Position numbers and translations under genes: made by a program. Below are positions 1 to 64,000 of a stretch of 64,000 nucleotides of DNA, one piece after another. The notes beneath the pieces are model-generated. The model worked only from the letters and a program-made list of their open reading frames with translations. It did not search any database and was not told the origin of the DNA. The first letter of the stretch is position 1; the number at the start of each line of letters is the position of its first letter. Source of the DNA: Macrostomum lignano (taxonomy: Eukaryota); contig NIVC01000172.1 in the NCBI GenBank assembly GCA_002269645.1, forward strand, positions 334,558 through 398,557, written 5' to 3'.

Positions 1-1
1 T

Positions 2-1408
2 TCGAGTCAAATCGCAATTGTACTCAAGTTGCTCAATTTCGTCTAGCTCATTCGCAATGAAAAGACGTTTAGCAAAGTTCCGTCCGTATTCGAACATGGA
101 GCAATCTGACCATGACGGCGGCAGACTCCTTGTAGCTTGAAATCCTGGATGCGAACGGTTGAATTTTGCCATGGAGTTTTCAATAACAACATCGAGCCGG
201 CTGCGTTCGGTAAACTCTGGGGCATGTAGCCATTGGTACGGCTCCTGTCGCTCATTTATGCATTTGTCCTGCTTGATTGCAGCAAAGCTACATTCTACGA
301 GATAACGGAAAAGCGTAGCGCAGCGACTTGTATTTGCTTCGATTGATGTAAGCTTTCCTGGTATTGATCGGTCACCAACAGGAGCCTCATTATTTACAAA
401 TTCAAACTGCTCGTTTAGAACTCGGTCACCTGGACTGGTCGGAAATAGAAGCGTCGTGCAGCCTTTACTATTAGTCTCTATAAAGTCGCGGAAGTTAACC
501 GAAGTTGGTGAACAAAGTTGGTGGCTGTAACCTTTGTCGAAAATGCCAATAACGTGATAATCTTTCTGTACAGAGCACAGAATGCGCAACAAAATGGGCT
601 CTATTAGTCCTTCAGCCTCCATGTCAACTTGCATTGCAGTCAAATTCCCATCGCCCATTGTTGGCGAGATAGCGGCGGTAAGGGGAGCGGTGTAGATAAT
701 TTTTCCTCTACTGTTGACAACCGCCATTTTTTTGTTCACATTCATTTTCTTGCCGGAAAAGTAAGTTCGAATTTGCGTGTGGTGTGAGCTGCTCTTAGGG
801 AGATAAAAGTAAGTATGATCACCCACTAGAAGAACAAGCTTCTTGCCTTTGAGTAGTGTGTGAAATACACCGAGAATAAATTGATCGCGTACTACATTTT
901 CCTCAAGCAGAGTCTGAATCGGAGTCGACGCTATCGACCTCGGTTGATATGGATCCCGTAGGTACTGCTCCTTGGCAATCTCCCAAAAAATGTCGCATGC
1001 TCTTTGGGCAGAAATGTTGAAATCGAAAGCTAATGATTGAAAGCTGCAACCTTGGCGAAGCTTCTTCAGGTACAAAAATATTCGAGATGGCTTTGTCAAA
1101 ATACGAAGGCGAGATACTTCTGGTAACATTTCTGAGAAGCTATCGAAATCACTATAGCTAAGACCGCAAATACGTTTGAACTCCTTCTCATTTGCGGTTC
1201 GTGGAAAAAGGTTTGGGTTCAAAAAAACTTTCACATACTTACCACCGACCGCAAGAAACTGAAGCGCCTCTCGTGCGTTTCTCGGAGGCGCGAAGGCTCC
1301 AGACGATTCAGATGAGCAGCGACCACATCTAGTCGTTTCGAGATGTCGGTTCAAATTGGCTGCTTTGCTGAATTGATGACCACATTGAGAGCAAGTAAAA
1401 TCGGACAT
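2..1408 (-). CDS. PIF/Harbinger-ISL2EU (DDE_Tnp_4-like) transposase with N-terminal zinc finger; 3'-incomplete at the window edge (at least 469 aa)
   Basis: Manual translation from the ATG at 1408 is open to base 2: MSDFTCSQCGHQFSKAANLNRHLETTRC (zinc finger); RIFLYLKKLRQGCSFQSLAFDFNISAQRACDIFWEI (HTH_Tnp_4-like); LLVGDHTYFYLPKSS...TYFSGKK...MAVVNSRGKII (first D); TMGDG; WHFDKGY; EANTSRCATLFRYLVECSFAAIK (E). Absent from the ORF track because no stop falls inside the window. Confidence 0.85.
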   Translation of the reverse strand, partial: MSDFTCSQCGHQFSKAANLNRHLETTRCGRCSSESSGAFAPPRNAREALQFLAVGGKYVKVFLNPNLFPRTANEKEFKRICGLSYSDFDSFSEMLPEVSRLRILTKPSRIFLYLKKLRQGCSFQSLAFDFNISAQRACDIFWEIAKEQYLRDPYQPRSIASTPIQTLLEENVVRDQFILGVFHTLLKGKKLVLLVGDHTYFYLPKSSSHHTQIRTYFSGKKMNVNKKMAVVNSRGKIIYTAPLTAAISPTMGDGNLTAMQVDMEAEGLIEPILLRILCSVQKDYHVIGIFDKGYSHQLCSPTSVNFRDFIETNSKGCTTLLFPTSPGDRVLNEQFEFVNNEAPVGDRSIPGKLTSIEANTSRCATLFRYLVECSFAAIKQDKCINERQEPYQWLHAPEFTERSRLDVVIENSMAKFNRSHPGFQATRSLPPSWSDCSMFEYGRNFAKRLFIANELDEIEQLEYNCDLTR

Positions 1409-1723
1409 TACTAGCAAGTATAAAACGCAATCTGCAACAAATCTGCACCTGTCATAAAACTAAGTAAGAAAAACTGACCAAAACCTTAACTTCATTAATA
1501 TATCACTTAAAATATATCACTTAAACTAATGCTACAAATACTTGACGCACAGTATCAAAAATCTCTCGCCTAAAGTGGTCAAATCAAAACCGCGAAAACA
1601 TTCTCAAAAATCCGGAAAAATTAAACGACGGAAATATTACAATGCAAACAATATATAATAGCTAAAATAAAATACACCCGCTAATGCGATATTCGAATAG
1701 AATAGAGCTTCGTCACTTGAAAC

Positions 1724-2781
1724 CGGATGGGATGTCTCGGCGATTCTAGTCGTCTGGGCCGACAACTTATCGATTGCAGTCGGTTTGGTCCGGAGCTGAA
1801 CTTCGGGCTCCATTCCAGAGCCTTAAGTTGACACGAGATCCCCATTTTATCCCCTTTATCCCCTGGGACCCCAAGGAAGGGAGCCGGATGGGATGTCTCG
1901 GCGATTCTAGTCGTCTGGGCCGACAAGTTATCGATTGCAGTCGGTTTGGTCCGGAGCTGAACTTCGGGCTCCATTCCAGAGCCTTAAGTTGACATGAGAT
2001 CCCCATTTTATCCCCTTTATCCCCTGGGACCCCAAGGAAGGGAGCCGGATGGGATGTCTCGGCGATTCTAGTCGTCTGGGCCGACAAGTTATCGATTGCA
2101 GTCGGTTTGGTCCGGAGCTGAACTTCGGGCTCCATTCCAGAGCCTTAAGTTGACATGAGATCCCCATTTTATCCCCTTTATCCCCTGGGACCCCAAGGAA
2201 GGGAGCCGGATGGGATGTCTCGGCGATTCTAGTCGTCTGGGCCGACAAGTTATCGATTGCAGTCGGTTTGGTCCGGAGCTGAACTTCGGGCTCCATTCCA
2301 GAGCCTTAAGTTGACATGAGATCCCCATTTTATCCCCTTTATCCCCTGGGACCCCAAGGAAGGGAGCCGGATGGGATGTCTCGGCGATTCTAGTCGTCTG
2401 GGCCGACAACTTATCGATTGCAGTCGGTTTGGTCCGGAGCTGAACTTCGGGCTCCATTCCAGAGCCTTAAGTTGACATGAGATCCCCATTTTATCCCCTT
2501 TATCCCCTGGGACCCCAAGGAAGGGAGCCGGATGGGATGTCTCGGCGATTCTAGTCGTCTGGGCCGACAAGTTATCGATTGCAGTCGGTTTGGTCCGGAG
2601 CTGAACTTCGGGCTCCATTCCAGAGCCTTAAGTTGACATGAGATCCCCATTTTATCCCCTTTATCCCCTGGGACCCCAAGGAAGGGAGCCGGATGGGATG
2701 TCTCGGCGATTCTAGTCGTCTGGGCCGACAAGTTATCGATTGCAGTCGGTTTGGTCCGGAGCTGAACTTCGGGCTCCATTC
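1724..2781. repeat. 161-bp tandem repeat, about 6.5 near-identical copies
   Basis: The unit ccggatgggatgtctcggcg...ccccaaggaagggag recurs; identical spurious ORF starts are spaced exactly 161 bp apart (1974, 2135, 2296, 2457, 2618). Confidence 0.95.
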
Positions 2782-3654
2782 TGGTGCTTAAGTTGACATC
2801 CCCTTTCGTGAAACCCCATTGAGATGCGTGCCCGCTCGATGCTTGCGGATGGAAGGCTGATGTTACCCAGTGGTAAATACAATCCTCTGATTCAATGCCA
2901 CTTCCCAGTAAATCGGGACAGAGTGGTTCTGGTTGATCCTTCCGAGAGCAGCCAGGTTCTGCTGAAAGCTGCCAGTACCAAGTTGCTCTCTCAAGGTCGG
3001 TCTGGAGCGTATTATTACGGATACAGTGTGTATAGTTGCATCTCATTGAGGATTTAACAATGACATGAATGATGTGATTGCTGTAAGTAGCTGACTTAAT
3101 TTGGCTGTTTTGACAGCAGTTGTGCGGATGTACAAGCTAACCAAAAGTTAAGCCAAGAATCCGGCTTATTGACGAAACAAGAATGCAGCAGTACTACATG
3201 CAGTTCTATGCAGACACACAATGGCACAAAACAGTATTGTAAGCATCCAAGTAGCAAATTTCTTAGAGTCTCTGCCTATTGGCCTGACTATGAATGACGA
3301 GACAGCTAAATAGAACTATTCAATGCATGCAGAAGGGTCAATGCAGATTGAATGTTTATTATTCATCATTTCTGATAAGCTTAACTTGTAGCTACAGGCC
3401 TATTTTTGTCCTGGCAAAACGTCAAAATACGCATGTACACCTTTATATCAAGTGCAATGGAAGGACTACTCAAGTTTCTTGAAAAGTATTAGAAGACAGG
3501 TTTTACCGAAAAAATACACCAGGAAGAATAGTTTTTCATTTCTACAGCACACAGTTTCTCATTGCTTTTGATAGGACGCCGAACATATATTTTTTGATAT
3601 GACGCGTCTTTCTTATATCTCTATTGAAACTCGAGCTTTTTGTTTAGAAAAACG

Positions 3655-4590
3655 CAACAACAACAACAAAATACGCGGCCCCGCATGTCAGGTCGCTGCA
3701 TGTCAGGTGGCAGAGCATGAAAGCGGACGTAGTCCGCCCCGTTTTTAATTGGCAGTTTCGGGCGCCCAGCGAGGCATGGGAGGCAGTCCACGTATCGACG
3801 GGTTTGGGCCTGACCCCACCTGAACGGGCCCTGCAAGATGAGCAGCAGAATGTCCTGAACAGGTTGGGGGGCAGTATAGCCCTCAACCCGAATAACGTGG
3901 CCCGCCAGTTGAATTAGCCGCCGGGGCAGGATGATGGAGGAGCGCTACAGCTTGGCCTGATCGTACAGGGTCCCTGTCCCAACGCTCTCGTTAGCTCCAA
4001 AGGCCGCAAGGAGCAGGTCTGAGTGCGCCGAATCCAACTGCCGCTCCAGCGTAGCAGTCAGCATCAACGTCTCGGAGTTGTATAGCTGGACTGCTTCGAC
4101 CACCGACTGCCACAGCCGAGCCCTCCGGCGGTTGGGCAGTGCTTCGGAGTGGAGCAAGGACAGCTCGGATCGAACGGAAGGCCGCCCAGGCAAGTCCTCT
4201 GCGCCGCCGGAGGTCTTCGTCCACGTGAGACACCAGACTGCCGAGGTAAGATGAACCGCTGGCAGCGTGCGAGCGTGGTCGTCTGCCCGCCTGCGCCGCG
4301 GCTCGTGAGGTGCGCTGGGATGTCGGCCAGCACAGTTCAGCCTATTGACAACCATGCAGCTAGACGCTCGATGCCACCTCGACTAGCCTGTCGATCTGGC
4401 GCTGGACGCGCCTTCAACGGACGAGAACAGGAGGGGAGGTCGTCGGTGTAGCCACCCCGCACGCTCAGGCGCATTTTCGCAGTGGCGGCGACCGATGCGT
4501 CTGCGAAGCAGAAAGCCGTCGTCACCCGAGGGGGGGGGAGTGTGGTCCGAAGCACCCTGCAGTGATCAGGAGCAGCGAGGAACGGCACTA
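3655..4590 (-). mobile_element. Degenerate, 5'-truncated RTE-like non-LTR retrotransposon (RT C-terminal half)
   Basis: Frameshifted fragments: GYTDDL (YADD-like), HVDEDLRRRRGLAWAAFRSIRAVL, VVEAVQLYNSETLMLTATLERQLD, QGPFRWGQAQTRRYVDCL; (GTT)n tail near 3655-3670 on the minus strand. Confidence 0.75.
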
Positions 4591-5538
4591 GCAGCGTGTC
4601 GTCGAATGAAAAAAAATTACCATATAGAATCCCACTTTTTAACGCAAAACTTTATTAATATCAGCAGAGCTATAAGAAAGGCACAAAAAATGGAACAGTC
4701 TCTGCCTCCCCTATCGAATTAAGCAACTTTTTCTGTGCTGAAAAAATGAAAACTTCCATCTCCGTAGTGCAATTTTTCGGAAAAAACTGCCTCCTAAAAT
4801 TTTCCAAGAAACGAGGTTACCCATCTTTCTACCTGAGTAGTCCTTGGAATTTACTGGTAGTTTCCCACCGGTTCTGTTTGCATGTACAGTGTAATTCGAG
4901 TAGTCCTGAGTCTATACATGTATGTGCGTGATCATTATTATGTAAAGAAAGCTGCATGTACATTATAAATTTAGATTTCATGAACATTGTGAGATTAACG
5001 AAGTCCAATACACAATATGTACATGTACTCGTACATTTCGCTACAAAAAAAACTATTAAATGTACACATGTCCATGCAGCACTGACGTCGCCACTTTGCA
5101 ACATATTTAAGATTACAAGTAAACAGACACATGAAAGAAAATTAAGTTCCGTTTAACTACACTGCATCTGTTTAATGCAATTATTAGCGCCATTGAAAGA
5201 ATGGTTTTGCCATGGAACACGCGGGCCGAGCGAAGCCAAGGTTTTACTAGATAAACCACGTGAAAAATACGCAGGAGTTTGTATTTAAATTATTGGTTGG
5301 ACTTAAACGTAAAGTTTTTACAAAAGATACAATAATTTTTAAACCCTTTCTGGCAGTGCAATGGATCATAAGTAAGTTACATATTTTTGTTATAATAACC
5401 ACTTTTCGTGTTGCATCGACGCCATTTAGATTCTTGGAAAGTTTATTGTTCGCGCGTTTTATAAAGGTTTTTTCGCTTCGAAGTTAGTAACAACTTTCTT
5501 TCGTTATAGCTTAACCAGTTAAAATTGTCAATAGGAAG

Positions 5539-5764
5539 ATGCATTTATACAACTTAACACTACAGCGTGCGTCAATTATAACGCACGCCATCAATGGAAA
5601 CTTTTCAGGAACAAAAAACCAAGAAATTATTCTGGCAAAAGGAAAGATTATTGAGCTTTTGCGACCAGATCCTAATACTGGCAAAGTTTTTGTCATTCTA
5701 CAAACAGAGGTTTTTGGTGTAATTCGATCCCTCATGCCATTTAGGCTCACTGGTGGAAGCAAAG
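5539..5764 (+). CDS. SF3B3: Splicing factor 3B subunit 3 (SAP130), exon 1 of 11
   Basis: MHLYNLTLQRAS...LLRPDPNTGKV...RLTGGSK matches the SF3B3 N-terminus; donor G|gtaatt at 5765. Confidence 0.97.
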
Positions 5765-6334
5765 GTAATTTTTTAATATTTGAGTCCTTAGTTGTTGCAC
5801 TGTCTTGACTTAAAACTTTTGTTTTGTAAAGTTTTTTTACATTGACTTGAGTAATAGTTTAATTTCGAAAATCTGGATTTACTTTCTAGCATTCTGTTGG
5901 TAAAATGTGCTTTTGAAATGATTTTTAAATTTCTTCCTAGTTTTAATTTTATGCCTAATAATTTATAAATGATATAATAATCTCATTCTCAAAATGTGAA
6001 GATACTTTTATTTAAAATTAACATACAAAAAAGCAAACTGGCATGTATGCACAACCCTCCTGATGGCATTAAAACTAGCAATTTCAATATATAAACCTTT
6101 TATAAGATGTTTTAAAAAAAGTTTATTACTTTTATATTAATAGTAAAATTAAAACAATAAAAAATGAAATAAGTATTTGATAATAAAAAAATCAAGTTGC
6201 TTGGTTCAAATAAGACTTGTAGAATTTAAAATTTGTTTTATTTTTATAGACAAAACATTTTGTTTTTAAATTCCTAACTTAAGAATTTTTTAATGAAATA
6301 TAGGCCCTAGCCTAGCTAGGTATATCAATAAATA

Positions 6335-6895
6335 GCAATAGTGCAGTTTTGTTTGCAAAATTATTTTTCATTTAAATTTGAAAGTTTGAAACCAGAAAAC
6401 AATAACAACAATAAAAAATGATGTTTTAAACCATTCTAACAGTTGTGGCAGAGACCGTGGCAGCCATCAAGTCGCACGCATTTAGCTTTAGTTGCGATAG
6501 AGCATTCGCTGGCAGCACTTCATTCGACAGAATTATCCATGAGGGTCTTGGTGGACCTCCAGCCATGATGCAATATGTTGTCCAAAAGAAAAAGCAGATA
6601 TTAGGCCTAGCAGCTTCTTAGCTAAAGGGAAACAGTTCAAGCCCCCCCACTTGAGCCCCTTTCGATTTTTTTTAAACTATTTTTTCCATAGACAATTTGT
6701 GTTTCAAATAGCATTTGAGCGTGGCATAGATTTAATGAAAAAAGTATATTAATAGAGTGGCCATTTGCTTTAAAGTTCTATGACTAGTGAGCTCTGGCAC
6801 AGTTGCTAGAATGGTTTAAAACTATTATTGTTTTCTGGTTTCGAACTTTCAAATTTAAACGAAAAATAATTTCGCAAACAAAACTATGCTATTGC
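6335..6895. mobile_element. MITE-like element with about 110-bp imperfect inverted repeats in SF3B3 intron 1
   Basis: 6335-6452 (gcaatagtgcagttttgtttgcaaaattatttttc...aaaccattctaacagttgtggcaga) is the approximate reverse complement of 6793-6895. No clear TSD found. Confidence 0.6.
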
Positions 6896-7517
6896 CCAAT
6901 AAACCATAGGGCTTACATAGTTATTTTTGTGCTAGTTCATTTTTTCATTGGTTTTTAGAAAAGGCTTTTACTATATATTTCTATTTTCCAATGTTTTCTA
7001 ATTTTTAATAAGCTATTATTTTTACTCTTAAAAATTTTAATATCTAATTCTATGATTATGAATTTAAATAATTAAATATTAGGCCTAATGCTTGAACTTT
7101 TTTTGTAGTCTAAAAGATGGCTTTTATATTAGAAATTTTTAGCCTTTTTTAACCCTTATTGAGAACCTTAATATAGATAAATAAATAAATAAATGGAAAG
7201 ATCCTAGAGACAGACTTTTAGCATTCATATGCTCACAAAAAGCTTAGAGGGACAGGAAGTAGCATTAAGTAAGGTGAGGTAAGATAGCCTAAAGGTCACT
7301 AGCCACTAGCAAAGGTCTTTAGAAGTGTCTCAGTATGCGCATGTCCATGGCAATATAGGTTGCATGATGGATTGAGCATGATGATAGCAAGGGGTTTATT
7401 TCTCCTTACATCTATAGCTAAATAGCAAGTGGCTAATAAGAGAAGTTGCTATCTGTATTTTGAGTATAGAGGTCACTTAGTAGGATGTTAGAGCAAGCAG
7501 TGAGTGTGTAGTTTGAT

Positions 7518-7804
7518 CATACATGCGCAACAGTCGGCCGATCCGGCCGACCGATTTGGCGGCCAACCAAGGAAGTCGAAAAAATGCCAACCCGAAAAAC
7601 ACTGAGTAGTAGTACTAAGTAGCTGACGAGGCATTTTGGCTTTATAAGACAGTCATAGTTACTCCTGCCGTTTACCCAAAGTTGCGTTAATTTTGCTTTC
7701 GGGTTTTTTTACATGTAAGTCGCATTTTTGGCCAAAAACTACGTCGCATTTTTGTTAAAACTAAGTCGCATGGCCGACCAAAATTTGGAGGTTGCGCATG
7801 TATG
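7518..7804. mobile_element. hAT-type MITE (287 bp) containing a 28S rRNA-derived fragment
   Basis: Perfect 14-bp TIR catacatgcgcaac / gttgcgcatgtatg; perfect 8-bp TSD agtttgat (7510-7517 and 7805-7812). Confidence 0.9.
7614..7677 (-). rRNA. 28S rRNA fragment (H69-H71 region), non-functional, inside the MITE
   Basis: The minus strand reads GGGTAAACGGCAGGAGTAACTATGACTGTCTTATAAAGCCAAAATGCCTCGTCAGCTACTTAGT, against the conserved eukaryotic GGGTAAACGGCGGGAGTAACTATGACTCTCTTAAGGTAGCCAAATGCCTCGTCATCTAATTAGT. Confidence 0.8.
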
Positions 7805-9240
7805 AGTTTGATAGCCTTTTAGGATAACAGAAGTTGAGAGCAAACTGCAACAAAGCTCTGAATGTGGCATTGAGAGCCTAGTTGCAAGATTCTATGACCA
7901 TCAGAGCTTTGAGACCATAGAGAAAAATTAGTTCCATAGCAGCTTGGCAAATCCTAATTTTAAGTTGGTTAAACATAGGCAAACTAAAGATAGGGCTCTG
8001 TTGCCAAGCAGCTCTCTAGGCTTGTGCATGGTAGTTAATAATGATGTTGTCCAAAGAGAGACCACTAGCAAGCCAAGGTAGTGGAAATCCAAGCAGTAAA
8101 AGATTTTGTTGCCATTTAGGAAGGTGAGAGTAGGTGGGTTGCTGATGCTAATGTGGAGTACTTCAGTCTTGCAGGTGTAAGGGATTTAATGTAAATTAAG
8201 GAAAGGATGGCCTTGGTTAGCCCGTGTTGGCATGTTAGAAGTCAGTCGACGACAGAGTCCTGTGTTGCACTACAGAAGAAATTTGGCAATAGGTGCATGG
8301 TGATTAACTTCTTTGGTTGGTGTTGGACACTTTGATCCATTAATGACGACGGTGGTGATATGCTCGGATATGACAATGCTTCTTGTGTTGATAGCTGTGA
8401 CAACTAAGGCGATGGAGATGGTGATGCTGGCTAATTATTTACAGTAATGCTGATGCTCCATGATGCTGTCACTGGCAGGGCATGTGCCCTCCAATCTAAG
8501 ATATGCTGATAGTGCCTCACCAGACCAGTTGCAAGGATTTATTGTAAATTAAGGAAAGGAAAAGAGCTAGGCGATGGTTCTTATTTTATTTGGTTAAAAG
8601 ACAGTGGTGTAAAAAGTAAAGAGAAGTAAAGATTATCTGCAGTTGGCACCGTTTATTTATAGCCATCAGGAACATCGCCAGAAACTTCTAGAACATTCTA
8701 AGCATTATAACAAAACAAATATTAATTATTGATTCCTATTAGATTTACATTAACTTTAGTACTGCCTTACTGTAATAAATTATACATTGAATATTTATAA
8801 ATGTGTGTATTGAAATTAGCTACTGAGAAGAAATTTCAAGAATTTAGTTTGTACTCTATGGGGAAATTTCTAGAAATAAATAATTCATAATTAATGCATC
8901 AAACTTTTGCGAAGGTCACTACACAGGCATTCACCTTGGTATACATTAGTCATATGGAATATGCAATCTATATATATAGAATTTTCAAGTCCAACATTGG
9001 TATATAGTTTGTGTACAAATCTTGCCAAACTTAGGTTTGGAACCCTAGAAAAAAGATTTTAAAGCTTGTCTAAGAACTGTAACTGTGATTTATTGAGTGG
9101 CCAATATTACTAAAATGCGAAATATGCATTCCTGTAACCATATCTGTAACTATGACAGCATTTTAAGTTACAATAACTTATTTTTGTGTTGACAAATTGC
9201 TAGTCTTACTACAAGCAACTCGCCTCACACCCAAACTCAG

Positions 9241-9528
9241 ACTTCATAGTGGTTGGCTCAGACTCCGGTCGGATCGTCATCCTGGAGTACAATCCCACTA
9301 GGAATCAGTTCGAGAAGCTGCACCAGGAGACATTTGGCAAGAGCGGCTGCCGCAGAATCGTGCCCGGCCAGTACCTGGCCGTGGATCCGAAGGGTCGCGC
9401 CGTTATGATTGGCGCTATTGAGAAGCAGAAGCTGGTGTACATTCTTAATAGAGACTCGCAGGCCAGGCTGACCATCTCCAGTCCACTGGAGGCTTTCAAG
9501 TCTCACACGCTTGTCTACCACATGGTTG
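9241..9528 (+). CDS. SF3B3: SF3B3 exon 2
   Basis: cag|AC TTC ATA GTG = (D)[16 protein letters not shown]...[16 protein letters not shown]; donor gtgagt at 9529; phases match. Confidence 0.97.
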
Positions 9529-9585
9529 GTGAGTGACTCAAAGGTTTACTGTGGCGAGCCTTGATGTCTCTTAAAAAATTCTCAT

Positions 9586-10270
9586 CTATCCCACAATCCC
9601 TCAGTCCCAGAATCCCCAGTCCCAGAATCCCCAGTCCCAGAATCCCTCAGTCCCAGAATCCCAAATTCCCAGAATCCGCCAGTCCCAGATTCCCTCAGTC
9701 CCACAATCCTTCAGTCCCAGAATCCCCAGTCCCAGAATCCCCAGTCCCAGAATCCCTCAGTCCCAGAATTCTTTAGTCCCAGAATCCCAAATTCCCAGAA
9801 TCCGCCAGTCCCAGATTCCCTCAGTCCCACAATCCTTCAGTCCCAGAATCCCCAGTCCCAGAATCCCCAGTCCCAGAATCCCTCAGTCCCAGAATTCTTT
9901 AGTCCCAGAATCCCAAATTCCCAGAATCCGCCAGTCCCAGATTCCCTCAGTCCCACAATCCTTCAGTCCCAGAATCCCCAGTCCCAGAATCCCTCAGTCC
10001 CAGAATTCTTTAGTCCCACAATCCTTCAGTCCCAGAATTCCTTAGTCCCAGAGTCCCTCAGTCCCAAAATCCCCAGTCCCAGAATCCCTCAGTCCCAGAA
10101 TCCCCAGTCCCAGAATCCCTCAGTCCCAGAGTCCCTTAGTCCCAGAATCCCTCAGTCCCAGAATTCTTTAGTCCCAGAATCCCAAATTCCCAGAATCCGC
10201 CAGTCCCAGATTCCCTCAGTCCCACAATCCTTCACTCCAGGATCCCTCAGTCCCAGAATCCTGCAGTCCA
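9586..10270. repeat. About 14-bp minisatellite (cagtcccagaatcc) in SF3B3 intron 2
   Basis: Direct tandem copies with higher-order variants are visible. Confidence 0.95.
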
Positions 10271-10306
10271 CAATCGCACAGTCCTTTACCCCCCGCCGGC
10301 CCTCAG

Positions 10307-10713
10307 GCATGGACGTCGGCTACGAGAATCCGATGTTCGCCTGCATCGAGATGGACTTCGAAGAGGCCGACACGGACACCAGCGGAGAGGCAGCTCAGAA
10401 GGCGCTGCAGCACCTGACCTACTACGAACTGGACCTCGGCCTCAACCACGTGGTCCGCAAGTACTCGGAGCCGTTGGAGGAACACGCCAACTTCCTCATC
10501 TGCGTGCCCGGCGGCCAAGAAGGCCCCAGCGGCCTGCTAGTCTGCTCGGAAAACTACATCACCTATAAGCACTCTGGTGACCAGCCCGATATTCGAATCC
10601 CGTTGCCTAGGCGACGCAACGATTTGGACGATCCCGATAGGTCTGTCATGCTGGTGTGCGCCGCTTCTCACAAGACTAAAACCATGTTCTTCTTTCTGGT
10701 GCAGACTGAGCAG
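10307..10713 (+). CDS. SF3B3: SF3B3 exon 3
   Basis: GMDVGYENPMFACIEMD...YELDLGLNHVVRKY...FFFLVQTEQ; AG/GT boundaries. Confidence 0.97.
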
Positions 10714-10759
10714 GTAAAGCCATTTGCTTTCAGGTTTTGCTTCTTCCCTTTACTCACCT

Positions 10760-11060
10760 CTCCCTCTCGCCTGCCCCTCCGCCCATCGTACACTGACTTT
10801 CGCCTTCTCTCCGTCTCACCCCGCCTTCTCTCCGTTTCCTCCCTCGCCTTCTCCCCGTCTCACCCTCGCCTTCTCCCCGTCTCACCCTCGCCTTCTCTCC
10901 GTCTCCTCCATCGCCTTCTCTCCGTCTCACCCCGCCTTCTCTCCGTTTACTCCCTCGCCTTCTCCCCGTCTCCCTCTCGCCTTCTCCCCGTCTCCCTCTC
11001 GCCTTCTCCCCGTCTCCCTCTCGTCTTCTCCCCGTCTCCCCTCTCGCCTTCTCTCCGTCT
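10760..11060. repeat. Polypyrimidine minisatellite (ctcgccttctctccgtctcacc-like) in intron 3
   Basis: Tandem degenerate copies. Confidence 0.9.
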
Positions 11061-11095
11061 TGCTCACTATCAAGCTCAATTGAACTCCATCTCAG

Positions 11096-11404
11096 GGCGA
11101 CGTGTTCAAACTGACGCTGGAAACAGACGAAGACTTGGTCACGGAGATCCGTCTGAAATACTTCGATACAGTGCCAGTAGCTGCCAGTATGTGCGTCCTC
11201 CGTACCGGCTTCCTGTTTGTGGCCTCGGAATTCGGCAACCACTATCTGTACCAGATCGCTCATTTGGGCGACGACGATGAGCCGACGTTCTCTTCGGCGA
11301 TACCGCTGGACCAGGGCGACACGTTCTACTTTGCGCCTAGGCCGCTGCGCAACCTGGTTATGGTTGACGAATTGGATAGCCTCTGCCCAGTGATGGACTG
11401 TCAG
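11096..11404 (+). CDS. SF3B3: SF3B3 exon 4
   Basis: GDVFKLTLETDEDLVTEIRLKYFDTVPVA...DELDSLCPVMDCQ; AG/GT boundaries. Confidence 0.97.
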
Positions 11405-11509
11405 GTGGGTCTGAGCTGTGCGGCTCAATTATAGGGCATAGTGTACTTTTGGGTAATGGTTAGATTAACATTGGCCGAAAGTTTAGTATGTGTTTTAGGG
11501 TGAAGTTTT

Positions 11510-11790
11510 GGCTATGTACTTTAGGGTGAGTTGTTCTATATGTACTTTAGGGTGAGTTGTTCTATATGTACTTTAGGGTGAGTTGTTCTATATGTACTTT
11601 AGGGTGAGTTGTTCTAACTGTACTTTAGGGTGAGTTGTTCTAATTGTACTTTAGGGTGAGTTGTCCTATATGTACTTTAAGGCGAGTTGTTCTATATGTA
11701 CTTTAGGGTGAGTTGTTAGCTATGTACTTTAGAGTGACGTGTTGGATATGTACTTTAGTGGTGTGTTGGGAATGTACTTTAGAGCAACGT
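11510..11790. repeat. 26-bp minisatellite (atgtactttagggtgagttgttctat) in intron 4
   Basis: Tandem copies. Confidence 0.9.
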
Positions 11791-11838
11791 GTCGATACGC
11801 TCTTTGCTCAACCCACCGTCCCTCCCCCGCAACCCCAG

Positions 11839-12159
11839 GTGGCGGACCTGGCCCGCGAGGACTCGGCCCAGCTGTTCACCCTGTGCGGCCGCGGTCCCCG
11901 GTCCTCGTTGCGCGTCCTTCGTCACGGCCTAGAGATCAGCGAGATGGCCGTGTCGGATCTGCCCGGCAGTCCCAACGCCGTCTGGACAGTGAAACGATTC
12001 AGCGATGAGGAGTTCGACTCCTACATTGTGGTGTCGTTCGTCAACGCCACCCTGGTGTTGAGCATCGGCGAAACCGTGGAGGAAGTCACCGATTCCGGAT
12101 TCCTGGGCACCACGCCGACACTGCAGTGCGGCCAATTGGGTGCCGACGCTCTGGTGCAG
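11839..12159 (+). CDS. SF3B3: SF3B3 exon 5
   Basis: VADLAREDSAQLFTLCGRGPRSSLRVLRHGLE...LGADALVQ; AG/GT boundaries. Confidence 0.97.
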
Positions 12160-12269
12160 GTGCGTAAACTGACTTAAGAATGTACGCTGGGATAGGGCGT
12201 CTAATGTACAATTGTTGTAGGGCGTTCTAATGTACGCATGCTGAGGGTAAGAGATTGAATAGATTGAAA

Positions 12270-12640
12270 TGTACACTGGGGGGTAAGACATTAAAATGTA
12301 CATTGGGGTTAAAGAGTTTGTGTAGTGTGTACACTGGGGGTAAGGAGTCAGTGTACATCGGGGTAGGGAGTCGGTGTACATTGGGGTAGGGAGTCAGTGT
12401 ACATTAGGGTAAAGGAGTCAGTGTACATTGGGGTAAAGGAGTCAGTGTACATTGGGGTAAAGGAGTCAGTTTACATTGGAGCAGGGGTCAGTACACTGGG
12501 GTAAGGAGTCAGTGTACATTGGATTAAGGAGTCAATGTACATTGGATTAAGGAGTCAGTGTACACTGGGGTAAGGAGTCAGTGTACATTGGATTAAGGAG
12601 TCAGTGTACATTGGGGTAAGGAGTCAGTGTAGAGTCAGTG
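12270..12640. repeat. About 23-24-bp minisatellite (gtgtacattggggtaaggagtca) in intron 5
   Basis: Tandem copies. Confidence 0.9.
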
Positions 12641-12686
12641 TTCACTGGCCTTAATATTGGACATGTGCTCCACCTTATCTCTGCAG

Positions 12687-13083
12687 GTGTACCCTGACGG
12701 CATTCGCCACATCCGGGCGGACAAGCGCATCAACGAATGGCGCGCACCTGGTAAGCGGATCATCGCCAGATGCGCCGTCAACCAACGCCAGGTGGCCATC
12801 GCCCTGGCCGGCGGCGAGCTGGTGTACTTCGAGATGGACGCGGCCGGCCAGCTGAACGAGTACACTGAGCGGAAGGACATGTCTGCAGATGTGGTCTGCA
12901 TGGCTCTTGGCCGGGTGCCGCCTGGTGAGCAGCGCTGCCGGTTTCTCGCCGTGGGACTGTCGGACAACACCGTCCGGATCGTCAGCTTGGACCCGGCCGA
13001 CTGCTTGGCGCCGCTCAGCCTGCAGGCGCTGCCAGCGCCGCCTGAGTCTCTGTGCCTGGCTCAGCTGGGATCTACTTTGTCAG
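12687..13083 (+). CDS. SF3B3: SF3B3 exon 6
   Basis: VYPDGIRHIRADKRINEW...QALPAPPESLCLAQLGSTLS; donor gttggt at 13084. Confidence 0.95.
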
Positions 13084-13099
13084 GTTGGTCTCTGGGGTT

Positions 13100-13535
13100 T
13101 GTCTGGTGCTGAGTTACTGGGGTTTATCTACTGCTGAGTTTTTTGTTTATCTAGTGCTGAGTTTCTGGTTTATCTAGTGCTGAGTTTCTGGTTTATCTAC
13201 TGCTGAGTTTCTGGTTTATCTAATGCTGAGTTTCTGGTTTATCTACTGCTGAGTTTCTGGTTTATCTACTGCTGAGTTTCTGGTTTATCTACTGCTGAGT
13301 TTCTGGTTTATCTACTGCTGAGTTTCTGGTTTATCTACTGCTGAGTTTTTGGTTTATCTACTGCTGAGTTTCTGGTTTATCTACTGCTGAGTTTCTGGTT
13401 TATCTACTGCTGAGTTTCTGGTTTATCTACTGCTGAGTTTCTGGTTTATCTACTGCTGAGTTTCTGGTTTATCTACTGCTGAGTTTTTGGTTTATCTACT
13501 GCTGAGTTTCTGGTTTATCTAATGCTGAGTTTCTT
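13100..13535. repeat. 23-bp minisatellite (tttatctactgctgagtttctgg) in intron 6
   Basis: About 18 tandem copies. Confidence 0.95.
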
Positions 13536-13679
13536 CAGCTCATGATTTCGATTTATGTCTAACGAGAAAAGTGATTTTCGCTTTATCTCTTATGCCTTTA
13601 CAGACTGCCTGTTACTACTTACAACATAACCATGTCAGTAGTATAAACATAATTTCCTTCCCATTAATTCTCCTATCAG

Positions 13680-14086
13680 GCGCCGCTCCGGACGCTCCCG
13701 GCGGCGCCAGTGGCGGAGGCGACGTGGGCTGGAGCGCCGGCACGCACTACCTGAACATCGGGCTGCAGAATGGAGTGCTGCTTCGGGCTCTGATCGACCC
13801 GGTGACAGGAGACCTGTCCGACACCCGCACCAGGTACCTGGGCAGCCGGCCAGTGAAACTGTTCCGAGTGTTCGTCCAAGGCTCGGAAGCTGTGCTCGCC
13901 ATCTCCTCGCGATCTTGGCTTTATTACACCTACCAGAGCCGCTTCCACCTGACTCCGCTGTCCTACGGTAGTCTGGAGTTCGCGTCCGGCTTCTCGTCTG
14001 AGCAGTGCCTGGAGGGCATTGTGGCAATAAGTGCCAGCACTTTGCGGATTCTCAGCCTGGAGAAACTTGGCACCGTGTTTAATCAG
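13680..14086 (+). CDS. SF3B3: SF3B3 exon 7
   Basis: GAAPDAPGG...[13 protein letters not shown]...[15 protein letters not shown]...[10 protein letters not shown]; AG/GT boundaries. Confidence 0.96.
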
Positions 14087-14139
14087 GTAGGTTTGCGCTT
14101 TTGTGTGCTGTCTCGCTGCAGCTGGCCTGGCTGAGGGCA

Positions 14140-14202
14140 ATAGACAGACAGACAGAAAGACAGACAGACAGACAGCACAGACAGACAGACACTCAGACAG
14201 AC

Positions 14203-14237
<35 letters not shown>

Positions 14238-14325
14238 GCACAGACAGACAGACAGACAGCACAGACAGACAGACACTCAGACAGACACAGACAGACAGCA
14301 CAGACAGACAGACACTCAGACAGAC

Positions 14326-14384
<59 letters not shown>

Positions 14385-14500
14385 CAGAAAGACAGACAGA
14401 CAGACAGACAGACACACAGACAGACACTTAGGCAGACAGACAGACAAACAGACAGACACTTAGGCAGACAAACAGACAGACAGACAGACACAGTCAGGCA
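14140..14500. repeat. (ACAG)n compound microsatellite in intron 7
   Basis: Direct observation. Confidence 0.97.
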
Positions 14501-14660
14501 GGTAGGCAGTTAGACAAATCGGCTTTACGAAGAAGCACTATACAATTTTAGTGAGCCAGCACTGCCTTTCTTAAAGTACAAGCAACGTGTGACCCGCAGC
14601 ATTTCGCGCCAGTTCAAATCCAACCCGCTGACCATACTGTGTCCCCCTCCCCGCCCGCAG

Positions 14661-15212
14661 GTGACCTTCCCTCTGCAGTACACGCCGCGCCGCCTGCTGC
14701 TACACGAGAGCGGCCAAGCCGTGCTCATCGAGACTGAGCACAACGCCTTCACTGAGGACAGCAAGCAGCAGAAGAAGCGCCAGATTGCTCAGGAGATGCT
14801 GGAGCAGGCCGGAGCCGACGGTGACCGATCCGGTGACGCCCAGCTGGTCAGGGAGATGGCCGCCGCCTTCCTCAGCGAGAACCTGCCCGAGCCCGTGTTC
14901 GGCGCGCCCAAGCCCGGCGCCGGCATGTGGGCCTCCGTGATCCGCGTGATGCGACCGCTCACTGGCCAGACTGCTCAGATTATCCGGCTGCAGCAGAATG
15001 AAGCTGCGCTCAGCATCTGCCTGTGCCGGTTCGCCTGCAACCCCATGGAATCCTATCTGCTAGTTGGCATTGTCAAGGACATGACCCTGGCGCCCAGGTC
15101 CGTTGGCGGCGCCGTCCTGCGAACCTATCGGGTTGTTGGCGCTCTCGAACGGCTGGACTTTCTGCACGAGACTGCTGTGGAGGACTCGCCTCAGGCTATG
15201 TGCCCCTTTCAG
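14661..15212 (+). CDS. SF3B3: SF3B3 exon 8
   Basis: VTFPLQYTPRRLLLHE...AAAFLSENLPEPVFGAPK...QAMCPFQ; AG/GT boundaries. Confidence 0.97.
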
Positions 15213-15254
15213 GTGCACGACCGCTTTTATCTACCTTGTTACGAATTGTACCTG

Positions 15255-16230
15255 TGTTGGGGAGATTTCTGGGAGAGGGACGGGAGGGTGAGAATTTGTG
15301 GGAGATTTCTGCCTGTGTTGAGATTTGTAAGAGATTTCTGTCTGTGTTGGGATTTCTGGGAGATTTCTCCCTGTGTTGGGATTTGTGGGAGATTTCTGCC
15401 TGTGTTGAGATTTGTAAGAGATTTCTGTCTGTGTTGGGATTTGTGGGAGATTTCTGTCTGTGTTGGGATTCGTGGGAGATTTCTGTATGTGTTGGGATTT
15501 GTGGGAGATTTCTGTCTGTGTTGGGATTTGTGGGAGATTTCTGTCTGTTGGGATTTGTGGGAGATTTCTGTCTGTTGGGATTTGTGGGAGATTTCTGTCT
15601 GTGTTGAGATTTGTAAGAGATTTCTGTCTGTGTTGAGATTTGTAAGAGATTTCTGTCTGTGTTGGGATTTGTGGGAGATTTCTGTCTGTGTTGGGATTTG
15701 TGGGAGATTTCTGTCTGTGTTGGGATTTGTGGGAGATTTCTGTCTGTTGGGATTTGTGGGAGATTTCTGTCTGTTGGGATTTGTGGGAGATTTCTGTCTG
15801 TGTTGAGATTTGTAAGAGATTTCTGTCTGTGTTGAGATTTGTAAGAGATTTCTGTCTGTGTTGGGATTTGTGGGAGATTTCTGTCTGTTGGGATTCGTGG
15901 GAGATTTCTGTATGTGTTGGGATTTGTGGGAGATTTCTGTCTGTGTTGGGATTTGTGGGAGATTTCTGTCTGTTGGGATTTGTGGGAGATTTCTGTCTGT
16001 GTTGAGATTTGTAAGAGATTTCTGTCTGTGTTGAGATTTGTAAGAGATTTCTGTCTGTGTTGGGATTTGTGGGAGATTTCTGTCTGTTGGGATTCGTGGG
16101 AGATTTCTGTATGTGTTGGGATTTGTAGGAGATTTTTAATTGTGTTGGGATTTGTGGGAGATTTCTGCCTGTTGGAATGGAATTTATGGGAGATTTCTGC
16201 CTGCTGGGATTTATGGGTGATTTTTCCCAT
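15255..16230. repeat. About 27-29-bp minisatellite (gggagatttctgtctgtgttgggatttgt) in intron 8
   Basis: Tandem copies with two unit variants; the long ORFs here are repeat artefacts. Confidence 0.95.
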
Positions 16231-16307
16231 TTGTGGACCTGGTGGTTTGCCTATAGTGGAATAATTCTCAAAGCAGTTCTGTAAACAATAATGAATAATT
16301 CCCGCAG

Positions 16308-16457
16308 GGTCGCGTCCTGGTCTCAGTCGGTCGCGTGCTGCGAATCTACGATTTGGGCAAGCAGAAAATGTTGCGCAAATGCGAGACCAAAGCCCTGCCC
16401 AACTATATTGTGTCCGTAGCGGCTTTCGGCGACCGCGTGGTCGCTGCCGATGTGCAG
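16308..16457 (+). CDS. SF3B3: SF3B3 exon 9
   Basis: GRVLVSVGRVLRIYDLGKQKMLRKCE...VVAADVQ; AG/GT boundaries. Confidence 0.96.
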
Positions 16458-16629
16458 GTGAGAAATTGTAGCACACAGTCTGAGCTTAGTAATATTAGTT
16501 CATTTCTTTCGTTCCGCAGCAAATTATTCCATTAAACTCCAATTATATGCTGAATAGATAAGAGTAGCTAATAAGAGTTGAATTTCCTGTTTTATTATTA
16601 CATTAAAATATTTAATTAATATATGTACA

Positions 16630-16935
16630 AACCTAAGCTGCCGACGGCTTTCTGTTGTTAAACGTAAGCCGATATGTATTGAAAACAATAAGATAAAGCA
16701 GCTTTAGCTTTCTGTTATTTCTAGTAGGCCGATATGTATCGAAAACAATACGATAAAGCAGCTTTAGCTTCCTGCTATTTCCAGTTAGCCGATATGTATC
16801 GAAAAGCAATTTAATTTGGGAGTTTTAGTTTCCCCCTATTTTAAGTGGGCCGATATGTATCGAAAAGCAATTTAGTTAAGGAGTTTTAGTTTCCCGCTAT
16901 TTTAAGTGGGCCGACATGTATCGAAAACAATATAA
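16630..16935. repeat. About 60-bp degenerate tandem repeat (gccgatatgtatcgaaaa core) in intron 9
   Basis: Five or six copies of the core at about 60-bp spacing. Confidence 0.8.
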
Positions 16936-16964
16936 CCAAGTATCTCATAACCCTACGCCGGCAG

Positions 16965-17336
16965 GAGTCGGTCTTCTGGATGCGCTACCGAGCCTCGGAC
17001 AACCAGCTGCTGGTGTTCGCTGACGATTCGCTGCCCCGCTGGGTGACCTGCCTGGCCATGCTGGACCAGTTCAGTGTCGCTGTCGGCGACAAGTTCGGCA
17101 ACATCTGCGTCCTCCGCCTGCCGCCCGACGCCGTCGAAGACGACGCCGACGATGTTGGCGACCTGGGCTCGGCGCGCGGCTCCCTGTTTGACAGGGGCGG
17201 CCTGCTGGGCAGCTCCAGTCAGAAATGCGTGGCCGAGTGCACCTTCCACGTCGGCGAAGCGCTGAGCAGCCTGCGGAAGACCAGCCTGGTGCCCGGCGGG
17301 AACGACTGCCTGCTGTACACCACCATCAGCGGATCC
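16965..17336 (+). CDS. SF3B3: SF3B3 exon 10
   Basis: ESVFWMRYRASDNQLLVFADDSLPRWVT...DKFGNICVLRLP...LYTTISGS; donor gtgagt. Confidence 0.97.
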
Positions 17337-17364
17337 GTGAGTGCCGGTTTGTCTATTATTTGTC

Positions 17365-17830
17365 ATCCCAGATCCCCACTTTAAGCTCCTGACATCCCAG
17401 ATCCCCACTTTAAGCTCCTGACATCCCAGATCCCCACTTTAAGCTCCTGACATCCCAGATCCCCACTTTAAGCTCCTGACATCCCAGATCCCCACTTTAA
17501 GCTCCTGACATCCCAGATCCCCACTTTAAGCTCCTGACATCCCAGATCCCCACTTTAAGCTCCTGACATCCCAGATCCCCACTTTAAGCTCCTGACATCC
17601 CAGATCCCCACTTTAAGCTCCTGACATCCCAGATCCCCACTTTAAGCTCCTGACATCCCAGATCCCCACTTTAAGCTCCTGACATCCCAGATCCCCACTT
17701 TAAGCTCCTGACATCCCAGATCCCCACTTTAAGCTCCTGACATCCCAGATCCCCACTTTAAGCTCCTGACATCCCAGATCCCCACTTTAAGCTCCTGACA
17801 TCCCAGATCCCCTCTTTAAGCTCCTGGCCG
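17365..17830. repeat. 30-bp minisatellite (cccagatccccactttaagctcctgacat) in intron 10
   Basis: About 15 perfect copies. Confidence 0.97.
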
Positions 17831-17928
17831 ACCAGATCCACATGCTCTGCTCTTGACACGGATTCCCACTTTTATCTACCTGACATCCCAGACCCCTAGC
17901 AACAAGTGAACCCTCTCTCACTCCTCAG

Positions 17929-18207
17929 GTGGGCATCGCGCTCCCCCTGGCCAGCAAGGAGGAGCACGACCTGTTCCAGCACCTGGAGCTGCACCTGCGC
18001 TCCCAGCACCTGTCCCTGCTTGGCCGGGACCACCTGCAGTTCCGGTCGATGTACTTTCCCAATCGGCGAGTGATCGACGGCGACCTGTGCGAGATGTTCA
18101 ACAACCTGGAGCCGGCCAGGCAGAAGGAGATCGCCCAGGAGCTGGACCGGACACCCAGCGAGCTGTCCAAGAAGCTGGAGGACATCAGGACTCGGTTCGC
18201 TTTCTGA
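17929..18207 (+). CDS. SF3B3: SF3B3 exon 11 (last)
   Basis: VGIALPLASKEEHDLFQHLELHLRS...IDGDLCEMF...KKLEDIRTRFAF-stop. The spliced total is 3708 nt (1235 aa plus stop) and all phases are consistent. Confidence 0.97.
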   Translation: MGIALPLASKEEHDLFQHLELHLRSQHLSLLGRDHLQFRSMYFPNRRVIDGDLCEMFNNLEPARQKEIAQELDRTPSELSKKLEDIRTRFAF

Positions 18208-18495
18208 GTCATTGTGACAAACTGTTTGACTCTGCGGACTTATGTCCGAGTTAATTGTGCTGTTTTTCCTAATAACTTTTCCTATTGTTTGTGTTGTCTG
18301 CTGAATTATTAATAGTAATAGTTTAGTAATCATTATGTACAGTTTCCAGTCCGGTGGAAATAAACTTGCAGCAATGCTAGCGCTCGCATTCAAACTGCCA
18401 GGCGGTTTTTTAAATTCAATTTCTAGGAATGAGCAGCTAATTGATATTAAGTGCTGGTGCTGAGTATGCCCTGGTTTTTCTACTCTATTAAAGTA

Positions 18496-19241
18496 TAGCT
18501 TTTTGCAGCCCATTTGGGCTTACGCGCATTGAATTTAATCCAAGACATGTTTGTCAAAGTAATGGAGCTTTTGTCTATGGTAGCAAGGCTGGCACAGCGG
18601 CATTTTATTTGGTCCAACAAGCATCAATTTGGTCCATTTAGTTCATTTGCAGCTCAGTCCCAGAATTGTGGACCATATGCTAGGCTGTTGAACGGATGTC
18701 ATTGGCTTGTGATCGAAGCACTCGACGGAGGTGAACACCCAAAGGACATTGCAAGGTTGCTGAATGTAAAAGAAAAGGTGGTTTACAGCATCCAGCAGCG
18801 CGTTGAAACTCTGCCGGCAGAGATTGCCTGCAAAAGGGTGGCAATCGCCAAGGAAAGTTGCTCGAGAGCCTCAGGTCCAACTGCTACTCGATGCAGTGGA
18901 GACGAACCCTTTGTTGACGTTGCCGAAATGCAGCAGAAGTTGAGGGAACAGCTCCAGTTGGTTATCAGATTTCGACTATCAGCAGAGCTCTGGAAAAGCA
19001 ACTGAAAACTTTTGGTAAGAGACGCTGACATTCCAGCGGTGCGCAACAACCTGCAGACGGTTGAGAGAAGGCAAGAGTTTGTCCAATGGCTCACGAGTGT
19101 TTGGACCAAATTGATGCTTTTTGGACCAAATTAATGCCGCTGCGCCAGCCTTGCTACCATAGACAAAAGCTCCGTTACATTGGCAAACGTATCTTGGATT
19201 AAATTAAATGCGCGTAAGCCCAAATGGGCTGCAATATGCTA
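18496..19241 (+). mobile_element. Non-autonomous Tc1/mariner-like element (746 bp) with about 140-bp TIRs and an HTH-coding remnant
   Basis: 18496-18636 is the reverse complement of about 19103-19241; TA lies on both sides; the paralogous empty site is near 26650. The internal ORF contains VIEALDGGEHPKDIARLLNVKEKVVYSIQQR, resembling the Tc1 N-terminal HTH. Confidence 0.8.
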
Positions 19242-19444
19242 TATTGGCAGTCCGCGGCAATGTGCAGCAATATCCGAGCAAAAGAGGCAATAATAACGAC
19301 TATGAATTTTCATGAGATGTTGCAATCATCGTGGCATCAACTTTTCATTTAAAGTAAGCCATCACCAGAGAACACACTAATCCATTTTATTTAACAATAT
19401 TAATATTAGTTGTGGTCTCATCAGCAGGTGTATTAATATGCGGT

Positions 19445-21342
19445 CTATTCAGGCAGGTGCAGTACAAACTGAATCTGGCCATGCGACTGGGTGTTCTCGC
19501 ATTCGATGGGCTTTCCGCCAAGCAGATCTTGCATGCACCTCTGTACCATGTTAGCCAGCTGACGAAAGTCTTCAATGCTGCTCAAGTTGGTCTGGCGGAT
19601 TCTGGGATAATTGTCGAGAACTCTTCGTAGAGCCTGCAGCATCCACCCACCTGTGTCTGGCCGAGAGTAGGCCATGTGCCCTGGACAGCTGGCGAAAAGC
19701 GCGGAGCAGCCCGGCACAAGACTTGGCAACGAGCTGCCAGCGGTTTCAGCGTCTTCAAAGCTGAAGCCTTCCAGCTGGGTGCTGAGCTCATCAACACTGT
19801 GCCGATAGGTACCTCTGCAAGCCTGATAGAAGACTCTGACGTGGCTGGCAATTTTTTTCAATTTGTTTACCAAGTCCGGAAGTTCAACAACTGTTCCGTC
19901 TGAGAGGACAAAGCCGTCTTGAGATCCATGGGCCGATATGAACAAGTAAATTTTAATATTTGATGACGCATTGGCTGAATGGCGTTTACATGAATCTAAT
20001 ATGGCCTTGATGAAAACTGAATAGGTGCTTTTTAAGATATTATATCCATGCAGCATGTAGATGTTGTTTTTTATGCAGCCAAGCATCTCAGAAATTTTTC
20101 TGCAGTTCTTAAAATCGGCGTCGCAACCAGACCTATCCGGAAGATTACTCGTACTTCCTGAGCTGCTGTAGCTCTGCACAAACACGCCCACCGCTAACAG
20201 AGTGTTCTGTCCGGACTCTGCGCGTACATGTGCCAGCTCAGCGGGTTCCTCACCGACTAGCTGGGGTAAGTCTGTAATTTGTGTTTGTCTGTATCCTTGA
20301 GGATCCAAACCTCTAGGAATTCCAGTTCCCAGCAGAAATTCAAATCCTACAGCTTGCAGCAGGCGCACCATGTTGCTCACTCCATGTTGTTCGGTAATAG
20401 AAGTCACAGCCTGCTTCAAGTAAATATTTAGCAAATCCCAACCGGAAAATTGGGCAGTGAATCTGTAGACCTCAAGGCCACTGAAAGCTGCGCTATGCTG
20501 AATCTGCTGGACCTGCTGCGGTCTGTGAAAAAGGAGGTTATGGCGAAAACTTAGAGTTACCCTACTGATAACCATAATTTCCGCGACTTTTTAACACTTG
20601 GGGAATAGGCAAGACGAACAAGCAGTGCACTACATCTCTACAAATAAATAAAGTGAAAACAAGTTAATCAATTACACACCGGATAAGTGGAAGGCTTGAC
20701 GTGGCCTTTTTGGGGGAAAATTTCCCAATAGACACGCACAGTTGAAATATTGTAACGGAGTTCAGGTCAAGCTGACGATTCCTGGGAATGCAATCGTACA
20801 GGTCGCTTTCACGCACTATGCCGCCAAGAACAGGTCGCCCGTCTGCTGTAACCAACAGAACATGCAGCAGCCACCTGCTGCCAGAATAATAAGCATCATC
20901 CAAGCAGTTCCTGACTGCATTTCGGTAGTCGTCAAGGTTGTCAATCCGAATTGCCCGCAGTCTGACTGACTGCATTGATGGTAAGTTATTCAAGTTTACA
21001 ACTCCCCGGTGCGGGCTCAGAACAAGCAGCCGCAAAGTGATCGTACTGATTGAGGCGGCCTCTGCAGGGGGAACTGAGGCGTCACTTTGCCGTTGCAGGC
21101 CTTGCGGCTCTGAAAGGTTATTCGAGGCAAAGAAAACGCTGAAAACTGCTTTGGCTTGCAAAAAGGAAATCAACTCTTTAGTTGCTGGGCAAAAGTGATG
21201 CGCACAAACCTGAATGATCTGGCAGCGGAGCAACATTGTCCTCTTCGGGATCGGCAGAAACGCTCGAGTTTCTGGTCCTGCCGATTGGTGCTGCAGCTTC
21301 CAGAGGCAAATCTTCTTCGTTGGATTGGTTTGACTTGTCCAT
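19445..21342 (-). CDS. Caspase-family protease (peptidase C14), 3 exons: 21342-21210, 21109-20680, 20522-19445 (about 546 aa)
   Basis: Catalytic motifs ISAHG and YQACRG, plus RSGCDAD. GT/AG junctions give consistent phases (1, then 2) and a total of 1641 nt. A polyA signal lies near 19386 on the minus strand. Confidence 0.85.
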
Positions 21343-21633
21343 TTCAACTCGGAATTGGAGCTGCAAATATTAAATATAATATTACTGTTATGGAGGCGAA
21401 AAAAGAAAACATGCATGAGTGTAAAATAATTAGGCATTCCTACTTAGCCTCTTTAAATGAAAGGTGCATCATCTATGCTCATCTAAGGTTGCATTGTCAG
21501 GTTTATTTTGTAATAAAATAAAGCAAACTAATAAAACAAATTAATTAGAACAAATTGGTATTCAGTATTTTTTATTGATTAGAACCATGTTGGGGTAAGA
21601 GTGAATGCACAGATGGCTGTCTCATGCCAGGTG

Positions 21634-22522
21634 CCCGAGAAAAAAAAACAAACCAAACTTGCTAAGTACTTGGTAAGTCAACAATGCAACCTCGTGGCAA
21701 GTACCGCCTAAGTACTTTCTAAGTTTTCCAAGTACACTCAATAAGTACTTTCCAAGTATGCAATGTTTTCTCCAGTCACTTCTCAAGTACTTTCCAAGTA
21801 TGCAATGTTTTCTCCAGTCACTTCTCAAGTACTTTCCAAGTATGCAATGTTTTCTCCAGTCACTTCTCAAGTACTTTCCAAGTATGCAATGTTTTCTCCA
21901 GTCACTTCTCAAGTACTTTCCAAGTATGCAATGTTTTCTCCAGTCACTTCTCAAGTACTTTCCAAGTATGCAATGTTTTCTCCAGTCACTTCTCAAGTAC
22001 TTTCCAAGTATGTAATGTTTTCTCCAGTCACTTCTCAAGTACTTTCCAAGTATGCAATGTTTTCTCCAATCACTTCTCAAGTACTTTCCAAGTATGCAAT
22101 GTTTTCTTAAATCACTTTTCAGGTACCTTCCAAGTATGCAATGTTTTCTCCAGTCACTTCTCAAGTACTTTCCAAGTATGCAATGTTTTCTCCAGTCACT
22201 TCTCAAGTACTTTCCAAGTATGCAATGTTTTCTCCAGTCACTTCTCAAGTACTTTCCAAGTACTTGGATGTAGACATCGGAAGTGTACTTTGCAAACTTG
22301 GAAAGTCGAACCAAGTAGGCTCTACTTTGGATACTTTCCAAGTACTTGGATGTAGACATCGGAAGTGTACTTTGCAAACTTGGAAAGTCGATTGAAGTTG
22401 GGTAAAAACATTGCATACTTTTTAAGTACATGACAATGATACTTTGCAAACTTGGTAAGTCAACAATGTCATCCAAGTACATGGTTGACTTGGAAAGTTT
22501 AGCATGTTTTTTTTTTCCCGGG
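21634..22522. mobile_element. Non-autonomous TIR element (CMC/EnSpm-like) with an internal 42-bp satellite
   Basis: Ends cccgagaaaaaaaaaac / gttttttttttcccggg, with 2-bp tg on both sides; about 12 copies of caagtatgcaatgttttctccagtcacttctcaagtactttc at about 21750-22260. Confidence 0.65.
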
Positions 22523-24014
22523 TGAGGTTTCCAATGAACTTTTACACCCTTAAGAATATTTAAGAAAATTTTATATTATCCTGGCCTATACGGAATGAAT
22601 TTATTTGGTTTGGGTGAGTCCACAGACCTAAAAATATAAAGACTGTGCATTGGGAATTCTTACAGTATCACAATGGTCATAAAAAGTGCTTCTTCTTTAG
22701 AAAAAAAACAATTTTTGTGACAACCTTTCTTTTTCTGGCAAAAGATTGTAGCAAAATGCTCAAAACTTCAAAGCCTTTTTTAAAGATTTTTGCTCTCATG
22801 AATACACAAATTTGCCAAATGATTTAAATTATCTGCATGCTTAGGTAGATAATCAGTAAGGTTCGAAATAGTCTATATATGTAAGAGGTTTGAACTCAGC
22901 AATTCGAGCTGTAAGAACTCCTAAACTCCTAAAAATGTTCATCAATTTTTCAGCAACAATTGAGCCTTGGAACCAAGAAGGCAGCAAGAAGTGCTGCTTG
23001 ACCTAGCCAACAGACCTATTGATTAAACTAAACCTTTTAAAGGCATATGGCTAGCATTAGGTCATTCTCAAAACTTCAATCTCATACAATATAACAAATA
23101 TCACTACTGCCATTAACCTGAATCTGTTTTAATGCTAAAAAAATTAAAATAAAGGATAAACGTTATGCCATAGAAAAATAAAATAAAATAGAATTTCTTT
23201 TTACTAGGCCTATACCAAAATATACATGTAGTTACTGCACCATTTTACCTTCAATTTCATTCAAACGCCAATTCACTTTAGACAATCGGAAGTTCAACTC
23301 CGACACTCTTCTAGCTCTGTAAATGTAAATGTAAATTCATTTTAGACAAACTCCTTTTCAATATCGACAGCCCAGCAAGCACAATTTTGTATGAGGAAGA
23401 AAGCCTCCTGAGGTAGGCACTGACAAAACTCCATTTCATTTTCGTCAAACCTCAATTCATATCGACAATCTGTGGGCGCAACTTACTTAGAAACTCTGAT
23501 TCACTTTCGCCAAAGTATTTCCAAAGTTGTCAACAATCTACACTCAGTTTTGCCAAGTTCCGTTTTATGTCTTCAAAAGCCGTTTATTAGATGAGCAAAA
23601 ACGTACAAAGCTTGAGCTGGGAAGCACAGCTGGAATAAAATACCTCAGCCCTGCCGGCGGAGGGGTTGGGCGCCCACTCAACCAAAAAGAGACAGAGCGT
23701 GCACACGCGGCGGGGGAGGGGGGCACACAGAAAGAGCTTGCTTGCATGGACACTTGCCGCACTACAAGTAAAGCCGGTTTGCTTAAGTGCCTTGGCTTAC
23801 TTGACTCAGCTGCAGGGGGCTCCGTGCATCCGGATGCTGCGAGGAGGCGTTGCCGACCATTTCACTAACCCCTGGCGACCACGGGCAGCCGCGGTGCTGC
23901 GGTGTCGCGCAGGGAGATCCACGGAGGCAATTGGACTGACTCCCCAGACTGCTGCGACCTGCCCTGCCCCTCTTTTTCGCAATCGTGTGCGCGCTAGCGC
24001 CCCCCAACCCTAGC

Positions 24015-24830
24015 GTCGTTGTAATGTATGTAATGTAATGTAGATCCACTGTGGTGCCGGTGCCTGCAGCGCGGTCCCCCTCTGGAGAGTCCAGGAGGTG
24101 GATTGTCGCTCGCCCGGTAGCCCTTAGGTAGGCAGAGGTTCTCGGGCCTGAAAACGTCGGAGAGGTCCGGGTGTGGGCCGAGGTAGATGAGCCTGTCCTG
24201 AGTAAAGGCGGGGTATCCACAGACACCGGAGATGCAGAGAGGGCATTCCTCGCTACGGATTTTTCCGTTTTTTGGAGGTAACGATGCCTGGCAAAACAGC
24301 CATGACCCGAGAAGGCCATGGTCACGGCCCTGATGTCCCTGCTGTGGTTGAGTCCAAGCAGGGCCTTGCGCAGGGCGGAGGAAGGACAGGGGACAGCTGC
24401 ACGGGATTGTTGGCAGTCGGGGGCGTTAGTACACCTCTCCCTGTGCTTTGAAGCCACCCACTGGTTGATCCGAGTGGTGACAACGGCGGTGGGGGTTGGG
24501 GCCACGGGCAGGGGACCAGTAAAAGAACCGGTCGAGCCAGCCTTGGCCAGGCAATCGGCCAACTTGTTGACGGGGTGGCCCGAGTGCCCGGGGATCCACC
24601 TTAGGGACACCTCGTTAGAGGTGCCTAAGCGGTTGAGCTGCCCGATGCTGTCGAGGACAGTACGCGAGCCGGTGGTGGTGCGCTCAAGGGCGAGGATCGC
24701 CGCTTGACTGTCCGAGTGGAGGATAATCTCCTTCCCCCAGACGTGCTGATTGTACAGCTCCATGGCGCAGGAGCTGATGGCGAGAACTTCGTTCTGGAAA
24801 ACGGTAAAGCCGGTGCAGTGTTAGGCTTTG
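24015..24830 (-). mobile_element. 3' fragment of an RNase H-encoding non-LTR retrotransposon (I/R1/Loa group)
   Basis: [10 protein letters not shown]...[11 protein letters not shown]...[19 protein letters not shown] RNase H motifs; SGHGCFARH; (TACAT)n-like tail near 24020-24040. Confidence 0.8.
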
Positions 24831-25069
24831 CAATCTCCCTGCGCTTGCAGTCTCCGGCCGGAAATCGCAAGACAAATGTAACTTTGGTTTGCGATCTCCA
24901 GTCCCGGACAACGCAATGCATAACACCGGCAAAAGAGAAGGCGTCATGTCTAACAATGGCAGTGTAATCCACCCGAGGCGGCGGGCAGCGTGAATGCGCC
25001 GAGCAATGAGATGCGGCTCACCCCCTTATATCAAACTGCTACACTTCTACTAGTACCAGGTGTCAACTT

Positions 25070-26520
25070 TAAGCTCCTAGTATCCCAGAGATCCCCACTT
25101 TAAGCTCCTGGCATCCCAGAGATCCCCACTTTAAGCTCCTGGCATCCCAGAGATCCCACTTTAAGCTCCTGGCATCCCAGAGATCCCCACTTTAAGCTCC
25201 TGGCATCCCAGATATCCCCACTTTAAGCTCCTGGCATCCCAGAGATCCCCATGTGATAAATACAAAAATGTATATAGCATGCACGATAAGCAATTATTTA
25301 GGCCCTAGACAAACCTACTTGGAGCGTTCGGAGATTTTAAAGCTATTGGCCCTAATCGCCTATCGCCGGTCGGCGAGTTTTACCAGTCTTTCTCCAATAG
25401 CCGCAGGTACAATACAAGAAAAGAAAGAACACGAGGGAACACGAACCGAATAGATTTAGAGAGTGATAATCCTAGTTCAAGAATAACTAAACTTAATTGA
25501 CGGTTTAATTTGACAAGTTATAATAGGTTACAAGGTTCTCAAAACGATTCATGGCGCAGATAAATTGACACTGATGATAATGAGTAATAACGATACAACG
25601 ATTAGCGATAATGAATTAATAACGCAACTGGCAAGCGGATCTCAGCTGAAGAAGAGGAAGAAAAACCGAACACGACCACGGAGAAGACTCCTAACCCCTG
25701 GCCTAAACCAGAACCTACACTCAACGAGAGCCCTGCCGAATTGACAGTTCAACGGAGCACTGACTAAGTTCTATCAGCGCTGCCCTTCAGTGTGACACTG
25801 AGGCCCTCGGGGTCGAGGCCGCGTACTTGATCAGATCCGACAGTCTCTATCTAAACCGCGCTTGATAGCGACGACGTCAGACAAGGATGCCGAATCGTTA
25901 CGCTACAAGACTGAAGCGGTCGGGCGGGGAACAAAATATATGGACCGGGGGTGACGAAATCAAACGCCTCAAAGCGCGAACCAAAACGATCGGGCGAACA
26001 GCCGGGGAACCGGGACAAAATAAAAACCGGGAAAAGACGGAAGAGAAGGCGAGATCCGATTGCCAAACACACTTTCATATATAGTCAGAGTCAAACCCTC
26101 AAAACCCCCCCTCAAGCCGGGTGGTGGTCGTCTGGCCGGCCGCCCGCTAAGCCGACTTGCACTGTGCCCGCGGCGCCGGGTAGAACTGGAACTTGCCGCG
26201 TGCCAGGGTCCCGGCCGGTTCTGATTGGCTGGCCGCGCAAAGCTGGGGTTCGCAGAAAAACTCAACCCTCCGCTGAGTCACAAATGGCGTCTGACTTCTA
26301 ACCTGTTTACAAATTTAGATTTTAACTAACAAGAAAAGTACACCAAAAACGCATGACTAAACTAAAGCAAAATAATAATTCAATAACAATATAGAAACTA
26401 ATGCAGTCAATTTACAAACAAAATACACGCAAAGATGCTCACACTACACCCACTTTAAGCTCCTGGCATCCCAGAGATCCCCACTTTAAGCTCCTGGCAT
26501 CCCAGATATCCCCACTTTAG
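25070..26520. repeat. 32-bp variant of the SF3B3 intron-10 satellite, split by a solo LTR
   Basis: Copies of ctttaagctcctggcatcccagagatcccca at 25070-25251 resume at 26449-26520. Confidence 0.9.
25252..26448. mobile_element. Solo LTR (about 1.2 kb)
   Basis: Begins TG(tgataaa) and ends (cacacta)CA; 4-bp TSD ccca on both sides; interrupts the satellite; no coding domains. Confidence 0.75.
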
Positions 26521-27012
26521 CGATAGCTAGCGCTCGCATTGAAACTGCCTGGCGTTTTTTTTAATTCAATTTCTAGAAATGAGCAGTTAATTAATATTAA
26601 GTGCTGATGCTGATTATGCTGTGGTTTTTATTTATTTTTTATAATCAATTTAAGTATGGGCAACCAGCGCTGCCTTAGCGACGTGCAGCAAATCCCTTTA
26701 AACAATCTTTTATTGCAGACAAAAAAGCAGAAATAATAACGACTTTGACTTTTCCTTGGAGATGTTGCAATCTCGGTGGCATCAACTTTCTTTTATGCCA
26801 TCCCCATGAAGACACACGAATCGAGTTTATTAATTATTATTTAATGATGTTGTAAAGACTCGGCTTGAGTTGGCAGAACAGCCGATTTGGTAATTTATAA
26901 TTTTTTACTGTACCGTTTACTGTATATATTGGATTTTGGACTAACGCAATGCACACTTAGATTTGCAGGGGAAAGATTGATCACGTGATCAAATCACTAT
27001 CACATCACAATG

Positions 27013-28421
27013 TTATACTGTTGTGTTGCTAATGGTACTCGTAACAACATTATTATTAGCATTATTAATTTTATCAGTATAAGCTACTCGGGGATAACAC
27101 TTTTTAACTTTTCCATTTATTTCATCCTCAATTCCATCTCCATCAATAGAGTTCAGTTTGTTTTGCACTTTTTGAGCCAGACCAGCAATGTCATTATCGA
27201 AAGAGTAGTCTTTAGAACATATAACATCCCACAGTGCCATAAACAACCGGCTGCCGTCCTTCTCCTGCCATCGGCTGGCGTAGCCGCTCTGGCTGCTGTA
27301 GATCACCGAGCAGTTGCGCCGCAGCTCCAGTGGCAGTGAGGCTCCGTCTACAGCTCCAGAGTCGAGCACTGGGTCCTCTTGCTTCTCGAAATGCTCTTGG
27401 GTGCCTCGGCAAGCGTGGTAAAAAATCAGAACGTCTTTCTTTTTTTCACTCTCGTTGAGACCACTTGACAATGGTCCCAACAGCTCCTTCAATTGGACAT
27501 GCTCTTTCCCAGTTGAAAATCCTTCTTCTTCATTGCCATGCGATGAAATGAACAGAAGTAGTACACGTACTCTCGCCTCAAGTAGCAAATATTTCTCTTT
27601 AATAAAATCAAGCAGTTCTTGCTTCGATCGGTCATCAGACTGTTCGAACTGAATGGGTTCGTCTGTACAACCAAGTTTTTTGGCTATGGCTCGGATGTAT
27701 CTGCGGTCAGCCTTGTAGCCAGGTGGGCGTGATTCGGGCGCGTCATCTCCGTTGACATTCTCTATCACGATGGACACCGCAATGCATTCTTCTCTCGATA
27801 CTGGAATGAAAAATGCAATTTGAAAAAAGCACTTTCAGGTGCTTGTCACAAAAATCAAAATATTTCTAACATCGCAGATAGCCACAATTGGTTTCCCGAA
27901 ATCTTAGATCCCATTTCCTTACATCCCAGATCCTCGCTCCTTACATCCCAGATCCCACTTTTATTAACAGCTTGCGATTTTAGATAGTACTGTTCATTGT
28001 AAAAGTACTAAGGCATCCAGATATTCAAGTGCTACTTACTTTGACCTGTTTCCGGAATCTTTGGCCCTTGAACATTCTCGTGTTTTGCTTCGGGAGTGTC
28101 ATCTCCGTTGGCATTCTCTATCAGGATGGGCACCGCAATGCTTTCTTCTCTCGATGCTGAAATGAAAAAAACGCAATGTCACTTTTATAGCTGCCTGTCA
28201 TTCAAAATCAAATCCTTTATAAGCCCCTGAAATCCCAGATCCCCACTCCTGACATCCCCACTTTTAGCTTGCGATTGTAGATCGTACTGTTCATTGTAAA
28301 AGTACTAAGGCATCCAGATATTCAAGTGCTATACTTACTTTGACCTGTTTCCGGAATCTTTGGCCATTGAACATTCTCGTGTTGTGGTTCTCCTTTGCGC
28401 TCAGTGCCAGTCAGAAATCCG
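27013..28421 (-). CDS. Second caspase-like gene; exons 28421-28339, 28156-28040 and 27800-27013 (further 5' exons likely, e.g. about 29170-29290)
   Basis: ISSHG and YHACRG motifs, CIAVSIVIENV strand, and GT/AG junctions in consistent phase. Confidence 0.8.
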
Positions 28422-30858
28422 CTATGGAATTTAGAGTTCAGAAAATGGGATTCAATTTTATAGACGATTCGCAGTTTTACTATCAGAACTGCATGCATCC
28501 GATACCAAGGGGGAGTCCCAGAAAAGTTTTGCTGCTCTGGAACCGAGCAACGCAGGCAAACGGATGGCTGGCGACTTGAATGATTTTTGTTTGAGAAGGT
28601 GCACCACAATAAGTTGGCCTGTGTTCTTGAATTTCGTGTGCCTGCGTTGCTTCGCTCCAGCGATGCAAAAAAATTGTCAGATGGATTTCACCCTTGATAA
28701 TTATGCTGAAAATTAACTCTGCTGACAGAATTCTCCCAACATTTGCAAGACCTTATAGAGTCAGCCTTACGCTTTAAGTGGAACATGTTCCTGAACAATA
28801 AGCCTCGTCGCTGGCGTTTGGGGCATTGTGCACGAAGGCATGACGAACGTGCTTCCATTTTTAGAAGTGACGCTTGCACCCAAATGAGACCTACTCTGAT
28901 TACAAAAACTTTCTGCATAGTCTTCTCAGTATCTTCTAACAGACTGCATTCCCTGCTCACGAGGGAACTCTAAAAGTCGCAAACACGAAGTTGAATGGCC
29001 CAAGAGATTTTCTAAAAGGTTTAGTCTTCCAAATTTTCCTATTTAAATTGGGCCTTAAAAAATGAAATAAAGTAGACTTTCGAGGGTCGGCTACAAGAAA
29101 GTCCTGAAGATCCCCATGTTTCCTACTCTCATACAGCATAAGCAACAAACGATTCTCCCCATCAGAAGTAACTCACGCTACATCCGTTGTCGTCTGTTGT
29201 TCATGGTGATAAGTAGCTTCCAACTCGGCTCGGAGCTCTTCAAGCGATCGAACCTGCCCGACATCCGCCTCGCTGCCGCCGAAGCGGCCTTAAAGTTTGA
29301 ATTGTTATTGGAGTTAAACCTTATAGGAGTTTGTTTGGTTTGCTCAGACTTGCTCATAAAAAGGGGGTAAAGTAGAATGAACGCCAGTCAGGCTTATTTA
29401 AATTGTATGTAGGGTTAGTGCTCAAGCAGTTTCTCTCTGTGCCGTTGTTGGTGTGTTGTTGTGATACCGATGTCGTTGCCTAACAATGGTAGCTACAGAG
29501 AAAAACTGTACGCCAGCTTGAGCTGCTTCTACCCAGCTCACTGGAATTGTGCTTACATCGAAGCGAAAAAAGCAACGGCCTCCTTTCGTCTCGACCGGTG
29601 CTATCCAGCCAGACTAGCTCTACACTAAACTACAAACAACAAAAGCTGAGGTTTGAAGGCCCTCAGCCTGCGAAAACGTGACAGTGGACTCGCAGCAATG
29701 CTTTGGGGGGGAAATAGCTATTAGTAGTAAAGAGTCTCCTTTTGAAGGCACACTGGACACACCTCAAAAGAGCGTAGTAACAATGGCCTGCTAATGCTGA
29801 GTTGGATTGGAATTAGCTATGCAGAGAGGACGAGCACACTAAACCTAGTCAGGTTCATGCTTCCCTAGCCTCACGCATACGGCCGTACTCAAGGAAACTG
29901 CATATTTTGCGGAATCGCTACACTCTTTCGAGGGGTGTCCAGTGTGCCCCCAAAAGAGACTCTTTACTACTAAGGTTTATACTATTGGGAGCCTCTTTAA
30001 TGGGGTCCCAAGGGGGTAAAAATAGCAAAAAATAGCTAAAAAATAGCAAAAAATACGCTAAAAAATAGCTACAAATAGCTTAAAAATAGCTAAAAAAATA
30101 ACTCAAAAAAGTTAAAAATAACTATACAAATAGCTTAAAAATAGCTAAAAAAACTAAAAAATTGTTAAAAATAGCAAAAAAATAGCTAAAAAAACAGCTT
30201 AAAAAATAGCAAAAAAAGTTTAAAAATTGCAAATTTTTGCACACCTAACAATACTCCTGGCAAATATCTACTATTTTTTGGATACTTATCATACAAAGCG
30301 TCGATCTTGGCCTTATACTTACTCTTCGATGTTTCCGGTAGTTCATTAAATACTGTTGAAATTTCGTTAATAAACGTTTCTTGCTTGTTGGTAGACATTT
30401 CATCTATTTCTTGAGTTAGTCCTGTTGCTCTATTTGAATATTTGAGTGTAGTGACCTTCGCGAAAGTTCTATACCGTATGATGTTTACTTCCAGAAATTT
30501 CTGCAAAACAGTACGAGTTAAATTCTAGAAAATTCTTTATCTAGCTATTTGTAATCTCATAGTAAATATTTCTACTCAATAGTTATTTATTTACTGTAAT
30601 TCATCATCATACAAAATATGAATACCGTACGTACGATACTTACTATACAGTTTGTTTTACCGCACTAAAATGATTCTAGAAATTTCCGGAAGGACAAATT
30701 ATAGTATAAATATACAGTAGCTAAACCAGCATCTGCTCCAAGCCTCTTTGGATATTCGAGAAACTCAAGTGCCAAACAAAGAAGCAAACAAGGGCGAACC
30801 ACCGCCTAGCTCTACCTTTTTCATTTCACAGCCGCTACAACTGGTCCGGTGAGTCGTC

Positions 30859-31758
30859 ATGGCCGACGAAAGCGATCCGCAGCTATCGCAGCAGGCCGCA
30901 GCAGCCGCCGACAACAACCAGGCCCCGGTGCTCAACCCCACTGGGCAGCTACCTGTTCAACATACACCACCGATACTTGAGCCAAGCGTGTCCGCCGTGT
31001 CCGTTAAGGTTCCGCCGCTGTACCGGAACAATTCGGAAGCTTGGTTCCGGACCCTAGAGTCGCAATTCCACCTAGCGCGCATAACTTCGGACGAGACCAA
31101 GTACCACTACTTGGTTGCGCACCTGCCGGAGGATATCTCGTCGATGCTGATCACGACATCAACGCCTCGACAGTACGAGCCGCTTAAAGCCGCCATCTCC
31201 AACCTTCTGCAGAAGAGTCAGCAGGAGAAGATCAACGAGATCCTGGCCACGTCCGATCTAGGTGGCGACAAGCCCTCAATCTTCGTCAAGAAGCTCAGCG
31301 CCAAGATGGCTCAGTGCGGCATGGGCTCCTGCTCCGACATGCTCAAGGCGACTCTCATCCGCTGCCTGCCCAGTGAGCTACGAGTCGCACTATCAGGCTT
31401 CCAGCAGGAATCGCCAGAGAAGCTCGCTGAAATCGCTGATTTCATGGTCAGCTACCAGAGCTCGGCGAGCTCAGTCAGCGCTGTACAGCCGACGCCACCG
31501 CCGACTATCAACTCCAGACGGGACGAACTGCCACGCCGACAACTGCAGCCACAGACAAGCGTCACCCCGTTCAAGCCAGGACAGCGTCCGGTCGTCTGCC
31601 GGGCCCACATCTACTACGGTGAACGCGCGCTTACCTGCCGACCGTGGTGTCGTTTCCCGTCCACCTTGGGTGGTAGGCGGCCGCGAATTCTGAGTACTCA
31701 CGAAAAGACACCTGCACAGTCCAGGTCAGGCTCTCCGACACGTCAGCCGTCAAACTAG
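30859..31758 (+). CDS. gag: Gag of the CsRn1-like element
   Basis: [24 protein letters not shown] capsid-like N-terminus; CHCC-type knuckle [18 protein letters not shown]. Confidence 0.9.
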
Positions 31759-31781
31759 AGGGCACTGCCCAACCTGCCGCA

Positions 31782-34700
31782 GTGAGCAGTGCATCATCCC
31801 CGGCGGCGAGCAAGAAATTCCTGGTGGTGGATATCAAGATAGACAGCAAGTACTACCCGTTCCTGGTCGATACCGGCGCAGCAGTGTCGATAATTCCGCA
31901 GAAGCAATTCCACCGGGACCTTCAGGAGACCGGATTTCGCCTGACCACCGCCACCGGTGCATCGATACCGGTCGCTGGAGAGATCTCGCTCGACGTCAAC
32001 ATCCGAGGACTCCGTCGTGAATTCCGCTGGACGTTCCTGGTCGCATCCGTCGTGCAACCTATCTTGGGGTACGACTTCCTCAGTTATTTCGAATTGATCG
32101 TCGACTGCAAGGGGCGTCGACTAGTTGACCCTACAACGAGACTACATACGCCATCTCTGCCGGTTACCGCAGTGGACCTCGATGAACTCGCCGTGTCGCT
32201 GGCGTATCCAGACCACTGCGATCCTCGTGTACGCGCACTCATCGATCGTTACCGCAGCACCTTCACGTACGTCGAAGGAGGGAGGCTACCTCCGGCCACC
32301 GAAGTTAAACATGACACGAAGCACCACATCATCACGAGCGATAGACCACCGACGCACGCCAAAGCCCGACAGCTGCATCCGGAGAAGCTCGCCATCGCCC
32401 GAGAAGAGTTTCGGCAACTCTTGGAAGCCGGGTACCTCCGGCCGTCGTCGAGCTCTTGGGCATCACCGCTGCACATGGCTCCTAAGAAGGACGATGGCAA
32501 ACCCAATGGTAAGTGGCGACCCTGCGGAGACTATCGACAGCTAAACAAGATCACCCAGCCGGATCATTATCCCGTGCCTCATATCCAGTGTTTCACACGG
32601 TATCTCCACGGTGCCAAGGTTTTCTCCAAGCTGGATCTGGTGCGAGCCTATCATCAAATTCCAATCGCCGAAGAGGACATACCGAAGACAGCAATCATCA
32701 CACCGTTCGGTCTTTACGAGTGGATCCGCATGCCATTTGGTCTTCGTAATGCAGGTCAAACGTTTCAGCGATTCATTGACACTGTGCTCCGTGGCATCGA
32801 CGGCGTGCTCGCCTACGTGGACGACTTGCTAGTCTACTCCAAGGACGAGGAAGACCACCTCCGAGTGCTCGAAAGCGTACTCCGACGCCTTGAACAACAC
32901 GGTTTGAAGGTCCAGCTCACCAAGTGTGCTTTCATGCAGAAGGAAATCACGTTTCTTGGACACCAGGTAACAGCAGACGGGATCCGGCCGCTCGAATCCA
33001 AGGTTGACGCCATCCGCGAGTGGCCGGCACCTCGCAACGCACAGGCCCTGCGCAGGTTCCTCGGCACAATCGGTTTCTACCGCCGCTTCATCCCGCATTT
33101 CAGCCACACCGCTGCACCGCTGCAAGACCTGGTCACCAAGTCACTCAAGGCGCCGCGCACGTACGAGTGGACATCGCAGCACGAGGACGCGTTCAATCAG
33201 CTGAAGGGTAAGCTAGCCGATCGTATCTTGCTTCACCATCCCGACCCGCAGTGTTCGTCCTACAGCCTGGTCACCGATGCCTCGGCAACCTGCGTGGGAG
33301 CCGCTCTACACCAAGCCGACGGTCAGTCGCCAGTCCCGCTCGGGCTGTTCAGCAAGACCCTTTCGCCGACGCAGCGAGCCTACTCTGCTTTCGATCGAGA
33401 ACTCCTAGCAGTCTACCTGGCAGTTCTTCACTTCCGGAGCCTTATCGAGGGCCGTCAGGTCACGATCTTTACGGATCACAAGCCCCTTGTTCAGGCCTTC
33501 CACAGCGGCAGCCAGGGTACCTCCGACAGGAACCAGCGTTATCTGAGCATCATATCCGAATACGTCACCGATGTGGTCTACATCCGCGGCTCTGACAATA
33601 TAGTCGCTGACGCCCTATCAAGGTTATCCGAGTCCGGAGGTTCGCCGACGCAAACGGTTGCAGCCGCAGAGGAGACATCCCTAGAGGAACCCGTCGACTT
33701 GCCAGCCATCGCCGCAGAGCAGAAACGAATCGGGATGCAACCAAGCAACAACTGCCGATTCTATGAGTTCGACGGAAAGCAGGCACTGTTGTGCGATACC
33801 TCCAGTCACTATCCTCGTCCAGTCGTCCCAGATTCGCTACAACAGCCGCTCATTCGGCAGTTCCACCAGCTTGGCCACTACGGCGTCCGCAAGACCGCCA
33901 GCCTGCTGACAACCCGATACTTCTGGCCGAACATGCGAGATGCCATCAAACAGTTCTGTCGAGCATGCGCAACCTGCCAACGAACTAAGATTGGGCGCCA
34001 CACGACGGCCGGCAGTTCTGCGTTCGACCTACCATCGAAACGACTCGAAGTTGTGCACATCGACATCGTCGGTCCGCTGCCTGTACCCGACCGGAAGTAC
34101 GACATCTCCTGCGGTCTCACTCCTCGTTACATACTCACGATGGTCGACCGTAGCACCAGCTGGATCGAGGCCACGCCGCTGGAATCCGTCACCGCAGAGA
34201 GTGTAGCCTCAGCATTCATATCTACCTGGATTTCGCGTTTTGGAGTTCCGCTGTACATCGTCACCGACCGAGGACCGCAGTTCGAAGCCGAGTTTTTCAA
34301 CCGAGTCGCTAAGGACATCGGATTTCACCGACTGCGCACAACAGCATATCACCCGCAGACGAACGGGAAAGTGGAGCGGGCCCACCGCACCCTGAAAGCC
34401 ATTCTGAAGGCTCGCGGGAACTCCTGGCTGGAGAATCTTCCTCTAGCGCTACTTGCGATGCGCATCTCACCAAACGACGACGGCATAAGCCCATTCACTC
34501 GTCTGACCGGAGAACACCCGATGATGCCGCGCGTCCTGACGACAGCCGAGGATCCAACACCCGAGATGATTCGACTGCGCCTGGATAACCTGCTTGACGA
34601 CACGAGACCTCCACCAGATCGGCCTACGCACATCCCGAGCGACCTCGAGACAGCCGAGAAGGTTTGGGTCCGAGTCGACCGAACAAGGAAGCCTTTGGAA

Positions 34701-35105
34701 GCACCGTACCAAGGTCCCTACCCGGTAGTGAAGCGACTGCCGAAGTTTTTCATCATCGAAACAGCCGCAGGACGTCAGGAGTCGGTCTCCATCGACCGCC
34801 TGAAGCCTTGTCGATCAACACCGCAGTCTGCACCTGACAGACGAAGAGCATCTCCGACAGCCGACCCTCCCAACAGCGAGTCGACGGTGCCACAGGAATC
34901 AACATCTCAGTCGGGCACCAGGGAAGACGACATTAGCGACCTTAGCACGACAGCACCGACGGAGGCAGGTTCGCAGCAGACAGAGCCGGAGCGAACCAGG
35001 ACGCGAACCGCGATCCATCAGCAGCAACCACCACCATCACCAGTACGTACCAGGAGCGGCCGTAGAGTGCAATTTAAACCTAAAAATGACTATTTCTACT
35101 TTTGA
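31782..35105 (+). CDS. pol: Pol (PR-RT-RH-IN) of the CsRn1-like element, in the -1 frame relative to gag
   Basis: [10 protein letters not shown] (PR); YVDD (RT); TDAS/DHKPL (RH); HQLGH/CATC zinc motif, [26 protein letters not shown] and PYQGPY (IN). Confidence 0.97.
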
Positions 35106-36949
35106 CTAACTCTTTACCCATTAACAGCTGACGCTTTCTCATTGTACAATTTTCATCCGCAGACCTACATGCAGTGCGTTTCATCTTGTACATACTCATC
35201 CGCGATCAACTGACTCATAGGGACTCCATCTTCCGCGGGGGGACTGTTGTAGTGACCTTCGCGAAAGTTCTATACCGTATGATGTTTACTTCCAGAAATT
35301 TCTGCAAAACAGTACGAGTTAAATTCTAGAAAATTCTTTATCTAGCTATTTGTAATCTCATAGTAAATATTTCTACTCAATAATTATTTATTTACTGTAA
35401 TTCATCATCATACAAAATATGAATACCGTACGTACGATACTTACTATACAGTTTGTTTTACCGCACTAAAATGATTCTAGAAATTTCCGGAAGGACAAAT
35501 TATAGTATAAATATACAGTAGCTAAACCAGCATCTGCTCCAAGCCTCTTTGGATATTCGAGAAACTCAAGTGCCAAACAAAGAAGCAAACAAGGGCGAAC
35601 CACCGCCTAGCTCTACCTTTTTCATTTCACAGCCGCTACATGAGACTCTGCCAGCTGTGTTAGCTTTCTTATATACGCCATGCGTTTTACAGCTCGCATA
35701 AAAACAGCTGTTGCCCCACAACGGGAGGGGTTGTAAACGTGATATATGCCCCACACCAGAAAAGGTTATAAACGTAAGTGTTGGGAATATTGCAAATCGC
35801 CATTGATTTTTTTACTATTTTTTAGCTCATTTTTTAGCTATTTTTAGCTCATTTTTTAGCTATTTTTAGCTCATTTTTTAGCTATTTTTAGCTCATTTTT
35901 TAGCTATTTTTAGCTCATTTTTTAGCATTTTTTAGCTTTTTTTTGCTTTTTTATAGCTATTTTTAGCTTTTTTTAGCTGATTTTTTAGCTATTTTTATTA
36001 CAAAAAGTTGAAATTTGCAAATGCAATAAGATGAAAGCTTATTTTTTAGCTATTTTTAGCTATTTTTTGCTATTTTTACCCCCTTGGGAACTCATTAAAG
36101 AGGCTCCCAATAGTATAAACCTTAGTAGTAAAGGGTCTCTTTTGGGGACACACTGGACACCCTTCAGTGTGCTCTTTTGCTATCGCTATACGCTCTTTCG
36201 AGGGGTGTCCAGTGTGCCCCCAAAAGAGACCCTTTAGCTACTACTAATATTGTTGCCTAACAACGGGACAGAGAAAAATCCTCAAGCGATAGCGCTACCC
36301 CACTCAAACTGCATTGCTCTTCATTTTGTCAACTAAACCAGTTTGCTTGCTTGATTATAAAATACACTGTCTTGAATAATTTGCGGCACAGAGAGATTTG
36401 GAGATGTGAGCCTCACACTCATAATAGGGCCTTTAGAGGCCGATGTGTTAGAAATTCTTTCTGGCCTGTGGAGCAGAAGGTATCAAGAAAATAAAAACTG
36501 TTATAATTTTGTCTATGCGTTCTCGTTGACTATAAAATACACTGCCTTGAATATCTTTCAGCACGACGAACTTCGAGATACAGTATGTGCGCCTCATACT
36601 CATAGTAGGGCCTTTGGCAGCTGGTGTGTCTGAAACTGAAAGTCTACTGTCATTTGTTGAGTCATACAACCTCTAGACTCACTCTGACAGTCCTGTGTCC
36701 GCGCTTCCCCGCTCCCCATCAATATACTGAAATATAACAGCGTCCTTTGTCCCCGAATGATATTGATATTATAGAACACCAGATATGGGGATTAGAAATT
36801 AGCAAAGAACTAGCAATCTTCGCCCCCCGTTGGGGGACATCTGTATAGAACCTCTGTTCTCTACAAGTAACAAAAGATAGCCAAAAAAGGCCTTCACAAA
36901 GAAAACAGACAAAATACTCAAAGGAAGTGCAATGCAAAAAGAAATCATC

Positions 36950-37120
36950 CCAAGACAGCAAGCATCCCCCAGATAGCGAGCATCCTCCAGATTACAAGCA
37001 ACCCCCAGATAGCAAGCATCCCCCAGATAGCAAGCATCCGCCAGATAGCAAGCATCCGCCAGATAGCAAGCATCCCCTACATAGATAGCATCCCCAAATA
37101 GCAAGCATCCACCAGACAAT
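36950..37120. repeat. 18-bp minisatellite (gcaagcatcccccagata)
   Basis: About nine tandem copies. Confidence 0.9.
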
Positions 37121-37189
37121 AAGTAGCTAGTGCGACAATTTCCTTAGCATTATAGTGGCTCCTTTAAAATTCGCTTACTTTTATGTTTG

Positions 37190-40120
37190 AAATTGTGTAA
37201 ATTTTATGTTTGACATGGTGGCTGTTTTAAGTTCTACATGGCAACTGTTTTATGTTTGAAACGATGGCTTTTTAATGTCAGACATGGTGGCTCTTTTATG
37301 TTTTACATGGTGGCTCTTTTATGTTTGACATGGTGCCTCTTTATTGTTTGACATGGTGGCTCTTTAATGTTTAACCTGGTGGCTCTTTTATGTTTGAAAC
37401 AGTGGCTCTTTTATGTTTGACACAGTGGCTCTTTAATGTTCGACAAAGTGGCTATTTAATGTTTGACAAGGTGGCTTCTAAATGTTTGACATGGTGGCTC
37501 CTTAATGTTCGAGAAAGTGGCTCTTTAATGTTTTTCATGGTATAGCTCTTTTATGTTCGACATGGTGGCTCTTTTAGGTTTGACATGGTGGCTCTTTTAG
37601 GTTTGACATGGTGGCTCTTAAATGTTTGACATGGTGGCTCTTAAATGTTTGACATGGTGACTCTTTAATGTTTCAAATGGTGGCTCTTTAATGTTTTACA
37701 TGGTGGCTCTTAAATGTTTGACATGGTGGCTCTTAAATGTTTGACATGGTAGCTCTTTAATATTCTACATTGTGGCTCTTAAGTGTTCGAAATTGTGGAT
37801 ATTTTAGGTTTGACATGATGGCTGTTTAATGTTCAACATAGTGGCTCTTTAATATTCTACATGGTGGCTCTTTTATGTTTAACATGGTGGCTCTTAAATG
37901 TTTGACATGGTGGCTCTTTAATGTTTGACATGGTGGCTCTTTAATGTTTGGCATAAAGTCACTTATATGTTCGAAATGGTGGCTCTTTAATATTTTACAT
38001 TGTGGCTCTTAAGTGTTCGACATAGTGGCTCTTTTAGGTTTGACATGATGGCTCTTTTAGGTTTAACATGGTGGCTCTTTTAGGTTTAACATGGTGGCTC
38101 TTAAATGTTCGACATGGTGGCTCTTTAATGTTCGACATGGTGGCTCTTTAATGTTCGAAATGGTGGCTCTTTAATGTTCGAAATGGTGGCTCTTTAATGT
38201 TTGACATGTTGGCTCTTTTATGTTTGACATGGTGGATCTTTAATGTTCGAAATAGTGGCTCTTTTATGGTCGACATGGTGGCTCTTTAATGTTCGAAATG
38301 GTGGCTCTTTAATGTTCGAAATAGTGGCTCTTTTATTTTCGACATGGTGGCTCTTTTATGTTTGACATGGTGGCTCTTTTATGTTTGACATGGTGGATCT
38401 TTAATGTTCGAAATAGTGGTCTTTTATGGTCGACATGGTGGCTCTTTAATGTTCGAAATGGTGGCTCTTTAATGTTCGAAATAGTGGCTCTTTTATTTTC
38501 GACATGGTGGCTCTTTTAGGTTTGACATGGTGGCTCTTTAATGTTTAGCATGGTGACTTTTAATGTTTGACATGGTGGCTCTTTAATGTTCGGCATGGTG
38601 GCTCTTTAATGTTTAACACAAAGTCACATATATGTTTGACATGGTGGCTCTTAAATGTTTGACATGGTGGCTCTTTATGTTTGACATGTTGGCTCTTTTA
38701 TGTTTGACATGTTGGCTCTTTTATGTTTGACATGGTGGATCTTTAATGTTCGAAATAGTGGCTCTTTTATGGTCGACATGGTGGCTCTTTATTGTTCGAA
38801 ATAGTGGCTCTTTTATGGTCGACATGGTGGCTCTTTAATGTTCGAAATGGTGGCTCTTTAATGTTCGAAATAGTGGCTCTTTTATTTTCGACATGGTGGC
38901 TCTTTTATGTTTGACATGTTGGCTCTTTTATGTTTGACATGGTGGATCTTTAATGTTCGAAATAGTGGCTCTTTTATGGTCGACATGGTGGCTCTTTAAT
39001 GTTCGAAATGGTGGCTCTTTAATGTTCGAAATAGTGGCTCTTTTATTTTCGACATGGTGGCTCTTTAATGTTTAGCATGGTGACTTTTAATGTTTGACAT
39101 GGTGGCTCTTTAATGTTCGGCATGGTGGCTCTTTAATGTTTAACACAAAGTCACATATATGTTTGACATGGTGGCTCTTAAATGTTTGACATGGTGGCTC
39201 TTTATGTTTGACATGTTGGCTCTTTTATGTTTGACATGTTGGCTCTTTTATGTTTGACATGGTGGCTCTTTAATGTTCGAAAAAGTGGCTCCTAAATGTT
39301 TGACATAGTGGCTCTTTGATGTTCGAAATAGTGGCTCTTTTATTTTCGACATGGTGGCTCTTTAATGTTCGATATGGTGGCTGTTTAATGTTCGAAATGG
39401 TGGCTCTTTTATGTTTGACATAAAGTCACCTATATGTTTTACATGGTGCCTCTTAAATATTAGACATGGTGGCTCGTTTAGGTTTGACGTGGTAGCTCTT
39501 TAATGTTCGACATGGTGGCTCTTTAATATTCGATATGTTGGCTCTTTTATGTTTGACATGGTGGCTCGTTTTTGTTCGAAATGGTGGCTCTTATTTGTTC
39601 TACATGGTAACTCTTTTATATTTGATACGGTGGCTTTTTTAAAGTCTGACATGTTGGCTCTTTTATGTTTGACATGGTGGCTCTTTAATGTTCGACAAAG
39701 TGGCTCCTAAATGTTTGACATAGTGGCTCTTTAATGTTTGACAATGTGGCTTTTGAATGTTTGACATGGTGGCTCTTTAATGATAGACATGGTGGCTCTT
39801 TTATGTTCGAAATGGTGGCTCTTTAATGTTTAAAATAGTGGCTCTTTTATGTTCGAAATGGTGGCTCTTAAATGTTCGAAATAGTGGCTCTTTTATTTTC
39901 GACATGGTGGCTCTTTAATTTCGAAATGGTGGCTGTTTAATGTTCGAAATGGTGGCTCTTTTATGTTTGACATAAGGTCACTTATATGTTTTATATGGTG
40001 CCTCTTAAATATTAGACATGGTGGCTCGTTTAGGTTTGACATGGTGGCTCTTTAGTATTCGATATGTTAGCTCTTTTATGTTCGACATGGTGGCTCTTCT
40101 ATGTTTGGCATTGCGCTTCT
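37190..40120. repeat. About 22-bp satellite array (gacatggtggctctttaatgttt), about 2.9 kb
   Basis: More than 100 tandem units with variant blocks repeated at higher order. Confidence 0.97.
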
Positions 40121-40299
40121 TTTATGTTTAGAAGTTTTGTGTTTTGAGGTGTTTTAATAAAAAAAATCTTTTTTGCCCTACTAAGATTCGAACCCAGGTC
40201 GCTACATTAGCATTCCAGTCTGTTCGCATCTGGGCTATCTTTTTCAATTGGAGAACATAAATTGTGGCCCTTATAATTCAATTCTTACAGCAAGTCAAT

Positions 40300-43200
40300 T
40301 GGAGTAAAAAGTTATGACATAATCAATTTCTCAGTCAGCCTGAATCAGTCTCAATTTAAGTTGCCAATATGGTTACGCAATTTCATTCAAGTCGTGTGTG
40401 CATTCCTTTGACACTGGTATTTCCTATTTGCAGAAATCAGCATCACTTGTGTGTAAAATTTCATTATCTGAATTACATGAGGTACTTCAGCCGTACTACC
40501 TGACTATCTGACAATCGCCCAACAACCTAACATCCCCCAACAATTCAGCCATCGTCTATGAGCCTTGGCATCTTAGCAATTCCCCTCCCCCCCCAGTAAG
40601 CCTTGACATCTCAGCAATTCCCCCAGTAAGCCTTGACATCTCAGCAATTCCACCAGTAAGCCTTGACAAGAATTTCTAAGAATTGCTAGGAATTGCTAAG
40701 AATTGCTAAGAATTGCTAAGAATACTTGGCTAACAATTGCTAATACTTGCTAAGAATTGCTGAGAAGCCTTGAGATCTCAGCAATTCCCCCAGTAAGCAT
40801 TGATATCTCAGCATTCCCCCAGTAAGCCTTGAAATCTCAGCATTCCCCCAGAAAGCCTTCACATCTTAGCAATTCCCAGTAAGACTTGACAATTCATCAA
40901 TTCCCCCAGAAAGCCTTGACATCTCAGCAGTTCCCCCATTAAGCATCGACATCGCAGAAATTAAACTCGAGCCTTGACATCTACGCAGTTCTCTCAGCCG
41001 AGTAAGCCTTGACATCCCAACAACCCAACTCCCCTCCCCCAAGAATTCAGCAATCCCCTTATGAGCCTTGATATCTCAGCAATTTCTTCATGAGCCTTGT
41101 CAACTCAGCGATTCCATCCATGAGCTTTGATATCTTAGCAACTCCCATTTTAGCTAGTCTTTAGTTGATGGCAAGTCCTTGGTTGATGGTTAACAGAGTG
41201 GTTATTCTATGATTAAACCAAAACTGACCCTAAGCCCCTAACCCTAACCCATAAGTGAGTCTTGGCATGTTAGCAATCTCCCCCGTGAGCCTTGAGCCTG
41301 AGCATTTAAGTAACTTCCTCATAAGCTTTGAAATCTAAATTTCACCGAAAGCCTTAAATTGTCAGCAATTCCCGAAGAGCCAAGGCATATAACTAATTCG
41401 ACCCTTTAATCTTAGAAATTCCTTAATGAATCATTTATGATTGACACGACGATGGCTCTATAATTGAACTGAAACCCTAACCCTTAACCTGCAGCCGTCA
41501 CAGCATTTCAGCAACTCCTTCTCAGCTCAAGAATTTCAGAAATTCCCCAATGAGCTTTTGAAATCTTAGCAATTTTTCCCATGAGCATGAAAATTTAGCG
41601 ACTAACCTTTTGATATCTTGGCACTTTCACACGAGTCTTATGATTGAACCCTAACCCTGCCAAGTCACAGCATTTCAGCAATTCCCACTATGAACCACAG
41701 CATTTCAACAATTACCCAATGAACCTTGACATTTCCTGAATTTCAGCTATTCCCTTTAGCAGCCTTTGAAATCTCAGCCATTCCCCTGTGAACCTTAGTA
41801 TCTCAGCAATACCCAAGAGTCACAGCCTACAGCATTACAGGGATCCCCCGTGAGCTTTGAAATCTCAACTATTCCCCAATGAGCCTTGATATCTCAGCAA
41901 CTCCTATTTGAGGCAATATCCCCATGTTTTGCAATCACAGCAATTCCTCCTGAGCCTTGAGCCACAGTATATTTCAGATACCCCCCATGAGCCTTGACAT
42001 TCCCTAACGAGTATTTTATGTTTGACAGGCCTATTCATTTATATGGTTTACGTCTTACTCTTACCCTAAAAATGTCGGCAATTCCCTCAAGAGCCACAGC
42101 ATTCCAGAAATTATCTCCATGAGCCTTGACAGCAAATAATTTTAATGAGCCTTGATACCTCAGCAATTTCTCAAATGAACTTTGAAATCAAAGCAATTCT
42201 GCCCAGAATCACATCAGTATAGGAATTTCCCTCTGAGCCTTGACAAGACATCTCCGAATTTCTCCCATGGGCCTTGATCTGGCCCATGGCCCAGTAAGCC
42301 TTGACATCTCAAAAATTCCCTCATTAAGATCGACATCGCAGCAATTGAACTCAAGCTTTGAAATCAAAGCAATTCTCCCCAGAATTACATCATTATAGCA
42401 ATTACCGCTGAGCTTTGAGATCTTAGAAATTCTCCCATGAGTCTTGATATCACAGAAATTTTCCATACCAGCCCTGACATCTTAGAAATTCACATTGAGT
42501 CTTCTTTTATGGTTGACATGGTGATTCTTTTGTCGCTTTTTCTTGTGTTGAGTTTTCTTGTGTTTAAAGTAGCATTTATTAAAATCTTACTTTTTAATTA
42601 ATTACTCAGAAAAACAAAGAAAAAACAGGTAAACACTTTAGCAATGGTTTACCATCACTTTAGCAATGGTTTACCATCACTTTAGCAATGGTTCACCAGC
42701 AGTTTAGCAATGGTTTAGCATCACTTTAGCAATGGTTCACCAGCAGTTTAGCAATGGTTCACCAGTAGTTTAGCAATGGTTCACCAGTAGTTTAGCAATG
42801 GTTCACCATCACTTTAGCAATGGTTCACCATCACTTTAGCAATAGTTCACCAGCAGTTTAGCAATGGTTCACCAGCAGTTTAGCAATGGTTCACCAGCAG
42901 TTTAGCAATGGTTTACCATCACTTTAGCAATGGTTTACCATCACTTTAGCAATGGTTCACCAGCAGTTTAGCAATGGTTCACCAGCAGTTTAGCAATGGT
43001 TCACCAGCAGTTTAGCAATAGTTCACCAGCAGTTTAGCAATGGTTCACCAGCAGTTTAGCAATGGTTTACCATCACTTTAGCAATGGTTTACCATCACTT
43101 TAGCAATGGTTCACCAGCAGTTTAGCAATAGTTCACCAGCAGTTTAGCAATGGTTCACCAGCAGTTTAGCAATGGTTTACCATCACTTTAGCAATGGTTT

Positions 43201-46200
43201 ACCATCACTTTAGCAATGGTTCACCAGCAGTTTAGCAATGGTTTAGCATCACTTTAGCAATGGTTTACCATCACTTTAGCAATGGTTTACCATCACTTTA
43301 GCAATGGTTCACCAGCAGTTTAGCAATGGTTCACCAGCAGTTTAGCAATAGTTCACCAGCAGTTTAGCAATGGTTCACCAGCAGTTTAGCAATGGTTCAC
43401 CAGCAGTTTAGCAATGGGTTCACCGGCACTATTCCGCAAAATCTGCATAGGATGCAATCATTATTGTCACAGGTCACAAAGATAAATTCGCTGCTTCAAT
43501 GCAGGCTCGAACTGCTGACATCAAAGCATTCTGCTTAGCTTCTGCCGGATACTGCCTGCCTACTGCGGCTGTTTTGCCTATTGACATGTGGTCGAAATAA
43601 TCTAGTTTAGCAACTTCAGCCGTTTGAAGTTAACCCCCAGAAATAGGCATTTATCCCTACAACAACCTGAAATTATCCCTGCATCTAATCCCGCAAAAAG
43701 ACTGCAGTTATTTCTTAGCAGCCGGCATTTATCATCCACTTTGCATTCTACAACTTTTACTAAAATTAAGCATGTATACCCTCAGCTCATAGAATTGTCC
43801 TCTTAGCAAAAAATATTTCACTTAGCAGCCTGCAGTAATCCCCTCAACAACTTGTACTTAATATTCCACAGTTAATATCCACTCAAAGCTCAATAGTTAG
43901 TTATTAGCCTCAGAAGTCTGCCATTATCCCCCTATTAGTCGGCAGTTTTCCCTCTCAGCAGTCTGCAGCTATACGCTCATACGTCTGGAGGAACTACCTC
44001 AGCAGTTTGCAGTTGTTTCCCCTTTGCAATCTGCAATGATCCCTTCGACAGTCTGCAGTTCCCCTAAGCAGTCTGCAGTCATTCCATTTGTAGTCTACAA
44101 GTGTTCAATTAACAATTTTCAGTCATCCTCTCAGCAGCCTGCAGTTCTTCTCTCAGCCGGCTCCTCAGCTCCTCAGGAAAATGCAATTTGCTCAGCATTT
44201 TACGGCTCACTAATAAATTTTCGATACATATCGGCAGTCTTGCAAAACTCAGCATTTTTCGATACCGTCAGCAGTTTTATTCAGAATGGTCTGCAGTTTA
44301 GCAATTTCATACTTTCATGGAACTATGCCATATACCCATTGATGGGATCAGTACGCTCGTAATACATGTACTCGAAGCAGTTTTTACAAATCAAATTTGC
44401 TTAGCGACTTGTGCTAAATAGCAAAAATACATGTAGTTCATTTAGTGTGCCTTGTTAATTAAGCATAAAACTTCCAATTAGTCGAAGCACAAGCTAAAAT
44501 GAAATAATAATTAGTTCAATTTCAATTGTCCGCTGCGAGCCAGACTCTAACCTGGGACCTTACGCCTATCCTAAACCTGGTCCTAGTGCCTACAGTGCGG
44601 CTACTCCGCCTATTGATCGGAGGGCGACAAAATCAGCCATATATGCTTTGGCACTGCAGTGAAATACACAGCAGTGATAGGCTGCTCAGTGCACGGGTTG
44701 CATGCAGGCAGAGTCAATGCGCAGTTAAGTGAAATCTATAAATTAGATTTAAGTCTGGAGGAACTAATTCACAGTCTGCAGTTCTTCTCTGGCCGGCACC
44801 TCAGTCCTCTCAAAAAACTGCAATTTGCTCAGAATTGTACGGCTCACTAATCAATTTTTGATACATATCGGCAGTCTTAAAAAGCTCAGCATTTAGCAGC
44901 ATTGTCTGCAGTTTAGTAATTTCGTACTTTTATGGAGCTAGACAATACCTATTGATGGGATCAGTTATACTCGAAGCAGTTTTAACAAATCAAATTTGAT
45001 TAGTGGCTTGTGCCGAGTAGCAAAAAATGAATTGCGAATTAATGAAAATGTTTCAATTGAAATTAATCAAAAATGTTCCAATTAGTCGAGGCACAAGCTA
45101 TAAATTATTGAATTATTTTAATTTTAATTATCCGCCGGGGAGGCAGACTCGAACCTTGGACCTTACGCCTAGCCTAAACCTAGTCCTAGTGCCTACAGTG
45201 CGGCTACTCCGCCTATTGATGGGAGGACAACAAAATCAGCCATATATGCTTCAGAACTGCAGTTAAAATACATAGCAGTGATAGGCTGCTCAGTGTGTAG
45301 GCGTACAGGCGGAGCCAATGCACAGTTGAGTGAAATCTATAAATAGCAATTTTCTATGGAGTCCGCCAGTCAGAGCCAGGGTCAGAGTGTACACACGCAG
45401 CCACTGAGCATTTTTTCTCCTTGCACACTGCAACCAGTATTGAAGCTTACACAGTGGAGAGAGAAAAGTTATGGCGCAATCATAATTGGAATTGGAATTC
45501 AGCCAGTCCAGTCAAGAATTCAAGCTAGTTTGCCCTTCCATTAAAAGCATTGGGAAAACTCGTTTTTCGAATATTTGATACCTTTAGCATTAAAGCCAAT
45601 TAAAGAAATTTTAACTGTCTTCTTTCCAGATAATTACAAATCTTTTCGTGGAAACGCGATTAAAATTGGTCAATTGGTTCTATCTCTAGAACGTTATGCA
45701 AATACTAACACAAATTCTCTTCGAGTGAAAGTCACACGAAGCAGCTATGACATAATCAAATACTCAGGCAGTCAGCATCAGTCTCATTTAAAGTTAGCAA
45801 TATGGTTACGCAATTTCTGTCTTTCAACTTGGCACAGTGTTTTCAACTTGTTGTGATGCAATCTTTATCAAAATCAGAATTCAGTCAGTCGGTTTTTTCT
45901 CTAGCATTCTTACAGCGCATTTCAAGTCGAAAGAGCTGCTTGACCTTTGCAAAAACACATGTTTTTCGAATATTTAATCCCTTTAGCATTGAAGCAGATA
46001 CAAGAAATTTTAACCATACAATCCCAGGCTGATTACAAATCTTTTGGCGAAAATCGGTCGAGAATTGCGATCTCTAGAGCGTTATGGACATACAAACCTT
46101 AGAGATTTAGTATATTTTTAGATTTTAGAAGATTTAGATTTAGATTTAGATTTAGATTAGATTTAGATTAGATAGACTAGCCATTTAGCCCCCCTCTGGG

Positions 46201-48200
46201 GAGCCTTAAAAATGACACCAATTGGTTTGTATTTTGGCAAAACAGCAACCTTACTATAATTATCCGAAATGTTGATTTCCATTAATCAAAAATTACCTTT
46301 TCTCACGTTTAAAAAAATAAAGTTGCCATGAATCAGAACTTTTATTAGCCAAAAAGTTTCCTTCATCAGCACAAAACCCTTTCTCAATCAGCAAATAGTG
46401 CTTATCCGTTCAAGCACAAACTCTTAGTGAATATCGTCACTGGCCGGGGCATATTCTGATCCGCAGCAGGAGCTCAAAATGCAAATCCCTGACGGCCTTA
46501 GACCCTCTCTGTTTATTAGCCTAAATCAATGAATCAAACCTTTAATAAATGCGCTGCTGGTATTTCCTTTTAGCATAAATCAGCATCACTTCTGTGTACT
46601 TTTTCATTATCTAAATTTCATGAGCTACTTGAGCCGTACTCTATCTTACTATCTTACACTATCTTACTATCTTACAATCGCCCAATAACCTTGTAACCCC
46701 CCCCCCCCAAATTCAGCCATCGTCCATGAGCCTTGACATATCAGCAATTCCCCCAGTAAGCCTTGACATATCAGCAATTCCCTTAGTAAGCCTTGAGATC
46801 TCAGAAATTCCCCCCATAAGCTCTGAGATCTCAGCAATTGCCCCCCGGTAAGCCTTGATATCTCAGCAATTCCCCCAGTAAGCCTTGACATCTCAGCAGT
46901 TATCCCATTAAGCCTCGACATCACAGCAATTAAACTCGAGCCTTGACATCACGCAATTCTCCCAGCGCAGTAAGCCTTGACATACCAACAACCCAACTCC
47001 CTTTTCCCAAGAATTCAGCAAAACCCTTATAAGCCTTGATAACTCAGCAATTTCTTTATGAGCTTTGTCAACAGAGCGATTCCACAATGAACTTTGATTA
47101 TATCTAAACAAGTCTTTAATTAATGGTCACCCTAACCCATAAGTGAGTCTTGGCGTGTTGGCAATTTCCACCATAAGCCTTGAGCCTCAGCATTAAAGTA
47201 ACTTCCTCAAAAATAAGCTTTGTAATCTGAATTTCACCGAAAGCCTTGACCTGTCAGCAATTCCCCGTAGTAGAGCCAAAGCATTTAAGTTTTCCCCCCA
47301 AGAGCATTTAATCTTAGCAACTCCTCGATGGATCATTATTGATTGTCACGACGATCGCTCTATAATTGAACCAAAACCATAACCCTTGTAGTAGAATTTC
47401 AGCAATTCCCCAATGAGCTTTGGAAATGTTAGCAATTTCCCCATGAGCCTGAAAATTGAGTGACTAACCTTTTGATATCTTGGCACTTGCATTTCAACAA
47501 TTAATTTCAGCAATTTCACAAATGAAACTTGAAATCAAAGCAATTCTCCCCAGAATGACATAATTATAGCAATTCCCCCTGAGCCTTCAGATCTTATAAA
47601 TTCTACCGAGTGTCTTGATATCACAGCAATTTCCCATACCAGCATTATGCTCGTAGCAATAGTCTTAGCAGTCTTAACAGTCTAAGCAAATTCCCGATGA
47701 GACTTTTACGTTCGACAGGGCGCTTCATTTATGATTGATATGATGATTCTTGTTCGCTTTTTCTTGCGTTGCGTTTTCTTCTCTTTAAAAGTTTTTATTA
47801 AAAAATTACAATATTTTACCATAGCTTTCTGCAGTTTAGCAATGGTTCACCAGCATTTCAGCAATGGTTCACCAGCAGTTGAGCAATGCTTCACCAGCAG
47901 TTTAGCAATGCTTCACCAGCATTTCAGCAATGGTTCACCAGCAGTTTAGCAATGCTTCACCAGCATTTCAACAATGGTTCACCAGCAGTTTAGCAATGCC
48001 TCACCAGCAGTTTGCATTAGCAATGGTTCACCAGCATTTCAGCAATGGTACACCAGCAGTTGAGCAATGCTTCACCAGCAGTTTAGCAATAGTTCACCAG
48101 CATTTCAGCAATGGTTCACCAGCAGCTTAGCAATGCTTCACCGGCATTTCATCAATGGTTCACCAGCATTTCAGCAATGGTTCACCAGCAAGCCTATCTT
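40300..48200 (+). repeat. Composite macro-repeat, about 1.3-1.5 diverged tandem copies
   Basis: The gagccttgacatctcagcaattccc blocks at 40560-42500 recur at 46730-47650; the 21-bp ttagcaatggttcaccagcagt arrays at 42640-43420 recur at 47830-48190; the anchor aaatcagcatcactt occurs at about 40435 and about 46576. Confidence 0.85.
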
Positions 48201-48783
48201 AATTGATTTCTTTTCCTCGCAGCTTCTGAAGTCAGCAACGCCAGCGACATGCCTAAGAGACAAGAATGCGCTTTAACGATCAGCAGCGAGCATTCTGATC
48301 TCGCCGCTGCATCCGTCATTTGGTTCACTTGCTGCTCACAATCCGCAGCAGCAGCAGCAGCAGCAGCAGCAGCCGCTATCCATGCAGGCAGTCAGTCTAT
48401 TTGTGAATTTTCTGGTGGATCTTAAGAAAACCCGTCTGGCACAGGATTAAAGAGAAAGAGACGATCTGTTTTGGGTGAGTATTATCTGCTGTAGAAGTAT
48501 TTTACACCAGAGTACTTGTGTTACCTGGTAGAGCACAATTCAAAAGCAATGCAACAATCTCAGTGGCATTGTTGGGACACAAGCTACAAACGCAAAGAAT
48601 AGTAAACACAGCCCAGCCTAGCTCAAGGCTAGTAATTTGTTGGGCATTTATTGGGACATTGCAGCCAGGCCTATTTTTTGAACAGCATTTGTTGGGTCGC
48701 ACTTATTGGGACAATACTGATTCTAATCGCGACTACTTCTGAGTTCTGAATTTTCAAAACAGACCCAGCAAAACAGAAAATGA

Positions 48784-51315
48784 CTCGGCCATCAGATACG
48801 AAGCGAACGAGGTGACCCCCAAACAGACGGCCCGGACGCCCCTTTCGAGATCGACGAGCTCCGCGCCGCTATCCGATGTCTCAAATCAGGGAAGGCTGTG
48901 GGAACCGACGGTGTCTCCAACGAGATGCTTAAACGCCTCCCGCCGGCCGCTGACAAAGCCTTACTCAGCCTCATCAACCGCACCTGGCGGGAGGGCAAAA
49001 CACCGACCAGCTGGCGAATTGGCACCATTATACCGATCCAGAAAAAAGGGAAAGACGCCGCATCACCGGATAACTACCGCCCCGTCGCACTTACCAGCTG
49101 CATCGCCAAGTGCGCGGAGCGCATGGTTCTGGCTCGTCTTAATTATGACCTGGAGAGCCGTGGCGGCCTCACGCCCACTCAAGCTGGTTTTCGTCGCGGT
49201 CGTAGCACCGAGGAACAGCTCGCGCGAGTCTGCCAAGCCATTTTTGACGGCCTCGAGAGTCTACCGGCGCTACGCAGCATCCTCTGCCTCCTCGACTTTT
49301 GCCGAGCGTATGACAGAGTATGGCGCCTGGCCCTGTATGCCAAAATGCACCGCATGGGCATCTCCAAGCGCATCATCCGCTGGATCCGCGGCTTCCTGTC
49401 GGACCGTCACAACGCAGTCCGCTGGGTTAACGCCACGAGCCGCAACAGAGTCTTCCGCGAAGGTCTGCCACAGGGCAGTGTGCTAGCGCCCACGCTGTGG
49501 AATATCTATGTCAACGATTTAGCCCAAGCAGTCGCCGAGGCGAACCCTTTGGTCAGCCTCAGTCTCTACGCCGATGACTCGGCCTTACTGGCGACCGCTC
49601 GCACACTCGACATCTGTGCCAGAGAACTCCAACCAGCCCTGGATGCAGTGGCCGACTGGTGCCGAGATTGGAAAGTCTCCATTAGCACTGGGAAATGCTG
49701 CTACTCCACCTTCACTCTAGCGGCAAATGAAAACAACGGCAAACGGAGAGTGAACCTCCAGATCAACGGCGACAAGCTTGCCTTCGACCCAACACCGACC
49801 TTCCTGGGACTCACTCTTGACGACAGCCTAAGTTTCAGCCACCATGCATCAAAGATCCGTAAAAAGATGGCCGCCCGCAGAAGACCTCTCACTGCCCTCG
49901 CTACCAGATCGGCCGGTGCGGACAGTCAGATCCTCCGCATGGCTTACATCGCCACCGTTCGCTCTGTTGCCGACTACGCGTGCGGGGTCTGGGGGTCTTT
50001 CACTGCAGCCAGCTCTAAGCTGCTGATCGACCGCCAACAGCACAGCTGTGCGCGGATCATCACTGGGTGCCTCCAACTTACTCACATCCGGGACCTGCTT
50101 GCGGTGGCGAACCTGTCGCCCTTCAGCCATCTGGTGCTACAACGTAGTGCGACGCTCAGAGAAAGAATCCTACGTCTCCCGCAGGACACTCCAGCACTTC
50201 AGGTCGCCAAAATGGACACCCGACCACGACTGAAGAATCGAGCCTTTGAGAGCCACCAGAGAACACCGAGAGACCCAAAGGACATCGTCACCGTCCTCCA
50301 CGACTACCAGCGAGAACACCGTGGTTGCTGGCGCCGCGTTAGCCAAGAGCTCGACAGACAGGGGTTGCTCAACGGCCCCACCAGGGAGCCCGCTCCGCAG
50401 CTCCAGCCGCCGTGGACGGCCCACGAAGCGATCACTTTCGACCTCAGTTTGGCTACGCAGTGCAGCCGCAGCCAGCCCCAGAGCCTCCGCAGCGATACTG
50501 CACTGAGGTACCTCGAGGAGCGCGGCTCCCACCCGGTCAGTGTTTGGACTGACGGCTCGGCCGCCGGCGGCACATCGGACGGCACCAGCGCAGCGGTGAT
50601 CATCACCCCATGCTGGGGTCGGGTCGTCACCAGCGCTGCAGGGAACATCTGCAGCAGCACCCAGGCGGAACTCCAAGCCATACTGCTTGCCATCCAGAAT
50701 ACCAGAGAGCATCAATGTATCGACATCTTCACTGACTCCCAGGCGGCCATTTACAACATCATGGCGGGCCAGCGCAGCAACAGCAGAATCGTCTCCGAAA
50801 TTTGGAACCAGAGTAGCGATCACTCCATCCGCATCACCTGGATACCGGCTCACTGCGGCATCCCCATGAACGAACGCGCAGATAGGGCGGCAAGACTGGC
50901 GACCGCTGATCAGAGCGACCATGGTGTCCCCATCATGGCAGCCAGCGCTTACCTCTGCCGGGAAAGACGTGATCTAGACCTCGAGCTTTGGGGCCGTAAG
51001 GCGCCATGGCCAAGACTCCCAACCTTGCCGAGGAAATTTGAGGTCCTGGTCAACCAGCTCCGCGCCGGCTGCAGCAACCTTGCCGCCGCCACTAGACTCC
51101 GACTCGGCCTGTCCGACTCCGACGTGTGCCCGGACTGCGGAGCTCGCGACACCGAGCAGCACATTCTTTTCGACTGCCCACGAGGGTTCGCGGCCCGCCC
51201 CGGCGAACAAGACGCACTCCTGGTTGACGCGAGCCTCACCATCAACCTTCTTCGCAGGCTGGGGCGCATATAGCGCCCCCGTCTCTTGCAGCCCAGCTGA
51301 CATCGAGACGTGCGG

Positions 51316-51350
<35 letters not shown>
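48784..51350 (+). mobile_element. 5'-truncated I-group (Ingi/Nimb-like) LINE encoding RT, RNase H and a CCHC motif, with a (GA)n tail
   Basis: ORF 48898-51273 (open from 48784): YRPVALTSC, QAGFRRGRST, GLPQGSVLAP, YADD, VWTDGS, AELQAI, TDSQAA, WIPAHCGIPMNERAD, CPDCGARDTEQHILFDC; (GA)n at 51319-51350. Confidence 0.92.
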
Positions 51351-51351
<1 letters not shown>

Positions 51352-51582
51352 AGCAGCAGCCGCTATCCGTGCCGGCAGTCAGTTAATTGATGAGTTTTCT
51401 GGCAGAGCTGGTTATTTTTTAAGTTTCTGAATCGAGAAGCCGATTAACTGTTGTGTGCTTCACTGGAATATTATTAAGAGGACGCATTTTTTTTGCAGTC
51501 TGTGTCTAATAAAATCCGGTGCAATGACCGCGGTAGAGCTCTAGCATTTGCTTTTTATAGTATTTGTGTATATTCTTTTTCA

Positions 51583-51992
51583 AGCTATGCTGGAATTGTT
51601 GGGACAGCCCCATCCACACTGGCTATGGTGGAATTGTTGGGACAGCCCTATCCACACTGGCTATGCTGGAATTGTTGGGACAGCCCTATCCACACTGGCT
51701 ATGCTGGAATTGTTGGGACAGCCCTATCCACACTGGCTATGGTGGAATTGTTGGGACAGCCCTATCCACACTGGCTATGCTGGAATTGTTGGGACAGCCC
51801 TATCCACACTGGCTTTGCTGGAATTGTTGGGACAGCCCCATCCACACTGGCTATGGTGGAATTGTTGGGACAGCCCTATCCACACTGGCTATGCTGGAAT
51901 TGTTGGGACAGCCCTATCCACACTGGCTATGCTGGAATTGTTGGGACAGCCCTATCCACACTGGCTATGCTGGAATTGTTGGGACAGCCCCA
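51583..51992. repeat. 38-bp minisatellite (gctatgctggaattgttgggacagccctatccacactg)
   Basis: About 10.5 copies; the ORFs here are artefacts. Confidence 0.95.
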
Positions 51993-52649
51993 TACTATAG
52001 TGTGTGCTGGCTTCTGCTATAGTGTGGTTCATTTCCGCATCCTTTTACGTAGCATTCTGTGGGTCCGAATAGCTGACATGTACCTTTTGAGTAATTCTAG
52101 TGATTGTGTCATAATCAATAAAGTACATTTTTATGAACAGTGGAGTTTCGCTACAGAATTGTTTTTTCCCAGTGGCACTAAATGTAGCAAATTTTGTTTA
52201 TTCAGATCGTAAAATTTTTTTGATATGTGTCAATGTCGTTTGTTTTCGATAACCTTAAAGTCCCTTGCCATTTACCATCCTGTCTTCTATAATCTATGTT
52301 CGCTGAAATTATCTGGTGAAATTTGACGCGCTGATATTATTGCCTTAAGTGGAATTCAGCAAGACACCAGGGTTTTTTAATTCTGTTTTAGACAAGTATA
52401 CATGTACAATCTGTTGTGAGTTCAATGCACCTCGAAAAATGCTTTCCAACTGTTTTCAGTAAGCCAAAAGCATGTTGTCAATAAAAATCGATTTGGTGGG
52501 TTGAAAATTGCCTGTGTGGGGACGTGTGTGTGTGTGATTTTTCGTGTGTCGGAGCAGTCCCAATATGTGCAAGCTTTTGCACACTTGGCCAATAAGTGCC
52601 TCGTGCACGTTTGTGTGACTATAAAAAGTACTCTCGATGCTGGCAGACA

Positions 52650-54510
52650 GCTCTAATTAGCTATCGCTCTACAGACTGCAATTCTTGACCAATTTTGATC
52701 GCGCTTTCGCCAAAGGATTTATAGTTATCTGAAAAAAGACAGTTAGAATTTCTTTAATCTGCTTCAATGTTCAAGGCATTAAATATTCGAAAATCGAGTT
52801 TTCCCTATGCTTTTAATGGAAGGCCAAGCAAGGTTGAATTCTTGACTGGCTGAATTCCAAATCTAATTTTGATTGCGCCACAACTGTGTACTGCATATTC
52901 TCGCTATAAACTGACTCTGAGCTTTTTAGGTGGAGGCAGTGTGCCAAGCATTGCGCAGGCACTCTGGAGGGAGAGAGAAATCAGCCAGTGCATTTTAAAA
53001 GTACGTTATTTACATTATTTTGACCCTGGCTGAATGGCGGACTGCATAGACAATTGCTATTTATAGATTTCTTCTCTTAACTGTGCATTGGCTCTGCCAG
53101 CACCAAACCTGTGCACACTGAGCAGCCCATCACTGCTATGTATTTGACTGCAATGTCGAAGCATATATGGCTGATTTTTGCGCCCTCCAATCAGTAGGCG
53201 GAATAGCCGCAGTGTAGGCACTAGGACTAGGTTTAGGCTAGGCGTAAGGTCCAAGGTTCGAGTCCGCCTCGTGAGCCGATAATTAAAATTAAATAAATTA
53301 GTTCACTTATAGCTTGCGCCTCAACTAATTGAATCATTTTTGATTAATTAGTAAGCCACACTCAATGAATGATTTTTGCTATTCAACACAAGTTGCTAAA
53401 CAAACTTGATTTTGTCAATTTGAATTTGATTTGATTTCAGCCAGTGCATTTCAAAATTTGATTTGTAAAAAACCTGCTTCGTGTATTATTGCTCCCGAAT
53501 TGCAGACGATGCTGCTAAATAGCTAAACAGCTGAAGGTACTGCTAAATGCTGAGCTGCGCAAAAGACTGCCGATATGTATCGCAAAATTGATTAGTGAGC
53601 TGTACTAAATACTGAGCAAATTATCAGATTACTGAAAGAATCATTGCTGAGAAGACTCATTCATGCAGACTGCAATGGGAAAAATTGAAAAAAACTGCTG
53701 AGGTATTCCTCCAGACTTATGAGTGTATAGCAGAGCAAGTTGTTGAGGGGATACAAGTAACTGCGGACTGCTGAGTGAATTATTGTAGCTTGCCGATGCT
53801 AATGAAAGTTGTAGACAGCAAGGTGGATACTCGTACCTGCAGGCTGCTAAGAGTATGACTGCAGTCTGTTTGCGGGATTAGAAGTGATAGCTAATTTCAG
53901 GTTGTTGTGGGGATAACTGCCGATTTCTGAGGGGGGGGGTTAACTTCAAAATGTGAAGTTTCTAAACTTCTAGAATAGTATAAGTCTTTTAGTAGAAGGT
54001 CGGCTGTTCGAGTCTACATTGAAGTAGCGAATTTATCTTTGTGACAATAATCATTGTTTCCTATGGGGGTTCATGCAAATTTTTAACATTTTATTTTGTA
54101 CACTTATGCTTTTGCTGGGGCTACGCGAAGCTTCAAAAGCAGCGCTTATCTGCTGTAAGTGCTAATTTGCAAAGGGTATTGCTAATCTGGGTGAGCAGCG
54201 CTAATCGGGGAGAGCAGTGCTATTCTGACGCATATAATAAAATAATAAATATGTAAGGGAATTAAATTGAACCTGCAAGTTGCAGAAACATTTTAAATGG
54301 TTTCGATTATCCAGAAGCAATATAGCCATAAGCAAAGATTAGTGCAATGTGCAAAACAGTACTGGTGAACGATGACTAAACTGCTGGTGAAGCATTGCTA
54401 AACTGCATTGCTAAACTACATTGCTAAACTGCTGGTGAACCATTGCTAAACTGCTGGTGAACCATTGCTAAACTGCAGAAAGCTATAGTGAAATATTGTT
54501 TTTTTTTATT
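52650..54510 (-). repeat. Inverted copy of the macro-repeat segment at about 43400-46090 plus the 21-bp array
   Basis: For example 53930-54060 is the reverse complement of about 43445-43680; the DLTPSLNLVLVPT pseudo-ORF appears on opposite strands at about 45150 and 53254. Confidence 0.85.
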
Positions 54511-54512
54511 AA

Positions 54513-57342
54513 TGAAGTGATACATTTTGACTCAAGAAAGTTCCCATCCAGATTGAATGTATCTTAACCAATGAATGCGCTCCAAATAGCAAAAGCTGAG
54601 GACACGACCCCAACCTCAACCAATGAAAAACAGTTATGTACCATCCAATGCGATCAAGACTGAAAAGTACTATAAAAGCTCATGTTAACCAAGCAAGAAG
54701 CTCGCCCCCTTTCTCGCTCCGCCTCTCCTCCCCTTTTCTCTCCTTCGCCCTTCTCCCAGCCTACCTCCTTTTGACTAATTTTGATTAACATAGTTAGGGT
54801 CTCAACCCAAACACCAAAACTGATAAATTGACTTACTAAAGCTAAACCAACACCCAATCCACGTTTTACAATAGACTGAACCTTCGGTTCACCCGAACAA
54901 CTAGAAACACCTTGTGACTTAAATCGAACGAGCTTCTTATTTGGAATTCCACCTTAGACATTATATTTTTGTGAGAAAACGTCTCGAGATTGTGACCATC
55001 AAATACAACGGTCTGTAAGTTACCATCAAGTGTTTGCATCATCAGGAAAAGTCAGTTGAATCCGCCGCCTCAGTTATTTGGCTCTCACATTGATATTTGA
55101 AGTAGACATAGAGCCATAGAAGTGAGAGACCAGAAGAAGAACAGTAACATATATTTTAAAATATTTCACTGGTTCCCTGACCGTACTTTTCCTCCGATGC
55201 GTCTCACCACAATAGCCGCTATGCCCTGCATGGGGTAGACAGCTATAGGCGTGGCTGATGGGTGTGAACGGTTGGACTGGCTTCCCCCCCCCCTCCCCTT
55301 TGAGCATTCGAGACTGTCAGTAATACATATTCGAAGAATGAATCGTAAATCACGAGCTCTTAAATTCAAATTCAGAATTCAAATCGGTTCTAAGTTTTGT
55401 CCAGTGCACTGAGACCTGATTCAAGTTTTTTTCAGATTCAAAGGATCCATGAAAGTCAATAAATTATCGTTCCGGAACAATTTCAATTTCACTTCAATTC
55501 AAGAAACGTCGTCGAACGTCTGACATCGAGTTCTTATTCTCAAGCCTCAGAGCTTCAATGCAGAAATTCAATTCAGTTATTCGGATCCTCAATTGTTCAA
55601 GCTTCAAAGCTTCGATTTTTCAAAGACCGCGGCATCATCAATTGTTCAAGTTTATTTAATGTTGGACGCCTCTTTCTTCACTGCCTTTCCGTAGAATAGC
55701 AAAGTCTACTCTGGATTTCCTCAAGTAAACTTGAAACTCTCCAAAGTGACTGAGCCATTCGTTTCCTCCTCGGTTTTTCCCAGTGTGTGGCCACATCTAG
55801 AAAACTGGCTTATCTCAGATTCTCTGCGCCGTTAAGCGCCCGAAAGAAAGAACGAAAACGCAAAAAACCTGACGAGCTATTCCAACAAAGTCACTACAGT
55901 AAACATCAATCAAAATCTGGAACCACCAATTTCTTGCTGTCAGAAAACTTTTTCGCTTATCAGACAGGTTGCTTGTCTAACCATTCATTATCTTCCTTGA
56001 TTAAAGCCCAAGATTCGCTGTCTGCCAAGCCTGCGTGCTTCATCTGGAAAACCTTGCTTATTTTCGTAGACCGCTTGCCTAGCCTTCCATCACTTTTTCT
56101 TGATTAAACAATCCAAACTCACTGTTTGCAAAGCCCACGAGCCCCATCCATCAAATCCTCATTGACCCAAGTTTGTTTTTTCGGATTGCTGATTCTGGCG
56201 GTTGCCCTTTATAGATCATTTTGATGTAGAGATTAGGATGCTAGGGAATTTTCTTGTGTGTTTATTCAGCTTCAGTGCCCTCCAACAAATCCTTATCTTA
56301 AACAAGCTGCCCAAGTCAGACTTCGCGCGCATACTTAATCTCCCAGAGAGACCTCCTTTCTTAATTAAAGCCATCAATCAACTTCATTTCCCACGAGAAA
56401 ATCTTTTCCTTAATCAAACTGTCCAGGCCAGCCTTATCCTGCCACTTCATCACCGGCCCAGCGATGTTTTTTCTGCAATCACTGACAACCGACCTCCCCT
56501 GGGATCTGTCCCTAGCTCCCTCCCGTTTCGCATGATGGATTAAGACCAAAATAACCTCAACTTTTCTCCCATCCCTCTACTGCCAGTGGCGCGAGCTTTT
56601 TGGTAACCCCATATCCCCTTCGCTTATGACAAACTCAAAATGATCATTAGATCGCAAAAAATAATAAAATTTGAAAACACAAAAAAACAATACCATTGCT
56701 TATAGTTCATCTCGTATAATCCGTACTGCTCTTATCATGTTAAATTTGAAAAATGATCAATCCGATCAATGAAAAATTATAAAATTTTCAAAAAATTAAA
56801 AATAGCAAATTTATAAAACTACAAAAACATTACTCTACGTTTGCTTAAAATTATGAAATCAACCCCCTAGCTGAAACTCGTCAGATAGTTCAAAATTCAA
56901 ATTCGAAATTCAAAAAGCCAGAACAAATTCTCAGAAGAAAACTGCCGACTTCAAGAAAAAGAAAACTGCCGATTTCAATGATACAAATTCGATTTTATTG
57001 GCCACCACTGATGTCCGTCTAGTCCAACATTCAGGAGCTCCTTTATCAAATTCAGTTTTCATTAAAGTTTCAGAACCGATCAAAACGGCAGTTCAATTCA
57101 AAATTTCAGAGTTCAAAATTTCAAAATTCAAAGTTTCAGAACCGATCAAAAGGCAGTTCAATTCAAAATTACTTCGATTTTCAAAGCTCGTCGCAGATCA
57201 CAGTTAAAAAATTACACAGTCTCTCTTTTTCTCCCTTCCCCAGCCAGTCCGCCAACCGCAACCCTGAAAGCCATTGCCGTTTGCTCACTTTGAATTTGAC
57301 ACTCTACTTTGCTATTAGTTACATTTTTGTGCTATTGTTGCC
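54513..57342 (+). mobile_element. Probable 5' LTR and leader of the env-bearing Gypsy-like element (boundaries uncertain)
   Basis: Similarity to the host repeat stops at about 54512, followed by TG; 2.8 kb of non-coding sequence then precedes gag. There is no second LTR in the window and no PBS was confidently identified. Confidence 0.45.
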
Positions 57343-57867
57343 TTGAAATTATTGATTGAATTCTTGTTAATGACCACACCTGTCCGAGATTTACGTTCCG
57401 GACCAGTTTTTCAAAGCTCAAATATTAACAGACCCCCTGAACAAAATTTAGAAACTTCTGACCGCCAAATAGGTGAACAGCTCCCACGAAATAGTTCACC
57501 AGTACCTAACCTGTTTATACCAGATAACGTTGAGTTTAATAACCCTCTCGCGGATCATTTTGAATACAACCGTGCACACTCACCAGCACCCAGTTCCATC
57601 CTAACAGACGCGGACGAAACAGTTCAACCAGCCCCAAACGATATTGCTGAAGAATCTACTCTAGATATGGCTGATCAGGACGGCGCTCCCCATGTTGATG
57701 CTGCAGCGACAAATGCTGTCCGTGAACTTACTGATGTTATGAACCGCAGTCTGCAATTGCAATCAAACCATCCCGTCTCAGCTACTGCTCTTGCTGAAAT
57801 TCGTCAATCCCTGAAAGGAATCGACCAAATGCATGACTTCGCTCCTTCACTGAAGAGTTCGACTTGA
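57343..57867 (+). CDS. gag: Gag N-terminal segment (frameshifted into the next ORF)
   Basis: Starts with an RDLRSG-type motif; continues via a one-base shift near 57845 into FTEEFDLITRSFGL. Confidence 0.65.
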   Translation: MKLLIEFLLMTTPVRDLRSGPVFQSSNINRPPEQNLETSDRQIGEQLPRNSSPVPNLFIPDNVEFNNPLADHFEYNRAHSPAPSSILTDADETVQPAPNDIAEESTLDMADQDGAPHVDAAATNAVRELTDVMNRSLQLQSNHPVSATALAEIRQSLKGIDQMHDFAPSLKSST

Positions 57868-60146
57868 TCACACGCTCCTTTGGACTATCGGAGAACGCAA
57901 AGATTCGGCTCTTCCCGCGACTACTGAATGACCTTCTTAAACTCGAATACAGTCGCCTCTCTGCCGCAGTCCAAGCCTCTTATCCAGCCACCATTGAGGC
58001 ACTGTCTCAACGCCTTCGGGAAGTAACCATTGGCTCGGCTCTAACGCTGCATAATGCAACAACCCGGAAACAACAGTACGGCGAACCGTTCCTGTCTTAT
58101 TTCACCGATATTCGTCGAAAGCTCAGGTCAGCTATGCCGGAAATACCGGAAGAATTTCCGGAAGGTGCCGGTCCGGAAACACCACCCGCGAACCAAGCTG
58201 TCATCGACCAGCGCAACCGAGACTTCCTTGCTACCCTGATGGCTACGACTATCAACAATGCTCTACCCTACATCAAACGAGAACTCTTGAAGCAAAATAT
58301 CACCACGGAAAGTACGCTAATCAACAAGGCCATCCGCGCCGAACAAATCCGCGACTCCACCATGGACTCTGATGGCACTGACTTGAAAGCTCTCACAGAG
58401 CGTCTAACTACCTTAGAAAAAACGACGAAGGAAGCCAATCAGCAGGTGGTTGCCTCCCTGCAAACACAAACCAAGCCACCTATCGCTAATATGCAACAGA
58501 AGCCCACTTGTTATCATTGCGGCCGACCTGGACATTATGCCGCCGATTGTCGTCGAAGGAATGACCAACAACCTCGTCCCTTCCGACCTAACTCTGGCGA
58601 TCGAAGAACCGCAGCTCACTATGGCTCGGACGCCCCGCGAAATCGTTACCAGCAGGGACCGCCACGATTGACCTGTAACTATTGCCGAAAACCAGGACAC
58701 TCTATTAACCAGTGCCGACTACGAGCCCAACGTACACAAGGCTACGGTCCACCGGCGACACAACAATCACGATTTCCACCCCGTCAAGACTATGGAAACC
58801 GGCCTCAGCAACGCTATCCGCCTCGATACAACGGCGCCAACAATCAACGACAACCTCCGAGATTTGCGCAACAACAATATCCACCGATACGCGCCATCAC
58901 TGCTCAGGACCCTGAAACGTCCCACCCAGGATGGAATCAACAGCCGCAGATTGGATGGACGACTCACGACGCTCCCGAGTCTGCCCAACTGATGCACATT
59001 GCTACAGTTGATGAACGCCCACCGACTTTTGGAAACGAAATTCGCTACTCTGGAGACGCTAAGCAGCTGAAATCCTTACTCAAAAAACCGACTACTGCTT
59101 CTGCGACTATCAACTCTATCCGCCTTTGTACGGTTGAAAGAATGACTGACACCTACACTCCACCGACCAGCAACAACAACCGCGAGAAAACCGTGAAAGC
59201 TTCCGTCGGAATTCGCCGATCACTACTGACACTTTTTCTCCTGTGCCTAGCAACTTCACTCTTCGCACTAGCCAACGCTACGCCGGTAACGACGTCAACT
59301 CCACCATCGATTGAGAGACAATCTCACGAGGGCTTCATTGACACACCAATGGTCTGTCCGTACAACCAGATCCCACGAATTTTCACGATACCACATGAGA
59401 TCCGTTGCGAACAGCTCAAACACCAAACAACGCCGACACTCCCGTTGAAACTGGAACTTTACACAACAAACGTAGAAACCAGTTCCCTGGTTATGACTGT
59501 CTGTTTCCGCGAGAAAATCACTATTAGATGTGATAAGGCGGTGATAAGAACCTGGACATCCGCCCTGGTAGAGTTGGAACCGCAACCAGTCACTCAAGCT
59601 GATTGTGAAAACTGGGCACGAACAAAGCTATCGCCTGATGGATCATTAGTGTTAAAGACTGCGTCAACTCAGTCTATCCAACGCCTGCAATCGACATTCA
59701 ACACGCAAAATGCTGTGCGTTGCACTCCCGGTTCCCATTCAGAACAAATAGTAACAACAGTGATCACCGGAATCCCAGCCTACTCAACAGCAGATCAAAA
59801 AATGGAATCTTTGTCCTTCCCAATGGACAACTGCAAACTCGCCGACAAATTTTGTACAATTAAAACAACTGCACAAGAAATGCGAGCTTTCAACCTACCT
59901 TTGCCGATACTAACATCCCCCTGGGATCCTTTGGAAACTGAAGCAATCTACCAAATTGACGTGAAAGGACCAAGACATCTAAATCTTATTTGGACACCTC
60001 CACCGCTCGCTGATTGTCCTTTAAAACCATTTCGTACTCTTGAAGGTAACTTAAACTCCGGCTTGTTCTTAACTAATGACAAACATTGGACTAACCTTCA
60101 ACCCAGTGCCGTCGACTCACACTCTCACCTGCACTGGCGTCCGTAA
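57864..60146 (+). CDS. Gag (capsid-like plus two CCHC knuckles) fused in frame to a signal-like hydrophobic segment and a Cys-rich glycoprotein ectodomain
   Basis: CYHCGRPGHYAADC (58509) and CNYCRKPGHSINQC (58674); RRSLLTLFLLCLATSLFALANA (59214-59279); then VC..., C.REKITIRC, VTQADC, C..C and LIW, with no stop in between. Confidence 0.85.
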   Translation: MITRSFGLSENAKIRLFPRLLNDLLKLEYSRLSAAVQASYPATIEALSQRLREVTIGSALTLHNATTRKQQYGEPFLSYFTDIRRKLRSAMPEIPEEFPEGAGPETPPANQAVIDQRNRDFLATLMATTINNALPYIKRELLKQNITTESTLINKAIRAEQIRDSTMDSDGTDLKALTERLTTLEKTTKEANQQVVASLQTQTKPPIANMQQKPTCYHCGRPGHYAADCRRRNDQQPRPFRPNSGDRRTAAHYGSDAPRNRYQQGPPRLTCNYCRKPGHSINQCRLRAQRTQGYGPPATQQSRFPPRQDYGNRPQQRYPPRYNGANNQRQPPRFAQQQYPPIRAITAQDPETSHPGWNQQPQIGWTTHDAPESAQLMHIATVDERPPTFGNEIRYSGDAKQLKSLLKKPTTASATINSIRLCTVERMTDTYTPPTSNNNREKTVKASVGIRRSLLTLFLLCLATSLFALANATPVTTSTPPSIERQSHEGFIDTPMVCPYNQIPRIFTIPHEIRCEQLKHQTTPTLPLKLELYTTNVETSSLVMTVCFREKITIRCDKAVIRTWTSALVELEPQPVTQADCENWARTKLSPDGSLVLKTASTQSIQRLQSTFNTQNAVRCTPGSHSEQIVTTVITGIPAYSTADQKMESLSFPMDNCKLADKFCTIKTTAQEMRAFNLPLPILTSPWDPLETEAIYQIDVKGPRHLNLIWTPPPLADCPLKPFRTLEGNLNSGLFLTNDKHWTNLQPSAVDSHSHLHWRP

Positions 60147-61893
60147 GACGTTGTACCTTTCAACACAAGGTCTATACGTAGACATCCTCGACAACAAAGA
60201 AGCAGAATTTCTCGCCACCTTACGAAGCCCATTAGAAGAAGCTACTCCAAAACCTCAAACTAGCGAAGAAACCACTTCTTCGAGACAAAAACGTCGTTCA
60301 CCACCAACGATACTACCAACGCCACCAACAATATTACCCGTTCAGCAATCGACGACTCAACATCCTTTCACTACGACAACTCAGTCACGACAATTCCTAC
60401 CGCCGCAACCTTTACGACAAGAGCGACCTGATCATCCACCGACGTCAAGCACTTCTACAACAATGACGCCAACAACTACGATACTAACTACTACAAAATC
60501 AACACCAACAACTACAATTTTGACAACGACAACACCACCGAGTACAACGACAACACCACCGACTACAACGACAACACCACCGACTACAACAACAACACCA
60601 CCGACTACAACGACAACACCACCGACTACAACGACAACACCACCGACTACAACGACAACACCACCGACTACAACGACAACACCACCGACTACAATGACAA
60701 CACCACCAGCTACGACGACAATGCCAGCGACTACAACGACAACAATACCTACCACAACCGTAACACCGACAACTTCAACAACCACAACTGCTACAACCTC
60801 AGCAGCAACAACGACAGCAGGTCAACTACGACGACAACAAAAGTGACGACACAACCTCGTACCACCACCACTTTACCGCCAACAACCTCAACCTCTAGCA
60901 GCACAACCAGTGCACCAGCAAAGTCTGCAACCTCAACCTTCACACAACTCACCAGCGACAACAACAATCCACAACTGGCTTCTATTCATACGAATCTAGC
61001 AGTTCCATCACGAACCACAAGGTAGTCAACCGGATCTCCTACTACTACCACGCAACAAGCGAAGCACAGATGACAAAACCATCGCAGCCCCTTCAGGCAA
61101 CTCTACTGCGCAACTTTCATCAACGTTCGCATCCGCTGAACTTCTTGCTGGACAACTACAAGGAGCTGCTAGTAAAGCTCGAAAAGATCTTCTCCAAGTA
61201 CAGAGGCAGCTGCAACTACTCAATGCATGATGTACGCAACTAATCTCAAGTACAATCGACAGTTATACTACACACAACCAACGCTCGCTGCTCGACTCTT
61301 ATTAAATGATCCTTTCTTGCGAGCTAGATCCATTGCTGGATACCTCTTCGTCTACCAGTGCAAACCCCTACATCAGTTCGCTTTGTCCAACCAAAGTACA
61401 AGACGAACCAATGCTTCACGCGCCCCCACTGGAATTCCGCCTACAAAATTATACTGTTCTTGGATTTTTGGACACAACGACTCGTATTGTCTCCACAGCT
61501 ACTCCAGCTCTAATCTCATGCGACGCCTTCCCATACTACTACCTGCCTAAACAATCGATGCTATTCAAGACCACACTAAATTTTTCGAGATTTGAACCCA
61601 CAACCGCTAATGTCAGATCCGATGAAAACTATCGGTTGTCCGATTTGCAAACTTCCGTCTCCGAGAGCATCTTCAAACCTATGGGAGACATCAATTATAC
61701 TTCACTTCGTAGCCCAATAACGGTGACCGACCTAATGCACCAGTTCATGCAAACTCGCGATTTTCTGATTACAGTTTTCAAACTTCCGAATCGAACACGA
61801 CACAGAACAGCACATGCTGACAGTGCATTCCTGGACTCAAAACTAGCTCTCTCAATCTATGGTCTTCGTCGATATTCAACTGGGATCGACTAG
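60076..61893 (+). pseudogene. Central env-like region broken by several frameshifts: mucin-like Thr/Pro tract, furin sites and a class III-like helix
   Basis: IGLTF...C...STQG; RQKR (60283); (TTTPP)n; RNKR (61051); LAGQLQ; TQPTLAARLLLNDPFLRARSIAGYLFVYQC; TNQCFTRP; ISCDAFPYYYL. Confidence 0.75.
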
Positions 61894-64000
61894 TCGCAAA
61901 CTATCAAGAAAAGTTCGTCTTAACAGCAGCTGTAATCGTCTACATTGCCGTTATTATCTTCGTGTGCAATCTTGGCCGACTCTGCGTCGCCAGCACCATC
62001 CGTTACGGCAGAACGCACACTATACAAGTGCTGCGGCAACAACGAACTCCAACTCGAGTGGAATCACGAAACGACTACTCCCAACAACAGCAACTGATAC
62101 CACCGAGACAAGCGCCAACACCTTCGGCACCCATCGAAACGATTGAACTTCGCGCCACCCTTCCGCCACCACGGAGACCACCACCAGAACCGAAAGTTCC
62201 AAAATGGCCAGCAAACTACTCATACGCCTTTGTTTTGAAGCACCTAACAACAGCAACAATGATCAACCTGTGGTGCCGCAACGCACCGCATACTCGACAC
62301 AGATGCACCGCCCTCATTGACAGCGGCGCCTCGATCTCCTGCATCTCACCGGCATTCGCCAAAAAGCTTCGAGTACCATTACAAGACACCAACATGAACG
62401 CCATTTGTGCAGGAGGACAACAACTAAACCTCAACAAAAAGGCTACTTTTGATCTCGAAATCGATGGACGCAACCACAAGATATCGGCCTTTGTGCTCGA
62501 CACCCCCGACGCTGACTATGATTTGCTCTTAGGAGTAGAAACCTTTAAGTCACTGGGAATACCACTACAATTCGACTACTCGAAAGCGACAGCTAAGCTT
62601 GGCAATGAGCAATTTGCGATGCTCAACTCCATCCAACAGTTGCAAGAAACCTCTGCGGTGATGCAAAACAAGCTAGAGTTACCACCACAGACAACGCACC
62701 AAGTCACGCTGAAACTCTCTTCTCGACATGAGCCAACGATTCCTGTCCTGTTCGTCCCTAAGGACCACACGATCCAGAAACACCAGTTGATGATACCAAC
62801 TTGCCTTGTTTCTGTCAACCCGGACGGACAAACTATCACTGTGGAAATTGCCAACCCGTCGCTGACAACGCAAACCTTGCATCCTCAACAAGTCATTGGA
62901 AATCTGGCTAACATGTCTGACTACAACATCGTGCGCCCAGCAGCTCAAATCAACAGTCTCCGCACGCTGCAACAAGAAGCACCTACGACTGACATGATCC
63001 GTACTCAACTCAAACAAGCCAACCAGCACCTCTCAACCGAGCAGAGTGAACAATTAGTTACTCTAATGAACAAGTACCGTGACGTCTTGGCACTACTGCC
63101 AACCGACATGGGTTGCTCTACCCAATACACGGCTCACCTGCATCTACACCCACACTCTGAGCCAGTCACGTCCAGACCCTATCCAATCGCTCATGGACTA
63201 CAAGAACGGTTTGATGAGCTCATCGAAAACTTCCGTCAAAAAGGAATCATCAGTCCGAGTGAATCGGAATACTCAAGTCCATGTCTTCTCGTGGAAAAGA
63301 AGACGCTCGACGCTCAAGGTCGCCGACAACTAAGACTCGTGACGGATTACCGAAAACTGAACAAGCTAATTCGTGCTCCTAGCATCCGACCTCCGAAGAT
63401 TCCGGATTTGCTACATCGATTGAAGAACGCTAAACTGTACACACTCTGTGACCTAGCAGATGCTTTCTACCAAGTTCGGATCGATCCAGAAAGCACAAAA
63501 TACACTGCGTTCATTGCACCCAACGGCCTACTTTGGGAATTCAATCGACTACCTCAAGGACTCAAGTCCAGTCCTAGCTTAATGTGCCGTCTTGTAGCAT
63601 TGTTAACAGCTGACTCTCCAAATCAGATTGCCTACTTGGATGACGTCATGCTCATCGCCGAAGACTTCACCGGCATGCTCAAAGAAATCGAACGCTTCTT
63701 CCAAAAGTTACGACATCATGGATTGCGAATTTCACTACGAAAATGCATCTTTGCTAAAACAGAGGTACAATATCTTGGATTTGTTGTTTCTGCTCAAGGC
63801 ATTAGACCAGCCCCAGCCTTATCGAGAAAATCAAACCTTTCCTGTGCCTCAACGGTTAAACAACTACAATCTTTCCTTGGACTTGCAAATTTCTACCGAA
63901 CGCACATTGCTGGCTACTCACGAGTAGTACAGCCACTTCTGAGTATTATCAAAAATACTTCAAAACCCAACAAATTCGTCTGGACGAACGCTGCGCAAAC
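61821..64000 (+). CDS. pol: Env TM helix, aspartic protease and RT in one open frame, running off the window edge
   Basis: Manual translation shows no stop: FVLTAAVIVYIAVIIFVC (61914-61967); ALIDSGASIS (62319); DLLLG; RPYPI; SPCLLVEKK; RLVTDYRKLN; FYQV; LPQGLKSSP; YLDD (63633); YLGF; SFLGLANFYR. Not in the ORF track because no stop lies inside the window. Confidence 0.92.

What the first reader, a model, noticed from the sequence alone, without database searches (positions are those of the whole stretch)
57343..64000. Retrovirus-like element with env between gag and pol, apparently one Gag-Env-Pol polyprotein
Seen: the frame carrying two CCHC knuckles runs without a stop through a signal-peptide-like segment (59214-59279) into a Cys-rich ectodomain. 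The frame carrying the TM helix (61914-61967) runs without a stop into the DSG protease and YLDD RT. Established: env-bearing Metaviridae and retroviruses normally place env downstream of pol in a separate ORF. Inference: an internal signal sequence and a stop-transfer TM would leave Gag and Pol cytosolic and Env lumenal, with signal peptidase and the element's protease doing the processing. That is a flavivirus/alphavirus-like polyprotein strategy in an LTR retroelement, and possibly an undescribed lineage of infectious retroelements.
Basis: partly seen in the sequence, partly recalled or inferred. Interest (0 to 1): 0.95.

Follow-up and report, generated by a model that had tools for sequence, protein, structure and literature searches.

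The report
Flatworm retrovirus-like element, gag-env-pol fused
This is a copy, broken as assembled, of a retrovirus-like element of the flatworm Macrostomum lignano. Intact relatives encode capsid protein, a herpesvirus-gB-like envelope protein and the replication enzymes as one continuous membrane-spanning protein; the gene order is published, but the single-protein layout is not discussed in the text I could read.

Summary
In the window, the frame with two CCHC knuckles runs on through a signal-like segment into a Cys-rich domain, and the frame with the TM helix runs into PR (DSG) and RT (YLDD). Between them, env as assembled shows at least 7 frame changes and no stops, and gag shows 1, so this copy does not encode one polyprotein. 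The element begins at the 5' LTR (54513), not at 57343, and is about 14.8 kb long; the window cuts it inside pol.

The host is Macrostomum lignano. Six sibling copies keep each junction (gag-signal, env-TM, TM-PR) in frame in several copies. A sister family, in at least 4 loci, has an uninterrupted 2852-2859-codon ORF reading Gag-signal-Env-TM-PR-RT-RH-IN. A third, distant lineage has the same layout with one internal stop.

Env shows weak but specific homology to herpesvirus gB (profile E = 3e-5) and is under purifying selection. RT is Ty3/gypsy-like.

The single-polyprotein reading is therefore supported by architecture. Processing and topology remain inferred. The "undescribed lineage" claim is not supported: GAG-ENV-POL Ty3/gypsy elements with gB-type env are published for Platyhelminthes, Nematoda and Bryozoa (PMC13524379). 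The fused ORF is not discussed in the text I could read.

The parts
54513..55168 (+). 5' LTR (656 bp, TG...CA)
   Evidence: It matches the 3' LTRs of sibling copies downstream of pol: L002 at 99.85%, L001 at 95%. The full copy L004 has two 100% identical LTRs and a 4-bp target-site duplication, CTAA.
55170..55186 (+). Primer-binding-site-like TGG... motif 1 nt after the LTR
   Evidence: Read from the sequence. A similar motif follows the LTR of the sister family. No tRNA gene was available to match it.
55169..57369 (+). Long leader of about 2.2 kb with no conserved coding potential
   Evidence: No Pfam hits. ORF translations from the sister family's leader and post-pol region found no match in full copy L004 of the window's family (tblastn).
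57370..59213 (+). gag: N-terminal domain, two CCHC knuckles and a Q/P-rich linker. Broken as assembled by 1 frame change and 0 stops.
   Evidence: Pfam zf-CCHC; break count; 36% identity to the gag of the intact relative P0024.
59214..61967 (+). env, from internal signal to TM anchor. Broken as assembled by at least 7 frame changes and 0 stops.
   Evidence: The same region is intact in sibling L004, within one 1298-codon frame that runs from the signal to beyond PR.
59220..59279 (+). Internal signal sequence: basic n-region, hydrophobic core and an A-L-A motif
   Evidence: Hydropathy. The equivalent segment is present in P0024, P0025 and P0026.
59280..60234 (+). Cys-rich N-terminal ectodomain
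   Evidence: Aligns with P0024, P0025 and P0026 at 37%, 25% and 26% identity, with 7 invariant Cys.
60235..61010 (+). Thr/Pro-rich mucin-like region, including a 21/63-bp tandem repeat at 60523-60786 and an RQKRR motif at 60283-60297
61051..61062 (+). Furin-like RNKR site just before the long helix
   Evidence: The equivalent sites are RIRR in P0024 and RRRR in L008.
61135..61700 (+). gB-homologous core: central helix and the following Cys-containing domain (end bound approximate)
   Evidence: The three-lineage profile A3 hits 9 herpesvirus gB chains, best EBV gB 3fvc_A at E = 3.2e-5. Pfam Monjiviricetes_fusion and Glycoprotein_B match below threshold.
61914..61967 (+). TM anchor (stop-transfer)
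   Evidence: Hydropathy 2.7 over 19 residues. Conserved in P0024 and L008.
61968..64000 (+). Cytoplasmic tail followed by pol, cut by the window end. No breaks in the part held. PR lies at 62298-62549 and the RT domain at 63300-63785.
   Evidence: Pfam gag-asp_proteas, Asp_protease_2 and RVT_1. The best solved relative of RT is Ty3 RT, 4ol8_A, E = 2.5e-38.

Best explanation
The window holds the 5' two-thirds of a roughly 14.8-kb endogenous retrovirus-like LTR element (Ty3/gypsy, Metaviridae-like) of the flatworm Macrostomum lignano. The gene order is gag-env-pol, and env is a class III fusion glycoprotein of the herpesvirus-gB type.

Shown: In intact relatives all three genes form one ORF of about 2850 codons. 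That ORF has exactly two strongly hydrophobic segments, one after Gag and one before PR.

Inferred mechanism:
- The genomic RNA is translated into a single polyprotein.
- Gag emerges in the cytosol.
- The internal signal targets the ribosome to the ER and threads the Env ectodomain into the lumen, where it is glycosylated on the mucin-like region, disulfide-bonded, cut by signal peptidase after the signal, and cut by furin before the central helix.
- The TM helix stops transfer, so the tail, PR, RT, RH and IN stay cytosolic.
- The element's aspartic protease then releases Gag and Pol on the cytosolic side.
- The result is equimolar, membrane-tethered Gag, Env and Pol.

The window copy as assembled cannot do this. 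It carries 1 frame change in gag and at least 7 in env. Many of these may be long-read assembly errors.
For: - Host and copies: pol is 97-98% identical to M. lignano gene models, and six sibling loci were retrieved.
- LTR element: L004 has identical LTRs and a TSD; domain order is PR-RT-RH-IN; RT is closest to Ty3.
- Single ORF: P0024 (PAA86625.1) is 2852 aa from one uninterrupted 8559-nt ORF. P0027 (found on 2 contigs) and P0028 are more than 99.9% identical to it.
- Third lineage: L008 has a 2695-codon frame with one internal stop.
- Fourth lineage: P0026 also joins Gag to signal plus env.
- Junction continuity among siblings: gag-signal is in frame in 4 of 5 assessable copies, env-TM in 4 of 6, and TM-PR in 3 of 7.
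- Hydrophobic segments: only two in P0024.
- gB homology: profile hits to 9 gB chains, best E = 3.2e-5, with concordant sub-threshold Pfam hits in all three lineages.
- Purifying selection on env: 59-70% of substitutions between copies are synonymous against 25.6% expected, giving omega of about 0.15-0.25. Between families, envC is 55% identical and gag 36%.
- Recent activity: 100% identical LTRs in L004, and near-identical intact copies of the sister family.
Against: - No copy of the window's own family is intact as assembled. The best, L004, has 2 frame changes and 1 stop.
- No transcript or protein data exist here, so spliced subgenomic mRNAs cannot be excluded.
- Signal-peptidase, furin and PR cleavages and the topology rest on hydropathy and motifs, not on dedicated predictors or experiments.
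- gB homology is weak in sequence, and both AlphaFold models of the env N-domain were unusable (pLDDT 33 and 39).
- Equimolar Gag:Pol is unusual for retroviruses. From my own knowledge, not tested here, it does occur in single-ORF elements such as Tf1.
Confidence: 0.7

Rival explanations
1. The ORF is continuous in the DNA, but the proteins are mainly made from spliced or trans-spliced subgenomic RNAs. Examples would be env removed as an intron to give a Gag-Pol mRNA, or gag's start joined to env. On this view the giant polyprotein is a minor or non-functional product.
For: From general knowledge: retroviruses and errantiviruses express env from spliced mRNA, copia makes a gag-only spliced RNA, and M. 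lignano uses trans-splicing. A 1:1:1 stoichiometry is unusual. No expression data were available here.
Against: Frame continuity at both junctions is kept in 3-4 lineages that have diverged to 25-40% identity in gag and env. Separate expression would not require that. No initiator Met is conserved upstream of the signal. Neither junction carries a stop in any intact relative.
Confidence: 0.22
2. The window copy, and perhaps its whole family, is a dead, decaying provirus, and the apparent long frames are remnants with no present function.
For: All 7 copies of this family have breaks as assembled: the window has 8, and the others between 3 and 23.
Against: Breaks are almost all 1-nt indels with hardly any stops. 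The indel-to-substitution ratio is far above natural values, for example 35 indel events against 54 substitutions between the window and L002. That pattern points to long-read assembly errors. L004 has 100% identical LTRs. Substitutions between copies are strongly synonymous-biased. The sister family is intact in at least 4 loci.
Confidence: 0.3
3. The env segment is an independent insertion or an assembly chimera inside an ordinary gag-pol element.
For: Env has no detectable relatives by simple searches, and its composition differs from the rest in having a mucin-like repeat.
Against: The same gag-env-pol layout, in frame, occurs in 7 loci of this family, in the sister family and in two further lineages from other sources. 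Env is not bounded by repeats or a TSD. Env co-diverges with gag and pol.
Confidence: 0.02
4. The middle protein is not a gB-type fusogen but some other secreted or membrane glycoprotein, for example one captured from the host.
For: Pfam hits are below the curated cut-offs. The N-domain has no hit at all. No usable 3D model was obtained.
Against: The nine best matches of the three-lineage profile, all those below E = 0.01, are herpesvirus gB chains. They align about 170 residues in register, covering the central helix and conserved Cys. The furin site sits immediately before that helix, as in gB. The published flatworm GAG-ENV-POL elements carry gB-type ENV (PMC13524379).
Confidence: 0.06

Closest known systems
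GAG-ENV-POL Ty3/gypsy 'errantiviruses' with HSV/gB-type ENV in Platyhelminthes, Nematoda and Bryozoa (eLife 2026, PMC13524379; Sacco et al. 2022, J Gen Virol 103:001739, not held and not read)
   Same: Ty3/gypsy pol, env placed between gag and pol, gB-type env with signal/TM flanks and an optional furin site, a flatworm host, and multicopy recent insertions.
   Different: The text I could read treats GAG, ENV and POL as three ORFs and does not discuss a single fused ORF or polyprotein topology. I could not check whether M. lignano elements are in its supplementary lists.
Insect errantiviruses (gypsy, ZAM, Idefix) and vertebrate retroviruses
   Same: LTR, PBS, gag, PR-RT-RH-IN and an envelope fusogen.
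   Different: Their env lies downstream of pol and is expressed from a spliced mRNA. The insect env is F-type (class I-like), not gB-type. Basis: PMC13524379 and general knowledge.
Herpesvirus glycoprotein B and Monjiviricetes (chu-/nyami-like) fusion glycoproteins (class III)
   Same: Sequence-profile homology over the central helix and the following domain, with a furin site before the helix.
   Different: Very low identity. The N-terminal domains are not recognisable by sequence. Here the protein is embedded in a retroelement polyprotein and carries a large mucin-like insert.
Flavivirus/pestivirus-type polyproteins (works-like comparison only)
   Same: A cytosolic capsid protein is followed by an internal signal, lumenal glycoprotein(s), a stop-transfer TM and cytosolic enzymes, with a mix of host signalase/furin and viral protease cleavages. 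This is inferred here.
   Different: Those are RNA viruses with no relationship to this element. Here there is a single TM pair, an aspartic protease and reverse transcription.
Single-ORF Gag-Pol LTR elements such as Tf1, and Atlas virus of hookworm, a belpaovirus with an envelope glycoprotein in the pol ORF (both recalled from memory, not tested)
   Same: Structural and enzymatic proteins are translated as one polyprotein. In Atlas the env is also in frame with pol.
   Different: Tf1 has no env. Atlas is BEL/Pao with a class II phlebovirus-like Gc placed after pol.

Membership tests
Ty3/gypsy (Metaviridae-like) LTR retroelement | Direct LTRs ending TG...CA, flanked by a short target-site duplication | tested here: met
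   The window's 5' LTR is 54513-55168. L004's LTRs are 100% identical with TSD CTAA, and L007's TSD is ATAT. The window's own 3' end lies outside the window.
Ty3/gypsy (Metaviridae-like) LTR retroelement | tRNA primer-binding site next to the 5' LTR and a polypurine tract before the 3' LTR | tested here: inconclusive
   A TGG... motif lies 1 nt after the LTR, and a purine-rich run precedes the 3' LTR in L002 and L004. No tRNA sequence was available to match.
Ty3/gypsy (Metaviridae-like) LTR retroelement | pol domain order PR-RT-RH-IN, with RT closest to Ty3/gypsy | tested here: met
   Pfam domain order in the window, in sibling copy L001 and in P0024. The best solved RT relative is Ty3, 4ol8_A at 2.5e-38, ahead of foamy virus, caulimovirus, MLV and HIV. 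No full phylogeny was made.
Published GAG-ENV-POL gB-type elements (PMC13524379) | env located between gag and pol | tested here: met
Published GAG-ENV-POL gB-type elements (PMC13524379) | ENV homologous to herpesvirus gB (class III) | tested here: met
   Profile A3 against PDB gave 9 gB chains, best E = 3.2e-5. Pfam PF24664 and PF00606 matched below their cut-offs. The fold was not confirmed because the AF2 models were of low confidence.
Published GAG-ENV-POL gB-type elements (PMC13524379) | Ectodomain flanked by a signal peptide (or TM) and a TM domain | tested here: met
   Kyte-Doolittle hydropathy shows exactly two hydrophobic segments in P0024 and in L004's env frame. No SignalP or DeepTMHMM was available.
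Published GAG-ENV-POL gB-type elements (PMC13524379) | GAG, ENV and POL as separate ORFs, as the paper describes them | tested here: not met
   P0024 and L007 form one uninterrupted ORF of 2852 codons. This may be a difference of description rather than of biology.
Canonical retrovirus / insect errantivirus organisation | env downstream of pol in its own ORF | tested here: not met
   Env precedes PR. The post-pol region has no env-like features or Pfam hits.
Flavivirus-like polyprotein strategy (mechanistic analogy, not membership) | Signal-peptidase and viral-protease processing of a membrane-spanning polyprotein | not testable with these tools
   Only the hydrophobic segments, small residues at -1/-3 after the signal core, and R-x-K/R-R motifs were seen.

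The most novel reading that the evidence does not exclude
A lineage of invertebrate retroviruses translates Gag, a class III (gB-like) fusogen and Pol as one membrane-spanning polyprotein. It is present in the flatworm Macrostomum lignano and on at least two contigs of unidentified host: one binned into a bacterial genome from a metagenome, one from an assembled public sequencing run. An internal signal and a stop-transfer anchor set the topology, so that equimolar Gag, Env and Pol are tethered to the same membrane. This expression strategy is not described for reverse-transcribing viruses in the literature I could read. The lineage appears to have been active very recently in M. lignano.
Probability: 0.5. 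Interest if true: 0.75.

Novelty: new variant of a known kind. Interest (0 to 1): 0.6.

Why it matters
If the fused ORF is translated as such, retroelements have found a third way to express an envelope protein. The known ways are a spliced env mRNA after pol and separate ORFs.

This third way would couple capsid, fusogen and enzymes in cis on one membrane. It bears on three questions: how retrotransposons turn into viruses by capturing fusogens, how Gag:Pol stoichiometry constraints can be relaxed, and how gB-type fusogens moved between DNA viruses, RNA viruses and retroelements.

M. lignano is a laboratory model with genomic and transcriptomic resources, so the question can be addressed with descriptive data. 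For genome annotation, the work shows that several M. lignano "hypothetical proteins" of about 2850 aa are complete Gag-Env-Pol polyproteins.

Tried and rejected
- Word-indexed homology searches with the env N-domain and with gag found nothing. The exhaustive HMMER search was needed to find relatives.
- Single-sequence searches of env against Pfam and PDB found nothing meaningful. The N-domain profile A1 also found nothing in PDB.
- AlphaFold2 on the env N-domain gave pLDDT 33 alone and 39 with a 4-sequence alignment. I therefore ran no fold search, because matches to such models are meaningless.
- Scans of metagenome and viral contig collections with the env C-part profile found no relatives.
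- No second copy or LTR partner exists inside the window, and the window has no tRNA genes.
- I considered a programmed -1 frameshift at the env/TM junction, because the window and L001 share a frame offset there. I rejected it because 4 of 6 siblings and all three intact or near-intact lineages are in frame there, and reading the sequence by eye showed no canonical slippery heptamer; no systematic scan was run.
- I considered the post-pol region as a displaced env. It has no similarity to env and no Pfam hit.
- Sacco et al. 2022 is not held, and the supplements of PMC13524379 are not held.
- The report gives counts only.

Full report
**1. What is in the window**

Translation of 57000-64000 shows two long open frames on the + strand.
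- A 769-codon frame holds two CCHC knuckles at 58509-58550 and 58674-58715 (Pfam zf-CCHC, E = 2.3e-8). It runs on through a Q/P-rich linker and a hydrophobic segment (SLLTLFLLCLATSLFALA, 59220-59279) into a Cys-rich region.
- A 726-codon frame holds a strongly hydrophobic helix at 61914-61967, a Pro-rich tail, an aspartic protease (ALIDSGAS, 62310-62333) and RT (YLDD, 63633-63644; RVT_1, E = 6e-24). It runs off the window end.

These parts of the observation are correct. Between them the coding path is not continuous. Measured against intact pieces of sibling copies, env in the window changes frame at least 7 times with no in-frame stop, and gag changes frame once. The middle also contains:
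- a Thr/Pro-rich mucin-like stretch with a 21/63-bp tandem repeat;
- two R-x-K/R-R motifs;
- a heptad-like helix followed by a Cys-containing domain.

**2. Host, copies and true extent**

The pol piece is 97-98% identical to Macrostomum lignano gene models such as BOX15_Mlig007858g1. Through those models and their cluster members I retrieved six sibling loci from assembly GCA_002269645.1, L001 to L006, at 93-98% identity.
- A 656-bp sequence at window 54513-55168 recurs downstream of pol in the siblings. It is therefore the 5' LTR (TG...CA), followed 1 nt later by a TGG... primer-binding-like motif.
- L004 is a full copy of about 14.75 kb with 100% identical LTRs and a 4-bp target-site duplication.
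It has a leader of about 2.2 kb, its gag ATG is at 57370, and it continues past the window through RH, IN, a post-pol region of about 2.8 kb and the 3' LTR.
- L001 and L002 have different 3' flanks, so they are separate insertions.

**3. Is the family's architecture one ORF?**

I placed 43 peptide markers, and then 10-residue tiles, on the three forward frames of each copy as it stands, and recorded only which open frame each marker falls in.
- The gag-signal junction is continuous in 4 of 5 assessable copies.
- The env-TM junction is continuous in 4 of 6 copies. The window and L001 share an offset there.
- The TM-PR junction is continuous in 3 of 7 copies.
- L001 has a 1308-codon frame from the gag start through the signal, Cys-rich domain, mucin region and furin site into the helix.
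- L004 has a 1298-codon frame from the signal through the whole of env, the TM and PR.

Minimum breaks as assembled, given as frame changes and in-frame stops:

| Copy | Frame changes | In-frame stops | Note |
|---|---|---|---|
| window | 8 | 0 | 1 in gag, 7 in env, none in the part of pol held |
| L001 | 5 | 0 | |
| L002 | 12 | 2 | |
| L003 | 22 | 1 | |
| L004 | 2 | 1 | |
| L005 | 8 | 0 | partial copy |
| L006 | 22 | 1 | |

The near absence of stops and the very high indel-to-substitution ratio suggest that many of these "frameshifts" are long-read assembly errors. For example, there are 35 indel events, mostly 1 nt, against 54 substitutions between the window and L002. I could not test this.

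**4. Intact relatives**

An exhaustive HMMER search with the window's env N-domain found three proteins.
- **P0024** (38% identity) is M. lignano PAA86625.1. It has 2852 aa, encoded by one uninterrupted 8559-nt ORF in L007.
  - Its order is Gag (two knuckle-like motifs), hydrophobic segment 659-677, Cys-rich domain, mucin-like region, RIRR, helix, TM 1483-1510, tail, PR, RT, RH and IN.
  - These are the only two strongly hydrophobic segments in the protein.
  - P0027 (found on two contigs) and P0028 (2859 aa) are more than 99.9% identical.
  - L007 has LTRs 99.3% identical and a TSD.
  - This sister family is therefore intact in at least 4 loci and young.
- **P0025** (27% identity) lies on a 9-kb contig binned as a Kangiellaceae MAG, which is surely eukaryotic DNA. 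That contig, L008, carries a 2695-codon frame with the same order, Gag-signal-Env-TM-PR-RT-RH-IN, and one internal stop.
- **P0026** (31% identity) comes from a short contig in a Logan assembly of a public run. It again joins Gag to signal plus env.

Gag-env continuity is thus seen in four lineages and env-pol continuity in three, at 25-40% identity in gag and env. No initiator Met is conserved before the signal.

**5. What env is**

Single sequences gave no Pfam or PDB match.
- A profile of the post-furin half from three lineages (A3) hit nine herpesvirus gB chains and little else. The best were EBV gB 3fvc_A at E = 3.2e-5, then BALF4 and KSHV, MHV-68 and other gBs. The alignment covers about 170 residues over the central helix and the next domain, with the Cys residues in register.
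- Individually, all three lineages gave sub-threshold hits to Pfam PF24664 (Monjiviricetes_fusion, best E = 6e-5), and P0024 alone to PF00606 (Glycoprotein_B, E = 0.01), all in the same region.
- The N-domain aligns across four lineages with seven invariant Cys. It has no recognisable relative, and its AlphaFold models were unusable.

I conclude that env is a gB-type (class III) glycoprotein. This is the type reported for flatworm GAG-ENV-POL elements (PMC13524379).

**6. Is env functional?**

Between L004 and the other copies, 59-70% of env substitutions are synonymous against 25.6% expected at random, giving omega of roughly 0.15-0.25. The value for PR is lower still.

Between the two M. lignano families, identity by region is as follows:

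| Region | Identity |
|---|---|
| gag | 36% |
| envN | 40% |
| envC | 55% |
| PR | 57% |
| RT | 79% |
| RH | 75% |
| IN | 73% |

Env has therefore been maintained by selection at least as strongly as gag.

**7. Mechanism**

Shown: one ORF in intact relatives, two hydrophobic segments placed so that Gag and Pol fall on one side of a membrane and Env on the other, basic residues on the Gag side of the signal and after the TM, small residues at -1/-3 after the signal core, an R-x-K/R-R site before the gB central helix in all three lineages, and a mucin-like insert.

Inferred: co-translational ER targeting by the internal signal, signal-peptidase and furin cleavage in the lumen, stop-transfer at the TM, cytosolic cleavage by the element's protease, and 1:1:1 membrane-tethered Gag, Env and Pol.

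The main rival is expression through spliced RNAs. It cannot be excluded without RNA data, but it does not explain why frame continuity at both junctions is conserved.

**8. Comparison with the literature**

PMC13524379 (eLife 2026; bioRxiv 2023) reports that Ty3/gypsy elements of Nematoda, Bryozoa and Platyhelminthes carry only HSV/gB-type ENV and are arranged GAG-ENV-POL. It cites Sacco et al. 2022 for nematodes, which I could not read.
- The gene order and the env type are therefore known.
- The paper also notes ectodomains flanked either by a signal and a TM or by two TMs.
- A search of its text for the words that would describe fusion ('fused', 'in-frame', 'same reading frame', 'polyprotein', 'single ORF') found none.
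- I could not check whether M. lignano is among its elements, because the supplements are not held.

**9. Verdict**

This copy is broken as assembled. I rate it a new variant of a known kind, of moderate to high interest.

Noticed in passing
Beyond the window: L001 11983-13071, L002 10605-11606 (between the IN stop and the 3' LTR): There is a + strand open frame of about 330-360 codons after pol with no Pfam hit. Among copies it shows third-codon-position enrichment (about 45-54% synonymous against about 25% expected) and few indels, so it may be a real accessory gene. Nothing similar is present in the sister family.
   Followed up: partly
Window about 62100 (cytoplasmic tail between TM and PR); P0024 residue 1564: A P-S-A-P motif of the late-budding-domain type occurs in the tail of both M. 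lignano families. P0024 has another in the C-terminal part of Gag at residue 566. It could be chance in Pro-rich sequence.
   Followed up: partly
Window 54509-54512, and L002 just after its 3' LTR: The window's 5' LTR is 99.85% identical to L002's 3' LTR, and both flanks read TTAA. L002, whose contig starts inside the element, may be the same or an allelic/duplicated insertion.
   Followed up: no
Window 55169-56627, compared with L001 1-2583 and L003 1-858: L001 and L003 diverge from the window upstream of the position equivalent to window 56628. L001 carries about 2.1 kb of unrelated sequence there with a 259-codon open frame that has no Pfam hit. This points to a leader variant or a nested insertion.
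   Followed up: no
Window 30859-35105 (+): A second, unrelated LTR-retroelement coding region. It has a DUF7041 gag-like ORF followed by an uninterrupted 1107-codon PR-RT-RH-IN ORF.
   Followed up: no
Window 48898-51273 (+): A 791-codon ORF with RVT_1 plus RNase H, resembling a non-LTR (LINE-like) retrotransposon.
   Followed up: no
Window 37202-40129, 42637-43428, 47831-48190, 51584-51990: Large satellite arrays. One has a 23-bp unit in 127 copies, others have 22-bp units, and one has a 38-bp unit. Related arrays flank the L002 copy.
   Followed up: no
Window about 10300-16500 (+) and 19445-20575 (-): Probable host gene fragments: DDB1/CPSF1-type beta-propeller pieces (Beta-prop_RSE1_1st, CPSF_A) and a caspase-domain ORF.
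   Followed up: no
L008 (JAZBNS010000450.1): A 9-kb contig deposited as part of a Kangiellaceae bacterial MAG is a eukaryotic gag-env-pol retroelement, so it is a binning contaminant.
   Followed up: partly

Follow-up and report, generated by a model that had tools for sequence, protein, structure and literature searches.

LTR retroelements outside the Ty3/gypsy superfamily can bear class III fusogens: Tas of Ascaris, a BEL/Pao element, reportedly has a gB-like env (Malik et al. 2000), and mosquito BEL/Pao elements are said to carry a chuvirus-like G (Dezordi et al. 2020, bioRxiv 10.1101/2020.02.15.950899). In BEL/Pao elements of this sort, env reportedly lies after pol. Closer to the locus described here are Ty3/gypsy 'errantiviruses' with a GAG-ENV-POL layout and an ENV of the HSV/gB type, found in Platyhelminthes, Nematoda and Bryozoa (Chary and Hayashi, eLife 2026, PMC13524379). 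For non-canonical endogenous retroviruses of nematodes, a captured RNA-virus glycoprotein has reportedly been proposed (Sacco et al. 2022, J Gen Virol, 10.1099/jgv.0.001739, as cited in PMC13524379).

We analysed a 64,000-nt stretch of the Macrostomum lignano genome (the window; contig NIVC01000172.1), in which an earlier note had flagged an env-like gene. The flagged stretch is very probably the env of an approximately 14.8-kb Ty3/gypsy LTR retroelement, and its product a class III fusogen of the gB / Monjiviricetes-G type. Because a GAG-ENV-POL layout with a gB-type ENV has been published (Chary and Hayashi 2026, PMC13524379), the element belongs to a kind already known from Platyhelminthes. 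It shares with those elements a Ty3/gypsy pol, LTRs, a primer-binding site, env between gag and pol, an ectodomain preceded by a signal peptide (or first TM) and followed by a TM, a gB-like fold, an optional furin site, conserved cysteines and the host phylum. Unlike the main-text description in that paper, gag, env and pol of the M. lignano element share one frame, and a mucin-like linker of ~250 aa separates domains II and III. The nematode elements of Sacco et al., as cited in PMC13524379, likewise have a metavirus backbone, env before pol and a glycoprotein said to be RNA-virus-related, but their host phylum differs. With Tas and the mosquito elements the common ground is an LTR retroelement bearing a class III fusogen, in a different retroelement superfamily.

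The element reads LTR, primer-binding site, leader, gag, env, PR-RT-RH-IN, an uncharacterised 3′ region and LTR (Table 1); of the two LTRs, the window itself contains the 5′ one only. Window positions 54511-55168, the LTR plus two 5′ bases, are 99.85% identical over 658 nt to the 3′-terminal positions 13077-13734 of genomic copy L002, and 95% identical to positions 14531-15190 of copy L001. By direct reading, a purine-rich tract precedes the 3′ LTR copy, and TTAA stands on both flanks of the element, provided that the window and L002 represent the same insertion. The locus thus presents the TG...CA LTRs, primer-binding site, polypurine tract and, under that same proviso, target-site duplication of an LTR element. 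A tRNA gene was not found in the 64-kb window. The leader ORF has no Pfam match, and the leader of L001 is diverged, with an extra stretch of ~2.1 kb. In L001, gag is uninterrupted. RNase H and integrase follow RT in copies L001 and L002, whose pol products are P0001 and P0002, respectively; P0002 contains the Pfam domains RVT_1, RT_RNaseH, Integrase_H2C2 and rve. Across the window ORF, P0001 and P0002, the PR-RT-RNase H-IN order with an rve integrase and H2C2 zinc domain is that of Ty3/gypsy. M. lignano proteins match the pol product of the window at 97-98% identity.

Table 1. Features of the retroelement in the window (positions of the 64,000-nt stretch).
Feature	Position	Strand	Basis
5′ LTR, TG...CA ends	54513..55168	+	matches 3′ end of copies L002 and L001
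Primer-binding-site-like TGGTTCCCTGACCGTAC	55170..55186	+	one base past LTR, starts TGG; direct reading
Long leader, primer-binding site to gag, with short 15-nt tandem repeat	55187..57369	+	common to L002
gag, two CCHC zinc knuckles (58509-58535, 58674-58700)	57370..59213	+	Pfam zf-CCHC, E 2.3e-8
env-like gene, signal peptide to end of anchor	59214..61988	+	homology to P0024, P0025, P0027
Internal signal-peptide-like RRSLLTLFLLCLATSLFALANA (RR, hydrophobic core, ANA)	59214..59279	+	hydropathy peak 2.11
Ectodomain N-half, equivalent of gB domains I-II	59280..60279	+	alignments A2, A10; paralogue model
VCFREKITIRC	59499-59531	+	
VTQADCENW	59589-59615	+	
NCKLADKFC	59829-59855	+	
LIW	within 59982-60002	+	
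GLTF...C	from 60088	+	
Thr/Pro/Ser-rich mucin-like linker, begins at dibasic RQKRRS	60280..61050	+	composition
Furin-like site RNKR, just ahead of central helix	61051..61062	+	sequence reading
Homologue of gB central helix (domain III) and start of domain IV; PTLAAR...YQC, CFTRP	61144..61632	+	profile A9
LAGQLQ	61144-61161	+	
PTLAARLLLNDPFLRARSIAGYLFVYQC	61278-61361	+	
CFTRP	61412-61426	+	
Membrane anchor VLTAAVIVYIAVIIFVCNLGRLCV	61917-61988	+	hydropathy peak 2.73; conserved in P0024, P0033
Pro/Gln-rich tail, anchor to protease, same open frame	61989..62297	+	open-frame reading
Aspartic protease, ALIDSGAS 62310-62333	62298..62549	+	Pfam gag-asp_proteas E 9.7e-8, Asp_protease_2 E 1.6e-7
Reverse transcriptase, YLDDV 63633-63647, cut by window end	63300..64000	+	Pfam RVT_1, E 6e-24

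The env region is real coding sequence rather than a chance reading, since its N-terminal 310 aa match an M. lignano protein (E 1.1e-49) and two further genomic copies are 97-98% identical to the window. All of the env motifs named in the earlier note occur in translations of the + strand, and the C-terminal TM that it described is the hydrophobic anchor. The end coordinate that it gave for the gene (61967) falls inside that segment. Position 59214 codes for the first residue of the signal-peptide-like stretch, which is in frame with gag without an intervening stop, as it is in P0024, P0025 and P0027. By Kyte-Doolittle analysis of P0024 and of the window frames that hold them, this stretch and the anchor are the only strongly hydrophobic segments, one on either side of the ectodomain. 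From N- to C-terminus, the Env of this element consists of a signal peptide, the Cys-rich N-half, a linker of mucin-like Thr/Pro composition, the furin-like site, the central helix with the crown region, and the anchor. Seven cysteines of the N-half are invariant across four families. The linker contains a 21-nt tandem repeat (60523-60758, about 11 copies) and is rich in Ser, Thr and Pro (fraction 0.72 in window 60280-60843, and 0.57 for the linker of P0024); the L003 family lacks it. Counterparts of the RNKR site are RIRR in P0024 and RRRR in P0033, a protein 28% identical to P0024.

In class III proteins, the equivalent of gB domains I-II carries internal fusion loops. The fold of this half was modelled on the natural intact paralogue P0024, whose N-half is 38% identical to that of the window (E 1e-49), by AlphaFold followed by Foldseek, one of the checks that the earlier note had proposed for its class III assignment. 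The model was built from a four-sequence alignment and half of it is of low confidence (mean pLDDT 57; 121 residues at pLDDT ≥70). In the PDB search, herpesvirus gB fills ranks 1-28 (E from 2.5e-5 to 6e-3, with probabilities of up to 1.00); Mokola, rabies and VSV G come next, and then GP64. TM-scores are low, at 0.23-0.37. In BFVD, the matches are to nyavirus, chuvirus and rhabdovirus G, gB and some entomopoxvirus proteins; at E ≤1e-3, the named matches comprise Monjiviricetes glycoproteins, gB and three uncharacterised entomopoxvirus proteins, and several further matches are nameless. The domain I beta-sandwich of class III proteins is present on this model with moderate confidence. Aromatic residues sit in a candidate loop of the alignment. 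The N-half sequence profile found no relative in the PDB. A model of the whole ectodomain (pLDDT 39) gave nothing significant in its Foldseek search; at that low confidence, it places a long helix directly after the cleavage site.

The C-half was compared by profile. Profile A9 combines three families and includes the window fragments with the PTLAAR...C block. Against 177,635 PDB sequences, it matched gB chains only (n = 8, E 2.5e-5 to 1.5e-3). A9 positions 46-209 (164 positions) align to residues 444-611 of EBV gB (E 2.5e-5), with all four cysteines and the NPT, QC and CY.(R/S)P motifs in register, and hhalign against four gB segments gave P 5.8e-4. The central helix (domain III) and crown with conserved cysteines of a class III fusogen are thus recognisable in A9. 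Only two viral Pfam families appeared, Monjiviricetes_fusion (PF24664; E 6e-4 and 18.3 bits for P0024, E 6e-5 and 21.6 bits for P0033) and Glycoprotein_B (PF00606; E 0.012 and 15.5 bits for P0024), all below the gathering cut-offs of 27 and 43 bits, respectively. The PF24664 matches of P0024 and P0033 lie at equivalent profile positions (313-421 of 653), and the two families match one shared stretch, the region flagged in the earlier note. PF00606 gave no match for the window pieces. Judged from its Pfam scores, the env is a remote homologue of gB and not a member of Pfam PF00606.

Compared with herpesvirus gB (EBV 7fbi/3fvc, KSHV 8y48/9cu4, HSV-1 2gum), the M. lignano Env thus resembles it in N-half fold (Foldseek probability up to 1.00), in profile homology that runs from the central helix into the strands after it and brings the cysteines into register, in a protease site in the linker ahead of the central helix, and in a single C-terminal anchor. 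In contrast, identity in the structural alignments is ~10%, the Pfam gB cut-off is not reached, and the Env lies inside a retroelement polyprotein frame and has a long mucin-like insertion. Herpesvirus gB works with gH/gL, partners of which none was noticed in the element.

Three independent lines, the N-half fold, the C-half profile and Pfam, side with the class III claim of the earlier note, and against class I or the baculovirus F type. A hydropathy scan revealed no hydrophobic peptide after the furin-like site: the 20 residues beyond it are hydrophilic (mean hydropathy −0.61 in the window; −0.4 and −0.6 across the sites tested), which excludes a class I layout. No class I match was obtained in Pfam, the PDB profile search or Foldseek. 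A class II fusogen of the phlebovirus Gc type, as in nematode Cer and Atlas, also had no match in the Pfam, PDB and Foldseek results. Could the gene encode something other than a viral-type class III fusogen, namely a class I or II envelope, a host mucin or surface glycoprotein, or a chance viral fragment within a gypsy element? No curated family was matched above threshold, and the long Thr/Pro-rich repeat looks like cellular mucins. However, the mucin-like part is a linker only and is missing from the L003 family, the structural and profile matches that reach significance are all to class III fusogens, no hydrophobic peptide follows the cleavage site, and four families whose env N-halves share just 24-40% identity keep gag and env in the same order and in one frame. 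This possibility is highly improbable and is already contradicted.

Within class III, the env might be closer to the Monjiviricetes glycoproteins (nyami-, chu- and rhabdo-like) than to gB and have been captured from such a virus, a reading that we regard as plausible without favouring it. Among Pfam families, PF24664 scores best with two independent members, P0024 and P0033 (E 6e-4 and 6e-5, against 0.012 for gB), and in BFVD, where matches reach E 1e-6, a nyavirus glycoprotein (E 1.1e-6) ranks ahead of the best gB (E 1.2e-5). In the PDB, by contrast, the scores of gB are two to three orders of magnitude better than those of rhabdovirus G, and the sequence profile matches gB only, though the PDB appears to be without a nyami- or chuvirus G, since none surfaced in any search here. 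These score differences are small and say nothing on the direction of transfer. The Env also departs from the Monjiviricetes family in its sub-threshold scores (18.3 and 21.6 bits against 27) and in its carrier, a DNA-integrating retroelement rather than an RNA virus genome. The earlier note had gone further and implied capture from a negative-strand RNA virus or herpes-like donor; nothing here shows such a capture, and Chary and Hayashi favour an association of ancient date over a recent capture (PMC13524379).

The open frames extend well beyond env. P0024 is encoded by an uninterrupted 8559-nt ORF (2852 aa) that holds gag, env and pol in one frame, with only two hydrophobic segments in its 2852 aa, and full-length gene models of its family number at least four. 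In L001, the frame stays open across gag and most of env; in the window, it is open from within env (at the anchor) through protease into RT, up to the window end. The L003 family has the same gag-env-pol frame apart from one in-frame stop, and in P0027 gag also runs into env. Four families thus have no stop between gag and env, and pol continues the same frame in all three families where that part is seen. This arrangement suggests that gag, env and pol may be made as one membrane-threaded polyprotein. The alternative is expression of env from a spliced mRNA; as there is no stop from gag to the signal peptide and none from the anchor to the protease, a single ER-threaded polyprotein appears most likely.

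In such a polyprotein, the Gag part would remain in the cytosol, and the ectodomain would be directed into the ER lumen by the internal signal peptide; at the anchor the chain would cross back, leaving PR-RT-IN on the cytosolic side. Cleavage would fall to signal peptidase, a furin-like protease and the protease of the element. The glycoprotein would form trimers and fuse membranes, allowing spread from cell to cell or by an extracellular route. The proposed chain, crossing the membrane twice, is reminiscent of the expression strategy of flaviviruses. We found no description of a membrane-threaded gag-env-pol polyprotein for a retroelement; the main text of PMC13524379 mentions neither such a polyprotein or shared frame nor a mucin.

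The window copy itself, as assembled, cannot encode an Env protein. Its motifs lie in different frames, so the env is frameshifted as assembled, in agreement with the earlier note. Against the other copies, the window env has nine private frameshifting indels (eight of 1 nt and one of 2 nt, net −6) and two in-frame indels besides, with no substitution stop in 666 checkable codons. One frameshift lies inside gag and a second private 1-nt indel ~515 nt upstream, in the gene or the leader; gag has no substitution stops. Beyond the anchor (62010 to the window end), three closely spaced private 1-nt deletions (net −3) keep the frame open. The P0024 family has the unbroken gag, env and pol ORFs that Chary and Hayashi take as the mark of an intact element; the window copy does not.

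Taken at face value, these breaks would make the window copy a dead relic, with real frameshift mutations and pseudogenes for env and gag. That L001 and L002 also carry private indels, and that just three of the 14 window indels adjoin a homopolymer run, fits this view; the intact 8.5-kb ORF kept by another family indicates that the assembly is not uniformly error-ridden. The pattern of change, however, argues otherwise. Real divergence is expected to bring several substitutions per indel, whereas the alignment of the window with L002 has 58 gap openings and 61 mismatches (~1:1). Between the paired LTRs of the intact L004 copy there are three gaps but not one substitution, which points to indel errors in this assembly. 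Between copies, env pN/pS is 0.11-0.20 with no nonsense substitutions, which shows that env in this lineage was kept under purifying selection. Neutral decay long enough for nine frameshifts should have left relaxed pN/pS and nonsense changes, yet selection is strong and about 650 codons per region hold no nonsense change. For these reasons many of the breaks may be assembly errors, and we consider a dead relic unlikely.

We raise, tentatively, a broader possibility: that gag, a class III fusogen and Pol form one polyprotein crossing the ER membrane twice, in an envelope-dependent, retrovirus-like agent that is spreading now. If so, the purifying selection on env, together with the intact 8.5-kb ORFs and substitution-free LTRs of the sister family, would point to an agent currently spreading in M. 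lignano, a laboratory flatworm with stem-cell-based regeneration.

Three-frame translation of window 56-64 kb (+) places the parts of a retroelement in order along this strand, and their positions are collected in the table. Every motif quoted in the earlier note is present at its position in this translation, and the motifs sit in different frames, as that note had said. Macrostomum lignano proteins share 97-98% identity with the pol product, and two further copies in GCA_002269645.1 (L001, NIVC01001182.1; L002, NIVC01003266.1) are 97-98% identical to the window across the whole element. In both copies pol also encodes RNase H and then an rve integrase carrying an H2C2 zinc domain, the order of Ty3/gypsy elements. 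The LTRs did not show in a gap-free repeat search; BLAST with the window upstream region revealed them, with window 54511-55168 corresponding to the last 658 nt of the L002 element (99.85% identity). A TGG-initiated, primer-binding-site-like sequence begins one base past the LTR, a purine-rich tract stands ahead of the 3′ LTR copy, and TTAA is found on both outer sides. The element measures about 14.8 kb, including a 2.2 kb leader and about 2.8 kb between the integrase and the 3′ LTR.

Parts of the env-carrying retroelement in the window
Feature	Position	Strand	Basis or character
LTR proper, TG...CA	54513-55168	+	match to L002
gag	upstream of env	+	two CCHC zinc knuckles
Signal-peptide-like stretch	starts exactly 59214	+	translation
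env ectodomain	after signal-peptide-like stretch	+	cysteine-rich
Thr/Pro-rich repeat	after cysteine-rich ectodomain	+	translation
Furin-like motif RNKR	after Thr/Pro-rich repeat	+	translation
Block PTLAARLLLNDPFLRARSIAGYLFVYQC, then CFTRP	3′ of RNKR	+	translation
env membrane anchor	61917-61988	+	strongly hydrophobic
Aspartic protease, then reverse transcriptase running off window end	3′ of anchor	+	same open frame as anchor

The stretch from integrase to 3′ LTR (L002 10303-13077; L001 11983-13463) holds an ORF of 330-360 aa common to both copies, which has no Pfam match and may be an accessory gene. About 2.1 kb of the L001 leader (480-2584) is absent from the window and L002, and the leader upstream of it is only 78% identical to theirs; the extra sequence could be a nested insertion or a product of recombination between subfamilies.

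Searches of Pfam and PDB sequences with the window env pieces and the long L001 ORF returned nothing relevant, and a word-indexed protein search queried with the window N-half and the four-family alignment found no env relatives. Homologues came only from an exhaustive HMMER search, in which the uninterrupted N-terminal 310 aa identified four proteins (P0024, P0025, P0026, and P0027); scans of viral and metagenome contigs gave no further relatives or no usable pattern. P0024 (M. lignano BOX15_Mlig009479g2; E 1.1e-49, 39% identity to these 310 aa) is a single ORF of 2852 aa comprising gag, signal peptide, ectodomain, anchor, protease (PR), reverse transcriptase (RT), RNase H, and integrase, and its 90% cluster contains at least four full-length gene models. 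The P0024 gene forms one unbroken 8559-nt stretch in its locus, L004. The two LTRs of this copy (683-1257 and 13473-14049), aligned over 578 nt, show three gaps and not a single substitution, which points to a very young insertion. A tandem array with a 60-nt period adjoins the 3′ LTR of this locus.

P0025 comes from a 9-kb contig (JAZBNS010000450.1, GCA_036350755.1) that was deposited as part of a MAG assigned to a Kangiellaceae bacterium. This contig is plainly a eukaryotic gag-env-pol retroelement, and is mis-binned. The neighbouring gene, P0033, carries env and pol on in the same frame past one in-frame stop, which lies inside env, and the env of this P0025/P0033 family is without the mucin-like linker. 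A short Logan contig supplies P0027, a gag-env fragment, and P0026 is a chimeric M. lignano gene model of 3187 aa that includes an internally deleted copy of the window's family. The element part of P0026 is fused to the laminin-type EGF repeats of a host gene. The four families (the window's own and those of P0024, P0025/P0033, and P0027), with env N-halves 24-40% identical and seven cysteines invariant across them, place gag before env, and three of the four continue into pol.

The earlier note had likened this env to the class III viral fusogens. The claim was tested without repairing frames: the intact paralogue and the fragments, all natural sequences, each entered the alignments as a row of its own; two short window fragments that would not align correctly were left out. 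The C-half of P0024 matches just two Pfam families, Monjiviricetes_fusion (PF24664, E 6e-4) and herpesvirus Glycoprotein_B (PF00606, E 0.012), both on the stretch flagged by the note, and P0033, which is 28% identical, independently matches PF24664 at the same profile positions (E 6e-5). All Pfam matches fall below the curated cut-offs and so indicate remote homology, not family membership. Against PDB, a profile of P0024 and the window fragments gave one marginal match, KSHV gB (E 0.05), while with P0033 added the sole matches were eight herpesvirus gB chains (E 2.5e-5 to 1.5e-3, 164 positions). This three-family profile and gB align at the helix cysteine, at NPT, QC, and CY.(R/S)P, and at the cysteine that comes next. 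Comparison with four gammaherpesvirus gB segments by hhalign gave P 5.8e-4, at a probability of just 29%.

For the N-half, a sequence profile found no relative in PDB. An AlphaFold model of the whole P0024 ectodomain, built from a seven-row alignment, had a pLDDT of 39 and no significant Foldseek match, and was treated as uninformative. The N-half model, built from P0024 with the four-family alignment, has 121 residues at a pLDDT of at least 70. Its PDB matches at ranks 1-28 are all gB, from eight herpesviruses and with probability up to 1.00, followed by Mokola, rabies, and VSV G, with GP64 later. In the structure database BFVD, the matches that have names are gB, glycoproteins of the nyavirus, chuvirus, and rhabdo-like kinds, and a few entomopoxvirus proteins that are uncharacterised. 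TM-scores are low, the targets being large and half of the model lacking structure; the argument lies in how uniform the match lists are. The entomopoxvirus proteins Q9YVZ3, W6JPK9, and Q9EME2 are among the best BFVD matches (best E 2.5e-7), which suggests that entomopoxviruses may have class III fusogen-like proteins.

Because the two halves agree by different methods, with gB-only PDB profile matches for the C-half and class III-type Foldseek matches to the predicted fold of the N-half, the class III reading is supported. As candidates for the nearest viral relative, gB and Monjiviricetes G are not separated by the scores, nor do the scores establish the capture from an RNA-virus or herpes-like donor that the earlier note inferred. 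Past the furin-like site the first 20 residues are hydrophilic, so there is no class I fusion peptide; a class I envelope protein was rejected, and the earlier note was right to set the retroviral class I type aside. A class II envelope protein, a host mucin, and a viral fragment nested in the element by chance were also rejected, as was a domesticated host gene, the sequence being multi-copy, LTR-flanked, and in frame with gag and pol. A class III fusogen can be picked out from raw sequence.

From gag to the signal peptide there is no stop in the window, L001, P0024, P0025, or P0027, and none from anchor to protease in the window and P0024. P0024 reads gag-env-pol as one frame, the gag-env stop is absent in four divergent families, and the P0025/P0033 family keeps the same frame throughout except for its one stop. 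Exactly two hydrophobic segments occur in the 2852 aa of P0024, on either side of the ectodomain. While env could alternatively be expressed from a spliced message, we infer a single polyprotein that passes through the ER membrane so that Gag and Pol are cytosolic and the ectodomain lies in the lumen. This polyprotein would be cut by signal peptidase (at an ANA motif in the window), a furin-like protease, and the element's own protease. The mucin-like linker would sit between domains II and III, where gB instead has a disordered, protease-cleaved loop; its absence from the P0025/P0033 family marks it as an accessory feature. If the single frame does yield a polyprotein, this would be an unusual mode of envelope expression among retroelements, and the layout would bear on how their gene order came to be swapped.

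Indels were counted from a three-way comparison of the window, L001, and L002. In the window, gag has one frameshift inside the gene and another private 1-nt indel about 515 nt upstream, unplaced with respect to the start codon; env carries two in-frame indels and nine private ones that shift the frame, of which eight are 1 nt long and one is 2 nt; and the post-anchor part (tail, PR, RT) has three closely spaced 1-nt deletions, -3 in total, after which the frame is still open. Private indels are also found in L001 and L002. Between copies, pN/pS is 0.11-0.20 for env, 0.21-0.32 for gag, and 0.05-0.08 for PR-RT, and by this measure env is under strong purifying selection. Nonsense substitutions are absent from about 650 codons per region, the env check covering the signal peptide through the central helix. 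That the window indels are real mutations would fit with the small number located in homopolymers and with the intact P0024 copy in the same assembly. We nevertheless doubt that most of them are real, since 58 gap openings stand against 61 mismatches between the window and L002, substitutions are strongly constrained, and nonsense changes are lacking, whereas neutral decay giving nine frameshifts should leave relaxed substitutions and stops. That the L004 LTRs differ by gaps alone hints that indel errors occur in this assembly.

Chary and Hayashi (eLife 2026, PMC13524379) describe Ty3/gypsy elements of Nematoda, Bryozoa, and Platyhelminthes as carrying only HSV/gB-type ENV in the order GAG-ENV-POL, with a predicted structure of five domains that resembles gB and a variably conserved furin site; for the nematode elements they cite Sacco et al. 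2022. In host phylum, backbone, order of genes, and type of envelope the window element matches this description, and it therefore belongs to the published kind. The biology of the class is thus already published, and the present finding adds one host and family. Beyond the published account are the strong purifying selection on env, the stop-free gag-env junction in four families together with the single gag-env-pol frame of P0024, and the mucin-like linker. The main text of PMC13524379 has no wording for a polyprotein in a single frame or for a mucin-like linker, and on this absence is based the novel reading of Gag, fusogen, and Pol made as one polyprotein, to which we give a modest probability. 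A retroelement carrying a gB-type envelope is now placed in M. lignano. This flatworm has an active piRNA system and is a tractable model for work on regeneration and the germline.

The window holds a second, unrelated Ty3/gypsy element (30859-35105, +), in which a DUF7041 gag-like ORF directly precedes a 1107-aa PR-RT-RNase H-IN ORF; env is absent between the two. At 48898-51273 (+), a GC-rich island (0.54-0.57) covers a 791-aa ORF of a non-LTR retrotransposon that has RVT_1 and RNase_H domains. Two ORFs, one with a caspase domain (19445-20572, -; Peptidase_C14, E 3.7e-11) and one matching the first beta-propeller of RSE1/DDB1/CPSF1 (10309-11277, +; E 2.8e-28), are probably host gene exons. 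A tandem repeat at 51493-52212 (+) is open in all three forward frames, with units of about 37 aa (AGIVGTALSTLAMLELLGQPYPHWLCWNCWDSPIHTGY).
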